Notes under the pieces: generated by a model
Database searches by the model: none
What the model was told of the DNA's origin: nothing
What the model saw: only the letters and a program-made list of their open reading frames with translations
DNA from: Moniliella sp. 'wahieum'
Lineage: Eukaryota
Reading direction: 5' to 3'
Assembly (NCBI GenBank): GCA_003971905.1
Contig: RSEE01000048.1
Span: forward strand, 434,001-498,000
Length of the DNA stretch: 64,000 bases
Shown here: one piece after another, positions 1 through 64,000 of the stretch
Layout: every line of letters starts with the position of its first letter
How positions within the stretch are numbered: the stretch's first letter is position 1
Made by a program: the position numbers and the translations under genes

Positions 1-283
1 TGAAGGACCACCCGTACTATGTTGGCTTGCAGGCCCACCCGGAACTCGTCTCGCGGCCGCTCAACCCGTTCGCCGCCTTTCCTCGGCTTGGTCGCGCGCG
101 GCAGGCCGTCTGGACGACCAGATTGCGCGCCAACGCGCCTCGTTCAAGCCCCCGCACCCGGAGGAGGTGATGCTACTCGAGTCGGAGGTCCAGCGTCGCG
201 CCGAGGCCGACGCGCGAACGCGATCGAGCGCTTTGTCAAGCCCGCTGGCACGCCCCCGGGCACGGCCACCCCGTTTCGTAACT
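1..283 (+). CDS. URA7: CTP synthase, C-terminal fragment (glutamine amidotransferase domain end); runs in from the window edge, stop position uncertain
   Basis: Frame 3 from base 3 reads KDHPYYVGLQAHPELVSRPLNP, then after a 1-nt shift SPPFLGLVA. This is the HPE catalytic motif region of CTP synthase. Confidence 0.8.
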
Positions 284-1368
284 TGCTCGGCCTGCCCGCT
301 GGGGGTCCCAGTGAGCTGAGATGGAGCAGCTGTGGTCCCTCACCGAGTCGACGGCGATCATCAATCAGCATTGGTCATTTGCGTGGTGTTGGCACCCATA
401 GGAACACGTTGGGAGCTTGTAGCTGGATGCCTGAGCCGCAAGCAGGTGGACCCAGTGAGCTAGTGCGGTCGGGTTGGAAGGGTGTACTGCTTAACAGGGA
501 TGTCGTGACAGGGGACGCGTTTAGCTTTATGTTGTACGTTGACCTAAGCCCTAGCGTGTAAAAAAACTGGCGTGCAACCCGTCTTGACTGCTGCCGGCTG
601 CTGCCGCCGCTGCTCAATGGGGCCAGACGGGGGTGTTGTGCAGATTGGGCGCTCTGTTTTCGCTCTGTTTTCGCTCGGCTCCGACCCAGTGCTGAAGCGC
701 TGAGCGTTAGCGCTCCGTGCTGCGTGCTGCGTCGCTCTGCCCCCCCGGCTGAGCCTCAGCACCCACACCACGCCCATCCCCCTCCCGACACTCGCCCCGG
801 GCGAGCGGCGAGCATGGAGCAGCGCACCGCACCGCGTCAGTGCAGGACGGGACGGAGAGGCAGGCACACGGCCCCCCGCCCCCCCGGGCACTTGGGATGC
901 ACTACACTGCCCTCGTCCGACCGCGATCGGCGTAGGCCGGCCGCATGCGGAGCAGGCACCAGCACGGCGCCCGTGTACGCCTGCTTCCAGCACGGAGGCA
1001 GCCGGGTCCGACAAGCGCCGCCACGCAAAAGCCAAGCCGTGCGGGCGCCCGGCAGAGGGTGCTCGGCGGTGGCCTTCACGGTCACCTGGAGCGTGAAGCT
1101 TCAAGCTTGGCGAGAGGGGGCGAGCCCTTGGGTGCTGCGGCGGAGATCTGCTCGGACCACTACCACCCATCCCTCCCTTGCGCTTCTGCCCTTCCCCTGC
1201 CCCCCTCCGCCCCCTCCGCCCCTCCCGCCCCCTCCGCCCCTCCCGCCCACACTCTCTTCACCCGCTGCGGCTGGCCGCACTCCGCCCACAACTCCTCTCC
1301 CTCTCTCCCTCGCCTTCTCTTGCTCCTCCTCCCTTGCTCTTTATCTCGCTCCTCTCTCTCTTCCGCCC

Positions 1369-2683
1369 ATGCCCGCCCACCCGCCTTCTGCGCTCCCCAG
1401 CTGGCCTGGCCCGCCGCCGCGGCCCACAGCCTCCCTCCTCCCGAGCTGGACCTTGACCTGGCCCCGTTCCCGCCCTCGTCGACGCCAGCGACGACGACGA
1501 CGACGTTGACAGCACCAGCAGCTCCCCTTCCACCTCTCTCGGCTCGCTGCGCGACTTTGCTGCGGTGGGCGTACACCCGATTGGCGCCAAGCCGCTGCCC
1601 GACGAGGTCCTGGTCCCCATCCAGTCCGTCGCCCCGGGCACGCTCGCCCACTTTTCCCACCCGCCGCGCGTCACCACCTTCCGTATCGACCCTACTCCTC
1701 CCTGGCTTGCTTCGTCCGAGCCGGACAGCAATGCGCTGATCGAATGCTGGGACTGGGACAACACGTTTGGTCCCGCCCGGTTATGCCCACTGCCTCTCCC
1801 CGTCCGTCGAGCCAGACCCATGGACGCAACGTCGAGCGCCGTGCGCTCTCTTCATCTCTTCCTTCTTCCTTTCCGGCGCTCGACGCTTCCCCCCCCGGCG
1901 TCGCCGCTGTCGCGCTTGTCGATCGCCATGCGTCACGCCGTCCAGCGTCGTCTTAGTTTCTCCTCCGAGACCAGCCCAGACAGCCTGTCAGTCCGGGTCG
2001 GAGCCACGCTTCTCGCTCCCGCCTCGGTCCGCCGCAGATCACTGTCACTTCCCCCGACGGTCTGACTTGCCCATTTGTCGACTCGGACTCGGACTCGGAT
2101 CTGGATGAGGATGAAGATGAAACGAGGACCGTGGCCTAGGTCCGGAGAGTCATACGACATGCGCTCCAACGGTGCGGTCCGATGCCACGCCACGCTCAGT
2201 GCAGGGATGTGCGATGGACCTGCCTATCCCCACCGTGCTAGTTACTCCCCCGAGTCAGAATCGGGATGAAACGAGGGCCCTACCTCAGCCTCTCTGGATC
2301 CCGTCTCCGAGGCGACAGAGACGGACTGCGTCCCCGTGGCGGCCATCTTGGACCGATTCAAGGGAGAGACGTTTGACGACGAGATCGACCTCTCTCTGGA
2401 TCTGGACCTCGATCTAGCCTTGGGCACTGGCATGGATCTGGCACCGGTCTTGGGCTCGCCGGCACCTAGGTTTCCCAGTCAATGGAGTGGAGAGTGCGTT
2501 GCGGTTACGTTTGACGATCCCCTTCCCTCGCACAAGGAGAGGGAATGCGAGTGGAACAACGACGCTGGCTCTTCCCCCTTTGCTGTCCCGACCGGCGTCC
2601 CTCTTCGTCCGCGGACATCGTGCAAGCGGCGAGCCGGACGCAATATGGTCCATCGTCTCGGCCTTCGGGCCGGACAGGCCTAA
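1369..2683 (+). CDS. Hypothetical protein, broken by frameshifts; boundaries approximate
   Basis: Consecutive GC3-rich ORF pieces (...GVHPIGAKPLPDEVLVPIQ...ECWDWDNTFGP..., a DS repeat, ...AILDRFKGETFDDEIDLSLDLDL...). No recognised domain. Confidence 0.35.
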
Positions 2684-3365
2684 GACCCGCTCGGAGGAAA
2701 TTGATCTTCCTCCCCTGCCCACCTTTAGCTGGCTAGAGGTTCGGGCGTGTGCCCCGCTAGTCGGGTTGTCCAGGGACTACTATCCCGCCTTCATTCGTAT
2801 CTCCCCCCTCCCCCCCCGCTCGCTCTCTTCCCGTGCTGCGTTGCCCGTCGCGGTATGTACATGTTGCGACACCTGCCGGCCCTTGTCTCGTCCCATTTCT
2901 CTTTGCCTTCCGTAACTCTTCTTTTTTTGCCCCCGCTGGCGCCTTGGTATGTTGACTGGGTACACCTGATCCCCACCCGTTTGCACGGGTTGCACAGCGC
3001 ATCGATCGAGCTCCGATCCCAGCCAGCTGCGTGGCCTGGCCAAACGTCCGGTCAACCAGTTTGATGTCTGCGATTCGTCTCGTTGCCGTGCCATCCGTAG
3101 TGTGAAAGACAATGAGACGCCTTTGCAATCTCATCCTCCTCTCATTCCTACTACTGCCATATATCAGTTCCCAGCTGAGCACCGACAGCGCTATCTCCTG
3201 CAGTAGCCTGCTGGCCGGCCGCCGAGACAGCATCCCATCCATCCCGTCGGATCACTAGTCAGAGTCCAGATGTATAAAGGAAAGAACAGGTACCACCACC
3301 AGCCACCATGGGATCCAAGCGCACTCATCAGCCCCCCTCCGCCTGCGCCCCGTCGGCCCTACCGC

Positions 3366-4774
3366 TCACAACGGTCCTCGCCGCAGCGCCCCGGCCCACA
3401 CTGACGGATCCGCATCCAATTCTTGCGCATCCGACTCGTCCGACGCCTCATCCGAATCAAACGGGTTCAGCTCCATATCGGCGTCCGTCTCACCAGGCCG
3501 GAGGGGCGGACCAAGGGAAGAAGCAAATGGGTGCGACGATGGCCTGGCGGGGGTAGCGGGCCAAGAGGAGCGTGGGCCGCCAAGGCCGGGAAGTTCGTCG
3601 TCCGACACCTCCTCCACGTCCAACACCTTGATCGTCCTTCGCCAGCAGCGTGGAGGCGAGTCCAGCTCGGTATCGGGCAGTGCTATTTGGCCTTCTGGGC
3701 CGGGGCGCGTCCTCGAGCGGAGGCGAGGTGGAAAAGTGGCGGATCGCGACCGGCACCAACGCCGCAACCACCATCCCGCCCAAAATCAGCGCGTTGTGCA
3801 CGAGACAAGATGGAACTCGTCGGGGCTGGCCATCTCGTCTAGTTTTGGCCAATGGTCACATAGATAAACGAACCGGCCGCGATGCCCAAGGCGGTCGAGA
3901 TCCAAAAGATGGGCAGACTGATGCCTAGGTGCGGGCGAGGACGTTGATGACGCTGTGGGGCGGGACGGGCGCCATGCGGACCACAACCAAGTAACTGATC
4001 AGGTTTGATTCTTGGTGATCCGCGCTTTCCAGCTGTCCACGCGGCGGCTTCCAGTTGGGCAACACACTCAGCCGCGCCCATCGGCTTGCTGATCAGGTAC
4101 GCCAGCGACGCCCCCGTGGCAATCGTCTGGCCAGCGCACAAGAGGAAAAACAGACAATCCAGTCAATACATGAAGAGACAAGAACAGAAGCGGCGGAGTA
4201 TCGATTAAGGCGGGACGTACACAAACAAACCAATGGGTAGGCAACTTTGGTGCCCCACATGGCGCCACCAAGGATGGACATGTACGTGCTTCCCGGCACG
4301 GCAAAGGCTGGAGGAACAAGTAGACCGATCCAGGAGCATCAGACGGGTATTGTACCGGTCCTTGTACCGTTTGAGCAGCGTGTTGAGTGCCTTGAGGTGA
4401 TCAAACGAGCGAGGCACGCGGAAATCCCCCTGTCCCGCATCCATCCGCGGCAAGACGCAGTACAGCGTCACGCCCAGCGCCCCACCGACGACACAAATCA
4501 CACACAGCCATTGCTTGCCACCGACACGAGCACGCGCCGCCGCTCGGCACGCGTAAGCGGCTTGTACGCCGGATCCATCGGATCGTCCGTATCCTCCAGC
4601 GGCGGGCCCTCGAGCCACTGCCGCACCCGCTGCCGCGCCCGCGCAACCCGGCGGCCGCCGCGCCGCGCGCCATGGCGGCAGGTCAGTGCGCGGAAAAAGC
4701 CTCGATGGTGATGCCGGCACTCGTGTCCGATGCAGCATCTGCCTCAGACTCGTATGCGGCGTCGGCGTCGGCAT
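3366..4774 (-). CDS. TMEM41/Tvp38 (VTT/DedA, SNARE-associated Golgi) membrane protein
   Basis: Stitched frames give FRVPRSFDHLKALNTLLKRYKD, PGSTYMSILGGAMWG, IATGASLAYLIS, RMAPVPPHSVINVLAPHLGISLPIFWISTALGI and IYVTIGQKLDEM. Intron GTACGT..CAG at 4220-4127. Stop uncertain. Confidence 0.8.
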
Positions 4775-5300
4775 CGAGTTCGAGCTCGGAGCTGTCGCGG
4801 TCGTCGCGAGCCGAGGCGGGGCCGGCGGAGGTATGGAGGCTGACCGGCTGAAGGCCGAGTCGGCTGGGCGCCGTCGTCGTCGTCGTCGACGCGATGGTGC
4901 CGACACGCGGGCGGCGTGGGTACGTGGGACGGAGGGAGCGCATGATGGCCCACGGCGCTCCAGCTGCTGGTGGCGCGGCCGAGGGGGCGCGGGTGGCGGC
5001 GGCGGTGCGGCGCAGCGGTGAAAGTTGCAGGCGGGCGCCCAAATGCATAACCCTGCTGCCCAGCCACGTGGCTTAGCCAATCCCCTGCTGACCTCAGCAC
5101 CCCGTCTCGCATTCGCAGGAGAGCCAGCAGCCGCCGACTGCCATTACGAAGACAGCACACAACCCTACCCGGCACCGCGCCCGGGCCACCCACACTGGCG
5201 CCGTTGCGGTGCTGGCAGGCGGCGCTGCATGCTGGCCGGCTCTTTTCGCCGCCACGCCGCCGCCAGGCAGGCAGCATCCAGCCCACCACACCCCTCCGCC

Positions 5301-5899
5301 ATGCTGCCCACCGCCGCGTCGCCGTCGACTTTGCAAGGTCTACTCCCAGCTCGCCCTCGGCCCGAAACCATCTCGGGCCTCGCCGCGTTCAAGAAGCGCG
5401 CCGACGACGCCAAGAAGCACCTCGTCTCCCTCCAGGCCGAGCCCACCACCGTCGACTTTGCCCTACCGCAGCATCCTCAAGGTGCGTGCCCCTCCCCCCC
5501 CCTTGCGCATCCTGCGCCCCCGCCCCCGCGGCAGTATCACTGACTTCTATGGCTGGACCGCGCTGCGTGCAGAACACCAAGGTGGTGGATGAGCTGGAGA
5601 GCTGACGTCCAAGTTCCAGCCCGTGACGTACGACGTGGCTGCGCAAGTCAAGGCGATTGACGCGTTTGAGGCAAGGCAGTGGAGCAAGCCGAGGCGTCGG
5701 CGCAGAAGGTCGACACTGAACTTGTCTCGCTCAAGGCGACTGGACAACATTGCCCAGGCGCGCCCGGCGGACAGCTGACAACGACGGACGTGATCAATGC
5801 CAAGCCCGAGATCCAGGCCACGTTGCCGAGATGGTCAAGAACGGCAAGTGGGGCGTGCCCGGGTACTACGAAAGAGTTGGCTCCCTTTCCGTCATCTAA
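5301..5899 (+). CDS. ATP7: Mitochondrial ATP synthase subunit d
   Basis: KVYSQLALGPETISGLAAFKKRADDAKK..PTTVDF..YRSILK/NTKVVDELE..FQPVTYDV..EMVKNGKWGVPGY. Intron 5482-5572 (GTGCGT..CTGAC..CAG). TAA at 5897-5899. Confidence 0.88.
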
Positions 5900-6941
5900 T
5901 TGCGCCGCCCTTGCACTCTGCGGCAGCGAAAGGTCAACCATGCTTTGTTTCCCATATGCTCCCCCTCCGGCGACTCGGAGTGGAGGAAGAGGCTCGGGAA
6001 GTGGCGGATGGGGACAGATAGGTGGGAAGGTGCGTACGGGTGGCTCAAGCGGCGATGCGCCCGGGAGGACGGGGATAGCTGGAAGGAAGATCCGGGGTGG
6101 GTCTGGGACTGGTGTGTGGCTGCGGTGCCGATGTTGACGCCCGCAGCCTGATGGGACAGGAGAGGGGCGTGCGTTGCCAGCTTGGGCCAGCCTTGCGACT
6201 GTTCTGTCCTTCTCATCGCGGACATTGACGTTTGTCTACAGTAGCATGTAAAGAAGTGCGATGGATCGTAACATGAATACTCTACGAATGGGGGGAGGTC
6301 CATGAGGATGCTCGTGGCTCATGAGCGGCGTGAGCGGAAGGGGGTACAAATCAAACGGGGCTTATTGTTAGTACAAAAAGTGGCAAAGGAAGAGCCGTGA
6401 GGAGTAATCTGCTGTTGGCATTGGCATTGGCATTTGGATCTCACCTACCATCGGCAGCCGACTCTGCCAATTGGTCATCGTCTCGCCAGAGTCCTCTGCC
6501 GCTCGGCCCGTTGTCGGCCCGGCATCTGAGTCCGCTTCTTCTGACTCCTCTACTGGGCTTGCCTCGTTGTCCCCGCTGAAAGACAGGCGCCTGGGAACGT
6601 CGGGAACGCTTCGCATCTCGTCATTTTCCACATTGCCATCTTTGTTTCCATCTTGGTCCTCATCCACCTCTTCGCTCTCCTCGGCCCATGCAGTCGCCAC
6701 TGCCCTTCTTGCGCCCGTCGCTACCTCCCTGCGCTGGCTCGATGGGCCTTCCTCCTCTACCATCTTCGGGGACTGGACCGTGCGCCGTATTAGTCCATCG
6801 CTTGGAGTGCTCAAGAACGGTCGCGAAGGAAGGCGAGCACGGACAGACCATTTCGTATCCCAACACCACTGCAGGGATATTCAACTGGACTGTGAGGCAG
6901 TGGAACATGGGCTGGATCATGCCGGTGACGGTCGCGTACTC

Positions 6942-7122
6942 TGTCATAGTTTGGCTGATCTCGCTCCCATTTCCAATTTCTTCGTCTCGAGCGTCTCGCT
7001 CCTTCCCTGTTCCTTCCACTTCGCACCATGTCCTCTGTTCTTGCTTCTTCCCCACGAACGATTGCTACACCCCTTGGCCTAGTCCGATCCTGGTCTCCCT
7101 CGCCTTAGCCCCGACTGTGACA
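6942..7122. repeat. 3' terminal repeat (LTR-like, 181 bp), reverse complement of 12526-12706
   Basis: + strand TGTCATAGTTTGG...CCGACTGTGACA. The same peptide CHSLADLAP...LLHPLA appears in the + ORF 6471..7082 and the - ORF 12566..13336. Confidence 0.95.
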
Positions 7123-7137
7123 TTTTTGCCCCCTTTC
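7123..7137 (-). other. Polypurine tract
   Basis: Minus strand GAAAGGGGGCAAAAA directly abuts the 3' terminal repeat. Confidence 0.75.
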
Positions 7138-7139
7138 AG

Positions 7140-10100
7140 ACCTCATCTCCCGGGCGGCGACGAAGGCGAGAGAGGGCGAGTCGGCGGGCATGGGAGACAG
7201 GCTTATCGGGGTAGAGGGCGTGGAAACGAACCACTGGCTCGGCGTCATGAGACATGTCCGCAGCGGTACCCACTCCCTCTCGTGGACAGGATAGCCCCGG
7301 AAGTGAACAAAGTACTCAATGCGGCCTCCACGACCCTTGCGGCGAGAGTCGAGGACATGCTCGACCTCGTGATGAACCGCACCATCATCAGCAAACTCGG
7401 GGAGAGGAGGCGGGGGCTCGATCAAGCGGGCAGGGACCACGTCACCAGGGATGTAGGCTCGCAAGCGGGACACATGGAACACGTCATGGAGGTGTAGGTA
7501 GTCGGGGAGGCGGACCTGGTACGCGGCGCGGCCCACGGCGCGGACAATGGGAAAGGGGCCGAGGTAGATAGTCCAGGCCGTCAGAAGGCCGCTGGCTGGA
7601 CACATACCCGTCCCGACGGACCAAAACAGGCTGGCCGCAGTGAAGGAAGCCGCCTCGGTGCGCTGCTGATCGGCATAATGCTTGTAGCGTTCTTGGGCCG
7701 CGGCGAGCGTGCGGCGGGCCACCGCCTGGCCGAACGCAAATCCTCCAATATGACGCAGCATCGGGCACGGGCGAAGTGGAGGGCTCCAACTCCCCCGGGG
7801 GGAGTAACCATAGGTGAGGACAAAGGGGGACTGGTGGGTGCTCGAGTGGGAGGACTAGTTGTAGGCGAATTCGGCCGTGGGGAGGAGATCGAACCAGTTG
7901 GACTGCTGCTCGTCGAGGTAGCAGCGGAGGTACTGTTCGAGGATCTGGTTGAGTCGCTCAGTCTGGCCGTCCGTCTGGGGTGGTACGCGGTGCTGAGGCT
8001 CGACTTGATGCCCAAGTCGGCACACAAGGCTTGCCAGAAGTGGCTTGTGAAGGTCGTCCCCGATCACTCACCAGATCCCGGGGAAGGCCATGGTAGCGAA
8101 AGACCTGGTGTACAAACTGGCGTGCGAGCTGGGGCGCAGTGTCCGTCGTGTGGGCGGGAATGAAGTGACCCATTTTGGTAAAACGATCCACCACCACCAG
8201 AATCGCGTCGTAACCATTGGATCGGGGAAGCTGGGTAATGTGGTCCATCGTCAAGTGGGTCCACGGGCCTTGGGGAGGGGAAAGGGGCTGAAGGAGTCCA
8301 GCGGGTTGGTGGCGAGGCGCTTTGGTCCGTTGACAGCGGTCGCACGAGCGCACGTAGGCCCACACGTCGGCTGACAGGCGGGGCCACCAATATTGAGCGC
8401 GGACACGGGCCAACGTCTTGTCGCGCCCTTCATGGCCCGCCAATGCCGAGTCGTGGCTTGGTGGAGAATGGCAGCGCGGATCGGCGGGTCGCTGGGGACG
8501 TACACCTGGTTTCCGTGCCACAAAAGGCCGTCGCGGACCGTCAAGCATGGCGGGGTGTGCGTGGAGCCGTAGCAAGGGCCAACGAGGGTCACGAGGCAGG
8601 AGTTGGCGGATGCGCTGTCGAATCTCGTCGGCAGACACTCGCCCCACCACCGGTGTATCGGGGTCCGCCGCCATGAGCTCGAGGGCGGCGGCAGAAGTTC
8701 GGACATGGGCTCCCCAGTACTTGAGGTGCCGCGTCAGCGGGCGGGGCCCCTCAGCGAGGTCGGGACGGCGCGACAACCCGTCAGCCGCACCATTCTTCTG
8801 CCCGGCACGGTACCATAGCAGGCGTAGGGGGACAGGGTCTGGCGCCATCGGCCCTGGCGGCGGTTCAAAGGCGGGGACGGCGGAACGTAGCAATGGCCTC
8901 GTGGTCCGTAAGCACTTGGACAGTCTCAACACTTTCGACGTAATGGCGCCACACCTCCACGGCGGCCACGATGGCCAGCACCTCCTTTTCGGACGTAGTA
9001 TAGTTCAGCTCGGCCGCGGTGAACTTGCGAGAATGGAAGGCGACCGGCCGCCAACGACCGTGAACATCCTGCTGGGCGAGCACCGCACGAAGCGCCGCGT
9101 CCGACGCGTCAGTCTCGAGGCGAAGGGGGCGAGTGGGATCAAAGTGGCAGAGGAGGTGGGGCGAGGCAAAGACGCGCTTGAGCTCGGCAAACGCCTCTTC
9201 GCAGGCTGGGGTCCAAGAAAAACGCTGGTCCTTGCGTGTCAGGTCGGACAGAGGGGCTGAGATACGGGCAAAAGAACGGACGAAGTGACGGTAGTAGTTG
9301 GCGAAGCCGAGGAAGACTTGGACTTGGCGAGGGGTTCTGGGTGTTGGCCACGACCGAATCGACTCAACCTTGGACGGTCCATCCCGATCCCGTCAGGCGA
9401 AACGACGTAGCCCAGGTACTCGGTGCGGCGTGTGTGGAACTGACACTGTCGGGGTTGAGGTAGAACTTGGCCAGCTGCAGACGCCGGAGACCTCGGCAAC
9501 GTGGCGCTCGTGCTCCATCTCATTAGTCGAAAAGATGAGGATGTCGTCGAGGTATGCCAATACCGAGACGTCGAGGAGGTCACGGGGAGGTCGTTCATCA
9601 CGGCTTGGAAGGTGGCAGGGGCGTTGCAAAGGCCAAACGGCATAACAAGGGATTCAAAGTGTCCGTACCGAGTGCGGAAGGCAGTCTTACTCTCGTCGCC
9701 TTCTCTCACCCGCAACAAGTTATACCCCCACGGAGGTCAAGCTTGGTGAAGCGGGCCCCCGAGAGCGGTCCAACGAGTCACTAATCAGAGGCAGCCAACC
9801 GGTTCTTGATCGTAACCGAGTTGAGCGCACGATAGTCCACGCACAGGCGCAACGAGCCGTCCTTCTTTTTGACAAACAGGACGCCGCGCCGAAGGGAGAC
9901 TTGGATGGACGGATGAACCCTGCAGCCAGGTTCTCCTTGAGCCACTGGGACAAGGCCTGCATTTCGCCCGTCGACAAGGGGTAGAGGCGAGTGAAGGTGG
10001 GGGCGGCGCCGGGGACAAGGTCGATGGCGTGATCGGCGGCACGATGGGCGGGGAGCGTCTTAGCCCCTGACTTGGAAAAGGCGCTAAGGAAGGAGTGGTA

Positions 10101-11135
10101 GCGGGGAGGGACTGTCTGGCGGACGTGCTCGAGGTACTCGGGTGTGTCACACTCGTCGGGAAACATTGGCTCGGGACCGCCAGCGACCGCGACGGACGAG
10201 ACGGCCAACTCGGGCTCAGGGGGAAATGCGACGTTTACCATGGCCTCGGGTTCCTTGACCACCTCGAGCTCAAACTGCTCCAGAGAGAGAATGTCAATAG
10301 GCGGTCCAGACCGAGAAGGCAAGGAGGGACCCGGGCCAGAGGGCGCCGAGGAGGGGGTGTGGGGAAGAGGCTGCGTACCGCGCGACGGGGGGTGGGACGA
10401 AGTGGGTAAGAGAGGGGAGGGGACGGGCTGGGAGGGACCGGGAGGGAACCGAGGAGGAAAGGAATCGAGTTGACAGAGGGGGGCGAGATGGGGTTAGATG
10501 GGGAGGTGGACTTGGGCCGGGGCCCGGGCGAGTGCTGGTGCTGGTGCGTAGTCTTGGTCTTGGGCTGGTCTTGGTGCTGGGGCTGGTCTTGGTGCTTGGT
10601 CTGGTCTTGGTGCTTGGGCTGGTCTTGGTGCTTGGGCTGGTCTTGGGGCTTGGGTGGGGGTTGGGGCTGAGGCCGGGGTACAGTCGTGGAAGGCATATGG
10701 TGATCACGGCACTGCACCTTATCAAAGTAAAGGGTGTGCGAGGGGTAGTCGGTGCTGGGGTTGTGAGTCTCAAGGAAAGGGAGGCCGAGGATGAGGGGGT
10801 GATGGAGGGAAGTGAGGAAGAACTCCTCAGTTGAGACATGGGAGCCGATCACGACAGGCGCCTTCACCGCTTGGGTCACCAGACCCGAGGAAATGGGACG
10901 CCCGTCTACCACCCTGACGACCACAGGCGACGGCAGCGTGCGAGGAACCAGGCCATGCTGGCGGGCAAAACCATGGTCCATGAAAATACTGTTCGCACCA
11001 GAGTCGACCAAGGCGGTGACCGGGATCGGGGAAAAGGGAGACGGAGACGAGGGGCCAGGATGCAGATGGGCGAGTACCGTGAAAGACCGAGAGGAGGGGG
11101 GACAGGGCCCCACTGCCGCCTCAGACAGAATCAGC
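7140..11135 (-). CDS. Pol polyprotein (aspartic protease, RT, RNase H, integrase, chromodomain); many frameshifts
   Basis: ALVDSGA (PR); [28 protein letters not shown] and YLDDILIFS (RT); [20 protein letters not shown] (RH); [41 protein letters not shown] and YLGPFPI (IN); [29 protein letters not shown] (chromodomain). Confidence 0.92.
10535..10632 (-). repeat. 18-bp tandem repeat (QPKHQD-like) in the PR-RT linker
   Basis: About 5 copies of CAGCCCAAGCACCAAGAC variants on the minus strand. Confidence 0.85.
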
Positions 11136-12484
11136 GGCGGGGCCGAGGAGGCGGCGGGGAGACCTGGACGTGGGGCACTCGGCAATGAGGTGGTCACGGG
11201 AACCGCAGTAGAAGCACGCACCTTGAGCGCGGCGCTCGGTGCGCCGTGCCGCCGCTTCGGCGGTGGCGGTGGCTGCGCTGAGGTCCATGGGCTCGGCTTC
11301 GGGCGACGAGGGCCGAAACCAATGATTGCCGCCCGATCCCGGGGAGGTTGCGGTACCATGAGCGCCCAACGATTGCGATTGGTCGATGTCAATGGCCGCT
11401 GTGCGCAGTTGTTCGAAACTGATCCGTCCAAAGTGAGCCGACTCGCCGCGGGAGGCGATTGCGTCACGCACCCGCGGCTTCAAGCCGTACAGAAAGTGAT
11501 AGTAGCGGTCCTCATCCGACGCGTTGGGGTTCCAGCGACGCAGCAGAACCGTGAACGTAGCGGAATAGTCCGCTGCAGATCCCGTCTGCCGAAGACGACC
11601 AAACTCCTCAAACGCCTTCAGCGCCGGGTTGCGCTCGCCCCACTGCTCCAGGAAAGCTGCGCGAAACGCAGGCCAAGACCGGAGGGCGGGTGTGGTGCGC
11701 GCCTCCAGGGGAAGGGCCACCTCCGAACCGAACTGCTCGACCCAAGTGAGGGCCTCCCCCTGCAGCAGGCCCATGAAGCGGTCGATCCATGCCGCCGCGC
11801 CCAGATGCGTGAGGGCGACGCGCGCGTAAATCTCGAAGGAGGTGACGACGTGCTGGGCCTGGACCCGGTCCCGAGAGTTGGGATTCGCACCAGACGACGG
11901 GCGGAAACGAACGGGCTCGAACATCTTCGGCTCTTCCGACACCTTGTTCGGGATGGCGGTCAGATCACCATAAGGCCCAGGGGCGGGAGCGGGGGCGGGG
12001 CCCGAGGACACCACGCCAGTTTGAGCCTCCCGTACCGAGGCGGCCAACCGGGCCTCTTCCGCGGCGAGCGCCGCCTCCTCCCGCCGCTGACGGAGGCGGT
12101 GCTCACGGCGCTTCGCCTCTTGCTCATCCTCGAAAGCGCGGCGCTGGTCCTCCTGGGCTGCAAGGTAGGCCTGGTGTTCCCGGGCCTCCGTCAACAGAAG
12201 CTGGCGCATTCTGCGGGCCTCATCGACCCGGCGCTGAGCGGCCTCGAGGTCCAGGCCGGACAGGTCGGAGGCAGGCAATGTATACCCCGGGGGCGCGGGC
12301 GCAACAGACGGAGCTGCATGGGGGGGTTCAGAGGGGCCAGCCGGGTGGAACCACTCCGGGCCATCGTCGTCGAACGGAGCGTCAGAGGGGGGTCGGACGG
12401 GGGTCGGATCGGGCCGCGCCGCGCGATGGGGTGCGGCGCGCTAGGGTTACTGGGGTCATGGGGGTTGTCGTGGATCGAGGACAT
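11121..12484 (-). CDS. Retrotransposon Gag with CCHC zinc knuckle
   Basis: ORF 11121..12278 contains LLQGEALTW, LRQTGSAADYSATF, FLYGLKPRVR, EPMDL and CFYCGSRDHLIAEC. Probable ATG at 12484 with one frameshift. Confidence 0.88.
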
Positions 12485-12514
12485 CTCTGGTCGGGCTCGC
12501 CTGTTGACGGTTAG

Positions 12515-12523
12515 ACGAACGAT
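12515..12523 (-). other. Putative self-priming primer-binding site (Tf1-type)
   Basis: ATCGTTCGT lies 2 nt downstream of the 5' repeat and is complementary to ACGAACGAT inside that repeat (12594-12586). No tRNA-type TGG PBS. Confidence 0.65.
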
Positions 12524-12525
12524 AA

Positions 12526-12706
12526 TGTCACAGTCGGGGCTAAGGCGAGGGAGACCAGGATCGGACTAGGCCAAGGGGTGTAGCAATCGTTCGTGGGGAA
12601 GAAGCAAGAACAGAGGACATGGTGCGAAGTGGAAGGAACAGGGAAGGAGCGAGACGCTCGAGACGAAGAAATTGGAAATGGGAGCGAGATCAGCCAAACT
12701 ATGACA
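12526..12706. repeat. 5' terminal repeat (LTR-like, 181 bp)
   Basis: + strand TGTCACAGTCGGGG...CCAAACTATGACA, the reverse complement of 6942-7122. Confidence 0.95.
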
Positions 12707-12857
12707 TACCCACAGCCTTTCCTCGGGAGGAACCAAGTGGGACTGCAGTGGAAACGGTGACCGTCTTGGCACTATGCTCCCAATCCTACTTGACCGACTT
12801 GGGCTGAAACGCTGACGCAGACCGATCGCTTCGTTGACGATATGCCGTACACAAACC

Positions 12858-13116
12858 AAGAGAAGAAAGAGACAGAGAAAGAGAAGAGAAGAGAAGAGAG
12901 AGGAAGAGAAGAGAAGAGAGAAGAGAAGAGAAGAGAAGAGGAAGAGAAGAGAAGAGAAGAGAGAGAAGAGAAAGAGAAGGAGAGGAAGAGAGAGAAGAGA
13001 AGGAAGAGAAGAAGAGAAGAGAAGAGAGAGAAGAGAAGAGAAGAGAAGAGAAGAGAAGAGAGAGAAGAGAAGAGAAGAGAAAGAAGAGAAGAGAAGAGAA
13101 GAGAAAGAGAAGAAAA
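12858..13116 (+). repeat. Homopurine (GAGAA)n-like microsatellite, ~260 bp
   Basis: Essentially only A and G on the + strand. Confidence 0.95.
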
Positions 13117-13263
13117 TAGGAAACCACAGAAGAAAATAGGAAACCCACCCTTGTCTAGCTGCCTGACGTGTTCCCCAGGCCCATTCGAGCAATGCAGTGG
13201 AAAGTACACAATCGGTACTTTCCACTGCTGTGACGCTGGGACCCCAGTCTCCCCAAATAAACA

Positions 13264-13380
13264 CATGGCTAATCGAAATTTCTGGTGCACAATCTTGTGG
13301 GCCTTGCCCACCTTGAATTTCGTACGTAGTCCTCACATATCTATCCGGAACCTTGTTACCGGCATTTTCGATTAGCTATG
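13264..13380. repeat. 117-bp repeat unit 1 with ~15-bp terminal inverted repeats (MITE-like)
   Basis: CATGGCTAATCGAAA...TTTCGATTAGCTATG; near-identical to 13642-13757. Confidence 0.8.
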
Positions 13381-13641
13381 CAGGCAAGATACCGATTCGA
13401 GCGGTCCACGTCGGCGGCATCCTCACAGTGGTCGGCACAGTGGACCGTATTGAGCAGGATGGGTAGTTCGCTGCGTCGACGGCTCGTCGATATCCTGGCT
13501 GTTGTCCCCCCTCTTTGCGGCCATGGCCCCACACTGCCTCGCCCCCACCCTTGCACCAACACGTGCCGATACAGCATCGAGGTGAACACCTCAGTTCGAT
13601 GCGTACAGTATGCCTCGCCTACCATACCCGCTGCACCAACG

Positions 13642-13757
13642 CATGGCTAATCGAAATTTCTTGTGCACAATCTTGTGGGCCTTGCTCACCTTGAATTTTG
13701 TACGTAGTCCTCACATATCTATCCGGAACCTTGTTACCAGCGTTTCGATTAGCTATG
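13642..13757. repeat. 116-bp repeat unit 2 with terminal inverted repeats (MITE-like)
   Basis: Direct-orientation copy of 13264-13380 with a few substitutions. Confidence 0.8.
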
Positions 13758-14300
13758 CGGACATGGTGGGATTCGATTGGCTCCTTCTGTCCATTCGCCC
13801 CTGTCGTAAGCAATGGCAACGGTGTCGGCCCCGCAGCCTCCTGATGGCCACTTGCATATCTACAGGCAACTCGGCGGCGCTACATCAGGCCCAGCGTACA
13901 CGGGCGAGGGAACGAGCGCACTAAATCATGACAACTAGGGGGGAGGGGGGGAAGCGTGTCTGTGTGTATTTTTCGTTTGTCAAACCAACCGAGGAGATGG
14001 ATCGCCGTCCAGGGCCAGGCCAGGCCCGGCCGGGCGAGAAAAACAAAAGAAACCAAAAGAGAAAAGAGAACCAAGAAAAAAGTGTCCGTTCCATTGGCCA
14101 GGCTGCCCAGAACCGCAGTCCGTCGGCTTCGTCTCAATCTCACCACATGTTACAAAAAACAGAGAAACAAAATAGAGAGTGGATGGAGCCAAGAGGTGGA
14201 GGGTTGGAGGGGGAGGGGGGAATAAATGTCCGGGGGAGAAAGGGGGGGAGGAATGGCAACGCAACATCGAATAGCCTGCCGCGCTGCGCTGCCGGGACGA

Positions 14301-15757
14301 CTAGCGCACCAGTCCGCGTGCCAGCCAGGGCGCCGTACTGTGCTCGGAAATCGGCGAGGTTTCAGTAAACGTATCGCCATAGAACGGCTGCTGCGGACCG
14401 GGCGGATCCGCCGTCGGAGCCGCCTCGTCGTCCGAGAAAAAGTCAATGGTGGCCAGGCCGAGACGGATGCGGGCCGCACGCACTTCTTGCCGCTTGATGC
14501 GCGACGAGGCACGTTTGGCCTCCTCGGGCTCCACGCCCAACTCATCCGAGTCGGTCCGGGTGGGACTGCTGTTGTCGCCTTGTTCGCCCGAACCGTGGGA
14601 CCCGGCACGGGCCGAGGCGGCAAGGTGCCGCATTCGGTTCCCCGCGCGGACCGCATGCACTGCCGCGCGCCAGCGCAGCCGATGGTTCTCCCGCAGCGCC
14701 TCGGAGATGTCCTGCGTCGGCTGGCTGCCCGGCTGGGCGAGCCAAGGATGGGCGAGGGCCTGGCGGCGGTGATGCGCTGAGCTGGATCGACCGTGAGGCA
14801 GCACTTGACAAACGCCTTGGCCGGGTCCGAAATGCGGTCCCAGTGCTTGGAGTGGAACTGCACCTTGCCCTCTTTGGTGGCTGCCGCCAAGTGGCTCGGG
14901 TCGTCGTTGCGAAAGGGAGTATAGCCACAAAGGAGTGTGTAGGTGATCACGCCCAAGCTCCACAAGTCGACGGGGGTACCATGGCCTTGGCGCGAAAGGA
15001 TTTCGGGCGCAGCGTAGCCCAGGGAACCGGCCACGGACGTTAACACTTCCTCGGGCGTATGCAGCGCACGAGCAATCCCAAAGTCCACCAGCACCACGTC
15101 CGCGTCCTGCGCCTTGGACCGGAACAGGATGTTCTCCGGCTTGACATCGCGGTGGACCACGCCATGCTCGTGCAGGTACGCCAGTGCACTGGCCACCGAA
15201 CGCACCAAGTCCGCCGCATCGCGCTCGGAAAACTTGCCGCGCGCAATCAGGCAGTCAAACAGCTCTCCGCCATCCGCCAGCTCAAACACGAGATAGTACT
15301 TGTCCCGGCTCTCAAACCAGTCCAAGAGCCGGACAATGTGCCGGTGCGGCGGCGACAGGCTCGCCAGCACGCCAATCTCCGACTCGACAAACTCGGTCTT
15401 GCCGCGCAGCACTTTTTTGGGAATCACCTTGATGGCCACTTTTTGCCCGGGCTGGGCGCGCGACTCGGTCGCGCCAAAGCTTCGGTCGCCCGTGCGCACG
15501 CTGCCCGACGGCGGCGACTCGCGGTCGGGGTGCGGCGGGGAGCCGGGCGGGGCGGTGGGCGCGAGCGGGTCGGGCTCGTGGCTGGGGGGCGCAGGCTGGC
15601 GCAGCTTGCGGGGACTGGCGGGGCTCGGGGCGGCGAGGCGGGTGGCGAGGCGGACGGTGCCAAAGGTGCCCTCGCCCAGGACAGAGGAGAAGGCATAGAG
15701 CTTCTTGCGCGAGTACGAGTCGGGCTGGCGGCCAAGCAGGTGCTTGACGTTGACCAT
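14301..15757 (-). CDS. Ca2+/calmodulin-dependent protein kinase (CAMK1/CMK family)
   Basis: [33 protein letters not shown] and DLWSLG motifs. After a frameshift, ALAHPWL and a CaM-binding-like [18 protein letters not shown]. Confidence 0.9.
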
Positions 15758-16100
15758 GGCGGGGGGGGCGACGGACACGCTCGCCAGCCAAGCTGCAGGA
15801 CGGGGCGCAGGTGGCGCGGGCGGTGGTGGCGGAGACGCAGGCGGCGCAGGTACGTAAGCCCGCCGCTCGTACTCAGCACAGCGCTCGGCCCCCGCACGGC
15901 GCCTGTGTGGGTGTTGGCTATTGATGGGGTGGGAATATGCACGCTTGTTGCCACCGCCGCACGCCTGCAACTTTCAACCGGCGCCCCTCGACGCTACCCC
16001 ATGTCGCCGCAGCCTCGCTTCAAGCTTCAATATCCAAGCCGCACGGTGGTCGACTGCGGTCGGCCCGGGTAAGCTGGTCGCCCCCCCGCCGCCCTCCCCC

Positions 16101-16286
16101 ATGTCTGGCTGGGCTCCCGTCGGGGTCGGCATCCTCGCCGGCGCCTGGGCCTGCACCGCCACAAAGGGCCCCAACCAGACCCTCATCCGCTCCTCCGTCC
16201 TCCTCACCCTCACCTGCTGCTACCTCATGTGGGCCATCGTCTACCTGGCCCAGCTCAAACGCGCCGACTTGCGCTTCGAGGACTAA
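16101..16286 (+). CDS. VMA9: V-type ATPase V0 subunit e
   Basis: MSGW..KGPNQTLIRSSVLLTLTCCYLMWAIVYLAQL, the subunit e signature. Confidence 0.85.
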   Translation: MSGWAPVGVGILAGAWACTATKGPNQTLIRSSVLLTLTCCYLMWAIVYLAQLKRADLRFED

Positions 16287-17660
16287 CCGACCACGTGCTG
16301 GCTCCGCGTCGGCAACCCCACGACTCGTAAACTGATCCGTTCAACGTCTCTGCCATTTACGTTTCCTTTTCCATCCTTCCGACCTCCCCCTCCCCCCTCG
16401 AGCGCCTTATCTCCTGCCACTTCCCAATCTAATATACCGTGCGTGCCATCTCCTTCCATTCAACGGCCTTGGGTCCCGGCACACCGAGCACCCTCTCAAT
16501 GCTGCTGCTTGCAGTACCACGCCGCGGAGCCCGACGCCAAACCGGGCACGTCATTCGTGGCTGATTTGCTCTTGCTTGAGCGGCGGTGGGCGACGGGCGA
16601 CGGGCGACCGCTCGCCTCAAGCCTCACTCTCGAGAGGGACAGACTGGGGGCGGTGCTCGAGTATGCGATGCTACCATCACTAGTCCGGAACGGCCCATGC
16701 GTTCGTCGGGGAAAACGGAATTCTCCAACATATACAGCGGTCGCTTGTTGGAGTGTCAATCCGCTGAAAATGGTAGCGCCTGCACCGCGGACAGAACAGA
16801 TGTGCGTATGAACGAGTGCAGCTATAACGACGAGGTGTGAAACGGATGGGTACTGGGTATTGCATTGAAGGGGACAGGGCCCATGCGGAAGACATGGGAT
16901 GATAACGACCGCAGCAACCAGACAATTGTTGGCCTCACGAGAGGAGATCGTCGGGCATACCAGTGGCCAGCAGAACCGCTGCGCCGCGAGGGAAGGGATG
17001 GGAAGGATAGGGTGTGCCCGCACAAAAATTTGGCCGCTCGCCACGCGAAAAGCAGTGGACGATAGCCGGTAAGCGGTAACGGGGAGAGGGTTGCTCTAGC
17101 ATCGCACGATAGAGGCCAGACGAGAGAAGGGGCTGCCGGCAAAGGCAGCCCACCCGCCGGCCCACAATAAGGACGCAGTATGAGTAAGGAAGAGAGAAAA
17201 GCCGTCGCGCCGGCGCACCCGAAGAAATACGCAGCGCGCAGGCGCCCTCATTCCGCTCGCGGGCGGACCAGGGGCGCCTCCACGAGGGGTGGCCGGTGGG
17301 AGCGGTGCACATTGAAATTGCAACGGACGTTCACGTGTGGTTGAAATGTAGAAAGCGACCGCGTGTGGATTTGAACGTTTAATAACCACCACCCCCGAAC
17401 CAGCTGCCGACGTGGAGGGCGAGCTGCAGCGCGGCGGCAGACACACTGCTGCCGTGCTGCGATGGGCCAAGGCTGGCGCTGTGCCTGCGCTGGACGCGGC
17501 ACCAGGCCAGTGGCGGTGGAGCGCTCTTGCGCTGCCCGCCTCGAGGCACGAAGGCAGAGCGGGGAAGCCCACCAGCCAGCCCATCCGTCCATCCGTCGCT
17601 TCTTCCTCCCCACCACCGCCGCCTTGCGCCCGCTCCTTTGCCGCCCCCCCCCCCACCGCC

Positions 17661-19285
<1,625 letters not shown>

Positions 19286-19661
19286 GTCTGGCCTACTGCG
19301 CCATCTCTGTTGGGGTGCCGTGGGGAAGATGGGGCGTGGCAAGAGGGGGAAGACACTACATAGTGCTACCTACTCACCTACTCTGCAACGCAATGCGATT
19401 AACTTGGTTTTGCTCGACACGAGCTCATGCCCTCGAAAAAATAGATGAACAGAAAAGCCAGTGTTCGTCTTCTACGTTGGTGGGCGCGTGGTGCGTTTCC
19501 CGGGGGTCGGGTCGGTCGAAGAGGTTGGTGAGTTGGTCGGAAGGAACGCGTTGTGTTGGTCTACCACTATGCTGCGCCTCTGCATCTGCACGTCATGCAT
19601 CATGTACCACTCATCACGCACCGTAGGGGGATGCATTTATTTACAGTGCGCTCGAGGCCGC

Positions 19662-22472
19662 TCAAGCCAGCGTGGCCGCCGCATGCGACAGCACCACCTT
19701 GCCCGTCTCCTTGACCTTGGCCACAAACACCACCTTCTTGTCCTCCTTCCACAGCTCCGTCACCACCGTCTCGCCCGGGAAGACAGTCGAGGCAAAGCGC
19801 ACCTTGACCGACGAGATGGGGCCGTACGTGTCGACGATCGCCTTGGTCGCCACGGCAAACGTGCAGAGACCGTGGAGGATCGGGCGAGAAAAGCCGCCAA
19901 TCTTGGCAAAGTCGGGATCAATGTGCAGCGGGTTAAAGTCGCCGCTGAGGCGGTACAGCGCCGCCTGGTCCGGGTTGGTCGTACGTTCCACCACGGCGTC
20001 CGGCGCGCGCGTCGGCGGCGTATTGACCGCACTCGCTTCCCCACGGTCATTGCCCGTCTTCTTGCCGCCAAAGCCACCGGCGCCACGGATAAAGACGGTA
20101 GACTGGTTCTCAAACAGTAGGTCCCCAGACTCCTTTTCGTACGTCTTGGTCACCGTCGTCACTGCCGCCGCCTTGCCCTTGTCCAGCACCTCCAGCAGCG
20201 CAGGCTTGTTGACCAACGTGCCCGCCACCGGAATCTCCTTGTAAATCTTCAGGTACTGTTCGCCGTGCAAGAGCATCATCGGGCTAAAGTTGGGCAGCCA
20301 GTCGAGCGGGAGCGAGGACGAGGCGGCAAACTGCGGAATGACACCAAACGTGGGCAAGGCCTGGAAGTCGTCCGCTTGCTCAAACGTGTAGTTGAGCTCG
20401 GTCGCCTTGGCCCCCACACCGAGGTTGTACAGAATGACATCCTTCTCCTCGTACGTGTACTCCGAGGGCTCAACCGCCTGCTGCTTGGCCTCCCGGACCA
20501 ACTCGGGGTCCTCGGGATCAATCAGCGACGCCTCCCCACCTTCCTCAGCCTCCTCCACCTCGTCCCCCTCGCCATCCAAGTTGGCCATAATGTCGCCCAG
20601 CGCCTCCTGCGTGTCCGCGGGCCAGCTGGCGCGCTCCGGGTCAAAGTCAAAGATGCGCGTGATGCGCGCGGCGACCTTTTCGGGGGTAAGGGGCGTCTGG
20701 TGGCTAAACGCCACTCCGCCCGCACGCTCCCAGCGCACAGCGGCCACCCAGCCACCCGACACCTCAAACAGGCCCTTGGTCACCTCGTCATTGTCCTCCG
20801 AAGCCAGGTAGGCAACCAAGGGCGCGACAAAGTCGGGCTTAAACGCATCCACCATCTCCTGGGGCCAAATTGTCGCCGTCATGGCCGTGCCAGCGTTCGG
20901 GGCAATGGATGGTATTGGCCAAAATTGTACTTGGCACCCTCAATCGACAGGGTTTGCGTCAGGCCCAGGATGGCCGCCTTGGCCGTCGAGTAGTTGGCCT
21001 GGCCAAAGTTGCCATACAGCCCAACGGCCGAGTGGTGTTGACAATGCGGCCGTACTTTTGTTGAGGAGGAAAATGGGCCAGGCAGCCTTGCAGATCGAGT
21101 AGGTGCCACGCAGGTGCACGGCCACCACCACCTTCCACTCCTCATCCGTCATCGAGGCAAACGACTTGTCGCGCAAAATGCCTGCATTGTTGATCACGGC
21201 GTGCAACCCGCCAAACGCCTTGACCGCCGCGTCGACAATCTTCTGCCCATCCTCCACCGAGCCAATCGCCGGCGCCGCCTTGCCGCCCGCCTTCTGGATC
21301 GCCGCCACCACCTCGTTTGCATTCTTTTCCGAAAAGTCATTCACGACCACATTCGCACCCGCCTTGCCAAACAAGAGCGCATACGCCTTGCCCAGCCCAG
21401 CGCCGGCACCCGTAATCAGCACCGTCTGCCATCAAACCGCACCTCGCCTTCCTGCTCATTGGCAGGGGCCTTCTTGGCGCGCTCGAGCAGCTCCAGGTGG
21501 TTGGCATCCGTAATCGAGGTGGGGTACTCCACTTCGCCATCAAAGTCGAGAATGTCATCAATCTTGGCCTTGATCGCAGCGGGGGTAAAGGTGTCGTCGG
21601 CGCGGGAAGACGTGGCCCTTGGTGCGTTGACGACGCAGCCCAGCATTGAAGCCGGCACCCGACTCGATCAGCTGGCCCGTCACATCCGCATTGGCAGCAC
21701 TGACAAGGTAGGCCACCAGTGGCGCCACGTACTCGGGCTGCAGCTTCTCCAAAATCTCCGGCGGCATCACCGTCGCCGTCATTTGCGACGCGGCAATCGG
21801 CGCAATCGTGTTGACAAGAATGTTGTATTTGGCGCCCTCGATCGACAGGGTGCGGGAAAAGCCGTAGAGACCCAGCTTGGCCGCACTGTAGTTGGCTTGG
21901 CCAAAGTTGCCATAGATGCCAGCGGCAGAGGAAATGTTGATGATACGTCCATACTAGAGCGAGGCAAAAAGACAGGCGGGGGGGAGGGGGGTCAGCAAGG
22001 ACCACAGCAAAACAAGAGGAGAGAAAAACAACATACCTTTTGCTTGCGCATGTAGGGCCAGGCAGCATGCGCACAGGCGTAGGATCCCGTCACGTGGACC
22101 GCAATGACCGCGTCAAACTCAGCCGTCATGGCCTTGAAGGACTTGTCGCGCAAGATGCCGGCATTGTTGATCACAATGTCGATCCGGCCCCAGGTGTCGA
22201 CAGCCTGCTTGACCAGCTTGTCGCCCTCAATGTTCGAGTTGTAGTTGGCAATCGCCTCGCCGCCGCGGCCTTGATTTGGGCCACGACGACATCGGCCGCC
22301 TTCTTGCTCTTGTCCTCCACGCGGGGCCCAGGTCATTCACCACCACCTTGGCGCCGCGGCTGGCGAGGAGCACAGCATACGCCTTGCCAATACCGTTGCC
22401 GGCGCCAGTGACGATGGCCACGCGGTTCTTGAAGGAGATGGCGCCGTTCTCGAGCTCGGGAAATTCAGACAT
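19662..22472 (-). CDS. FOX2: Peroxisomal multifunctional beta-oxidation enzyme (two SDR dehydrogenase domains plus hydratase 2)
   Basis: Two TGAGxGxGKAYA / [11 protein letters not shown] / YGNFGQANY domains and the hydratase motif [22 protein letters not shown]. Intron 22036-21954. Confidence 0.95.
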
Positions 22473-24322
22473 GCGGGAGAAAAAGCGGGGCGCTGGGTGG
22501 GAAGAGCGCGGCGGCGGCGGCGGTGCGCGCGTTAAATGGTCCAGGGGGGGGGGGGGGCGGGTGAAAGGAAGGCGGCGGCCACACGGCGCCAGTGCCGCGT
22601 GCCAGCGCCTGGGCCTGCCTGCCCCAGCGCCGCCTGCGCCCGGCTGCCGGCCCGGACGCCGCCGTGGGGGGCGGACACGGGCAACCCTACCGCCTAAACC
22701 GCACACGGCGGGGCACGGGGGCAGCGGGGTGGGGCGATGACGTACTCCTGCCGCCCGCCGCGTCAGCGTGCTGCGTGACACGTGAAAAGCGCACGGCCCG
22801 CCCGCGCCAACCCTAACCAGCTCCCCACACACGCCGGAGCTACAGCTGGTGCTCCCACAGAAAACACGCCACTCGGCCGGCTCTCGAGTCCCGCTTTGGG
22901 CTTCATATTCAACCTGAATCGCTATGCTAGCACCCCCTTGTTGTGGCCCCAGAAGCCCAGTTGGACAATGCCTCCCTCCGCCCATCGCGTGCTGCCCGCA
23001 GCGCAACGCCGCTTCCCTCCAACCCATCATTACAGCCGCACCAGTTAAAGCACCCCCCGCTCGGCAGCTCTGCGCTGGTGAGCAGTCTTTCCTGAGGGTT
23101 CAGTTGGCACTGCGACCAATTGGCTACTCCAGAGCGTCTTGGAGCGCGGGCGTCAATGGTTCAGTGTGCTACTCTTTTTGGATGTTGGCCCGAGCCGCCG
23201 GACATCGTGGCATCGTCCACATGCCCACCACCGTTCGAGAGAGAAGTACAAATGTAGAACAGCTCTTCGATTTACTCCAATTGATTTTCAGACTCGATTC
23301 AACATGTTGAGAGAGTTACCTCATTCATCAATATATTGTGTCGTTTTGTCCGGGCGCAGGTTACGGTAACCGGAGATGGAGATGAAGTAGGGCCTAAATA
23401 GTGGCGACGCAAATGGATTGCATGTCGGGACCAGGGCGGGGCGGGGAAGTGACCCCTCGGGAGGCGGGGGACGATCCTTGAGGCACTGTGATCGGAGGGC
23501 GGTGGGGTCAACGAAGAGTCGTTGCCGTCGGAGATATCGTCCATCTTGGGGCGGCCGCGTTGGGTTCACAACGGCGCGGCGGTTGGACATGGGATGGGAA
23601 GGAGTGAGGTAGGGCGGAGAGAGATGTCCAACAAGATGGGATGGGTGCCAGTTGGGCTAAAACAGCCAGGAAGGCTGAATGGGATCTCAAACCTAACATA
23701 CGTAACAGGAAATAGAGATGGGGCAAAGGATGAGGATCATATTGATCGAGTGGAAAGAGGGCGAGAGGTATACATGCTCGGAGAAGAAGAGAACATGCGA
23801 ACCAAGTCGCACTGAGAAGGAAGGGGGAGCATAGTCAAAGGGGGGAAACATGGTCTAGAACAAATCAGGGAGACCAGTCAACCTGGTGACTAGAAGTAGG
23901 ACCAGGCGGGTCCGATCCCGACACCATACGGCACTGTGCCAGAATTGTCCTCCACCCAGTGCTCCTGCACAGCCTACTAGTACGCTACGATCTTGGTCTC
24001 TCTTCGCACCCACTCGGACTCTTTCACACTTTCATTCTTCCGCACAGAGAACTCGAAATGGGGCACCTGGCCAGGGGGGTACGGGGGAGGAGGAAGGAAG
24101 GGAGAGTGATGGCCCCAAGAAGGGGAGGGGAAACGAGGTCCAATAGCCTCTGGGTGGGATGCACCGGTGTGCGCGAGAGAGTGAGATGCGCATGTATACA
24201 TTGGCTCTTCATCGAGGGCCGCGCCGCGTCCCATCTCTCCCAGCCTACGCACCTACCCGCCATACGGGCAGACGTCTGGTGGGCGGACACGTGTCGATTG
24301 GTGCGGCTCGCTCGCTCACCGC

Positions 24323-25282
24323 TCAGGTATGACAGGTGTATCCCAGACAAATGCCCAGGACAATGGCAGCGATGCAGAGCAGAGTGACAAGAATGGCAAA
24401 GACAATACGCAAGACCAGCCATTTGGTCAGGCGGGGGCGGCGCAGGGGGAACCACGTCGGGCGGAGCTGCCAGCTGTGTATGTCAGACCGTCCTCGTAGC
24501 CTGAGCCTGGGCCGGGCCCTGTGTCGTGCGCTGGGACGCACCTGGGCCCGGCCGAATAAACGGGAGCATGGGCCGACAGCTCACTCATCTCCACCGGCGT
24601 GGCAGACAGGAGGGTAATGGACGGAAGGGACAACCGGGTGTCAGGTACAGCCGGTGGGGTGGGGCTCGGGACAGGGGAGATGGCTAAGGCGGCCGTCTCG
24701 ACGAGCGGAGGAGGGGGGCTGCCAGTAGCGGTGTGAGACGTGCCGGGGATCAGGCGGGAGAAGGAGGAAGCAGGGGTGTGGGATTGGACTTTGTAGGGCG
24801 TAGCAGGCGCAGGCGACGGGGTGATGAGCGTCGCTTGGCTCGCCATGCCCATGGTGGAGAAGAGGGAAAAGAAGGACCCAGCACTGCTTGCATTCCGCTT
24901 AGGGTGATCAGGGCGGACCGACCGGTTGGCCATAGACCAATCACCAGACGAGCCAGGGTACGACCGAGGGATGAAGGACGAAGGCGGCGCACCACTTGCG
25001 CCCGGCACGGCCGGAGTGCAAGGGCGAAGCGTGGTAGGAGCGCAGAGAGGTGGAGGGGATCGTTGGGATCATGTGTCTGTGCGCGCACGGTGGCGCTGCT
25101 GCCGGCTCGGTCGAGATCAAGAGGGAGAAGGTCAAGGAGGGTTCTTCGGGCGGGTCCGACAGCTGTTCCTGCAGCATGCTCCCCGAATGCCCCACATGGT
25201 GAAAGCCGTAAAACAGACTCTCGAGGAGAGAGAGCGTCTGCTGGGGGCGGGAAAAGGTAGAGGGGTCGTCGTGCCCGGACAT
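24323..25282 (-). CDS. Hypothetical protein with a C-terminal transmembrane helix; boundaries approximate
   Basis: Frameshifted ORF pieces ending in KWLVLRIVFAILVTLLCIAAIVLGICLGY. Confidence 0.35.
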
Positions 25283-27099
25283 GGGGGCCGCCCGGGGTGG
25301 GGGGGCTGGCCTACCAAGGCTGAAGTCGAAGGCGGAGGCGAGCGGGCCCCGGTGGGGCAGCGGCAGGGAGGTGGGGAGGGACGAGAAGCGGCCCATCTCA
25401 GCTGGCGTCGACAGGGGCGGTGGAGGGGCGGAGCGAGGGGCAGGGGCGGTGGTCGGTGCGGAGGAGGAAGCGGAATGGCGCAGCGGGCTGCTCCTCCAGG
25501 CGCCTCTCTATATCATCTTGCCCATGCCGGAGTACCGAGGCCCCGCAGGCTGCCTGCAAAATGCGGAGCACCCAGCAGGGTGCGGGGTAAATCTACTTCA
25601 ATTGCATCAAAAATGCATCATTGCAATAAACCCTTCAACATACCCAAAAGCCAATATCGAGGAGCACATGCATGCTAAGTGTCGGGGGGGACTTGTTTTC
25701 AAGGCGCAGCCTTTAGAAGATGATGGTAAAACACCTGCCCATATGTTCACGCGCACCGTAGCCAGCACCGGAAGGGGGACTGGAGGGCGGCGACGCTGTC
25801 TAATAGGTTGGTGGATGGGCACATTGTCGGTGGCGCAGGGGGATTAAATATGTAGAGTCTAGAGATTATAATAAGGACGAGAGACACGTGTTCCTCTCCG
25901 CCACTTCGGTGAGCAGCCAAGCGGGCGTGTCGTTTGTGTTGGGACCCACGACCCCGTACTTCGGACAAGGAGCCTTATCACCCTTTGCCCGATATTGATC
26001 TCCGACGCCACCACGTGTATATAACACCGGCTTATTGTTCGAGCCCCCTACTCTTTTTTGAATTAAAGTCCACTCACCAGGTGTGCTGGCAGAACGGCTT
26101 AGACCCTCAACCACCCCCTTCGCGATTGCTTCGCTCTACATCTCCAGAGAGTCTTCACCCGGATCCATGAGTTCCTCAGTCCGGATTCTCAGCTTGGGCG
26201 CACACACTGCGTCGAGGCATGTTGGAGCGAGCGTTTTGTGAAGGCCATCAATCGCCTCTAATAGTCACGTCTCGCCTTTTTCCTCTATATCCCAAGTGAC
26301 CGTACGCGGGGATTCGGACTCATGTACTCATAGCTTGGGCCGTATCTGAAGATACTCCACGGTGGCTTCGAATGATTTGGGTCAATCCAACGTCACGTCC
26401 TGGTAGTTCCTACTGAGGCGTATACGAGGTGCGTGGGGGTTTCCTTCTGTTCCTTATTTCGCCGCCTAGCCCCGGGTGAGATTATGGCTACGGGATGTTG
26501 CTTTGTGGGCATTATATTGCTGGTTGGTGGGCTTGGACTATGCCATCGCATCGCCTCGGGGACCATCGTCGGGACTGCAGATCTCGATTCAGATATTCAG
26601 ATCTCAGACCTCATCGACCTCATCCGAGTGGCAATCTGATTGGCCAATACCAAGGCACCTCCCTCCCCCTGCTGGCTAAGTCGATCCACACATCACGCGG
26701 CACCACTAGAACGTCTCATCTGCTCCGCTTTAGTTGCTCTGTCCCGCTGTTGTCTGTCTGAGGCACTCTTCCACCGAGCCGAGCCAGACTTCTGCCTTCC
26801 CCAGCGCCACGGGAGCCAAGATCCCAGATTCCATCCAAGTGGGCCAAGGGCCAACGGCACGCGCCGCAACATGTTCAAGAGAACAATAGATGCATACATT
26901 GCCACCGTGCCCCCAGCGCCATCTCCCCAACGTCATCTCCCAGGGCCAACGCCAACGCCCACGGCTCAGTGGGGCACGATCAACAAAGAGAAGGGGGAAG
27001 CAGTAAGAGAGAGTCCATTCCATGGCTCCGTATCCGCAACAGGTTAACGGACAAGGCATCGCCTTGCTTCCGTCGGCCATGTCCATGTGCTCATGGCAT

Positions 27100-30000
27100 C
27101 ATGGCAGCATGGCATCATGGCGACGCCAGCCGCAACTGCGAGTCGAGCGAGGAGAGAAGCGTACCGCGTGGTGGGTGTAGGTGTACGTAGGTGCCTTGCC
27201 TGTGCCTGTGGGTGCGCATCGGCCTGTGCCCAGGCGCCACCGGGGGCAGGCTGCGGACCCGACGGCCGGCGGCGGACGGACCAGGGCGAGAGCGGGTGGG
27301 GCTCGATCGAGCCCGGCGCCGGGCGGGGGGCGAAGCGGAAACGGACATGGCGTGGTCGTGGAGGGAGAGGACGCTATCGCGGGTAGGGTACGTGTGGACC
27401 GACACATGCCATCCTCCTTCTTGTCCTGCTTGTCCTGCTTGGCTGACGGCGAGGCGGGGGAAACCGAGTGGAGCGAGATGGAGGAGGAGGACGACGAAGG
27501 CGTACGCGAAGGCGAAGACGAAGTTGGAGGCCAGTGCGGATGGGCCAACGTGGGACAGGCCCCCCACTGCGCGGTGGGATGCACAATGCCGGGTGAGGAG
27601 GACCGAGGCGGAGGAGCGCCAGGTGCGGATGCCTGAGCTGCAGCGGGAGCGGGAGTGGGAGCGTGCGCCGGGGGCAAAGGTACGGGTAAGGGCGCGGGTT
27701 GGGGTGCGCCCCAAAAGCGTTTCCAGCCCTTGCGTTTCTGCGGCGGAGGGAAAGGCCATGGATCTGGGAAGGTCCTGGCGACCATCCAGGTCGTACAAGT
27801 TGAGCTTGGTCAGCGCCTTGACGCCCCTGACCTGGAAAGGGTACGGATCCTTGCCCTGCGCCGCCAAGGCCATCGCCTTAGCTTCCAAAGCACGGGCGCG
27901 GCGAACGCGGCGGCGCGCTTCGGCCTCCAGGCCGCGCATCAGCTGCGCATGCACCACCTCCTTCTTCTTGGTCTTGTTGCCGCCAATCCAGATGAGCAGG
28001 CCAGCCAGCGCGTTGCACGACAGGGAACACGAGATGATCATGGCGGTCAAGACGGTGGGCCGGTGGTGGTACTCGATGCCCCACGTCACACCGCACAGCG
28101 CCCCCTGCAACAACGAGTGCATATCGGACAAAATCACAATTGCTACCGCCAGGTTGGCACTGAACGCGCGATGGGTCTCCGTCTCGTGGTAGCGGTAATA
28201 GTTGTGCGCCCAGCGGAACTTGCGTTGCTGGTACACCAGCTCACTCTCGTCCGCCAGCGACAACATCGCCGGCTCGGCATCGGCCGGGACGGCATAGGCC
28301 ACCCGCCCCCCGGATTGTCCACCATAAACGCCGCTCCCGTCGCGAGCGCATCGGCTGTCCCCCCCACGACGTGCTCGGGCTAAAGGAGACGGTGGCCAGG
28401 CGCGTGGTGCTGGCCGAGGCGGCGGAGCCGAGGCTTTGGTCGTACTTGGCATTCGGGCTGGCGTTGGAATCGGGTGAGGCCAAATAGGAAGCTGCAGCAC
28501 CGGGCACGATTTGAGGTGCACGGTACTCGGATCGAGACCGGACCAGCACATAGGGCCGTTCCGTCGCGGGCGTGCTGGCCCTGTCGGCACGACTAGGGCT
28601 GTTGAGGGATGAGGAAGCAAACGAAGCATCTTCGTCGGGCAAGAGCGGCGTCGTGGACGGGGGCCGAGCGGGAGGCTGCACCACGTGCGTGTTGATCCTC
28701 TCCAGCGGAGGCCGGTCCGGGTGCGGGCGAGTAGACTGGCTTGGGTACGCGGCGGACCCGGACGAGGGCGGATACTGGGCTAGGTCGCCGCCCTCAGCCA
28801 GATCGGGCATGGAAACAGCCACGGGCCGATCGCCCTGAGCCTCACGAGAAGCGAGCGGCGAGGGCGGTGTGGCCGAACGGCGGTAGCGAGTAACAGGGGG
28901 GTGACGACGCGAGGCACGAAGAAGACGCGAGAAGACGGAAGACTTGGGAGGCGCGTCTGGTGGCGCCGCCAAATCGACCGTCTGCTGGGCTGCAACCGAG
29001 TTGATCGAGGTCAGAGATAGTCCCCCTCCCGTCCGGTTCGTAGAGTGGAACCCTCCCGAGCCTGGCCCACCAGGCCAAACTCAGATGCAGAAGCAGCCGA
29101 TGCCGACGCACTGTGCTGGGTCACCGCCACCGCCACCGCGGCCGCTTCCTCTGCCACGCGCATTTCCGCCTGCGCCGTGGTGTCATGGCGGACACGGTCA
29201 TGGATGCCGGCTTTGTCCTGTGCTTGCTTTTTGCGATCTCGCCGCTGTTGCGCGGTCAGGGAAACTTTGCTTCCTGCTTTCTGGGCGTGGGACAGCTCAT
29301 CCTGAGCCGCTTGAGCTGCCTCGGCGGGAGGCAGATGACGGCGACGGTTGGTGTCATACAGGCGATAGGCATACGAGCGGGGCAAGTCGTTGGGGTCCTG
29401 GAGCGGTGGCAGGCCCAGCTCTTTGCGCCGACGGAGGGCACGCAAACGGTAGCGGGTAATGCGGAAGATACGATACGAGTCCCGGGCGCGGGAGGGTGCC
29501 AAGAGAAATCCGGTCAGGTTGAACAAGACACAAAGAATCTTGTCGCACCGCTCAATCCATAATCGTCGGTTGGGTGGGTTCCACCAATGCACAATCAAAA
29601 TAAAGATGGCGATACCCCAGGAAGCGATAAGCAAGCCATAAAGAACCATCAAAAACCCATGGCTGCAGCACGACCAAGAGTGTCACAGGCTTGAAATCAT
29701 GAAAAGCAGGGAAAGAGGGGTGAGGGAAACATACGTGTTTTCAAATACCTGCCAAAGCCAATCAGCCCACGGCGGAACCGTTCACGAGGCGACATGAGGC
29801 GAGCAATAGCGGCTTCAACGGCTGCGTCTTCTTCGGCCTGTTCCTCGGCCAGGCGAGCGTCCTGTTTATACTGGTCGCTGAGCAAAAGTGGCCCTTGACT
29901 CTCGTCCGGGCCAAAAGTTTGGTGGTGCCCGACTCATCGGCATGGCGGCCTTCCAAAGGAGAGCCGTCCTTGGGGAGCTGGGGAAGCTGGGTCTGCAAGA

Positions 30001-30794
30001 TTTCGTCTGCCAACGGTTGCGGAGCAAGGCGAGGATTGGGTAGGGGGCATCGAGAGGCCGGGTAGTCATAGTGTCCAGGTCAAGAGAGACCTTGCTGTCT
30101 CCAGCATTCCCCTCAGGGGCATAATGGGGTGCGAGGGCACCCAATGGGTCAGAAGGGGTGGAAAAGGCATGTTCGGGCATGGGAGTAAGAGGGTCAGGAT
30201 ACGGGACGGCTCGGTTGGCACCAGCTGCGCTCGACTGACTTGTCCGTCGTCCAATGGATCCTTTGCGACGGCTAAAGGAGGGGGCGTGTGGACGAAAGCG
30301 TCCGTGATGGCTAGCTGTTGAGTTGCGGCGCGAGGAAGGCATGGATGGGTTGCCAGACACATTGCTCAGTCGATGGGCATCCTCCTCCTCCTCGTCCGGC
30401 AGATGGCTTGGGACCAAGTCGTTCCACGACGGGATCGGGGGCGGTGGAGGGAGGGCCCAAAAAGAACGCCTTGGATGTTGCTCCAAGTGTTCAGGGTCGC
30501 GTATGCGGGATCAACAACATCCCACACATCCGCCTCCTGGGCACGCTCGGCCTCCGCATCGGCGGCGCCTCGGCACGAGACTCGTTGCTGGTATGGGCGC
30601 GAGTGCGCATGCCCCGGAAGCCACCGTGGCGGGGGAAGCTGGGGAAAGAGGAGGATTGGGCTGCGTGTTGGGGGTGCGGGGCACGAAATGGGACGGGGCA
30701 GCCAAGAGGGAGGGGTGGTGGACTGGGGGCTTCGCTGGCAAGCTCCGGATCGGCCGGAAGCGGCGGGGCGCCGGCGCCGGCGGGCTGACGTCAT
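27100..30794 (-). CDS. DUF2985-type fungal integral membrane protein; ends uncertain
   Basis: DVVDPAYATLNTWSNIQG, YLKT/PMGFLMVLYG..WG, RKELGLPPLQDPNDLP, YRYHETETHRAF and LCGVTWG..GGNKTKK. Intron 29734-29663. Confidence 0.75.
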
Positions 30795-33700
30795 GGCGTG
30801 TGGGGGGGGGGGGGGGAGCGGGGGCAGGCAAGGCGTGTGGCGGGCGCGCTGCCGGCCTGGCGTATGTGCCGCTGGCCCGGGGGGAGTAGGAGGGGTGGGG
30901 GGGGGGAGCGGGAGTTGGAGCGACAGGGAGGAAGCGGTGGAGGGAGGGAGGCAAGGACGGAGTGGTGGCGAGGGGCGGTGAGGATGGCAGCAGACATCAC
31001 AGCAGCATCACCCACCTAGAATCTGCTCGTAGGCGGACGCGTCAAGCGTCGCAAGGATGCAGCCAGTACGCTCGTGTGCCTCGCTTGGGCCGCAGCGGCC
31101 AGGCACTAGCCCAGCCAGCCAGTCACGCAGCACGCGTCACGCGTCATGCATCCCTCAGCCATCCATAGCACCCTGCATCCCCCCCCGCATGGCGCCACTG
31201 TGCTCCGGCCATGGACGGACTGGACCCTGCGCCGGCCGCTCAGCTGAGCAGCCCCGCCAGCGAGGCACCGCTGGGCGCAGCGGATGTTCCGGCGCAAGAC
31301 AATGTCAGCAACCTCAGCTGGCAGCCTGCCCGCCGCCGCTCTTCTCCTCCGCCGCCGCCAGCTTCCCCGCCATCGTCACCGCACCCATCGAGCTTCGCAT
31401 CGGCTGATGCGCCCCCGCCACCCCGCTGCAGTGGCCCTTCGCCCCCCTCCGCGCGTGGCGGCGTCTCAGCGGCAGTCACTAGCTTCACTCTAGCCATCCT
31501 AGTCATCGGCGTTTGGTGCTATCATTTATGTGTCAGCGCCCCGTCTGCCTCAGCGCCTTCTCGGAGCTCAGCTCAGCCAGCGGGCCGCAGCAACGGCCTC
31601 CCACCGCCATGGGGACTAGGGACGCCTGTGTGAGTGGGTGGGGGCATCGTGCATCCTCCTCTGGTTTGGAGAGCAGCTCTATCAGGCGGTGGGATACATA
31701 TAATGTGTTCTTTCTCCAAGGAGCATATGCCCGCCAGATGGACATGTGGATGTGTGTTGCTCGTGCCATTACAACTGCATGATGCATGCATGATAGGTTG
31801 CACGAGCAGGAACGTTGGTTGGCGCTTCGCCGGCTCTCTCACAGACCCGAAAGTGCTAGGATGCTGAGCACTCCCGCTGATTGTTCCAACAGCGACCGCG
31901 AGTACTGGCACCGGAAGACTGTGTCATAGATCATAGAAGGCCATAGCTCCGGGTCACCAGAGTTGTCGGTGACCGGTGAGCTTCACACGCCATTTTTCAT
32001 TTAAAGTGCAACGGTCAGCCTGACCGCTCAGCCTGAGCTCGCAAAGGCCTACGAGCCGAACGGCCTAAAGCCCAGAAGGCCCTCAGGGAATGAACTCACG
32101 GTGGCTCAGACCCAGGCCGCAAGCAAATGAGTCAGAGGAAAATGATTCATGACAGGCAAAAAGATGAAGGAAATGCATTGAATTCAAAATCACTGATCGC
32201 GATCTCATCGAACCCATCAATCAAAGGGGCCCTTGGGCCAACCCGCTTCCCCATGGTCAGTACGTCAGTGTCAGTGGGTACGTGGTGGACGCTGGACCGT
32301 AGAGGGGGAGTCAGTGTGGGGAACCACCAATGATTAAGGGATATGACGTTGACGCTGACGCTGACGCTAACGAGCCCTTCTCTTCTCTGAGATCTCAGCG
32401 CCCTGGGCTGAGCGCGCTCAGGCTGAGCACCCTACTGGGCCTGAAGGCCTCTGTTGAACGTTGAACGTTGAACGTTGACGCGCTGACGTTGAACGCGCTC
32501 AGCTCGCCGAGCGCCCGAGCGCCTCTTGCCTGTGGAGGGGCCAGAGGGTGGGCCGACGTGGTGGCCAGCTTCATACCCACCGCAGCAGTATTTAAAGCAA
32601 CCGACACCCAGGAAGGCTGGGCCATGGAAATTGGACGAATACTTACTTGCACGGTACGGGCCTACCGGTTACGTACCCCGCCGACACACCACACCCTCTC
32701 GGGCCAAGCCCTACCACTGCGGTGACATATGTGCGGGTGACATGTGCATGTGATGTGATATGACGGGCTGGCGCACACGAGCCTCAGAGCGTTCAGCGGC
32801 TCAGCACAGAAACTGAATTCGGCCTCAGCGCCTCAGCCTGCGAGCCGCTCGGCCGGCACCCCACGGCAACCCCACGGCACCCTGGCCCACCAGCACCACC
32901 ATCGCCATTCCGCCGCCATTCCGCTGCCCAGCCCGTCCTCACGTGACCTCCTCGCTTTTTGTTAACTGCACCTGGCATCAACCTTCAAGTCCAGCCTCAA
33001 GCTCCTCAAGCGTCAAGAAGCAAAGGACCACTTGCTGCGCCATCCCAAAAGGGACATGCTATGCGAGCCTTTCTGCGGGGTTCAACGTTCAGCGTTGCTT
33101 ACGCTACCAGGTGGCTGCGCCTCAGTGCGTGGGATCCTGAGGGCCTCAGCCCCAGGCCTCTAGTCAAGCAGCCTGAGGCCTCAGAGCCTGCGGATCTATG
33201 TACCACGGTGACGTAATATCCTCCACCCCATCTGTCCAGCACACTTCCCCTCGGTCTCGTCCGTTTCCGGCTGAGGAAGATATATATACCCCCTCTCTGG
33301 GCCGTACATAGATGGGTATGGGGTCCATTTGCTATCAGTCCGCATTGACCTCATCCGTCTCACGTCAGCTGGCCCTTTTCTCAGCCGGATATGCCGTTGG
33401 CTTGAGCTGCGGGGAGCACTGGGCGCTGATGTATAACAGGGGGCATGTGTTGAACCGGTACATGTTGAGCGTTTGAGATCTGAGATGAGTTCTCCCCGAC
33501 GTCAACTGAGTACTGAGTAATATATCCAGAGAGAAATCTGGGGTGATCGTGACCTATCGAAAGGGAATACGTAGAGAGGGGGAGAGTTGTATACGAAGGG
33601 GAAGCTAGGAAAGTCCGGAGTGCGATCTGCGATCAGATATATTGATGAGATTGGCAATCCAGCCGTTGTGGACAAAATCGTTGTCAGCACGACACACACG

Positions 33701-33865
33701 ACTGGAAGAGATCTGCAGTCCGGATGGTCCTCGAAGGCGATGCAAATCGCACTAGTGATGATGGTGGTCTAAGATCTAAACCAAGCAGCAACGCCTACAC
33801 AAGAACATCAAGCAAATAGCTGCCACCAGGGGCTAAGCTGTGCAAAACAAGGAGAGAGAGACAAT

Positions 33866-34850
33866 TGTCACGGGCGAAGACGGGGCTTGGCAAGCCCAGC
33901 GAAGCCTACGCGTGTGCCTTTCGCCATCCTAATCCCGTCCCCAAGTTGGTCACGGGGTCAGAGTCGATCTGATCCGATCTCAGACCTCAGCTGAGGCCCG
34001 TCCGCTCTACCCAGGAATAGACCGCGCTCCCAGATTCGACTCAGTGTGTTCGAGCGCGGCTGGTAAGACTGCCAGGGCGTCGATTCCCAGTACTACGTTG
34101 TACCGCGCGCGACCAAATACTCAGTTGCCTCTTACCCAAGTGAATTGGAGGCTACCGCATGGCCACCCAATTAGCAGTATTTTCCCTTGCGACGATCGTC
34201 ACCCTTGCCCGTTTTTACCTTGCCTTTCTCGGTTACCCGTACAGCAACCGTCCTCCCTGTTTTGCCCTGCCCCCGTTCTTCCTCTATTACGTTCAATTGT
34301 TTCCTTTTCGTCCTTGACTGGTTCCAGTGGTTTGTGGTTTTCCCCCACGGTCCATTGGCGTGTCCCCCTACTCTCTCCTCCTCGCCAATTGATCAAGCCA
34401 GTACAGAAACCTCCTCTCCTTAGTTTTGCTCCTCCAGCTCCCGTCTTCATCTCTCCGCCCCTCAGTCAACCCAGTTCGCGCGTGCCTCGCAGCCGTGCCA
34501 CGCCGAAGTCCAGCTCAGTTGATGAGGCGCGTGTGATCCCGTCTCCAGCCACGCCGCCCCCCCAGTCCTAGTCCAGCTCCAGTCCGGCAGGGTCGATCCT
34601 CCGCTGCCACTCTGTGTCCCTGAGCCCGAAGGCTTCACTGGACACCCTACTTCCGCCGAAGCGGGTGCTACGCAGCCTTGCCACACTGGCAGCCGCGTCT
34701 GCTTTACGCCGAAAGGCCTCTCCTTGTCCCACGCCCCCGCTCCCACCAATAAGCACAAGCGCGTACCTACCGTGAATCGACTTTAGGACCTCCGAGGGAT
34801 TGCACCCCCCCCCCCGGGCGGCCCCCCTGGCGGTGCGCCCGCCCGTGACA
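33866..34850. mobile_element. Solo LTR or non-autonomous TIR element, 985 bp
   Basis: Perfect 11-bp terminal inverted repeat TGTCACGGGCG...CGCCCGTGACA. Flanks ACAAT / AAAAT form a 5-bp TSD with one mismatch. Confidence 0.75.
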
Positions 34851-35065
34851 AAAATAACGGAACTCCTAGGCCTGATGAGAAGGGACTGAAGGTACGTTGG
34901 CCAAAGCACACGAGCCACCCGGTGGCCCAACACGACTGTTGAACCTTTTCTGGATCATTACGAGACGGGGTTGAGCTTTTGGAAATGGTTTGCAAGAGGC
35001 CTTTTTGGCAACAGTATATGTTTGGTTTTCCCTTCTGTCACCGCTTCCTTCAATCGTTTTGTGGG

Positions 35066-38000
35066 CGGGCTCCAACTCCCCCCGGGGAGAGAGTTACCAT
35101 CAGTGAGGACACACAGGAACTGGTGGGTGTGGGGGTGCTCGAGTGGTGGGAGGACAAGTTGTTAGGCACCGCGGCCGTCGAACCACAATTGGATTGCTGT
35201 TCGTCGAGGTAACAGCGGAGGTACTGTTCGAGGTCCTGGTTGAGGCACTCGGTATGGCCGTCGGTCTGGAGGTGGAACGCGGGGCTGAGGCTCGACTTGG
35301 TACTCAAGTCGGCACACAAGGCTTGGCAGAAGTGGCTCGTGAAGACCGGTCCCCGATCACTCACCAGATCTCGGGGAAGGTCATGGTAGCGAAAAACAGG
35401 GTGTACAAACTGGGGTGCGACTTGTGGCGCGGTGTCCGTCGTGTGGGTGGGAATCAAGTGACCCATTTTGGCGAACCGATCCACCACACCATCAAAATCG
35501 CGTCTGTGACCATTGGATCGGGGGAGCTGGGTGATGTGGTCCATCGACAAGTGGGACCACGGGCCTTGGGGAGGAGGAAGGGGCTGAAGGAGTCCGGCGG
35601 GCTGGTAGCGAGGCACTTTGGTCCGTTGGCAGCGGTCGTACGGGCACACGTAGCCCATACGTCGGCTAACAGGTGGGGCCACCAATATTGAGCGCAAACA
35701 CGGACGAGCATCTTGTCACGCCCTTGGTGGCCCACCAAGGCCAAGTCGTGGGCTTGATGGGGGATGATAGCGCGGATCTGCGGGTCGCCAGGGATGTAGA
35801 CCTGGTTACAGCGCCACAAAAGACCTTCGCGGACCGTCAAGGCATCATGGCGGGGTGGATGTGGAGCCGTGGCAAAGGGGACCAACGAGGATCGCGGGGC
35901 ACCAGTTGATGAATGCGCTGTCGGATCTCGTCGGTAGACACGCGCCCCACCACCGGTGTACTTGGGTCCGCCGCCAAGAGATCGAGGGCGGCTGCAGAAC
36001 GCTCGGACACGGGATCCACTGGCAGTACCTGGGGTGCCGCGTTGGCGGGCCGGGACCCTTCAGCGAAGTCAGGATGGCGCAACAACCCGTCCGCCGCACC
36101 ATTCTTCGGTCCGGCACGGTACACCATAGCAAGGCGGTAGGGGGACAGGGTCTGGGGCCATAGGCCCTGGCGGCGGTTCAACAGGCGCGGGGACTGAAGA
36201 AAGTACTAACAATGGCCCTATGCTCTGTAAGTACTTGGACAGTCTCAACACTTTCGATATAGTGGCGCCACCCCTTCACGGCCACCACGATGGCCAGCAC
36301 CTCCTTTTCGGACGAGGTGTAGTTCAGATGCGAGGTCACGGTGAACTTGCGAGAATGGAAGGCGACCGGCCGCCGACCACCGTCCACACATCCTGCTGGG
36401 CGAGCACCTCGCCAAACGCCGCGTTCGAAACGACGGTCTCGAGGCGGAGGGGGCGAGTGGGATCAAAGTGTGGCAGAGGATGTGGGGCGAGGCAAAGAGG
36501 CGCTTGAGCTCCGCAAACGCCTCTTCGCAGGCTGATGGGGTCCAAGAACAAACCCGCTGGACCTTGCGTGACAGGTCGGACAGTGGAGCCGAGGTATGGG
36601 CAATAAACGGACAAAGTGACGGTAGTAGTTGGCGAAGCCGAGGGAGACCTGTACTTGGCGAGGCCTTCTGGGTGTTGGCCACGACCGAATCGACTCGACC
36701 TTGAACGGGTCCATCCCGATCCCGTGAGGCGAAACGGCGTAGCCCAGGTACTCTCGGTGCGGGAGGTGTGGAACAGACACTTGTCGGGGTTGAAGTAGAA
36801 GAACTAGGCCCGCTGGAGGCGCCGGAGGACCTCGGTAACGTGACACTCGTGTTCCCCCTCTCGTTAGTCGAAAAAATGAGGATGTAGTCAAGATTATATG
36901 ATATATGCAAGGACCGAGACGTCGAGGGGGTCGCGGAGGATGTCGTTCATCATAGCTTGGAAGGTGTGGCAGGGGCGTTGCAGAGGCCAAAGGGCATAAA
37001 AGGGATTAAAAGTGCCCGTCCCAAGTGCGGAAGGCAGTCTTACTCTCGTCGCCTTCTCTAACCCGCAACAAGTTATACGCCCCATGGAGGTTGAGCTTTG
37101 TGAAGATGCGGGCGCCCGAAAGGATATCCAACGAGTCGCTAATCAGAGGCAGGGCCAGCCGGGTTTTGACCGTAACTGAGTTATGGAGCGCCCGATAATA
37201 GTCCACGCCCAGGCGCAGCGAGCCGGCCTTCTTTTTATAAAGGACGCCCGTGCCGAAGTGAGAGACTTGGACGGACGGATGAAACCTGAAGCTAGGTTTT
37301 CCTCGAGCCATTGGGACAAAGCCTGCATTTCGTCCGTCGACAAAATTAAAGAGGAAGAGATGAGAGAAGATGAAGGCGGCGCTGGGGACAAGATCGATGT
37401 TGGCCTGAACTGCGGCACAATGGGCGGGAAGCGTCTTAGCCCCTGGCTTGGAAAAGGCGCTAAGGAAAGAGTGGTAGCGGGGAGGGTCCGTGTGGTGGTT
37501 GTGCTCGAGGTGCTCGGGTGTGTCAAACCGGGAACATTGGCTCGGGACCGTTAGCGACTGCGACGGACGAGAAGACGTCCAACTCGGGCTCGGGGGAGAA
37601 ATGGGACGTTTGCCATGGCCTGGGATTCCCTAACCACCCCAAGCTCAAACTGCTCCAGAGAGAGAAGGTCAATAGGCGGTCCAGACCGAGAAGGCAGGGA
37701 GGGACCCGGGCCAGAGAGCGCAGAGGACAGAGGGTAATGGGAAGAGGCTGCGTGCCGCGCGAGGGGGAGTGGGGAGAAGTGGAGAAGGGAGGGGAAGAGT
37801 GGACAGGCTGGGAGGGAACCGTGGTGGGAAAAGGAATCGAGTTTACAGAGGAGGACGGGGTGGTGGTACATGGGGACGTGGATTTGGGCCGGGGCCCGGG
37901 CTGATGCTGGTGCTGATGCTGGTGCTGGTGCTGGTGCTGGTGCTGGTGCTGGTGCTGGTGCTGGTGCTGAGGCACGGTCTTGGATCGAATATGGTGTGAT

Positions 38001-38985
38001 ATCACGGCACTGCAAGTTATCAAAACGAAGAGTGTGCAAGGGTCGTCGGCGCTGGGGTTGTGAGTTTCAAGGAAGGGGAGAACGAAGATGAGGGGGTGAT
38101 GGAGGGAAGTGAGGGAAAACTCCTAAATTGACACATGCATGGGAGCCACCGCTTGGGTCACCAGATCGTAGGAAATGGGACGCCCATCCACCACCCTGAC
38201 GACCAAATGCGACACGGCAGCGTGCGAGCAACCACCGGCCAGGCCGGCGGGCAAAGCCATGGTCCATGAAAATGCTCTTCTCACAACAGAGTCGACCAAG
38301 GCGGTGACTGGTATCGGGACGAAGGGAGACGGAGACAAGGGACCAGGATGCAGATGGACGAGTACCGGAGGAGGGGGAACAGAGAGCCTCACGGCCGCCT
38401 CAGACAGAATCAGCCGGGGGACCGGGGAGGCGGCGCGGAAACTTGAACATGTTGGGGCACTCGGCAATGAGGTGGCCACGGGAGCAGCAGTAGAAGCACG
38501 CGCATTGAACACTGCGTTCGGTGCGCCGGGCCGCCGCTTCGGCAGTGGTAGTGGCGGCGCTGAGGTCCATGGGATCGGTCTCGGGGGATGATCGATGACG
38601 GCCGAAACCAACTATGATTGCCGCCCGATCCCGAGGAAACTGCTGTACGTGAGCGCCTGGCAAGTGGGATTGGTCCATGTCAATGGCCTCTGTGCGCAGT
38701 TCTTCGAAACTGATCCGTGCAAAGTGAGCCGGCTCGTGGCGGGAGGCGATTGCGTCACGTACCCGCGGCTTCAAACCGTATATAGGAAGTTCCAGTAGCT
38801 TCCTCATCCGACACGTTGGAGTTTCAGCGACGCAGCAGGACCGTGAATCAAACGCCTTCTGCGCCTGATTGCGCTCGCGCCACTGCTTCAGAAAGGCTGC
38901 ACGAAACGCAGCCCATGACTGAAGGCGGGCGAGGTGCGCGCCTCCAGAGGAATAACCACCTCCGAACCGAACCGCTCCACTCAAC
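35066..38985 (-). mobile_element. Degenerate, doubly truncated copy of the 6942-12706 Gypsy family (partial gag to integrase core; no LTRs or chromodomain)
   Basis: Colinear with ~7781-11740: [57 protein letters not shown] and QTDGHTECLNQ. Many indels. Confidence 0.9.
37903..37968. repeat. (TGCTGG)n hexamer microsatellite in the PR-RT linker of copy 2
   Basis: About 11 units, at the position where copy 1 has the 18-bp repeat. Confidence 0.85.
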
Positions 38986-41245
38986 TCGGTCGTTGGCTTG
39001 ATAGGCAATGGGGATGGTATTGAAGAGCGATGCACTAGTAGTATGAGGTAGACCTGAGTAGACTGTGATATCAATCAGACAGAACCGACTATCTTCAGAC
39101 ACGGCCGAAGCTATGATCCCGAATCCCTGGCAGCTTTGACTGCGCACCAACCGCTGAAGGCACGGCCGGTGTTACCTGGCCTGCATGCCTGGCCCCGACA
39201 CCAGCGCCACGAAGGCAAATCCCTCAGAAACTACAGCCCAAGCTCGGCGCCGCTCCGCTGGCGACGACAAGGGAGTGGATGGCGAGAGCTGGCGGTGGGT
39301 GGCGGCGCCAGCGCGCCAGCGCTGGCACCGCCGCGAGCGCCTAGCGTTGCGGGACATTGAAGCGTATGCAACTGAGTGGCGGTATAGGGCAAGTGTCCGG
39401 ATATGACAAGAGCCACGACGTCTCCGAAGGACGGGTACCGGACGGTCGGCGATCCCAACGGCGCATATGTGGCTGGCTGCGGCCACTGAGTGTGAACATA
39501 GCGCGTCCAGCTGGAACGGGTTCCCACTCCTGAAAAAGCGTCCACGTCAGGGCACGGGCAGGCCCGGATGCAGCGCGCGTCATTGCTCTGTTGAGTGACC
39601 TTGGCGTCTGTGCCGAAAGTGCAAAGCCCCAAACAGGTGGCCTTGGAAGGCAGATCGCCACGGCGGCGCACGCGCTTCGCACAGTGCACTGGCGCCACAA
39701 CGCAGGTGTCTGGCAGTGGCACGTTGAGGTAAAAAAGATCGGCCAAGGTCTGTGGGCGCGTATCTCGGCGGATGTGCACCAAGCCAGCTACGCGAGCCAA
39801 GTCTTTGGGCGGGGCAAGTAGGAAGACAGCCCGCCCAACGGCCTCGAAGTCGACATTCGCACGTAGCACGCTCCCATACCCGCGACGCGGTCAATTCCCA
39901 AGGAACCGGCCAGCAGACTCCCCGGGCTCGGTACACAGAGCTTGCATGCGTGTAACAGCGTCCAGCAGGAGCGCAGCTGTGTGCGACCGGTGCAGGAATA
40001 CCAGCTTGTGGTACGCGCCCGAGGCGCACCGGTTGACCACTGGGGTCTTAGTCGTACCGTCGCATTTAGCCAAAGGGCGCGAGAGCCTGGTCGATAGTGG
40101 CGTCGGCGTCCGTCACAGGTCCCTTCGTCACAATATCGCCGAACCCGTACCGAGAGAACGCTTCACAAGGTGAATTCCCACTCCATCCAGTCAGTCACCC
40201 CAGCAGTGAATTGGGGCAGACTGCCGCCGTCGGCGAAAGATTCGATCTTGCCCACCGGTCACAGGGTGGGTCACTATGGGTGGCGGCCACCGACGAGCGG
40301 TTGATCGAGCCGCTTGGCGGGCAGTTAGCATGAGTTCGATGCGGTGGAGACCGAGCCAACGTCGCTGTGGGTCGCCATCTGATGTGCGGGTCACCAGAAC
40401 CAATCGAATAACAAAGGGGCTCGATGTCGAGAGAGGCGTTGTCGGTGGAGCTTACCGAGTGGATGAGTCCCGCCATGCGCTAGTGTATGAGGGATGCGTG
40501 GCAATCCAGGCGGGCAGACGACATTGACAGTGTCGCTTGCACAGAAATTGGTGGGCTCAAGCCTAAGAAGGGGGCAGGTGATGGGTTGATTCCATCAGAG
40601 CCCGCTATAGGGGGTAGAACATCATAGGGGGTTTACCGGTTAGGATAGAATAGCGCCGGAGGCGATCACGTGACACGTCACGGGACCGGCCCGATGCATG
40701 TGCGCGGGAGGGTAGTGCGAGGGTTCCCCTGCACGGCTCTCAAGTTGATTGGTTGCGTTTTACATGTGACGCTCGCCGGAGGAGTTGCGCTGGCAGCCGC
40801 TGCGATGCCCCCTGCTCGCTCCATCTCCCTCCTCTCGCTTCGGCCTGCTTTCCTATAGATGCTGCTTGAAGACGTGTGGCTCGCACTCAACGTTCAACCC
40901 GCCAGGGGGGTCACCGTCACCCATCCCATGGCTCCTGTGCCACACGACAGACAAACACGTGAGCTTTTGAACCCACTTTTGCCGAACTGATGGGTTCGTG
41001 AATATCGAGGGAAAGCGATGACTTCCTTGCGCTCGGATTTGGCCCTTACGTACTCGCTGCCCCGCAGACTGCCCATCTGCGGCCGGCGCAGAAATTTTTT
41101 GAAGCCAAACGAATCCACACGAGTATACTCGACTGAGTGTACTGAGTCTAGTCCTCACTGTGTACGAGTACTGGCCGCTGCGTTTTATTTGGGACAGAGC
41201 AAGCGGCCCGAGCGCTGGGCCTGCTTCATCCACCCAACCGCCACC

Positions 41246-43116
41246 ATGGTCTCTGCATCCAAGGCCAAGCGCCAAGCCGAGAAGGCAGCCTAGAACCCCA
41301 AAGACGCCAGCTCGTCCAAGACGTCCAAGTCCAAGTCTTCCAAGGCCTTCAAGAGCACCGATGCCACCTCCGCTGATGGCGCGGACGGTGCGGCCGACCA
41401 GATGAAGAAGTTGGAACTGGCGACGGACCGCAACGCGTCTGGTGTTCTTACATCCGACGTGCAGTCCCGCGACGTCCATATTGACAACTTCTCCATGTCT
41501 TTCCATGGCCGTCTTCTTCTCGATGGCACTTCCATCAAACTTAACTATGGCCAGCGGTACGGTCTGTTGGGAGAGAATGGTTCGGGAAAGACAACGCTGC
41601 TGGAGGCAATCAACGGGCGTGACGTCGAGATCCCAGAGCACATTGATATTCACCTTGTCCAGGGTGAGGTGGAACCATCGGAGATGAACGCGCTCGAGTA
41701 CTGCATTGCTTCCGCCAAGGAGAAGGTGGAGAAGTTGGAGAAGCGGATTGAAGATGTGTCGGCGACCGACGATGTGGACGAATTGCTGATTGAATCGATG
41801 TACGAGGAGTTGGATGCGCTCGACCCTTCCACCTTTGAGGCGAAAGCTTCTTCCATCCTCCACGGCCTTGGGTTTACGGTCCAGTCAATGAAGAAGCCTA
41901 CGAAGGACTTGTCTGGTGGCTGGCGTATGCGCGTCTCGCTCGCCCGTGCCCTGTTCATCAAGCCCCACATGCTTCTCCTTGACGAGCCGACCAACCACTT
42001 GGATTTGGGAAGTGTTGTGTGGCTGGAGGCCTACCTGGCCAAGTACCCCAACATTCTCGTCCTCACGTCTCACTCCGCTGACTTTATGGACGAGGTGTGC
42101 ACCAACATTATCGACCTGACGATGGACAAACAGCTGGTTTACATGGTGGAAATTATTCCACCTAAGTCCGGGTTAAAAAGGAGAATGAGGTGAACCAGAT
42201 GAAGGCGTACTACAAGCAGCAAGAGGAGATTGCAAAGATCAAGCGCTTCATTGCCTCAGCGGGTACGTATGCCAACCTGGTCAAGCAGGCCCAGTCCAAG
42301 CAAAAGATTATCGATAAGATGGAGGCTGCAGGCTTGGTTCAGCCAGTACGCAAGCCTAAAAAGTTGCGGTTCAACTTTGAGGATGTGGCACGCTTACCGC
42401 CACCCAACATCGCTTTCTCCGACTGGCCTTCTCCTACGGGCAAGAAGGAAGACTACTTGTACAAGGGTCTCGAGCTCGCAGTCGACATGGATTCGCGCGT
42501 TGCTATTGTTGGGGCCAACGGGACGGGTAAGTCAACCTTGCTCAATCTCATGACTGGTGCACTGTCTCCCGTCGAGGGAACCGTCAACCGCCACCCATCG
42601 ATCAAGTTGGCCAAGTACTCGCAACATTCGGCTGACCAGTTGCCCTACGACAAGAGCCCACTTGACTATATGGAATCCAAGTATTCTCAAAAGTTTCCCA
42701 ACAAGGATGTCCAGTTTTGGCGCGGCCAGATTGGCCGGTTTGGCCTGACAGGCTCCCACCAAACGTCGGAGATTCGTACGCTGTCGGATGGGTTGCGGAA
42801 TCGGGTGGTGTTCTCCCAGTTGGCCATGGAATCGCCCCACATTATTCTCCTGGACGAGCCAACGAACCATCTGGACATGACCTCGATTGATGCCCTTGCC
42901 CAGGCCATCAACGAATTCTCGGGCGGCGTGTTGATTGTCTCGCACGATTTCCGCCTGCTCAAGGCAGTGGCCAAGGACATTTGGGAAGTTCGCGATGACC
43001 GGATTGTCAACTTGACCAAGGAGGAAAACTTGGACATTGACGGTTACAGGAAACGCCTCCACGCCGAAACGGCTGAGCAGATCAAAAAGGCCGAGCTGCT
43101 CACCAAGCGCTCGTAA
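41246..43116 (+). CDS. ARB1: ABC-F family ATPase (ABCF2/Arb1)
   Basis: MVSASKAKR..., two ABC domains (GENGSGKTT, LSGGWRMRVSLA, LLLDEPTNHLD; GANGTGKST, LSDGLRNR), linker RFIASAGTYANLVKQAQSKQKIIDKM. In-frame TAG at 41291 and a shift/TAA near 42143-42165. Confidence 0.93.
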
Positions 43117-45728
43117 AAATGTCTACCTCCCCTCCTCCCCGGGACATCACAGTCCCACTGTAGCATTCCAACCCCGACATCTACCTATTGCTGCGGCACA
43201 TCAATACCATCCACGCTCTCTCTGCTTCCCTCCCCTCGACTCCTCCCTCTTATTCATCTTTCAATGCGGCCGCCATCCGTAATCCCATCATCATGACAGG
43301 TAATGCTGTGTGCCCTACTAAGCAATTACGACAGTGAGACCGTGTTTTACTGTCATGAGGTTTCAGAGTACGTTCGGTACTGAGTGTACTGAGCACTGAG
43401 CAGCGGGTTTCAGAATGAGTAACCATTGCAACAGACAAAGCGGGCACGGACAACCTCGACGGTGTGAACATGCGCTCAGCTACACCCCGTATCCTTCCGC
43501 CTGCGGCTCGCTCAGTTTCCGGGTAGCATGCCGGCTGTAATCTGCTTCTCTGATGCAACCCACTAGAGAGCGGGGAGGGGGTATAGACTGTGTGGGAAGC
43601 AATGACTATGATGGACGGTCGCCTGCGCGTACAGATACATGATGGAAAGGCAGAGTGGACTTGATACTGTCGAGAGTGGTGAATTCAAGACATGTACTTG
43701 GTCGTAGAGCGAGAGATCGTCTACCATAGAACGGCGGCCGTTCGGGGTTTGCGGGACCAAATCCGATCCGTAGGGGGGGGGGGGGTACCCTAGTATCTCT
43801 GGATGGCAGAGCGATCTCTTGGAAGAAGAACACCCTCCCAGCTTCACCAGCGAGCGAGCGGGAGAAAAACAGTGAGGCGGGGCGCCTGCCGGTCACACCG
43901 GACATCCGGGTTGCCCGGGTCCCGTTGTCTTAGTATAGTTTTGGTGCAACTGCCTCTGCCGCCAGTGTGCGCTTTGGATGTGCGACCAGCAGGCAGGCAT
44001 ACGTGCTGCGTCGCATCCACCGCCACTACCCTTTCGGAGAGACCACAGGGTATATAAAGTCCGTATGATCTCCTGACGCAGGCAGAATCCACATCATCGC
44101 CCCCCCTCCACGCACGCCTCTTCTCCCAAGAATCCTTCCTGCGAACGCGTTGTATTTTGGAGGGAGACCAACATGGCATTTGAGCAAGGCAAGCTGATCA
44201 CGTGCACAGTGCTCACACGCAGTGTAGGACTACCTGGTGGGTCACGTGATCGGCTGCGGCTGAGCTGATGCATGATGCGTCGACGGCGCCTACGAAAGCT
44301 GGGAACCCGAAAACGTGAAACCTACAACAACCCTACCGGCGCCTCTCGGGCTCAATTGGCTAGGGTTGGATTATGCATTATGCATTATGGCCGGGTGCTC
44401 TGGCGCACCTGAGGCCCTGAGGGCCTGAGCGAACGGAAAGCGATCCGGATGGCCGCCGGGTGCACTGATATGTAGATACGGGCTCTATCCGGCTCTATCG
44501 ACTCTATCGCCCAGCGGAGCAACCGAGGCAGCCCTGGGCGGACATAACATTTTCGGCGGCCACCCCGGCCACTGGCTCCAAGGCGGGGAAGAAGCGCGCC
44601 AACGCCCACAGCACGTTGCATCCTGACTGTGATGTGCCTTTCAGTGGGCTGGTGCCAGGCAAAGGGGTGCCCGCACAGGAAAGCACCGGCGCCAGGGGCA
44701 GGGCGTCTGTGTTCGGGACAAGCCGCTCTGGTTGCAAGACAGGGAAAGACGCAGTGCCCGTTTGCGAGGGAGCGATCAAGCCCACGAAGGCGTCAGCCCA
44801 GCGGCCTGCTCCCCCCTCGCCTTATCAGTGGCACTGAGCACACTGAGTCTCAGTACTGACGGTACTGACTTGTGATGCATGATGCATGATGGGCGGCTGA
44901 GCGCTGACCCACATTGCTGTTGCGAGGGGGGCGTCTACGCGGCCGGGCATCTGCCCCCCCAGGCGCAGCGAACCATTGTCCCGCGCAGTGTGACAAGCGC
45001 GGGCGAGATGCTCCGATGGGTTTTGGCCTGTTTGGGCGGTGCCTGAGCTTGGGGGAAGCACAGGGGAAGGGATGGGGTGACGGGTGACGTGTGACGCGTG
45101 ACGCCAGAATTACCCGCTCTTTGGTTCTTGGAGCTCGCCCCTCGCCTGTTGGCATGTCTGGCACTGAAAATTGATCATCCACCGCACCAGCCCACAGTAG
45201 ACGGTACGTCAAAATGGGTTTTGGGCGCCCCTCGCCAGCCGCCACAACAGGGCTGTGGTGCTTGATCGGTTCGATGATTGCAGAATGCGGCGCAGGGCGG
45301 GTGCTGGCCGGTGACCCGGTGACTAGGTGACTGGGGATGCAGGAGAGGACGATGAGATCGATGAGCAGCTCTATGAAGAGCACAGGCCCGGTGAAAGACC
45401 AAGTCCAGGCCTGCCTTGGAGCGCGTCTGCACTTATCGCAGTTTGACTTGTGGGCTGCCCGGACATGGTCACCACCGCCGCCATTCCCTTGACCGTCCCC
45501 AAGCCCGCCGTCCATCTCGCCACCACTTTGGCTGGATAGCCCTACGGTCTACTCGCCAGGCACCGCTCTGACAACAGCTTCAGCCCACTTATTGTCCCTG
45601 GCGGCGTGTTCCTTTTCACCCCCTGCACCTATATCTAACCCCCGGCAACACAGCCCCTCCCTCCTTTTTTCTCGTCCTCCACCGCCACCCTTTTCTTCCC
45701 CCTCCCTCCCTCCCTCTCTGCCGCCATC

Positions 45729-47774
45729 ATGGGTAAGGCCACCAAGGTCCTGACGAAGCTCGAGGTCCGGGGCGCTCCACCACCCGGGACGAGCTATGCC
45801 GAGGCCTTCCTCACCAACGAGGACTTGGCTCCTGTCCCGCCGACCTTCGTACTTGGAACACATTCGACTTTTGCGCCTTTTGGATTGCTGACGGCGCCAA
45901 CCTTAATACCTTTACCATTGCTGCCACTCGGTCACGGACGGCCTGACTTGGTGGCAGGGGCTGGCTTAGCGTCATTGTGGGCTACTCGATCATCGCGGGC
46001 GTCATTGTCCTCCAAAGTCGGCCATCGGCCATGTACCACATTGGTTCCCTGTGGTGACTCGGTACGTATCCTCCCTCTTCCTTGGAGCTTAAACGAGCTG
46101 CAAGGCGCTGCATGACGCATATGCCTGGCGAGGAAGGCGAGCCCGATTGAGCCATCGAGCAATCGTTGGACCGTACTTACTGACTAAACGCCTCCTTTTT
46201 TGTGTATTTCCCCACAGTGCATCGTTCGGTGTCTTTGGATCGATCTGGCCTGTTTTACAGCGTGCTGTCATGGCTTGCGTGTGGCAAGGTGTCCAGTCCG
46301 TACTTGGTGGCCAATGTGTTACTCTTGCGTTGCGGAGCATCTGGCCCTCCTACAAAACGCGTCCCAGTCTAGCCAAGGGGTTTATGAATGACTCGATCAC
46401 CGGCTATGGTGTGTTGTCGTTTGTCATCTTTAACCTGTTCACCTTTGGCTTCCTGCTTCCCAAGCCCCAAAATATCCGCTGGCTCTTCCGCGTCAAGGCG
46501 TTCGTTACTCCGATCGCCATGTTTGGTCTTATGATCTGGGTCTTGGCTGATGCCCATGGAGGCGGAAAGGCACTGCGTGAGCCTGGCACGGTCCATGGGA
46601 GCAAGCTCGCCTGGCTCTGGATTACGGGGTGCATGAACTGCGTTTCCAACATGGCTACGCTCTCGGTATGTTCACAGTCTTATGCTCCTACAATTCTACT
46701 TGGCGCCTCAACTCGCCAACTCGAGCGGTAACTGACGTGTGTTTTTGTTCCAGGTCAACATGGCTGACTTTGCACGTATGGCCACGTCAGTGAAAGCCAC
46801 CAAGTGGTCCCAGCTTCTGTCCATGCCCATCACCTTTGCTGTTACCAGTCTGATCGGTGTGATCATTTCCTCCGCGTCTGCAGAGATCTATGGCCACAAG
46901 TTCTGGAACCCGTTGGACGTGATGGGCGCCAAGCTGGACCAAGACCCGCACAAGTCCACTGCGCGGGCTGGCGTATTTTTCTTTGCCTCCTTCTTTGTTT
47001 GATCCAATGCGGCACCAACATTGCTGCTAACAGTCTGTCGGCCGGTAGCGACTTTACCGCCCTCTTGTCCCGTTACGTCAACATTCGCCGCGGTTCCATC
47101 ATTTGCTGGGTTGTGGGCTTTGTCTACTGCCCCTGGGTCATCATGAGCAGTTCGAGTCATTTCCAGACCGCTCTCAGTGCGTTTGCGGTCTTTTTGGCGT
47201 CGATTGCCGGGGTGATGGTGGCACACTACTACCTTGTGGACCGCGGTTACATCAATGTCGCTGCGCTGTACAAGGTGCACATGGCCGATGGTACCCGTTC
47301 GCCCTACATGTACGGGCCGGTGGGTATCCACTGGCGTGCATACCTTGCCTACCTGATTGGTCTGGGCGTCAACATGGCTGGCTTTATCCAGGTGGTCGGG
47401 AGCTTTGGTCCGAAGCCGTTGATCACTCGACTGGCTTGACCAACTTCTACTCGATGGCGTACATTTGGGGCTTCTTGATCTCGGGCTTGGTGTATGTGGG
47501 TGTGAACATCTTTTGGCCCTCGCAGTACTGTGTTCCACTCAAGGAGCGCAAGGTGTGGCGCGAGCCCGCGTCGGGCTCGTGGGAGATGGAAGATTGGTCG
47601 GTTCCCATCTGGAATGCCGATGCCACGGTTGGGAATGGGTGGGTGGACGAGGGGCGCTCGGCTATGGGAGGAGACATCGAGTCCGTCGGCCCAACCGAGT
47701 CGAAAGACAAGGATTTGCTCGACAAAGAAACGACCTACCTCGCCAAGCCTACCGTGTCCGAAGCCTTCTACTAA
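45729..47774 (+). CDS. NCS1-family nucleobase (uracil/allantoin/uridine) permease, Fur-type
   Basis: NEDLAPVPP, FWIADG, ASFGVFGSIWP..RAVMACVW.GVQ, NMADFAR, WNPLD, NIAANSLSAGSD..YVNIRRG and CPW. Introns 46062-46217 and 46666-46753. Confidence 0.9.
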
Positions 47775-48794
47775 ATCGCGTCGAAACACTGTTTTCCTCC
47801 GCGTGTGCGCGACAAACCAAGCCATGCGATGCCGGCATCCTGTTTCTTTATACGCCCTCTTCCTTATACGCCCCCGCCTCTTGGTCATCCTACTGTCTGC
47901 GAATTCTTGCCGTGGCTCCTCCACACTACCTCCTTCTTGAAACACTCTTGTTGAAAGACCCCCCTTGATCACTTTTATGATACACTTGCCATTGATATTG
48001 ATGATCCACTTGCCCCATCCAGCCCCGAAACATATGTTTAGATTGGCCTACCTCAGTATTCAGTGTTCACAGTACTCAGTACACTCGGTTTGAGAAACCA
48101 CTGGAGAGCAACCAGATATTGGTAGTGAGGTGCACTTTGTATACGTGTCTGAAGGCTTATATACAAACTTAACTACTACTCTTGTGGGGCTAGTAATAGG
48201 GACTATCTTCGTGCCCTCCAGGAAATAATGTGCATGTGGTCCTACGGGAAACAATGCACCAGAGGGAAACCACCTTCAGTTGGTCCCATTATTCCAGCGA
48301 CGCTTCATACCAAGAGCTCTCGGCGGCTTAGGGAAGGAGCTGAGAAACCCTGGTGCTGGGTCAACCAAATGACTGCGAGGATCTCGTAGCCCCCCCCCCC
48401 CAGCGAGAGATAATTATGATCGTTTTGACCTTGGAATGAGCCTACAATACAAGCTACCGCATTTCAACAAGTCCTCGCCACTGCAAAGCTCATTTTGCTC
48501 AGTAGCTGCCCCGTTCATTCTCTCCCCACTCCTGGACAAACTGCAGATGCTCTCACACGCCCTCTGTGGGCGCCATACGAGCTACCTAGCACGCACAATT
48601 CCAGCGAGATATGATCATCATAGTACATGGGGATTCGGCTGAGGTGTGAGCTGTGAGCGGTGAGCGGTGAAACAGTGTGTACAAGACGTGTAAGAGTAGT
48701 GATGGGATCGACGAAAATGCAGCCGCGTCGGGGGGCTAGGTTGAACGTTGATTGACATGGATCGAACGCTGGGTGGCGCAGCCACGCGGTCTGC

Positions 48795-51700
48795 TCAGAG
48801 TCCCACACGCTGGCCTTCCCAATTCGATGCAAACGAGGCAAGAAGATCGTTGAGCGAGGTTCGGGAGGGCGTGGTTGGCTCCAAGCCGGCCATGGGGGCC
48901 GTCCAACCGTCCAGAGCAGGCGGGCCGGCGTCGGCGCGTCCGTCGGGTTGGAGGGGGATGGGTGGTCCCGCGCCGGGTCCGGACCCAGCACCGTAGCTGG
49001 GGCAGCCGAGGCAGAAAACGGTGGGGCAAGGGCGGCCGTGTTGGTCCAGGGATTGGTGGAAGCGGAAAGCAGTTGCGCCAGTCGGAACGGGTCCGTCGCC
49101 GCAATCGGAGGCAAGGCGGGTGGACCCGGTGCAGGCACATGGGACACCATCGCTTCGGCTGGAATGCCCAACGCCGCTTGCACCCACAACTCGGGTGGTA
49201 GCACTACGTTTTCCTGCCCCCCCACCTCCTTCGGTCCACTCTCCCCTGGCCCACCCAGCTCCATCCCCATCCCCACAGGCGGCCATGCCATACCCGTGTC
49301 TGGGCCGAGCTAGGCGTCGAGCCCGATGGCGTCGAGCCCTGACCCACGCTTGATTTGCTCTGCATCAGGTCCGTAGGGGAAAAGGTGCGAGGGCACGGGA
49401 TTTGTACGGGGCGTAGCACCCGACAACAGGTCCCATCCGGCGGGTGGGTCGAACGGGTTGGGGGGATACAAAGAGGCGAGAGTGGGCATGCTCGTGTCGC
49501 CCGACGAGGAGGCAGCTGGGGCGCCGTCGGTCCCCGGTAGTCCGGCGCCCGAGGTAGCGTCGAGGCGCCGGCCATGGGAGGCCAAGTCCAGATATTGCCC
49601 ATGTCCAACCCCACATCCCGCTCCGGCGGAAGGGGAAGAAGGGATGCGCTGACGGACCATTGTCCAACGAGCGGGAGATCCGTCCGAGTTGTCCTTCGTC
49701 GGGTCGGGAGCGACCGAGAGGGGAGGCGACCGAGCCGGTTTGCTCGCTGCCGCCAGCGCGCGTCCGAGATATCGATGGGTTGGAAATTGTTAAAGAGGGC
49801 GACGACAGGGTCAGCAATTAGACTCGCTTCCAGATCTGCTCATCCTTCTCGGGCGAGCTGACGGATGAGCGCTTGGACCGCGGCAGTTTGCCTTGGTTGC
49901 TCGGACGGTCGCCGGCACCCGAAGCCGAGCGGGCGGCACGGATGCGCTCCAGACGTGCCCGCCCCAAGCGGGAGGCGAGATATCGCTGCCGCAGCTCCTT
50001 GCGCTGGTGCAGAGCCCATGGAGAAGCAACTGACACACCTGCGCCGAGCGATTGCCTTGCGAGCCCAACTCTTCGAAAAATTGCAGCGTGTCAAAGATTT
50101 TGGACGCAAACCAGTCGAGATCGCTCGAGGGCCAAGTATGCGGTCCGCTACTCCCGGCCGACGGGCCCATCACACTCGGCAGAGAGAAAGGGAACAGCAA
50201 AGGTCATGGAGGCGGCCAAAAGGTTGTCAGGATTCCACACGGCGCTGCGACAGACACGTTGATCGCTCGTTATGGCCCGAATGAAAGGGATGATCTCGAG
50301 CACCTTGCGAGCGTGCACCAGCGCCGCAAACCGCAGATCCTCCGGCGCATTCGGGTCATCCAGCCAGGGACGAGCCAACATCGATCGTAGGGTATACGCA
50401 TTGGACCACGTATGGGTAAGGGAGCCTGCTCGAAAAGGGTCGTTAAGAGCACGAATCGCCTCGCTATCGTCGCCGCACTGAGGCCAGAGGCGGCTTCGCT
50501 GGACTTGGGTGGGCTCCAATCGAGTAGCTGTTCTTGAGACAGTCCCACGGCCGACAGATACTCTTCAAACAGATACGCAATCAATGCGTCCAGCCCCGCG
50601 TCTTTTCGGCAGCTTCCTCCCGGGGAGCGTGGGCAGCACACTGACAATCCACCCGAAATCGAATATCAGTCTCAGGCCCATAAACGAGGAACGACAGCAA
50701 GCAAAACGTACCGCAAATGAAGACTCAGCTGAACAAGCACATCGTGTACACAAGGTAACCCACCCTCTTTCGGAAGGAAGCGTCGGACTCTGACGAGGGT
50801 ATGCGGTCGGTCAATAGAGCGCCGGTCTCAGGGTCAAAGTCGTCGTCCTTGCAAAACAAAGGCGGTTGCACGTTGAAAAACGCTGGGGTGACCGACCAGT
50901 CGCGTTGGAATTGCAGAGCTTCCCACCGATCCACAAAGACAAGCTTATGGGCCACGCGGCGGCGGTACTCTTTTTGTATATCCGTCAAGTGGCGCCAAGA
51001 AATATGTTGCTCGTCAAACAGGTGGATCGCCTGCCCGCGGCGGCAGCCGGCACCCACCTTCTCCCACAATAGGTCGCGCGCACCGAGGACCGAAGCGTAA
51101 AATGCAGAGATCAAGTCGGTGAGAACACGCGTGAAAGAGATCTCCTGGGCGCGTGGGATCATGCGCTGCCCCATGGGCAATGCCGAAGAGGAAAAGGGGC
51201 CGTAAGATTGCCATCACAAATCTCCATCGCCAGAGAATAGAGACGTGGGTGCTGGGCGTGGGAGGGACCGAGAAGGACTTTTCCCTCGCTGCCAGGCGTG
51301 ATTTGAAGACCGACAAGGGCGAGTAGTAACAGGAACTGCCACGACCGACCGAGGAACCGCGCCGGTATCGCCCTTGTCTGGCTTGGACGGGGGATACGCA
51401 AAGTGACGCCAAACACGGTTCAGATCGCCCATTGGAATCACGCCCACTGTTCCATTCAAAAAGGTGACATAGTAGTGAACGCCTGCTCAAAATCACTCGG
51501 AGGCGGCACACATCCGCCAACTCGGCCCACGTTACCGATCGTTCTCGCATCATGGCGCATACGTCGGCGTTTTCGAGGCACATGGCAAAGCGGGTAGGTT
51601 GGGTAGAAGACGCGCCCGAGTAGGCATTCCCTTCGCCTGATGCCGATGGGGCGGGAGCCGTCCAGCGGCCGGCGCGCCTTGGACATTGGGGAACGTGTTG

Positions 51701-52449
51701 ACTTCGGGAGGCAGGTAGCTGCCCGAGTCAAACAGGGTGGGCTGCCGGGCGAGCGCATGACCACAACCGGATTCTCTGTCTCCGTGTCGGCAGTGGCAGG
51801 GCGCATGGCCGCCGCCACATGGAGGGACTCGCGGGCCATACGAACCACATCGTAGAAAATATCCTTGGTCAACGTCTCCTTGGTAGCGCAGCCATGGGAG
51901 GGGAGTGGATCGTCGGAATCGCTTTCGTGGTCGGATCAGGCGGCCAGCTGCTTTGTCCCGATCGCGTTGCTCCACCACCTTGAGCAGCGAGTCGAGACGA
52001 TGCAACGTTCCCCGCACGCCCTCGAGTTGGCACGGACCTTATTGACATCCAGCGACGCGCCACTGTTGGTCGCCCCCGTCAGGGCAGCCGAAATGTCGGA
52101 GAGCGAGTCGAGGGCATAGCCCTGCGGGAGGGGTTCTTGCGTTTGCGGGGCCGGGGCACGGGATGGTCCGCACGCGGCTGCTGGGTCGCAGACGAGGACG
52201 GAGGCGCGGCAGGCGCAGTACTGGAGGTGGGCTGGTCGGGGTAGCAGAACTCGGTCGTGCTGCGAGCACACACGATGCACACGGTCGGATGCGGTCGCAC
52301 TTGGTCTTGCGCCGCCGGCATGGCTCGCAGTTTCGGCTGTAGCGCGGCGCTGTTGGGGGCGGGTGGGACGGCGACGGAGGAGGCGGACGTGTGGCGGCGG
52401 GGGCAGGGGGCGGGGGAAGGGAGCTGGGACTGGGCTCGAGGCTGGGCAT
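48795..52449 (-). CDS. Zn(II)2Cys6 fungal transcription factor; 3' end uncertain
   Basis: SRNCEPCRRRKTKCDRIRPCASCVL..(shift)..FCYPD binuclear cluster, followed by ~3 kb of frameshifted coding-like sequence (e.g. RRRVAHKLVFVDRW). Confidence 0.8.
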
Positions 52450-54253
52450 GGCGGTGGCGGCGGAGGGCGGCGGCGGAGGAGCGGCAGCAGCAGAGGACGA
52501 GGCAGGCGACGGGTGGACGCAGACGCAGACGCAGGCGCAGACGCAGAAGCAGACGTAGAAGAGCCGCAGCCGCAGCCGGAAACACTGGCGAGCGCATCGA
52601 GGCCAAGACAGAGCCGAGCCGGGGCCGGGCGGGGGGATGGAAGGAGGAGCTTGCTATCCTCGACGTGTGTTCGAATGGCCTGTGTACTGCTGCTGCTCCT
52701 CCGTCATCGGCAGGAGCCGGAGAGAGGGTGACGTGCGTCGTCTATCACATGAAACGTTCCGGAACGTACGCTTTTTGCTGCCCATCGTACCTTGGTCCCA
52801 GCCACAACAGGCAAGCCGGCACAGCGCCAGTCTGGTGCGTTGCCTCGCCTCTGACTGCAAGTCCTTCTTTCAGGTCTGGGGCCTGCGGCGTATGCTGCAC
52901 CCAGCACACCCGAGCAAGTCAGCCCTCCGCCCAACAACCCGCCAGGTTAGGCCCAGTCGCCGTTCGGCCGCTCTACAGCGGCAAACCCTCGCGGGTGGCA
53001 ATTCAGTCGGATACGCAGTCCTCATCGGTGTCAATGAAGCTTCAAGCTTCAAGCTTCAAGCTCCAAGAGGGCCCGTGAGATGCCAGTCGCCGTCAAGGCG
53101 GCGAAGCGTAGCGGGGCAAAGCGGCCTTTTAGTTTCGCTACAGCAACCATCCGGACGCTATCGCACTTGTGGCCAACGCACCGTCACATATCGTCACACG
53201 TCACCGGGTAGGGGATTGGTTGCATGGCAGGGGCGCGCGACCTCGTTGCGGAGACCCGAAAAAGCTTTAAAACTCCTCAGGCCCCAAGCCGGAAGCTGGA
53301 AGAGGGGCCCGAACGGGACCTGGACTATAGGACGCCAGATGCGCCAACGTCCTGAACCACTGCACGTTGAACCGCCCCGTGACTAGCATGACTCGACACT
53401 GCGGCCGTTATTTGCTTCGCTTGCCACAGATTCCGCGGCCCCGACCCCGCAGTGGTGCAATCCCGGACATAAGTGCGGCTCCGGGCATAAGCATACCCCG
53501 CGCACCACAGGTGTACGTATGTATGCGAAGGGGGTGTACTTTAACCCGCGTCTGTCATGCCTACGCGGCGCGCTGAAGCACGCCAAAAAGCTCCGAAGCA
53601 CAGCGGACGACAGTAGGACACGGCAGTGGCCACGTCGGACGTAGAGGCGCGGTACACTTGGCTTCAGGCCGCAGGCCTGTAATAGACTTACTCTGTTCTG
53701 CACGCCCCCAACCTTAGCTACAGACAGGGTTACATGGTTACAAAGCAAGGCGTGCCCTGTCCGCTAATAGCCACGACTGTGAGGATGGATCATCGTCAAT
53801 GTTGAACGTTGATGACGCCCAATCTTCTGCTGTCCATATAGAGTGCACATGTCATTCCAGCCGAGAGCCATACCATAGTGCAAGACCGGAGGAACCCAAG
53901 GATTTGATTGGGTGGATAACCTCTGGAAATGTAGAGCAATGCAATCGCGGTGATAGTGGTTAAGGATTAAGCTGTCAGCCACACCTAGAGGAGACAGGGG
54001 TTCAAACAAGCCTGAGTATACGTGGAAGCTTCGGAGGTCAAGTAAAGGGCAAAGGGGGAAGGCGCCCTGGCCCATGTGGGCCGTGGGTTCCAACACACAG
54101 AACAGCACCTTATATAACAAGAAAATACCACACCGATTCACCCCGGACTGTAGTTTGCCGACGGACTGAAAGCGGGCGGGGAAGGCGAAGGCGAAGTAGA
54201 CGTGGAAGGCACAGCAAAGGCAGGAGAGCGCGCGCCAGGCCAATCCAACTCGC

Positions 54254-57200
54254 TCAGAGTGTGAACAGGAAGCGCAAGTCCGACACACTCAGCCGTCCCA
54301 TCGCGCTGTCGTCCTTGCCGATCGCAGCCTCAATCATGGCGCTCTTCTTGTTTTGTAGTTCGATGATGCGACTCTCAATCGAGTTCTCAATGATCAGCCG
54401 CTTGACCACAATCGGCCGGTGCTGGCCAATGCGGTGAATGCGGTCCATTGCCTGCGTCTCCACGACGGGTTCCACCACGGCTGACACGAGCCCAATCACA
54501 ATGTCAGTTCACTTCTCTCATTACGCGTCAAGGGCAAGGTACGCCAGAGGGTACTTACATCCATCAGATACACCCGGCTTGCCTCGACCAAGTTGAGTGC
54601 CACGCCACCTGCCTTGAGGGAGAGGAGGAGAACGGTGGTGTGGGTGTTGGCTTGAAAGTGCTTGATGGTCTTGTCTCGCGCTTCGGGGGTCATGGAACCT
54701 TCAAGGCGGCAGATGGAGAAACCAGCGCGTTGGAGCCGGAACGCAATCAGGTCCAAAAAATTAGTAAACTGACTAAACACAAGCGATTTGATCGTCGAAT
54801 CCTCCCGACGGAGCGAGATGAGCTCTTCGACCAACGCCTCAATCTTGGTTGACGACCGCCACTGATCCATGTTGAGACGGGAGAGGATGCCCTGCCGCGC
54901 AGTGTCGTACCCGACCGGCGGGGAAAGCGCCTCTTGTTCCAGATCAATCACAATCGTCGCATGGCAGTAGGGGCAGTCGTGGGCATGCGCGTGCGAGCCC
55001 GGTTCCGTGTCGAGATATTCGCGAATGCAGAGGCGGCAAAAGACGTGCCGGCACTTGGACAGGATCGGGTCCTCTGCCACATCCATACAGATCCTGCACA
55101 CTCGATTATTCTGCTCCGCATCATCGGCGAGCAGGTGCTGTTGAATTCCGGTTTGGGAGCGAAGCACCAGATCGGGGTGGTTGGCCATCTGACGCATGCG
55201 GGTAAGGAGGGTAAAAATGTTGCTGTAGTTGTTCAGTACGGTACCCTGGTTGAGATAGGTGGAGAATTTGCGGGTAGTGTCCTTGTACAAGCTTTCGTAC
55301 AGGTCTTCCTCCTCTTCGTTGAACTGGTCGCGCCGGACCAGAACCGTGCGAGGCGGCAATCCCATATCATCCGCACGCTCTAGTTTGGTACGGCGGAGCA
55401 TGATGTGCGCCAAGAGCGAGTGCAGACGACCAAATGCGTCTCGCCCCTCGCCCGAGTCGACGCCACCACGCTGAATGGGTTTGAGAATCTCACTGTTCCA
55501 GAAAGAGGAATGATGCATGGGCGTGTGGCCGCATTGGTCGCAGGAGCGCTTATCGCTAAAACCAGTGAAGTGACTTGCATTCGCATCGCAGGCAAAAGTA
55601 GAACGCGTAAGGGTCTGCCCCCAAGAAACGGATCATAGAGTAGAGCTCTCCCACTCGGTTCTGCAGGGGTGTGCCGGAAAGACACCACCGATAATCTCCT
55701 GACAGCTCGAACGCAGCCTTGGCCATGTTGGTGGTTCGCTCCTTGATGTTGTGCGCTTCGTCCAACACAATCCGATGCCAATGGGTGCTGTGGAGGGGGC
55801 TGTCTTCAAAAATAAGTTCGCCATTGCGCCTCCACCCTTTCACCTGCTTGCTGAACGATCGTTCCATCGTTTGGTAGGAGGTCAACACCACATCGTAGTT
55901 CTTGAGCTCGTTCGCATTCCGTTCGCGTTTGAGACCATGCCAAAGAAGGACATTCATCCCAGGCGTGTACTTGTTAATTTCGTTGCGCCACTGCATGATT
56001 GCGACCGTGGGAGCAACCACCAATGCTGGGCCTTTTTTCTCGTGATAGTCCGACATGAAGAGCCCGATCATCTGGATCGTCTTGCCTGCCCATCTCGTCA
56101 GCAAGAATACCACCGGCCCACTCCGACTTTTCCTGTTTGGTGAGCCAGTTGATGCCCTCGAGCTGGAAGGGAGTAGTTTGATCGTCATGCCTGGTGGCTG
56201 TTCAGCCTCTTCGACTTTCCGAACGGGGGATTGGGCGAGGTCCTCCCAAATGGTAGTTAACTCGGGGTGATGGGGCAACAACCGTTCGCGCAATTGGTCG
56301 TACCGGGACCGAGTATCTTTTCGCTTACGCGCTCGCTCTCGCCTCCGCCGTTGGATTGCCGTCTCATAGCGAATGTCCTCGGCCATCGAGCCACGAGCCA
56401 AAGGAACATCGGACAAGGCACCATCAGCAGCGTTCGGAGCATAGGCAGCGAACATGGGCATCACTGTCCGACTCGGAATCGACCTGACGTTGTTGCGCGT
56501 CATCAACCTGAAAGTCACTGTCGTCGTCATCGTCATCGTCTTGTTCGCTATCATCGATCTTGGCCTGTTTGGATGACCGCGTAGCACGCTTACGTGGAGG
56601 GGGGGGCGAGAGGGGGCCCAAATCACTGTCGCTCTCAGACTTGTACTTGCGCTTTTTCTCTTGCGGTGCGGTCCGTCCACGAATTGGGGAAGGCGCCTTG
56701 GCCTTTCCTTTCCTTTCGCTTTGCCACCATTTGGGCCATGTGGTGGCTGGGAGAGCGGCAAGGAGGAGGAGAGGCACTGGCTGATTCCTTCTTAACGGCA
56801 GATTTGGCTTTGGACCGAGTGGATGGAAGGGTAACTTGGAAGGCATCAAAACAGCATCAACCTCATCCTCGTCGGTAGTGTCGCCCTCCATGTTGGATTC
56901 GACGGCACCCGTCTCCTCTGCCTCCTCCACTCTTCCTCCTTCACCTCTCCTTGAGGGAGGGGCGCCCCTGCGACCAGAGGTAGACCGAGCGGGGTTACGA
57001 CGAGAAGCCTGGGCCGCTTGGCAGGTGTGGGGGGGAGATGCCTCCAAACCGTCGCTCGCCGGGACCACTACGGTGGCGGCAGCTGCAGTCTTGGCCGCAC
57101 CACGGCGGGCGGACGCACGGGTGGGCGGGCGCACAGGGACATGGCACGGAGAGACTCAGGGTCTGGGTCGGTGAGGCTGTCGGATTCGTCCACGACCACG

Positions 57201-57374
57201 AGGGAAGCCAGCTTGGCCGGCGGGGGGACGGCCGGAGGGGACGGGGAGGAGGCGACGGTGTGGGCCAGACTGGTTTGGCCTGTCGACGGCGGCGGCGGCA
57301 GGCGACGGTGTCTCCGACACGGCGCGCAGACGGGCGGAGCGGCGGGGCGCGGTGGCGGAGGCGGACACAGCCAT
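54254..57374 (-). CDS. RAD16: Nucleotide excision repair SWI2/SNF2 ATPase with RING finger
   Basis: [100 protein letters not shown] and [11 protein letters not shown]. Intron 54558-54481. Start codon inferred. Confidence 0.93.
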
Positions 57375-57864
57375 GGCGGGCGCGGCGGCGGAGGTGGCGG
57401 GCACAGAGAGAAGAAGACCAAAGCAGACGCCCAGAAAAGCGAAGACAGCGTAATAGCCCTGGCTGCTTCCAGCTTCACGCTTAATTACCTGAGCGGCTTA
57501 TCGCAACACTGCCGCGCTGCCGGGCGAGGATCGTGATCATCGACCGTCGGTATGCATACGCCGCAAACTAAGTTAGCTAAGCGCCGGTGCCAGCCGCGGC
57601 ACTTTAAGTAACGAGCGAACCAGCGCAGGCGGAACGCGTCACGCGCGTCGGCGCGTCACTGTGTCACACATCACACGCACATCACGCTCCTTCCAGCCCT
57701 TCCGGCTCACCGGTCATCGATCATCGGTCTCTGGCACCACGCTTCCGCATATCCGGCCAAGCCGCCTGTGCCTGCTTGGCTTCCAGGACTACGAGGGAGG
57801 GTGTGCTCGCTACAGGGTATGCATTCAGCCGGAGCGACCGGGCCGACCAGTCCAGCCCCGCGAG

Positions 57865-58992
57865 TTAGGACTTGATGATTTTGAGGCGCATCGACTTGTG
57901 CAGTCTGCCGCAAAGTGTCCACAGCCAGCGTCAGTAGAGAGCGCAGAGATGCGGGGAAAAGGCCCACTTTCACGCAAGTAATCCAGGTGCTTGATGTGCA
58001 ACGCAGCGTGCTGCTTCACCCCCTCCCCACTCCATATGCGGCGGCGGGCGTCGTAGCCAAAGACAACCGTGCGATCCGGCAGCCGGTCGAGCACGGGTGT
58101 GCTTGGCCCGGTGGCTGTGTCGAGCACGGGTGCTGGGGCTGGTCGCTGTGTCGTGGGTCGCGGGCGCCGCGATATCCGACCCGGTGGAACCAGCCACCTC
58201 CGCACCTTCCGACTGTCCATCTGGAAAGACCCACGCACGAGGGAATGTCAGTACACGACCCACACACAACACTGCCGAAAAGGCGAACCCAGTTGAAGTT
58301 CTTCGTCAACGCTTGCCTCAACATCTCCTCCACATCGTGGCCAGCAATGGGGTTGGGGTACACCGAGCATCCGGCCCCGATGGTGCAGTGGGAGGGAATG
58401 GCCATGCCGGGAGCGACAAAGCTGCGCACCTCAAATGTGTTGTTGGAGCCCACCGAGGCAGCTTCCACACCTGCAGGTGGCAATGGAGTCAGTCAAGTGA
58501 GTGCGTGGGCCTGCAGCAGCAGAGGGCAGAGGGGTCGAATGCTGAACACGTACGGGATCCACCTCAAGTAGTTATAATCGCCGATGCGAAGAATGCCAGG
58601 CCCCCTGTTTGAACCAGGCAAAATGAGGCAAGTAAGGTCAGGACTGGCCGGTCCAAAGAAGGAAGAAACACGACATACCGATTGATAATGACCGCTTCCT
58701 CCTCTACGAGGCAACCGGTGCCCAGGATAATGGGCGCGCCAAGCGCCAAGATGGATGCACGTGGATGCACAACAGATTGCGTGCCAATGCGTACGTTTCC
58801 CAGGATAACGGATTCCTCCGCAAGTGTCACTCGTGTGCCCACCGTGATCTTGTCGGCCAGCCATGCGGGGTCGTCTGGCGTCAGTCGGGGTAAGGGCGGG
58901 GCAGATGGAGACGCGGGGGCCGCATGATCGCTTGCGGCCGAGGGCGACACTTTGCGTGCCGGAGCAAAGAACTGTTCAGCACTAGCGGGCAT
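57865..58992 (-). CDS. DCTN6: Dynactin subunit 6 (p27), left-handed beta-helix
   Basis: ESVILGNVRIGTQSVVHPRASILALGAPIILGTGCLVEEEAVIINR, LRIGDYNYLEVG, VGSNNTFE..CTIGAGC, LPDRTVVFG and HLDYLRE. Introns near 58678-58605, 58553-58472 and ~57965-57905. Confidence 0.8.
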
Positions 58993-60288
58993 GCGCGTGG
59001 TTAGCTGGCGAAGAGACAGCGCGCGTATTGCGGAGCGGCGAGCTCACCTCTTGTTCATGCTCTGGCCCGGGCAACGATAGCAATGTGCGTGTGGCGCGCC
59101 CGCCCCAGCAATTGCGACAGCCGGCAGCAGCCAACCGGAATGCGCCAAGCGAGCCGGTGGATTACGTAACACCCGTATGCTCTTCCATCCACTGCAAGCT
59201 CCGCCGCCTTCTGTGACACTTGCTTCTGAAATCCCTTGAAAACTATCACTCACACTCAACACGTTCACTCCACCAAGGAAGAGGAGGCCTGAGGGGGTCA
59301 GCGAGCAGCCCCATCGCTCATGTGCTCATCTCTCTCGGCGGATCGAGCTCGTTCTTCGATCCTTCGCCTTCGTTGGCGCGGCCGATTCAGAAGCTGGAGA
59401 TGCGCACAAGCGTTTCCAAAAGACGTCTCTCTGTCAGCACTTGTTCGCAGCTCAAGCCGCCACTGGTCGAGAGCCCTGGCTCAGCCTCCCATCGTTGCGT
59501 TTGATCCATGCGGGAAACGTCGATACGCTCAGTTAATGCTGGAGTTCAACACGCTCAGCCTGTTGGTTCGCAGCCCGAGAGCCGACACGCACACGCAATT
59601 GCTGGTTCAATCTGCTGAGCTAGAGCACCCCATAGACGCTCTGTTGGTGACGATCGCAACCCTCGAGCCGGTGCTGATGCGCTGATGCGCTGATGACTTG
59701 GGTTCAAATGACCACGGTGGGTCCAGAGCTGGGCATGGCCGAGGACCAGCTGCTGATGGCCGCCGTCGTGACAGACAAGTCGAACTTGCGGCTGGGCTCA
59801 CTTGGCACGACGCATAACCGGCCTAACCATCCATAACCTCAGCAGCACCGGGCCGGGCACGGGGGAAGCGGGCGGGGCAGTAGGGTTGGCCCAGGGTTGC
59901 ACGTTGTTTGCGCTCACAGTTTAATTTGAGCTCGGGGCGCTGGCAGCAGGCAGGGGGCGGTTGGCGTTGAAAGTGGGCTGGTTGGCGTCGCACGGCGCCA
60001 GTGGCCGCACCCGGGAATAGAACCATGCTCCCAGCGCAGCGCCGCAGCCCAGCGCACCCCGTCGCGCTGCCCCTCCCCCCACGGGCTGCCTGGCCCGGGC
60101 CCAGCACGGCGCCAGTGCTCCCACCCCCCTGGTTTCACGGCGCTCGCTGTGGCGCATCGCATCGCACGGACCCCCCCCCCGACGCGCAGCAATAAAACCC
60201 ACTTTGCTTCCGCCCGCCGCGCCCACACCTTCTCCCCATCACCTCCCCCCCCTCCACTCCCCCTACAGCCACATCATACTCACTCACC

Positions 60289-61067
<779 letters not shown>

Positions 61068-61549
61068 TGATATTGACCAGCCAGCGCAATGACATTTACT
61101 GCACTACAAGGTCTAGTCATCTGGTCATCGATTATCCTGTTCCGGTAGTTATTTGCAGTCTCGCACGTTGCAGATCTCTTGTGTTTTGTTAGATCGGCTC
61201 TACACTGTGTGCCGTGTGCGTCGTCGCTGTCCTCTCAGGGAGCGGCACCACTGGATGGTAGCTGAGAAGATTTAGAACCCCATGGAATAGCCCAAACCGA
61301 TCGCGCTGAGATTAGGGGGCGCTGAGAAGGTCGGAAGATCGAGGTGCCGCAGCGCAGGTGGCACTATTGAATTGAGGCCTACTCCTCAGCCTGGGGGGCA
61401 AGGTGTGGCGCTTATTACGTCAGCATGCCCCATACCAACTCTATGATTAACGAATGAGCTCGGGCCACTTGCGCTTGAGCATGGGCAGGCAGCTAGTTCG
61501 TGCCTCTTCTCTCTTCCTCCACTCTTTTGATCGCTGCACCATCTTGACC

Positions 61550-62190
61550 ATGGCTCCCAAAGTCCTTCTCATTGCCGGCGATGCGTCGGAAGACTTGGAG
61601 GTGTACTACCCCTACCAGCGTCTGCTCGAGGAGGGTTACGCAGTCGACATTGCCGCGCCAAGCGTCAAAACGCTGCAGCTCGTTGTGCATGACTTTGTCT
61701 CTACCTTTGACACGTTTACCGAGAAGCCCGGTCACACGATCAAGAGCGACATGTACGTTGTTCCCTGGTGTGAAGGAGGGGATCGGGTGGCGGGCTGACC
61801 TCTTGGTTCGTTTTCCTGGGCAGTGCTCTTGACGATGTGAAGCCGGAGGAGTACGTGGCGCTCGTCGTGCCCGGTGGCCGGGCGCCTGAGTACCTGCGCA
61901 ACCACCCGGCCGTGCCTGGGATTGTTCAGCACTTTGTCCAGGCCAACAAGCCAATCGCGCATCTGTGCCATGGCGCTCTGATCCTTGCAGCGGCCGGTGT
62001 GCTCAAGAACGGCGTTAAAACGGCCGCCTACCCGGCGCTCAAGACGGACGTGGTCCTGGCCGGAGGTGAGTGGGACGAGCAGGTGCCGGTTGTGGACAAG
62101 AAGATTGTTAGTGCCCAGGCCTGGCCCGATCACCCGGCCTGGTTCGGCGCCTTCCTCGCTATCCTGCGCAAGGACGCGCCCCTCAATTAG
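61550..62190 (+). CDS. DJ-1/PfpI family protein (putative glyoxalase III/deglycase), prokaryote-like subtype
   Basis: KVLLIAGDASEDLEVYYPYQRL, VHDF..TFTEKPG, VPGGRAPEYLR, catalytic LCHG and AWPDHPAW. Intron 61753-61823 (GTACGT..GCTGAC..CAG) joins the frame cleanly. Confidence 0.92.
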
Positions 62191-62887
62191 ATCGGACCGG
62201 TCCAGCTCGACAGGCCTGCGGCGTTGGCCCACGTACCAGGTCCCGTACTCCTCTTAAGGGGGATACACCAAGTGGCAGTGTACTGAACGCCGGAAGTGAC
62301 ACGTGCGATGTGAGTTCGAGACGTCGGAGCTCAACCCACAGCTTATGAGATTGGAATTGGAATGCTCTCCCTGCTAAGAGCGCTAAGAGATGATTGGTGG
62401 GCGCTGCGTCGCGTGATATGTATATAGACACCACCTTGGTCATTTTATTTCCCCCCACGCCTGCACTCCTGCTATCTCCCATGGCCAGGTACTAGCGAGG
62501 AGTCCCTTCCAGAACAAAGACAGTGTCGCATCCCTACTGCCTGGCATGCCGGACCGCCGAGCTTGCCAGCTACATCCGCCACATGGTTCGTACTTTTCCA
62601 GAATCCTCATTGCTGCCTCAATTGTTACGACCAACGAGGCACGCGAACTGCAGAGTCAGATCCAGGCTATCAAACTGGCTGCACTTGGAGCTCTCTGCCG
62701 CATCCATCCTCTGTGCATGGTAGTGAACTGGCATGAAGATTTTCTCTCCAGACTGCCGGGCATATAACTCACTCGCTCACTACTTTCGTTGATGGCAGGG
62801 CCATGGGAATGTTGGAATGCGTCGATTTACACACATACAGAGCTCTGTTCTTCCAAGTGTGCACTGGTATCCGCTTAAGCCCGAGTC

Positions 62888-63707
62888 TCAGATCTCACCT
62901 TTACCCAGCGGTCTGAACTGGTGGTAGTACGCGCGCAATCGTGCTTCACATGTGGTAGGAAAGACTCAGGCAGGCTAGCGATTTGGCGTCCTGAGAGGTA
63001 TGGAAGTCGGTTAGTGGTTGTGACGGCAGCACGGACAAAGGAAGGACGGTGGTTGCGCACCCGGTGAGCCTGCCCATACAGTCAGACTGGAGACCATGGT
63101 ATTGGGGCGAGAATGGTGCCGTCTAGGATGACGGCCGAGTCCTTGATATAGCACCACCGCCCCACCACGCAGTTGCGGCCAATGTCGACATGGCTTCCAA
63201 TCGCCGAGGCCTGGATGATGGAGCCAGGCCCGATGCGGACATAGTCCCCCATTTTGAGGGCAAAATAAGAAAAGGAGCCCTTGTAGGTCTTGTACGGCGG
63301 GCGGAGAATGCTGCCATCGTCAAAGAGACAGTACCGTCCGGTGGAAATGACGACGCCAGAGCGCTGCTGGACGGCGGCAAGAGCAGCAGCTCGTTGGGCA
63401 GCTTGCTTGGTCGCCGCCGTTCCCGCCCCGTCTGCGGCCGTGTGAGCTAGGCTGCTGGCGGGTGGGGCGGCAATAGGCCGTTTGAGGTCACCACGAAGAA
63501 TGACACCCGCCTTGATAATGCACCGGCCACCGAGCATGATGTTGCTGCTGCCTTGGATCACGGCACGGCGAGAGACCTTGTTCCGGGTGGGGTTAGTGAT
63601 GACATACTCGGCCACATGGTACGCTGGCACCTGCTCCGCCCACGATGCATGGTCCGACAGACGGCAGCAGCGGAAGCCATCGGGTGCTGGGATACCGCCA
63701 TGGCCAT
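62888..63707 (-). CDS. DCTN5: Dynactin subunit 5 (p25), left-handed beta-helix
   Basis: EYVIT..NKVSRRAVIQGSSNIMLGGRCII..ILRGDL, GRYC..LRPPYKTYKG.FSYF.LKMGDYV.IG, IGSHVDIGRNCVVG..IKD and WAGSPG. Intron ~63060-62991. Start uncertain. Confidence 0.88.
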
Positions 63708-64000
63708 ACACACTGTGTTTGAGGCAGGCGTGAGGGCGAAGGGATAGAGAGAACAGTGAGAGGGTCAGGGCACTGCGAGGGGGGAGATGGTGCGCGTGGT
63801 GGCTTCAGGACTCCGGCCTACAGAATGCGCTTGCCTGGTGGTGGGGACCCTTTGTGGGTGCCCTGCAATCCTCCGTTCATTAATCATTGCCCGCGCCAAC
63901 CCGCCCTGGAAATTTGTCCCAGGGGCGTAGGAGGTGGAGTGCAGTGCTTGCCAGGGTCCTGGGCATGGGATGTTAGTACTTAGTACTTGGTATAAAAAAG

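Follow-up and report, generated by a model that had tools for sequence, protein, structure and literature searches.

The young Gypsy-type element described here lies within a 64,000-nt stretch of DNA (the window) and ends in two LTRs of opposite orientation. Most likely, it is a single defective copy (or an error in the assembly) rather than a mobile element of a new type. The copy is a derivative of a Ty3/Gypsy chromovirus family and not a structurally normal member of it: its own LTRs are not direct, the 3' LTR being replaced by an antisense copy of the whole LTR. The family itself is best taken as an ordinary Ty3/Gypsy chromovirus of the self-priming Tf1/sushi type, resident in a Ustilaginomycotina fungus. 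With moderate confidence, we attribute the copy, known from the sequence of this assembly alone, to one aberrant cDNA of that ordinary chromovirus, carrying two U3 ends and inserted by integrase.

Between the repeats, Pfam finds on the minus strand, in this order, Retrotrans_gag, zf-CCHC, an aspartyl protease, RVT_1, RT_RNaseH, Integrase_H2C2, rve, SH3_Tf2-1 and Chromo. This bears out an earlier reading made from the sequence only, which had placed Gag and PR-RT-RH-DDE integrase-chromodomain there. The order PR-RT-RH-IN is that of Ty3/Gypsy chromoviruses, the catalytic motifs of the enzymes are present, and a chromodomain is found at the integrase C terminus (PF00385, E 1.3e-05; PF24626, E 6.4e-12). 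The same reading had called the element complete, which holds for its domain content but not for its reading frames, as pol is interrupted by many frameshifts in this assembly (Table 1). The three matches of highest identity have this combination of SH3 and chromodomain too. Even the nearest database proteins reach only about 55% identity in RNase H, and the family therefore appears unnamed in the sets searched. The window contains no Rfam match, and no tRNA gene was found in it. Near 5300-5900, a possible ATP synthase subunit d gene with frameshifts gave no Pfam match and is left out of the evidence.

Table 1 Features of the element and its target site, in window coordinates
Feature	Position	Strand	Remarks
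Left target-site pentamer TACTC	6937..6941	+	
3' LTR, flipped	6942..7122	+	U3-R-U5 on + strand; U3 tip outward, U5 tip toward PPT
Aberrant junction	7123..7127	-	5 A between PPT core and flipped LTR; in run X1, 2 A, then U3 tip
Polypurine tract (PPT)	7126..7137	-	abuts left repeat in the window; adjoins U3 tip in X1 contig
Integrase (H2C2 finger, D-D-E motifs, GPF motif) with SH3_Tf2-1 and chromodomain	7190..8830	-	frameshift-split in this assembly
Reverse transcriptase (YLDD) and RNase H	8868..10364	-	frameshift-split in this assembly
Aspartyl protease (DSGA)	10700..11017	-	
gag reading frame (Retrotrans_gag, zinc knuckle)	11121..12440	-	439 codons stop to stop
Non-tRNA primer-binding site (PBS)	12515..12523	-	2 nt past 5' LTR; complementary to 12586-12594
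5' LTR, normal orientation U3-R-U5	12526..12706	-	TG..CA; PBS-LTR joint also in X1
Predicted self-primer, start of R	12586..12594	-	69 nt from U5 end; transcription start inferred
Right target-site pentamer TACCC	12707..12711	+	vs left, one substitution or one-base loss

The two arms are exact reverse complements of each other (181/181 nt), as had been claimed from inspection by eye, and they form the sole long inverted repeat in the window. The match extends 2 nt inward (183 nt in total) and 0 nt outward, and no third LTR copy was found in the window. The polarity of the flipped LTR was set by the self-priming site and by the direct junctions seen in the public run X1. The PPT indeed lies beside the left LTR. 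In addition, the tips of the 5' LTR are complementary to each other at 11 of 12 nt when the 2-nt extensions are included, with 7 nt perfect across the junction.

The flanking pentamers match at 4 of 5 positions, as previously noted, and are a candidate target-site duplication. A match of this kind has P = 0.017 by chance; if a real duplication had suffered one error, the value would be about 0.054, which puts the likelihood ratio at just about 3. Hence, it is weak evidence, also compatible with two independent insertions. The two flanks resemble each other no more than shuffled sequences do, and reading through the empty site gives plausible open frames under both duplication models alike. Neither Pfam on 5 flank frames nor a word-indexed search with the flanks gave a match, and no homologue joined both flanks into one gene. 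With phmmer, the flanks gave 5 weak matches (40-45% identity over 17-22 residues of long repetitive proteins), which we took as chance; an Atlas search was uninformative (best score 0.82, recognition 1062).

The 5' end has the layout of a self-priming element. The PBS is the complement of a segment within the 5' LTR and not of the 3' end of a tRNA, a trait of the Tf1/sushi self-priming group, and related elements have the same geometry, with a 2-nt spacer followed by an 8-9 nt complement inside the LTR. None of 5000 shuffled LTRs gave a 9-nt PBS complement; the fold of the whole hairpin is less distinctive (z only -1.8; 11 of 200 shuffles equally good). The inverted arms are predicted to form a panhandle of -157.9 kcal/mol, as against -10.9 kcal/mol for the self-primer duplex. 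In a read-through RNA of this copy, R-U5 would be locked together with the self-primer into a duplex of 71 bp.

The family shares several features with self-priming Ty3/Gypsy elements, with Tf1/Tf2 and Tj1 of Schizosaccharomyces and with fungal chromoviruses such as MAGGY (PMC4600332): the Gag-PR-RT-RH-IN order, SH3_Tf2-1 and a chromodomain on the integrase, a PBS complementary to the inside of the 5' LTR, a PPT, TG..CA ends and, as a candidate here, a 5-bp duplication. Unlike these elements, this one copy has an antisense 3' LTR.

The layout of the family was obtained from X1, one public metagenome run of low depth, from one study and from another strain than the assembly's. The comparison spans 3000-12523 of the window, up to the right LTR. 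No read or contig covers the flanks of this locus or its own junctions, and the run is evidence on the family, not on the locus. Record 8 of X1 (724 nt, depth 8.85) runs through 12161-12523, then one LTR, then onward from 7126. Its joints 7124->12523 and 6942->7126 are both opposite-strand, which corresponds to direct LTRs: the path leads from the PPT through the LTR into the PBS, all in direct orientation. Read depth agrees with this layout: the contigs seen predict 6.42 in bin 6816-7133 (6.4 observed) and 5.52 in bin 7134-7451 (5.51 observed). The bin depths are thus fully accounted for by these contigs, none of which carries the junction of the window. Contigs drop rare variants, and a de Bruijn path gives junctions, not a molecule. 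Within this one run and study, the normal layout of the family is LTR-PBS-gag-pol-PPT-LTR with direct LTRs. In X1, two-U3-end copies are excluded as the family's main form; a recurrent by-product in the source strain is still compatible with these data. Among other runs, X3 gave one 33-nt piece only and X2 nothing, which counts neither for nor against the direct form, and no RNA run containing the element was found among the runs listed. Exact patterns for LTR-PBS in metagenome contigs and for PPT-LTR in viral contigs had 0 matches.

Related elements with a clean target duplication follow the direct layout as well. In 39 of 78 related loci fetched, a pair of repeats lay on either side of RNase H, the top match being direct in 30 and inverted in 9. 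We checked 14 direct candidates for duplications and dropped 5 of them, 2 because no duplication was seen and 3 because they lacked a TG..CA pair. All 9 elements with a perfect 5-bp target duplication and TG..CA have direct LTRs. These relatives represent one PBS type and few samples and are about 45-50% identical in RNase H; they are therefore a control for the clade, not for the family. Among 10 inspected loci with inverted matches, none had an inverted pair on the PBS side and the PPT side. They resemble nested or neighbouring opposite copies, weak matches of 69-80%, or a contig-end effect. In one (L023), the inverted repeat (513 nt, 97%) abuts RT, not a PBS; a secondary inverted match of 102 nt at L037 lies outside the inspected set.

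An aberrant cDNA would arise as follows. During reverse transcription, the strand fresh from copying the PPT may jump to the U5 end of plus-strand LTR DNA and copy backwards; equivalently, plus-strand strong-stop DNA might mis-prime where the PPT meets U3. The jump could be assisted by a few extra A and by the near-palindromic tips of the LTR. The product would have two U3 ends, both of which integrase could use as att sites, yielding a duplication of about 5 bp. The copy would probably be a dead end in cis: its minus strong-stop DNA would match the RNA 3' end in sense and be unable to transfer, and its self-primer would be caught in the 71-bp duplex.

The following observations point to this route. 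The breakpoints coincide exactly with the LTR tips, and the inverted arm retains 2 nt beyond U5, as an unprocessed cDNA end would. Furthermore, the 3 extra A at the PPT junction run opposite to the error trend of the assembly: in all 12 indels listed (of 30 rows) in the comparison with X1, letters are missing from the window, and 10 of the 12 adjoin the same base. The 5 A of the window against 2 A in X1 may also be a strain difference. A pure microhomology switch predicts 2 A, so that the junction is only partly accounted for; compared with a clean flip, an end-join or a jump in reverse transcription fits the 5 A somewhat better. According to the in vitro results given in PMC3035444, template-independent synthesis by Tf1 RT is strong, and the enzyme carries out strand transfer of the clamp type; with HIV-1 RT the clamp activity required C or G in a 2-nt duplex. 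The A/T join seen here lacks this C or G, which counts against the jump model.

An assembly artefact is an unlikely alternative to the aberrant cDNA. The locus would be truly direct, one LTR having been reversed during gap filling, hybrid threading or local reassembly. The assembly is indel-rich, with 30 indel rows against X1 over the element, and host genes appear frame-split too (the SNF2 profile at 29-183 and 182-290 in two frames, and an ABC-F gene likewise, an intron being possible in both). Both junctions of the left LTR are imperfect, and the sole independent data, those of X1, have the direct form. On the other hand, two error-free LTRs at this indel rate are unsurprising (P about 0.13), and assemblers join repeats via real overlaps. 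Neither real junction (PPT-U3 or U5-PBS) contains the PPT-U5 join of the window, the 5-nt palindrome of the tips is far under any overlap length, and extra letters are opposite to the usual error of this assembly.

Rearrangement after insertion is a doubtful reading as well. The 3' LTR of a normal copy could have been flipped or overwritten when replication or repair switched template via the near-palindromic tips. Alternatively, two opposite copies could have been fused by a microhomology deletion, so that the LTR of one came to abut the PPT of the other. The complementarity of the tips favours such a rearrangement, and the weak target duplication is compatible with two independent insertions. 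A clean microhomology event would leave 2 A at the junction, however, where the window has 5, and fusion leaves the 4/5 flank match to coincidence (P about 0.017). The earlier suggestion of a one-off rearranged copy is supported in substance, the LTRs of the family being direct in X1, while its in-place flip through the LTR's own terminal repeat is at odds with the 5 A. Ectopic LTR-LTR recombination was ruled out on geometry: ordinary homologous exchange keeps the PPT beside U3 and cannot yield PPT-U5.

A propagating inverted-LTR retroelement, using a DIRS-like route without an internal complementary region (ICR) or moving as DNA as a Gypsy-to-Ginger intermediate, is very improbable, despite identical arms and att ends, a complete domain set and an arm length inside the 40-270 bp range of Ginger1 TIRs (PMC2836005): family LTRs are direct in X1, the 5' LTR carries an ordinary self-priming site, whose use the predicted panhandle would block, and no inspected relative has the paired inverted arrangement. 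No ICR was found, in line with the sequence-only reading: PBS aside, the longest stretch shared by the LTR and the interior of the element is 10 nt. The proposal of a new replicating architecture made in that reading is not supported. No tyrosine recombinase family was found in 25 frames scanned, and a DDE integrase is present instead. LTR-type integrases work on free cDNA ends, and chromosomal excision by them is not known.

DIRS-1, as portrayed in PMC7192593, likewise has gag, RT and RNase H enclosed by inverted terminal repeats, and differs in its tyrosine recombinase, non-identical ITRs and essential ICR; our element has a DDE integrase, protease, PPT, PBS and identical arms. Ginger1 and Ginger2 resemble it in their Gypsy-type DDE enzyme with a GPY/F motif, TGT.. 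termini and similar arm length, and are cut-and-paste DNA transposons with mostly 4-bp target duplications, according to the account in PMC2836005. Unlike them, the element has complete LTRs as its arms and keeps gag, PR, RT, RH, PBS and PPT; a Ginger has a DDE enzyme without RT or RNase H, and here RVT_1 and RT_RNaseH are both present. No Gypsy element with inverted LTRs was found in the literature searched, mostly outside subscription journals. A single guppy foamy-like ERV insert is described with an 'inverted LTR' (PMC5210030). It too is an isolated integrase-type LTR element whose relatives are not so described there; it differs as a vertebrate retrovirus, that description gives no junction, duplication or mechanism, and the inverted LTR of the guppy insert may likewise stem from assembly.

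If it is one defective copy only, the element is of little importance, except that it cleanly captures an error of reverse transcription or repair. Its structure would escape LTR finders that require direct repeats. It is improbable, in our estimate, that the self-priming chromoviruses of this fungus repeatedly make integration-competent two-U3-end cDNA by a stereotyped PPT jump, giving TIR-bounded DDE units and hairpin sources, of which a few might propagate. If such insertions were recurrent, they would define an error path in self-primed reverse transcription. They would also provide a built-in 71-bp hairpin RNA source against their own family, a means for the element to seed its own silencing, and, as TIR-bounded DDE units, a natural route from Gypsy to Ginger-like elements, on which an LTR element could plausibly begin to turn into one bounded by TIRs.

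The left 181-nt repeat of the element is the reverse complement of the right one with 0 mismatches, and the inverted arms run 2 further bases inward. Hence, the identical inverted repeats described by the sequence-only reading are a real feature of the assembly. No third LTR copy was found in a repeat comparison of the window. The internal content claimed by that reading was confirmed: the minus strand encodes gag with a zinc knuckle, protease, RT, RNase H, integrase (H2C2, rve), SH3_Tf2-1 and a chromodomain, with the expected catalytic motifs in the enzymes. One host enzyme gene of the window has its nearest proteins in Ustilaginomycotina, the best named matches (71-73%) being from Malassezia and Ustilago.

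Features of the element, of its surroundings in the window and of two related metagenome loci (L017, L023)
Feature	Position	Observation
Left repeat	6942-7122	
PPT	7126-7137	left end
Tandem repeat, element	10536-10665	18 nt x 5.8 (QDQPKH-type peptide), between protease and RT; units differ from those of second copy
PBS side	12515-12523	right end
Right repeat	12526-12706	
Simple repeat	12858-13145	AAGAG-type, about 260 nt, 150 nt off the element's 5' end
Direct repeat, right flank	13260-13381 and 13638-13758	122 nt, 94% identical, 378 nt apart; no family match found
Likely solo LTR, another family	33866-34850	about 985 nt; 11-nt perfect terminal inverted repeat; flanks match 4 of 5 (ACAAT/AAAAT); 214 nt from second copy
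Second, older internal-region copy	35064-38984	80% by BLAST, same strand; gag and integrase truncated; many small insertions; no match to the 181-nt LTR
Tandem repeat, second copy	37900-37969	6 nt x 11.7, between protease and RT
Host ABC-F gene	41294-43116	split over two frames
Host SNF2/RING helicase gene	54496-56791	split over two frames
LTR copies facing opposite ways	L023:2-514 and 3706-4218	nested in RT
Oppositely oriented LTR copy	L017:9930-11175	18 nt past 3' LTR

Located 2 bases past the right repeat is a 9-nt site that can pair with positions 113-121 of the LTR. A comparable 9-nt match arose in 0 of 5000 shuffled LTRs, but the whole self-priming hairpin has only modest stability (z -1.8). 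Self-priming with this layout is described for Tf1 and Tj1 in excerpts of PMC4600332, and restated in PMC5006619; likewise, the predicted site of the element is complementary to a stretch of its own LTR. In related elements, the spacer is likewise 2 nt long, and the complement 8 nt. Because the predicted site follows the right repeat, the latter is the normal 5' LTR and the left repeat, behind the PPT, the antisense one. U3 ends therefore occupy both outer tips of the element.

The family was compared with the contigs of a public food metagenome run (X1), where 0.45 of the sampled words were found. Over 3000-12523, depth was about 1-9 on the element and the flank was hardly touched. In a 724-nt contig, 12161-12523 is followed by a single LTR, oriented like the right copy, and this by the sequence from 7126 on (joints 7124->12523 and 6942->7126; 364+183+177 nt). 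Thus, the PBS side is joined to the PPT side via a single LTR, in direct arrangement. A second contig (6972-7124, depth 2.3, ending at about 7124) carries a diverged LTR variant with at least 8 substitutions among those listed, so at least two LTR types of the family occur in the sample. In the two junction bins, the contigs seen account for all the depth (6.42 expected, 6.4 observed; 5.52 expected, 5.51 observed), therefore none of them carries the PPT-to-U5 join of the window. The family thus has normal, direct LTRs in X1, which represents one run of one study, another strain and low depth, in contigs that drop rare forms and leave the locus flanks uncovered. This does not bear out the new inverted-LTR architecture that had been proposed.

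In addition, 78 related loci, distant relatives from few samples, were fetched. Five of 14 direct candidates were dropped on checking, and all nine loci with a TG..CA LTR pair and a perfect 5-bp duplication are direct. An inverted pair of PBS-side and PPT-side LTRs was seen in none of the 10 loci inspected for their inverted matches. No description of a Gypsy family with inverted LTRs was found in the literature searched. An excerpt of PMC5210030 mentions in passing a single guppy ERV with an inverted LTR, and the term "inverted LTR" means other things in the available parts of PMC8786324 and of a bioRxiv preprint.

The simplest account of the flipped LTR, to which we give an even chance, is a template jump during reverse transcription. 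After the PPT, X1 has 2 A and the U3 tip, whereas the window has 5 A and the U5 tip. Of these 5 A, the last two match the spacer between U5 and PBS; judging from where the primer lies, they would be what an unprocessed U5 cDNA end carries. Between the LTR tips, 11 of 12 bases are complementary. At the PPT/U3 border, RT would switch to plus-strand LTR DNA at its U5 end, a few bases being added, and then copy the LTR backwards, giving a cDNA with two U3 att ends. Integrases can take two like ends in vitro. According to an excerpt of PMC3035444, Tf1 RT shows strong template-independent synthesis and clamps onto short 3' overlaps in vitro; the C or G that HIV-1 RT required in the overlap for clamping counts against a pure A/T clamp at the window junction.

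Sequence quality bears on the locus as well. The pol of the element is broken by frameshifts. Against X1, the element shows 30 indel entries; the 12 listed are all letters absent from the window, 10 of them adjoining the same base. Because of these missing letters and the frame-split host genes, assembly errors probably caused the frameshifts, and the copy is likely to be young. Misassembly of the locus itself is a somewhat unlikely explanation of the inverted arrangement. As for the claimed target-site duplication, the outer pentamers TACTC and TACCC do agree at four of five positions, but an exact 4-of-5 match has a probability of 0.017 by chance and of about 0.054 for a true duplication with one error; the same assembly error rate weakens it as evidence. 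Homology searches of the flanks found no homologue tying both into one gene. A flip or fusion after insertion is an unlikely origin.

A propagating lineage with inverted LTRs is highly improbable, since, with the flipped LTR at the RNA 3' end, minus strong-stop DNA would match that end in sense and be unable to transfer, since R-U5 of a read-through RNA would form a 71-bp duplex with the flipped LTR (-157.9 kcal/mol, versus -10.9 for the self-primer duplex), and since neither an internal complementary region, as already reported from sequence, nor a tyrosine recombinase was found in the element. In contrast, DIRS-1 handles inverted ends by both, the former being essential (PMC7192593, in part). 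Gingers, as outlined in part of PMC2836005, combine Gypsy-type enzymes with TIRs of 40-270 bp but are DNA transposons, whereas the element retains the whole retro machinery. This copy is thus predicted not to propagate. The bolder reading, that copies with two U3 ends are a recurrent by-product, is quite doubtful. Most likely, the element is a single aberrant copy from an otherwise ordinary family of self-priming chromoviruses rather than a new retroelement architecture.

Follow-up and report, generated by a model that had tools for sequence, protein, structure and literature searches.

Chromoviruses of the Ty3/Gypsy group share the Gag-PR-RT-RH-IN order, with the reverse transcriptase (RT) before the integrase (IN), a chromodomain at the integrase C-terminus, TG..CA termini, a primer-binding site (PBS) after the 5′ LTR as well as a polypurine tract (PPT) before the 3′ LTR. 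Their two LTRs are direct repeats, and a target-site duplication of 4-5 bp surrounds them. In the Tf1/Sushi and Tcn1-type chromoviruses (e.g., Tf1 and Tj1 of fission yeasts), which combine this domain order with SH3_Tf2-1, short TG..CA LTRs and a PPT, the PBS is unmatched to a tRNA 3′ end and is complementary to a stretch of the 5′ LTR; such self-priming is known for Tf1/Sushi and Tcn1 elements, according to excerpts of two reports (PMC6317226, PMC4600332). Inverted terminal repeats bound other kinds of elements. DIRS elements possess, as an excerpt of PMC7192593 describes them, a tyrosine recombinase, an internal complementary region (ICR) and non-identical LTRs. Ginger transposons carry a Gypsy-type integrase without gag, PR, RT or RH; for Ginger1, an excerpt of PMC2836005 gives TIRs of 40-270 bp, CCGG/CCGT duplications and Gypsy-like termini, and Ginger1 also has an OTU or Ulp1 domain. 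LTR inversion also occurs sporadically in endogenous retroviruses, i.e., in HERV-K124, where the excerpted authors consider it a rare rearrangement (PMC3625200, PMC5210030), and in a guppy foamy-like ERV (excerpt of PMC5210030). Apart from DIRS papers and these sporadic ERV cases, our literature searches found no Gypsy element or chromovirus with inverted LTRs.

Here, we describe a chromovirus copy with inverted arms in a window of a fungal genome (the window being the whole stretch of 64,000 nucleotides that was analysed). Its features, followed by a second member of the family, are listed below.

6937..6941, no strand: putative 5-bp target-site duplication, left copy TACTC, 4/5 match to the right copy
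6942..7122, plus strand: arm on the PPT side (3′ LTR of the minus-strand element), reverse complement of 12526-12706 at 100%
7105..7854, minus strand: ORF fragment of the integrase C-terminus, with SH3_Tf2-1 (E 6.4e-12) and chromodomain (Chromo, E 1.3e-5)
7123-7137, minus strand: polypurine tract, sense GAAAGGGGGCAAAAA, adjoining the left arm
7958..9004, minus strand: ORF fragment covering the zinc-binding domain of the integrase (Integrase_H2C2, E 2e-19) and the beginning of the DDE core (rve, E 6.7e-4, under the curated cut-off)
8865..9392, minus strand: RNase H ORF fragment (RT_RNaseH_2, E 2.1e-33; Ty3 RT/RH structure 4ol8, E 1.8e-18)
9239..9736, minus strand: reverse transcriptase fragment, RVT_1 profile positions 78-138 (Pfam)
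9393-9653, minus strand: reverse transcriptase fragment, RVT_1 positions 146-177, in an overlapping ORF of a different frame
10235..11479, minus strand: protease ORF fragment, DSGA at 11005 (domain search and translation)
10511..10684, minus strand: 18-nt tandem repeat of about 8 units, encoding a spacer (KHQDQP-like) that separates protease from RT (repeat search; translation of ORF 10235-11479)
11121..12440, minus strand: Gag ORF, Retrotrans_gag, CCHC knuckle at 11216 (domain search and translation)
12515..12523, minus strand: primer-binding site ATCGTTCGT, 2 nt (TT, 12524-12525) past the LTR, pairing with LTR positions 113-121
12526..12706, minus strand: arm on the PBS side (5′ LTR, canonically oriented), TGTCATAG...CTGTGACA (repeat analysis and sequence)
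12586..12594, minus strand: putative self-primer and start of R, ACGAACGAT, LTR positions 113-121
12707..12711, no strand: putative target-site duplication, right copy TACCC, 4/5 match to the left copy
35064..38984, minus strand: second member of the family, truncated on either side, lacking LTRs and decayed as well, 80% identity to 7778-11745 (blastn)

Segments 6942-7124 and 12524-12706 are reverse complements of each other over 183 nt at 100% (181/181 and 183/183 by blastn), and they form the only inverted pair of at least 80 nt in the window. Neither the repeat search nor blastn yielded a direct repeat joining the two ends of the element, as chromoviruses have; the arms are inverted instead. 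The initial annotation had proposed identical inverted repeats of 181 bp (6942-7122 and 12526-12706), and the pair proves to be 2 nt longer on its inner side, the last two A of the PPT (7123-7124) extending it to 183 nt. Other terminal features that it had pointed out were recovered as well: the PPT GAAAGGGGGCAAAAA directly beside the left arm at 7123-7137, the imperfect inverted repeat at the ends of the LTR itself (TGTCATAG/TGTCACAG), and the agreement of the outer flanks TACTC and TACCC at 4/5 positions, a match that arises at a frequency of 0.019 (for at least 4/5) among random 5-mer pairs from the window, so that coincidence is possible. The LTR ends are TG..CA, with TGT..ACA termini, and the self-complementarity of the LTR goes no further than the TGTCA termini and a CTCGAG hexamer. 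Blastn of the LTR within the window (word size 7, E 1e-3) matched the two arms only, and the 64 kb contain neither a second inverted-LTR copy nor a solo LTR. A 30-nt LTR pattern had 0 matches in a collection of bacterial and archaeal contigs, which says little for a fungal element.

Which of the two arms is reversed can be read from the PBS. Located at +3..+11 after the gag-side arm, it is complementary at 9/9 positions to LTR 113-121 in the present orientation only, a complement reached in 6/20000 LTR shuffles; with the LTR flipped, the best match falls to 7 nt. Hence, the gag-side arm is canonical and the PPT-side arm is the flipped one. The U3-R-U5 polarity of the PPT-side arm, which runs along the plus strand, makes it inverted relative to the element. 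A CT-rich tract, read by eye, precedes the putative self-primer ACGAACGAT. RNA folding pairs the PBS with the LTR stretch (MFE -18.9 kcal/mol); 10/200 shuffles are as stable, and the advantage over shuffles is modest (z -1.86). These properties fit a putative self-priming element of the Tf1/Sushi type, primed via a PBS complementary to its own 5′ LTR from a predicted transcription start. Priming by a tRNA was rejected in favour of self-priming, with 0 tRNA genes found in the window by ARAGORN and a PBS without TGG. The putative self-priming PBS implies a lineage that uses the canonical LTR cycle. In the flipped arm, homology to R is limited to the 5-nt termini; thus, canonical strand transfer cannot use this arm.

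Between the arms, Pfam matches on the minus strand follow each other in the order Retrotrans_gag, zf-CCHC, aspartyl protease, RVT_1, RNase H, integrase zinc and core domains, SH3_Tf2-1 and Chromo, which bears out the Gag and PR-RT-RH-DDE integrase-chromodomain content first assigned to the interior. The chromodomain, located downstream of SH3_Tf2-1, is a marginal pass (25.4 bits for a cut-off of 25.1). The best solved relatives are Ty3 Gag-Pol (7q5b, E 6.3e-29 for ORF 7958..9004) and the Ty3 RT. A protein search with the integrase ORF returned 470 matches, the best at 49% BLASTP identity, with Chara, Closterium, Haematococcus and Rhodosporidiobolus among the named ones; identity to the closest protein (P0001) rises to about 58-60% under frameshift-aware alignment. 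The Gag ORF had 0 matches at E 1e-5, and a scan of bacterial and archaeal contigs with the integrase ORF gave 514 pattern stretches, 0 of them confirmed, which again says little for a fungal element. The domain order, SH3_Tf2-1, short TG..CA LTRs, PPT and self-complementary PBS bring the copy closest to the Tf1/Sushi and Tcn1-type chromoviruses, a likeness drawn from domains and PBS and not from phylogeny; unlike them, it has a reversed 3′ LTR and a dead coding region.

The initial annotation had also presented the element as complete and taken its identical LTRs and target-site duplication for a single integration, and it is the completeness that the decayed interior contradicts. Read from stop to stop, the coding region falls apart into at least 7 ORFs that occupy three frames, and its frameshift-aware alignment to P0001 (about 1050 codons) requires 20, 17 or 14 frameshifts at penalties of 14, 25 or 40, plus 1-3 stops. 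RVT_1 is divided among three ORFs, the YxDD box is unreadable in every natural RT ORF, and the likely gag start, an ATG at 12484, lies in a different frame from the Gag ORF 11121..12440. Judged by its reading frames, the coding region is dead, and the open gag-pol frames of an autonomous element were not found. Host ORFs of the same window are open over 425-757 aa (including 607, 757 and 554 aa), one of them aligning over 98% of its length, at 71% identity, with a protein of Tilletiaria. Since these ORFs are still open, the breaks in the element are not assembly noise, and we rejected assembly error as the source of the frameshifts. The second family member, the only other one within the window, shows 85.5% identity over aligned columns. 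The frameshift positions of the two copies are largely distinct (3 near-coincident out of 17 and 14), and copy 1 alone differs from both copy 2 and P0001 at 39/870 shared codons. Such a decayed interior turns the identity of the arms into a puzzle. In an in silico reconstruction of the empty site, three ORFs span the junction, 0 of them with a known domain; spurious GC-rich ORFs are common.

The copy was further compared with elements bounded by inverted repeats. With DIRS-1-type elements, it shares the retroelement nature and the inverted terminal repeats at its bounds, but its integrase is of the DDE type and its arms are identical. No recombinase domain was found in any of the 44 ORFs scanned on both strands, and the best matches between arm and interior reach 10 nt (E 0.71), with none in the repeat search or blastn, in line with the earlier observation that no internal complementary region is visible. 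A DIRS identity was thus rejected. With Ginger1 and Ginger2, as far as the excerpted description goes, the copy shares the Gypsy-type integrase, a comparable TIR length and termini like Gypsy LTR ends; on the contrary, gag, PR, RT and RH are all present here, the flanks are TACTC/TACCC and not CCGG/CCGT, and OTU or Ulp1 domains have 0 matches among the 44 ORFs scanned. A Ginger identity was rejected on the presence of RT and gag and on the unfitting flank match. HERV-K124 and the guppy ERV, in the excerpts describing them, offer another likeness, i.e., a single provirus-like copy with one LTR inverted relative to its partner. These are vertebrate retroviruses, whereas the present inversion is exact and full-length and retains a putative flank duplication; the HERV-K124 excerpts report truncated inverted LTRs and a locus with three LTRs.

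We consider that this locus is probably what is left of a self-priming (Tf1/Sushi-like) Ty3/Gypsy chromovirus, a copy that stands alone and died long ago in an Ustilaginomycotina genome, and that its 3′ LTR was reversed by a copy-specific accident. This agrees with one of the two readings put forward at the outset, a one-off flip of the 3′ LTR, which is favoured by the solitary dead copy, the self-priming PBS and the reversal of the PPT-side arm. The one-off status is most likely on priors and mechanism, one full-length copy having been examined. The element would have been inserted by an integrase in the ordinary way, with a target duplication of 5 bp that now matches at 4/5; this single mismatch fits an old insertion. 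The PPT-side LTR would then have been reversed by a flip in place through its own AATGTCA...TGACATT terminal inverted repeat, or it may have been mis-joined or snapped back at the cDNA stage; there is no scar or microhomology that separates these candidate routes. Two other routes were rejected by reasoning. Homologous recombination joining the LTRs of two elements in inverted orientation was set aside, as a crossover within LTRs inverts the intervening DNA and never the orientation of an LTR, and so was autointegration, whose inversion circle would rearrange the interior too, yet the interior is colinear. RNA from the reversed copy would end 3′ in the complement of R, leaving minus-strand strong-stop DNA without a transfer target; so the reversal would not be a replication strategy. 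With about 3% private decay, independently evolving 183-nt arms would be expected to differ at about 13 sites, and 0 differences are seen (Poisson probability about 1e-6). Arm identity is then most likely due not to youth but to concerted evolution, with gene conversion acting on the inverted arms, or to late re-copying of one arm from the other. LTR-LTR gene conversion is reported as common in an excerpt of PMC7251063; that it works efficiently in this fungus, on 183-bp repeats separated by 5.4 kb, is an assumption. A copy with inverted LTRs cannot be reduced to a solo LTR, and this may explain why both LTRs have survived in one so old.

The age argument fails if the damage came from an already dead parent mobilised in trans, in which case arm identity means a recent insertion. 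It is unlikely, although conceivable, that an autonomous relative acted in trans to reverse-transcribe an already defective RNA of the family and that the 3′ LTR was inverted before integration, either by a growing plus strand that snapped back, at the AA/TT junction, on its own 5′ LTR or by end-joining of a detached LTR fragment, with integrase then acting on two identical U3-type ends. The 100% identity of the arms would then simply be youth; the lengthening of the repeat by exactly 2 nt (AA/TT) of unprocessed LTR end, the presence of TGTCATAG at both outer termini, each a plausible integrase substrate, the flank match expected from a single integration event and the intact PBS and PPT all agree with it. 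However, a helper is required and none is seen, the other family member in the window being a dead fragment; the databases searched hold no close protein relative (best 49% by BLASTP for integrase, none for Gag); a fresh duplication should be perfect, and most frameshifts are private to copy 1 relative to copy 2. Mis-orientation in the assembly of a 3′ LTR that is really direct appears very improbable: a collapsed or copied repeat would likewise give exact arm identity, but the assembly around the element is accurate, its host ORFs being long and intact, and the PPT/arm and arm/flank junctions seem unique past the terminal repeat of about 10 nt, so the assembler would need reads across the inverted junctions.

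We give the lowest probability of all to a propagating lineage of inverted-LTR chromoviruses, multiplying by non-canonical reverse transcription or as DNA, with a Gypsy integrase acting on identical TIRs as in a Gypsy-to-Ginger intermediate. In its favour, the terminal inverted repeats are perfect over 183 nt and end in TGT..ACA, the 5-bp flanks agree at 4/5, and the arm length lies inside the range of 40-270 bp excerpted for Ginger1 TIRs (PMC2836005). LTR finders require direct repeats, according to an excerpt of PMC6317226, so such elements would be systematically overlooked, and literature searches yielded no report on inverted-LTR Gypsy elements either way. Against it, the PBS and PPT are canonically placed and the self-primer implies a standard cycle, the copy is dead, the window holds neither another inverted-LTR copy nor a solo LTR, and DNA transposition would not renew arm identity. 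The corresponding proposal of the initial annotation, an undescribed architecture or a Gypsy-to-Ginger intermediate, gets no support, because the flipped arm lacks R homology, tyrosine recombinase and ICR are missing, RT and gag are present, the flanks are not CCGG/CCGT and the other family member has no LTRs. In a weaker variant, the arms might act as convergent promoters; the entire element would then be transcribed into both sense and antisense RNA, and the locus would serve its family as a natural trigger of silencing.

Numerous inverted-LTR copies of independent origin, if they were found, would bear directly on the relation of cut-and-paste Ginger transposons to LTR retrotransposons, and a propagating lineage in this fungus would be a living Gypsy-to-Ginger intermediate, its integrase acting on two TGTCATAG termini, or would follow an undescribed strand-transfer route. 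Taken as the accident of a solitary copy, which we favour, the locus is a curiosity: the relic of one dead chromovirus whose 3′ LTR is exactly reversed. It is nevertheless a clean example that LTR identity is not readable as insertion age, with 0/183 differences beside an interior with 14-20 frameshifts, and it suggests that inverted LTRs shield a copy from solo-LTR collapse and allow its arms to evolve in concert.

The two LTR arms of the element, at 6942-7124 and 12524-12706, are inverted and 100% complementary over 183 nt (blastn, 181/181 and 183/183 identical). They form the sole inverted pair of at least 80 nt in the 64-kb window, where no third LTR copy was recovered (blastn, word size 7, E 1e-3). 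The identical 181-bp inverted repeats of the initial annotation are confirmed and extended: the unit bounded by TG..CA measures 181 nt, and two additional bases pair beyond it, AA at the polypurine side and TT at the other inner side. The LTR carries its own terminal inverted repeat (TGTCATAG versus TGTCACAG). The outer flanks read TACTC and TACCC, as had been described, i.e., a 4/5 match, a level that random pairs of 5-mers from the window reach or exceed at a frequency of 0.019. A GA-rich, purine-only microsatellite of ~280 nt (12858-13140) is found ~150 nt away from the gag-side arm. Just outside the element, a unit of ~120 nt occurs twice (13260-13381 and 13638-13758; 94% identical, 378 nt apart), each copy having at its ends an imperfect inverted repeat of 23 nt (CATGGCTAATCGAAATTTCTGGT / ACCGGCATTTTCGATTAGCTATG), and looks like a MITE-type miniature transposon.

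Between the arms, the sense strand of the element is the minus strand, and the Pfam domains follow the chromovirus order, which bears out the Gag and PR-RT-RH-DDE integrase-chromodomain content read previously.

ORFs between the inverted arms and their Pfam domains
12440-11121, minus strand: Retrotrans_gag with a CCHC knuckle
11479-10235, minus strand: aspartyl protease
9736-9239, minus strand: RVT_1
9392-8865, minus strand: RNase H
9004-7958, minus strand: integrase zinc-binding domain and DDE core
7854-7105, minus strand: SH3_Tf2-1 and chromodomain

This order identifies the gag-side arm (12526-12706) as the 5' LTR and the opposite arm (6942-7122) as the 3' LTR; the purine tract GAAAGGGGGCAAAAA adjoins the latter, where a polypurine tract (PPT) had indeed been proposed. 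Among solved structures, Ty3 Gag-Pol (7q5b, E 6.3e-29) and the Ty3 RT/RNase H (4ol8, E 1.8e-18) come closest. The protein databases searched hold no close protein relative, and the bacterial and archaeal contigs searched gave no match to the family DNA. Antisense to gag, the plus strand contains an open frame of 588 aa (10803-12569) that has no Pfam match and is most likely a by-product of the high GC content, not a gene.

The element had been called complete, a description that does not hold. Its coding region changes among three frames and is broken into at least seven stop-to-stop ORFs, RVT_1 being spread over three of them, and no natural RT ORF contains a YxDD box. In a frameshift-aware alignment with P0001, the closest protein found (~1050 codons, 57-60% identity), we counted 20, 17, and 14 frameshifts and 1, 1, and 3 stops at penalties of 14, 25, and 40, respectively. 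At penalty 25 (window 7262-9886), 14 of the 17 frameshifts look like the loss of a single base and 3 like a gain, i.e., a strong deletion bias. We rejected assembly noise as their source, host ORFs of 607, 757, 554, and 425 aa being open in the same window. For the 425-aa ORF, the Tilletiaria anomala multifunctional beta-oxidation enzyme is a match with 71% identity across 98% of the ORF; together with the remaining best named matches (Testicularia, Violaceomyces, Pseudozyma, Tilletia, and Malassezia) and a dynactin-5 gene, this match identifies the host as an Ustilaginomycotina fungus. Host genes occupy 14150-15973, 19662-23099, 41294-43116, 54496-56791, and 63082-63804, and include a protein kinase, the multifunctional beta-oxidation enzyme (93% identical to one database protein), an ABC-F ATPase, an SNF2/RING helicase, and dynactin subunit 5; the host GC content is ~60%.

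A second copy of the same chromovirus family, more decayed than the first, is present on the minus strand at 35064-38984 and matches 7778-11745 with 80% identity by blastn (85.5% over aligned columns; 552 substitutions, 63 gaps). Both of its ends are truncated, also when judged by protein: the N-terminal half of gag, the integrase C-terminus, and any LTR are missing. It contains 10-19 frameshifts and 2-5 stops; at penalty 25, 10 of its frameshifts are of the lost-base and 4 of the gained-base form. The frameshift sites mostly differ between copies, with three near-coincident among the 17 of the first and the 14 of the second. Among the 870 codons that align across both copies and P0001, 393 are shared by all three, 39 differ in the first copy alone, and 115 in the second alone; these counts imply that ~7% of ancestrally conserved residues were lost on the lineage of the first copy. 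The protease-RT spacer of the first copy is encoded by an 18-nt tandem repeat of ~8 units (10511-10684, KHQDQP-like) and the same place in the second (37876-37981) by a different repeat, GCTGGT of 6 or 12 nt, so this linker is a variable low-complexity region.

The orientation of the arms can be read from the primer-binding site (PBS). Two bases past the gag-side arm starts ATCGTTCGT (12523-12515, sense), which does not begin with TGG and is perfectly complementary to ACGAACGAT (LTR positions 113-121), solely in the present orientation of that arm; against the flipped LTR, its best match is 7 nt. We conclude that the PPT-side arm is the reversed one and the gag-side arm the one in working orientation. 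As chance nine-mer matches also occur at other places in the 5.4-kb interior, the significance of this one rests on its position: a complement of at least 9 nt starting in the first 7 positions was obtained in 6 of 20000 LTR shuffles. In the predicted fold of the RNA from LTR position 113 to the PBS, the first 9-11 bases pair with the PBS (MFE -18.9 kcal/mol, z -1.86; 10 of 200 shuffles fold equally well). An ARAGORN scan of the window gave no tRNA genes. A CT-rich tract, read by eye, precedes the putative transcript start (predicted at 12594), and we take it to have a promoter meaning. The PBS-LTR complementarity bears the signature of self-primed reverse transcription. Such priming was first shown for Tf1, and predictions extend it to Tj1, the Tf1/Sushi group, and the Tcn1 clade (PMC4600332, PMC6317226).

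Genes and cis signals make the first copy a self-priming Ty3/Gypsy chromovirus; direct LTRs, by which such elements are defined, are missing from it. Following the established scheme of LTR replication, its RNA would terminate in the complement of U5-R, and the minus-strand strong-stop DNA would face its own sequence at the RNA 3' end instead of a complement, so canonical strand transfer should be impossible. Within the LTR, self-complementarity is confined to the 5-nt termini and one CTCGAG hexamer. No tyrosine recombinase was detected among 44 ORFs on both strands, nor an OTU or Ulp1 domain in the ORFs scanned by Pfam. The absence of an internal complementary region, remarked on before, stands as well (best arm-to-interior matches of 10 nt, E 0.71). 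The copy is therefore no DIRS element: these possess a tyrosine recombinase, an internal complementary region, and inverted LTRs that are not identical (PMC7192593), whereas the present arms are identical and accompanied by neither feature. Nor does it belong to the Ginger elements: Ginger1 lacks an RT, which our element has, and combines TIRs of 40-270 bp and CCGG/CCGT duplications with a transposase that carries OTU or Ulp1 (PMC2836005). Single proviruses with an inverted LTR, HERV-K124 (PMC3625200) and a guppy foamy-like ERV (PMC5210030), are treated there as rare rearrangements; for a possible mechanism, PMC3625200 refers to Hughes and Coffin 2002. In the literature searched, no Gypsy or chromovirus element was described as having inverted LTRs, which is weak evidence, since LTR-finding pipelines, such as those in the methods of PMC6317226, demand direct repeats.

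Taking the 39 conserved codons with a private replacement, together with the 17 frameshifts over ~3.2 kb, we estimate, roughly, ~3% substitution and ~0.5% indels per site private to the first copy. Independent 183-nt arms would be expected to accumulate ~13 differences over that time versus 0 observed, a Poisson probability of the order of 1e-6. The putative flank duplication, with its 1-in-5 mismatch, agrees weakly with an old insertion. Decayed interior and identical arms together point to gene conversion keeping the arms alike (LTR-LTR conversion is reported as common in PMC7251063), to late copying of one arm from the other, or to damage inherited from a dead parent, which would have been mobilised in trans shortly before insertion.

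Probably, then, a self-priming chromovirus, now solitary and long dead, had its 3' LTR reversed in an accident particular to this copy, and its arms were afterwards kept identical or became so. That the insertion is instead recent and aberrant, from a dead RNA mobilised in trans, appears unlikely; it would account for the damage by inheritance. An assembly artefact is judged very improbable from the uniqueness of the junctions. A propagating inverted-LTR architecture, one of the two readings of the initial annotation, is slightly more improbable still, no feature of an alternative route (recombinase, internal complementary region, OTU/Ulp1) being found in the element. The other reading, a one-off flip of the 3' LTR, is strengthened by the PBS orientation; its in-place mechanism becomes one of three routes. 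The LTR could have inverted in place via its AATGTCA...TGACATT terminal repeat, the plus strand could have jumped from the PPT/AA junction to its own 5' LTR, or end-joining could have attached a detached full LTR the wrong way round prior to integration. These routes fit the exact junctions equally, and each would predict both the 183-nt repeat and a duplication that is retained. Ordinary recombination between LTRs of separate elements was rejected by reasoning, as LTR orientation cannot change that way, and so was autointegration, which would rearrange the interior as well.

Inverted arms should not recombine to a solo LTR, and such a copy could outlive direct-LTR copies. The U3-R-U5 polarity of both arms is directed inward. 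Were both promoters active, sense and antisense transcripts of the whole element would converge, a possible source of dsRNA.
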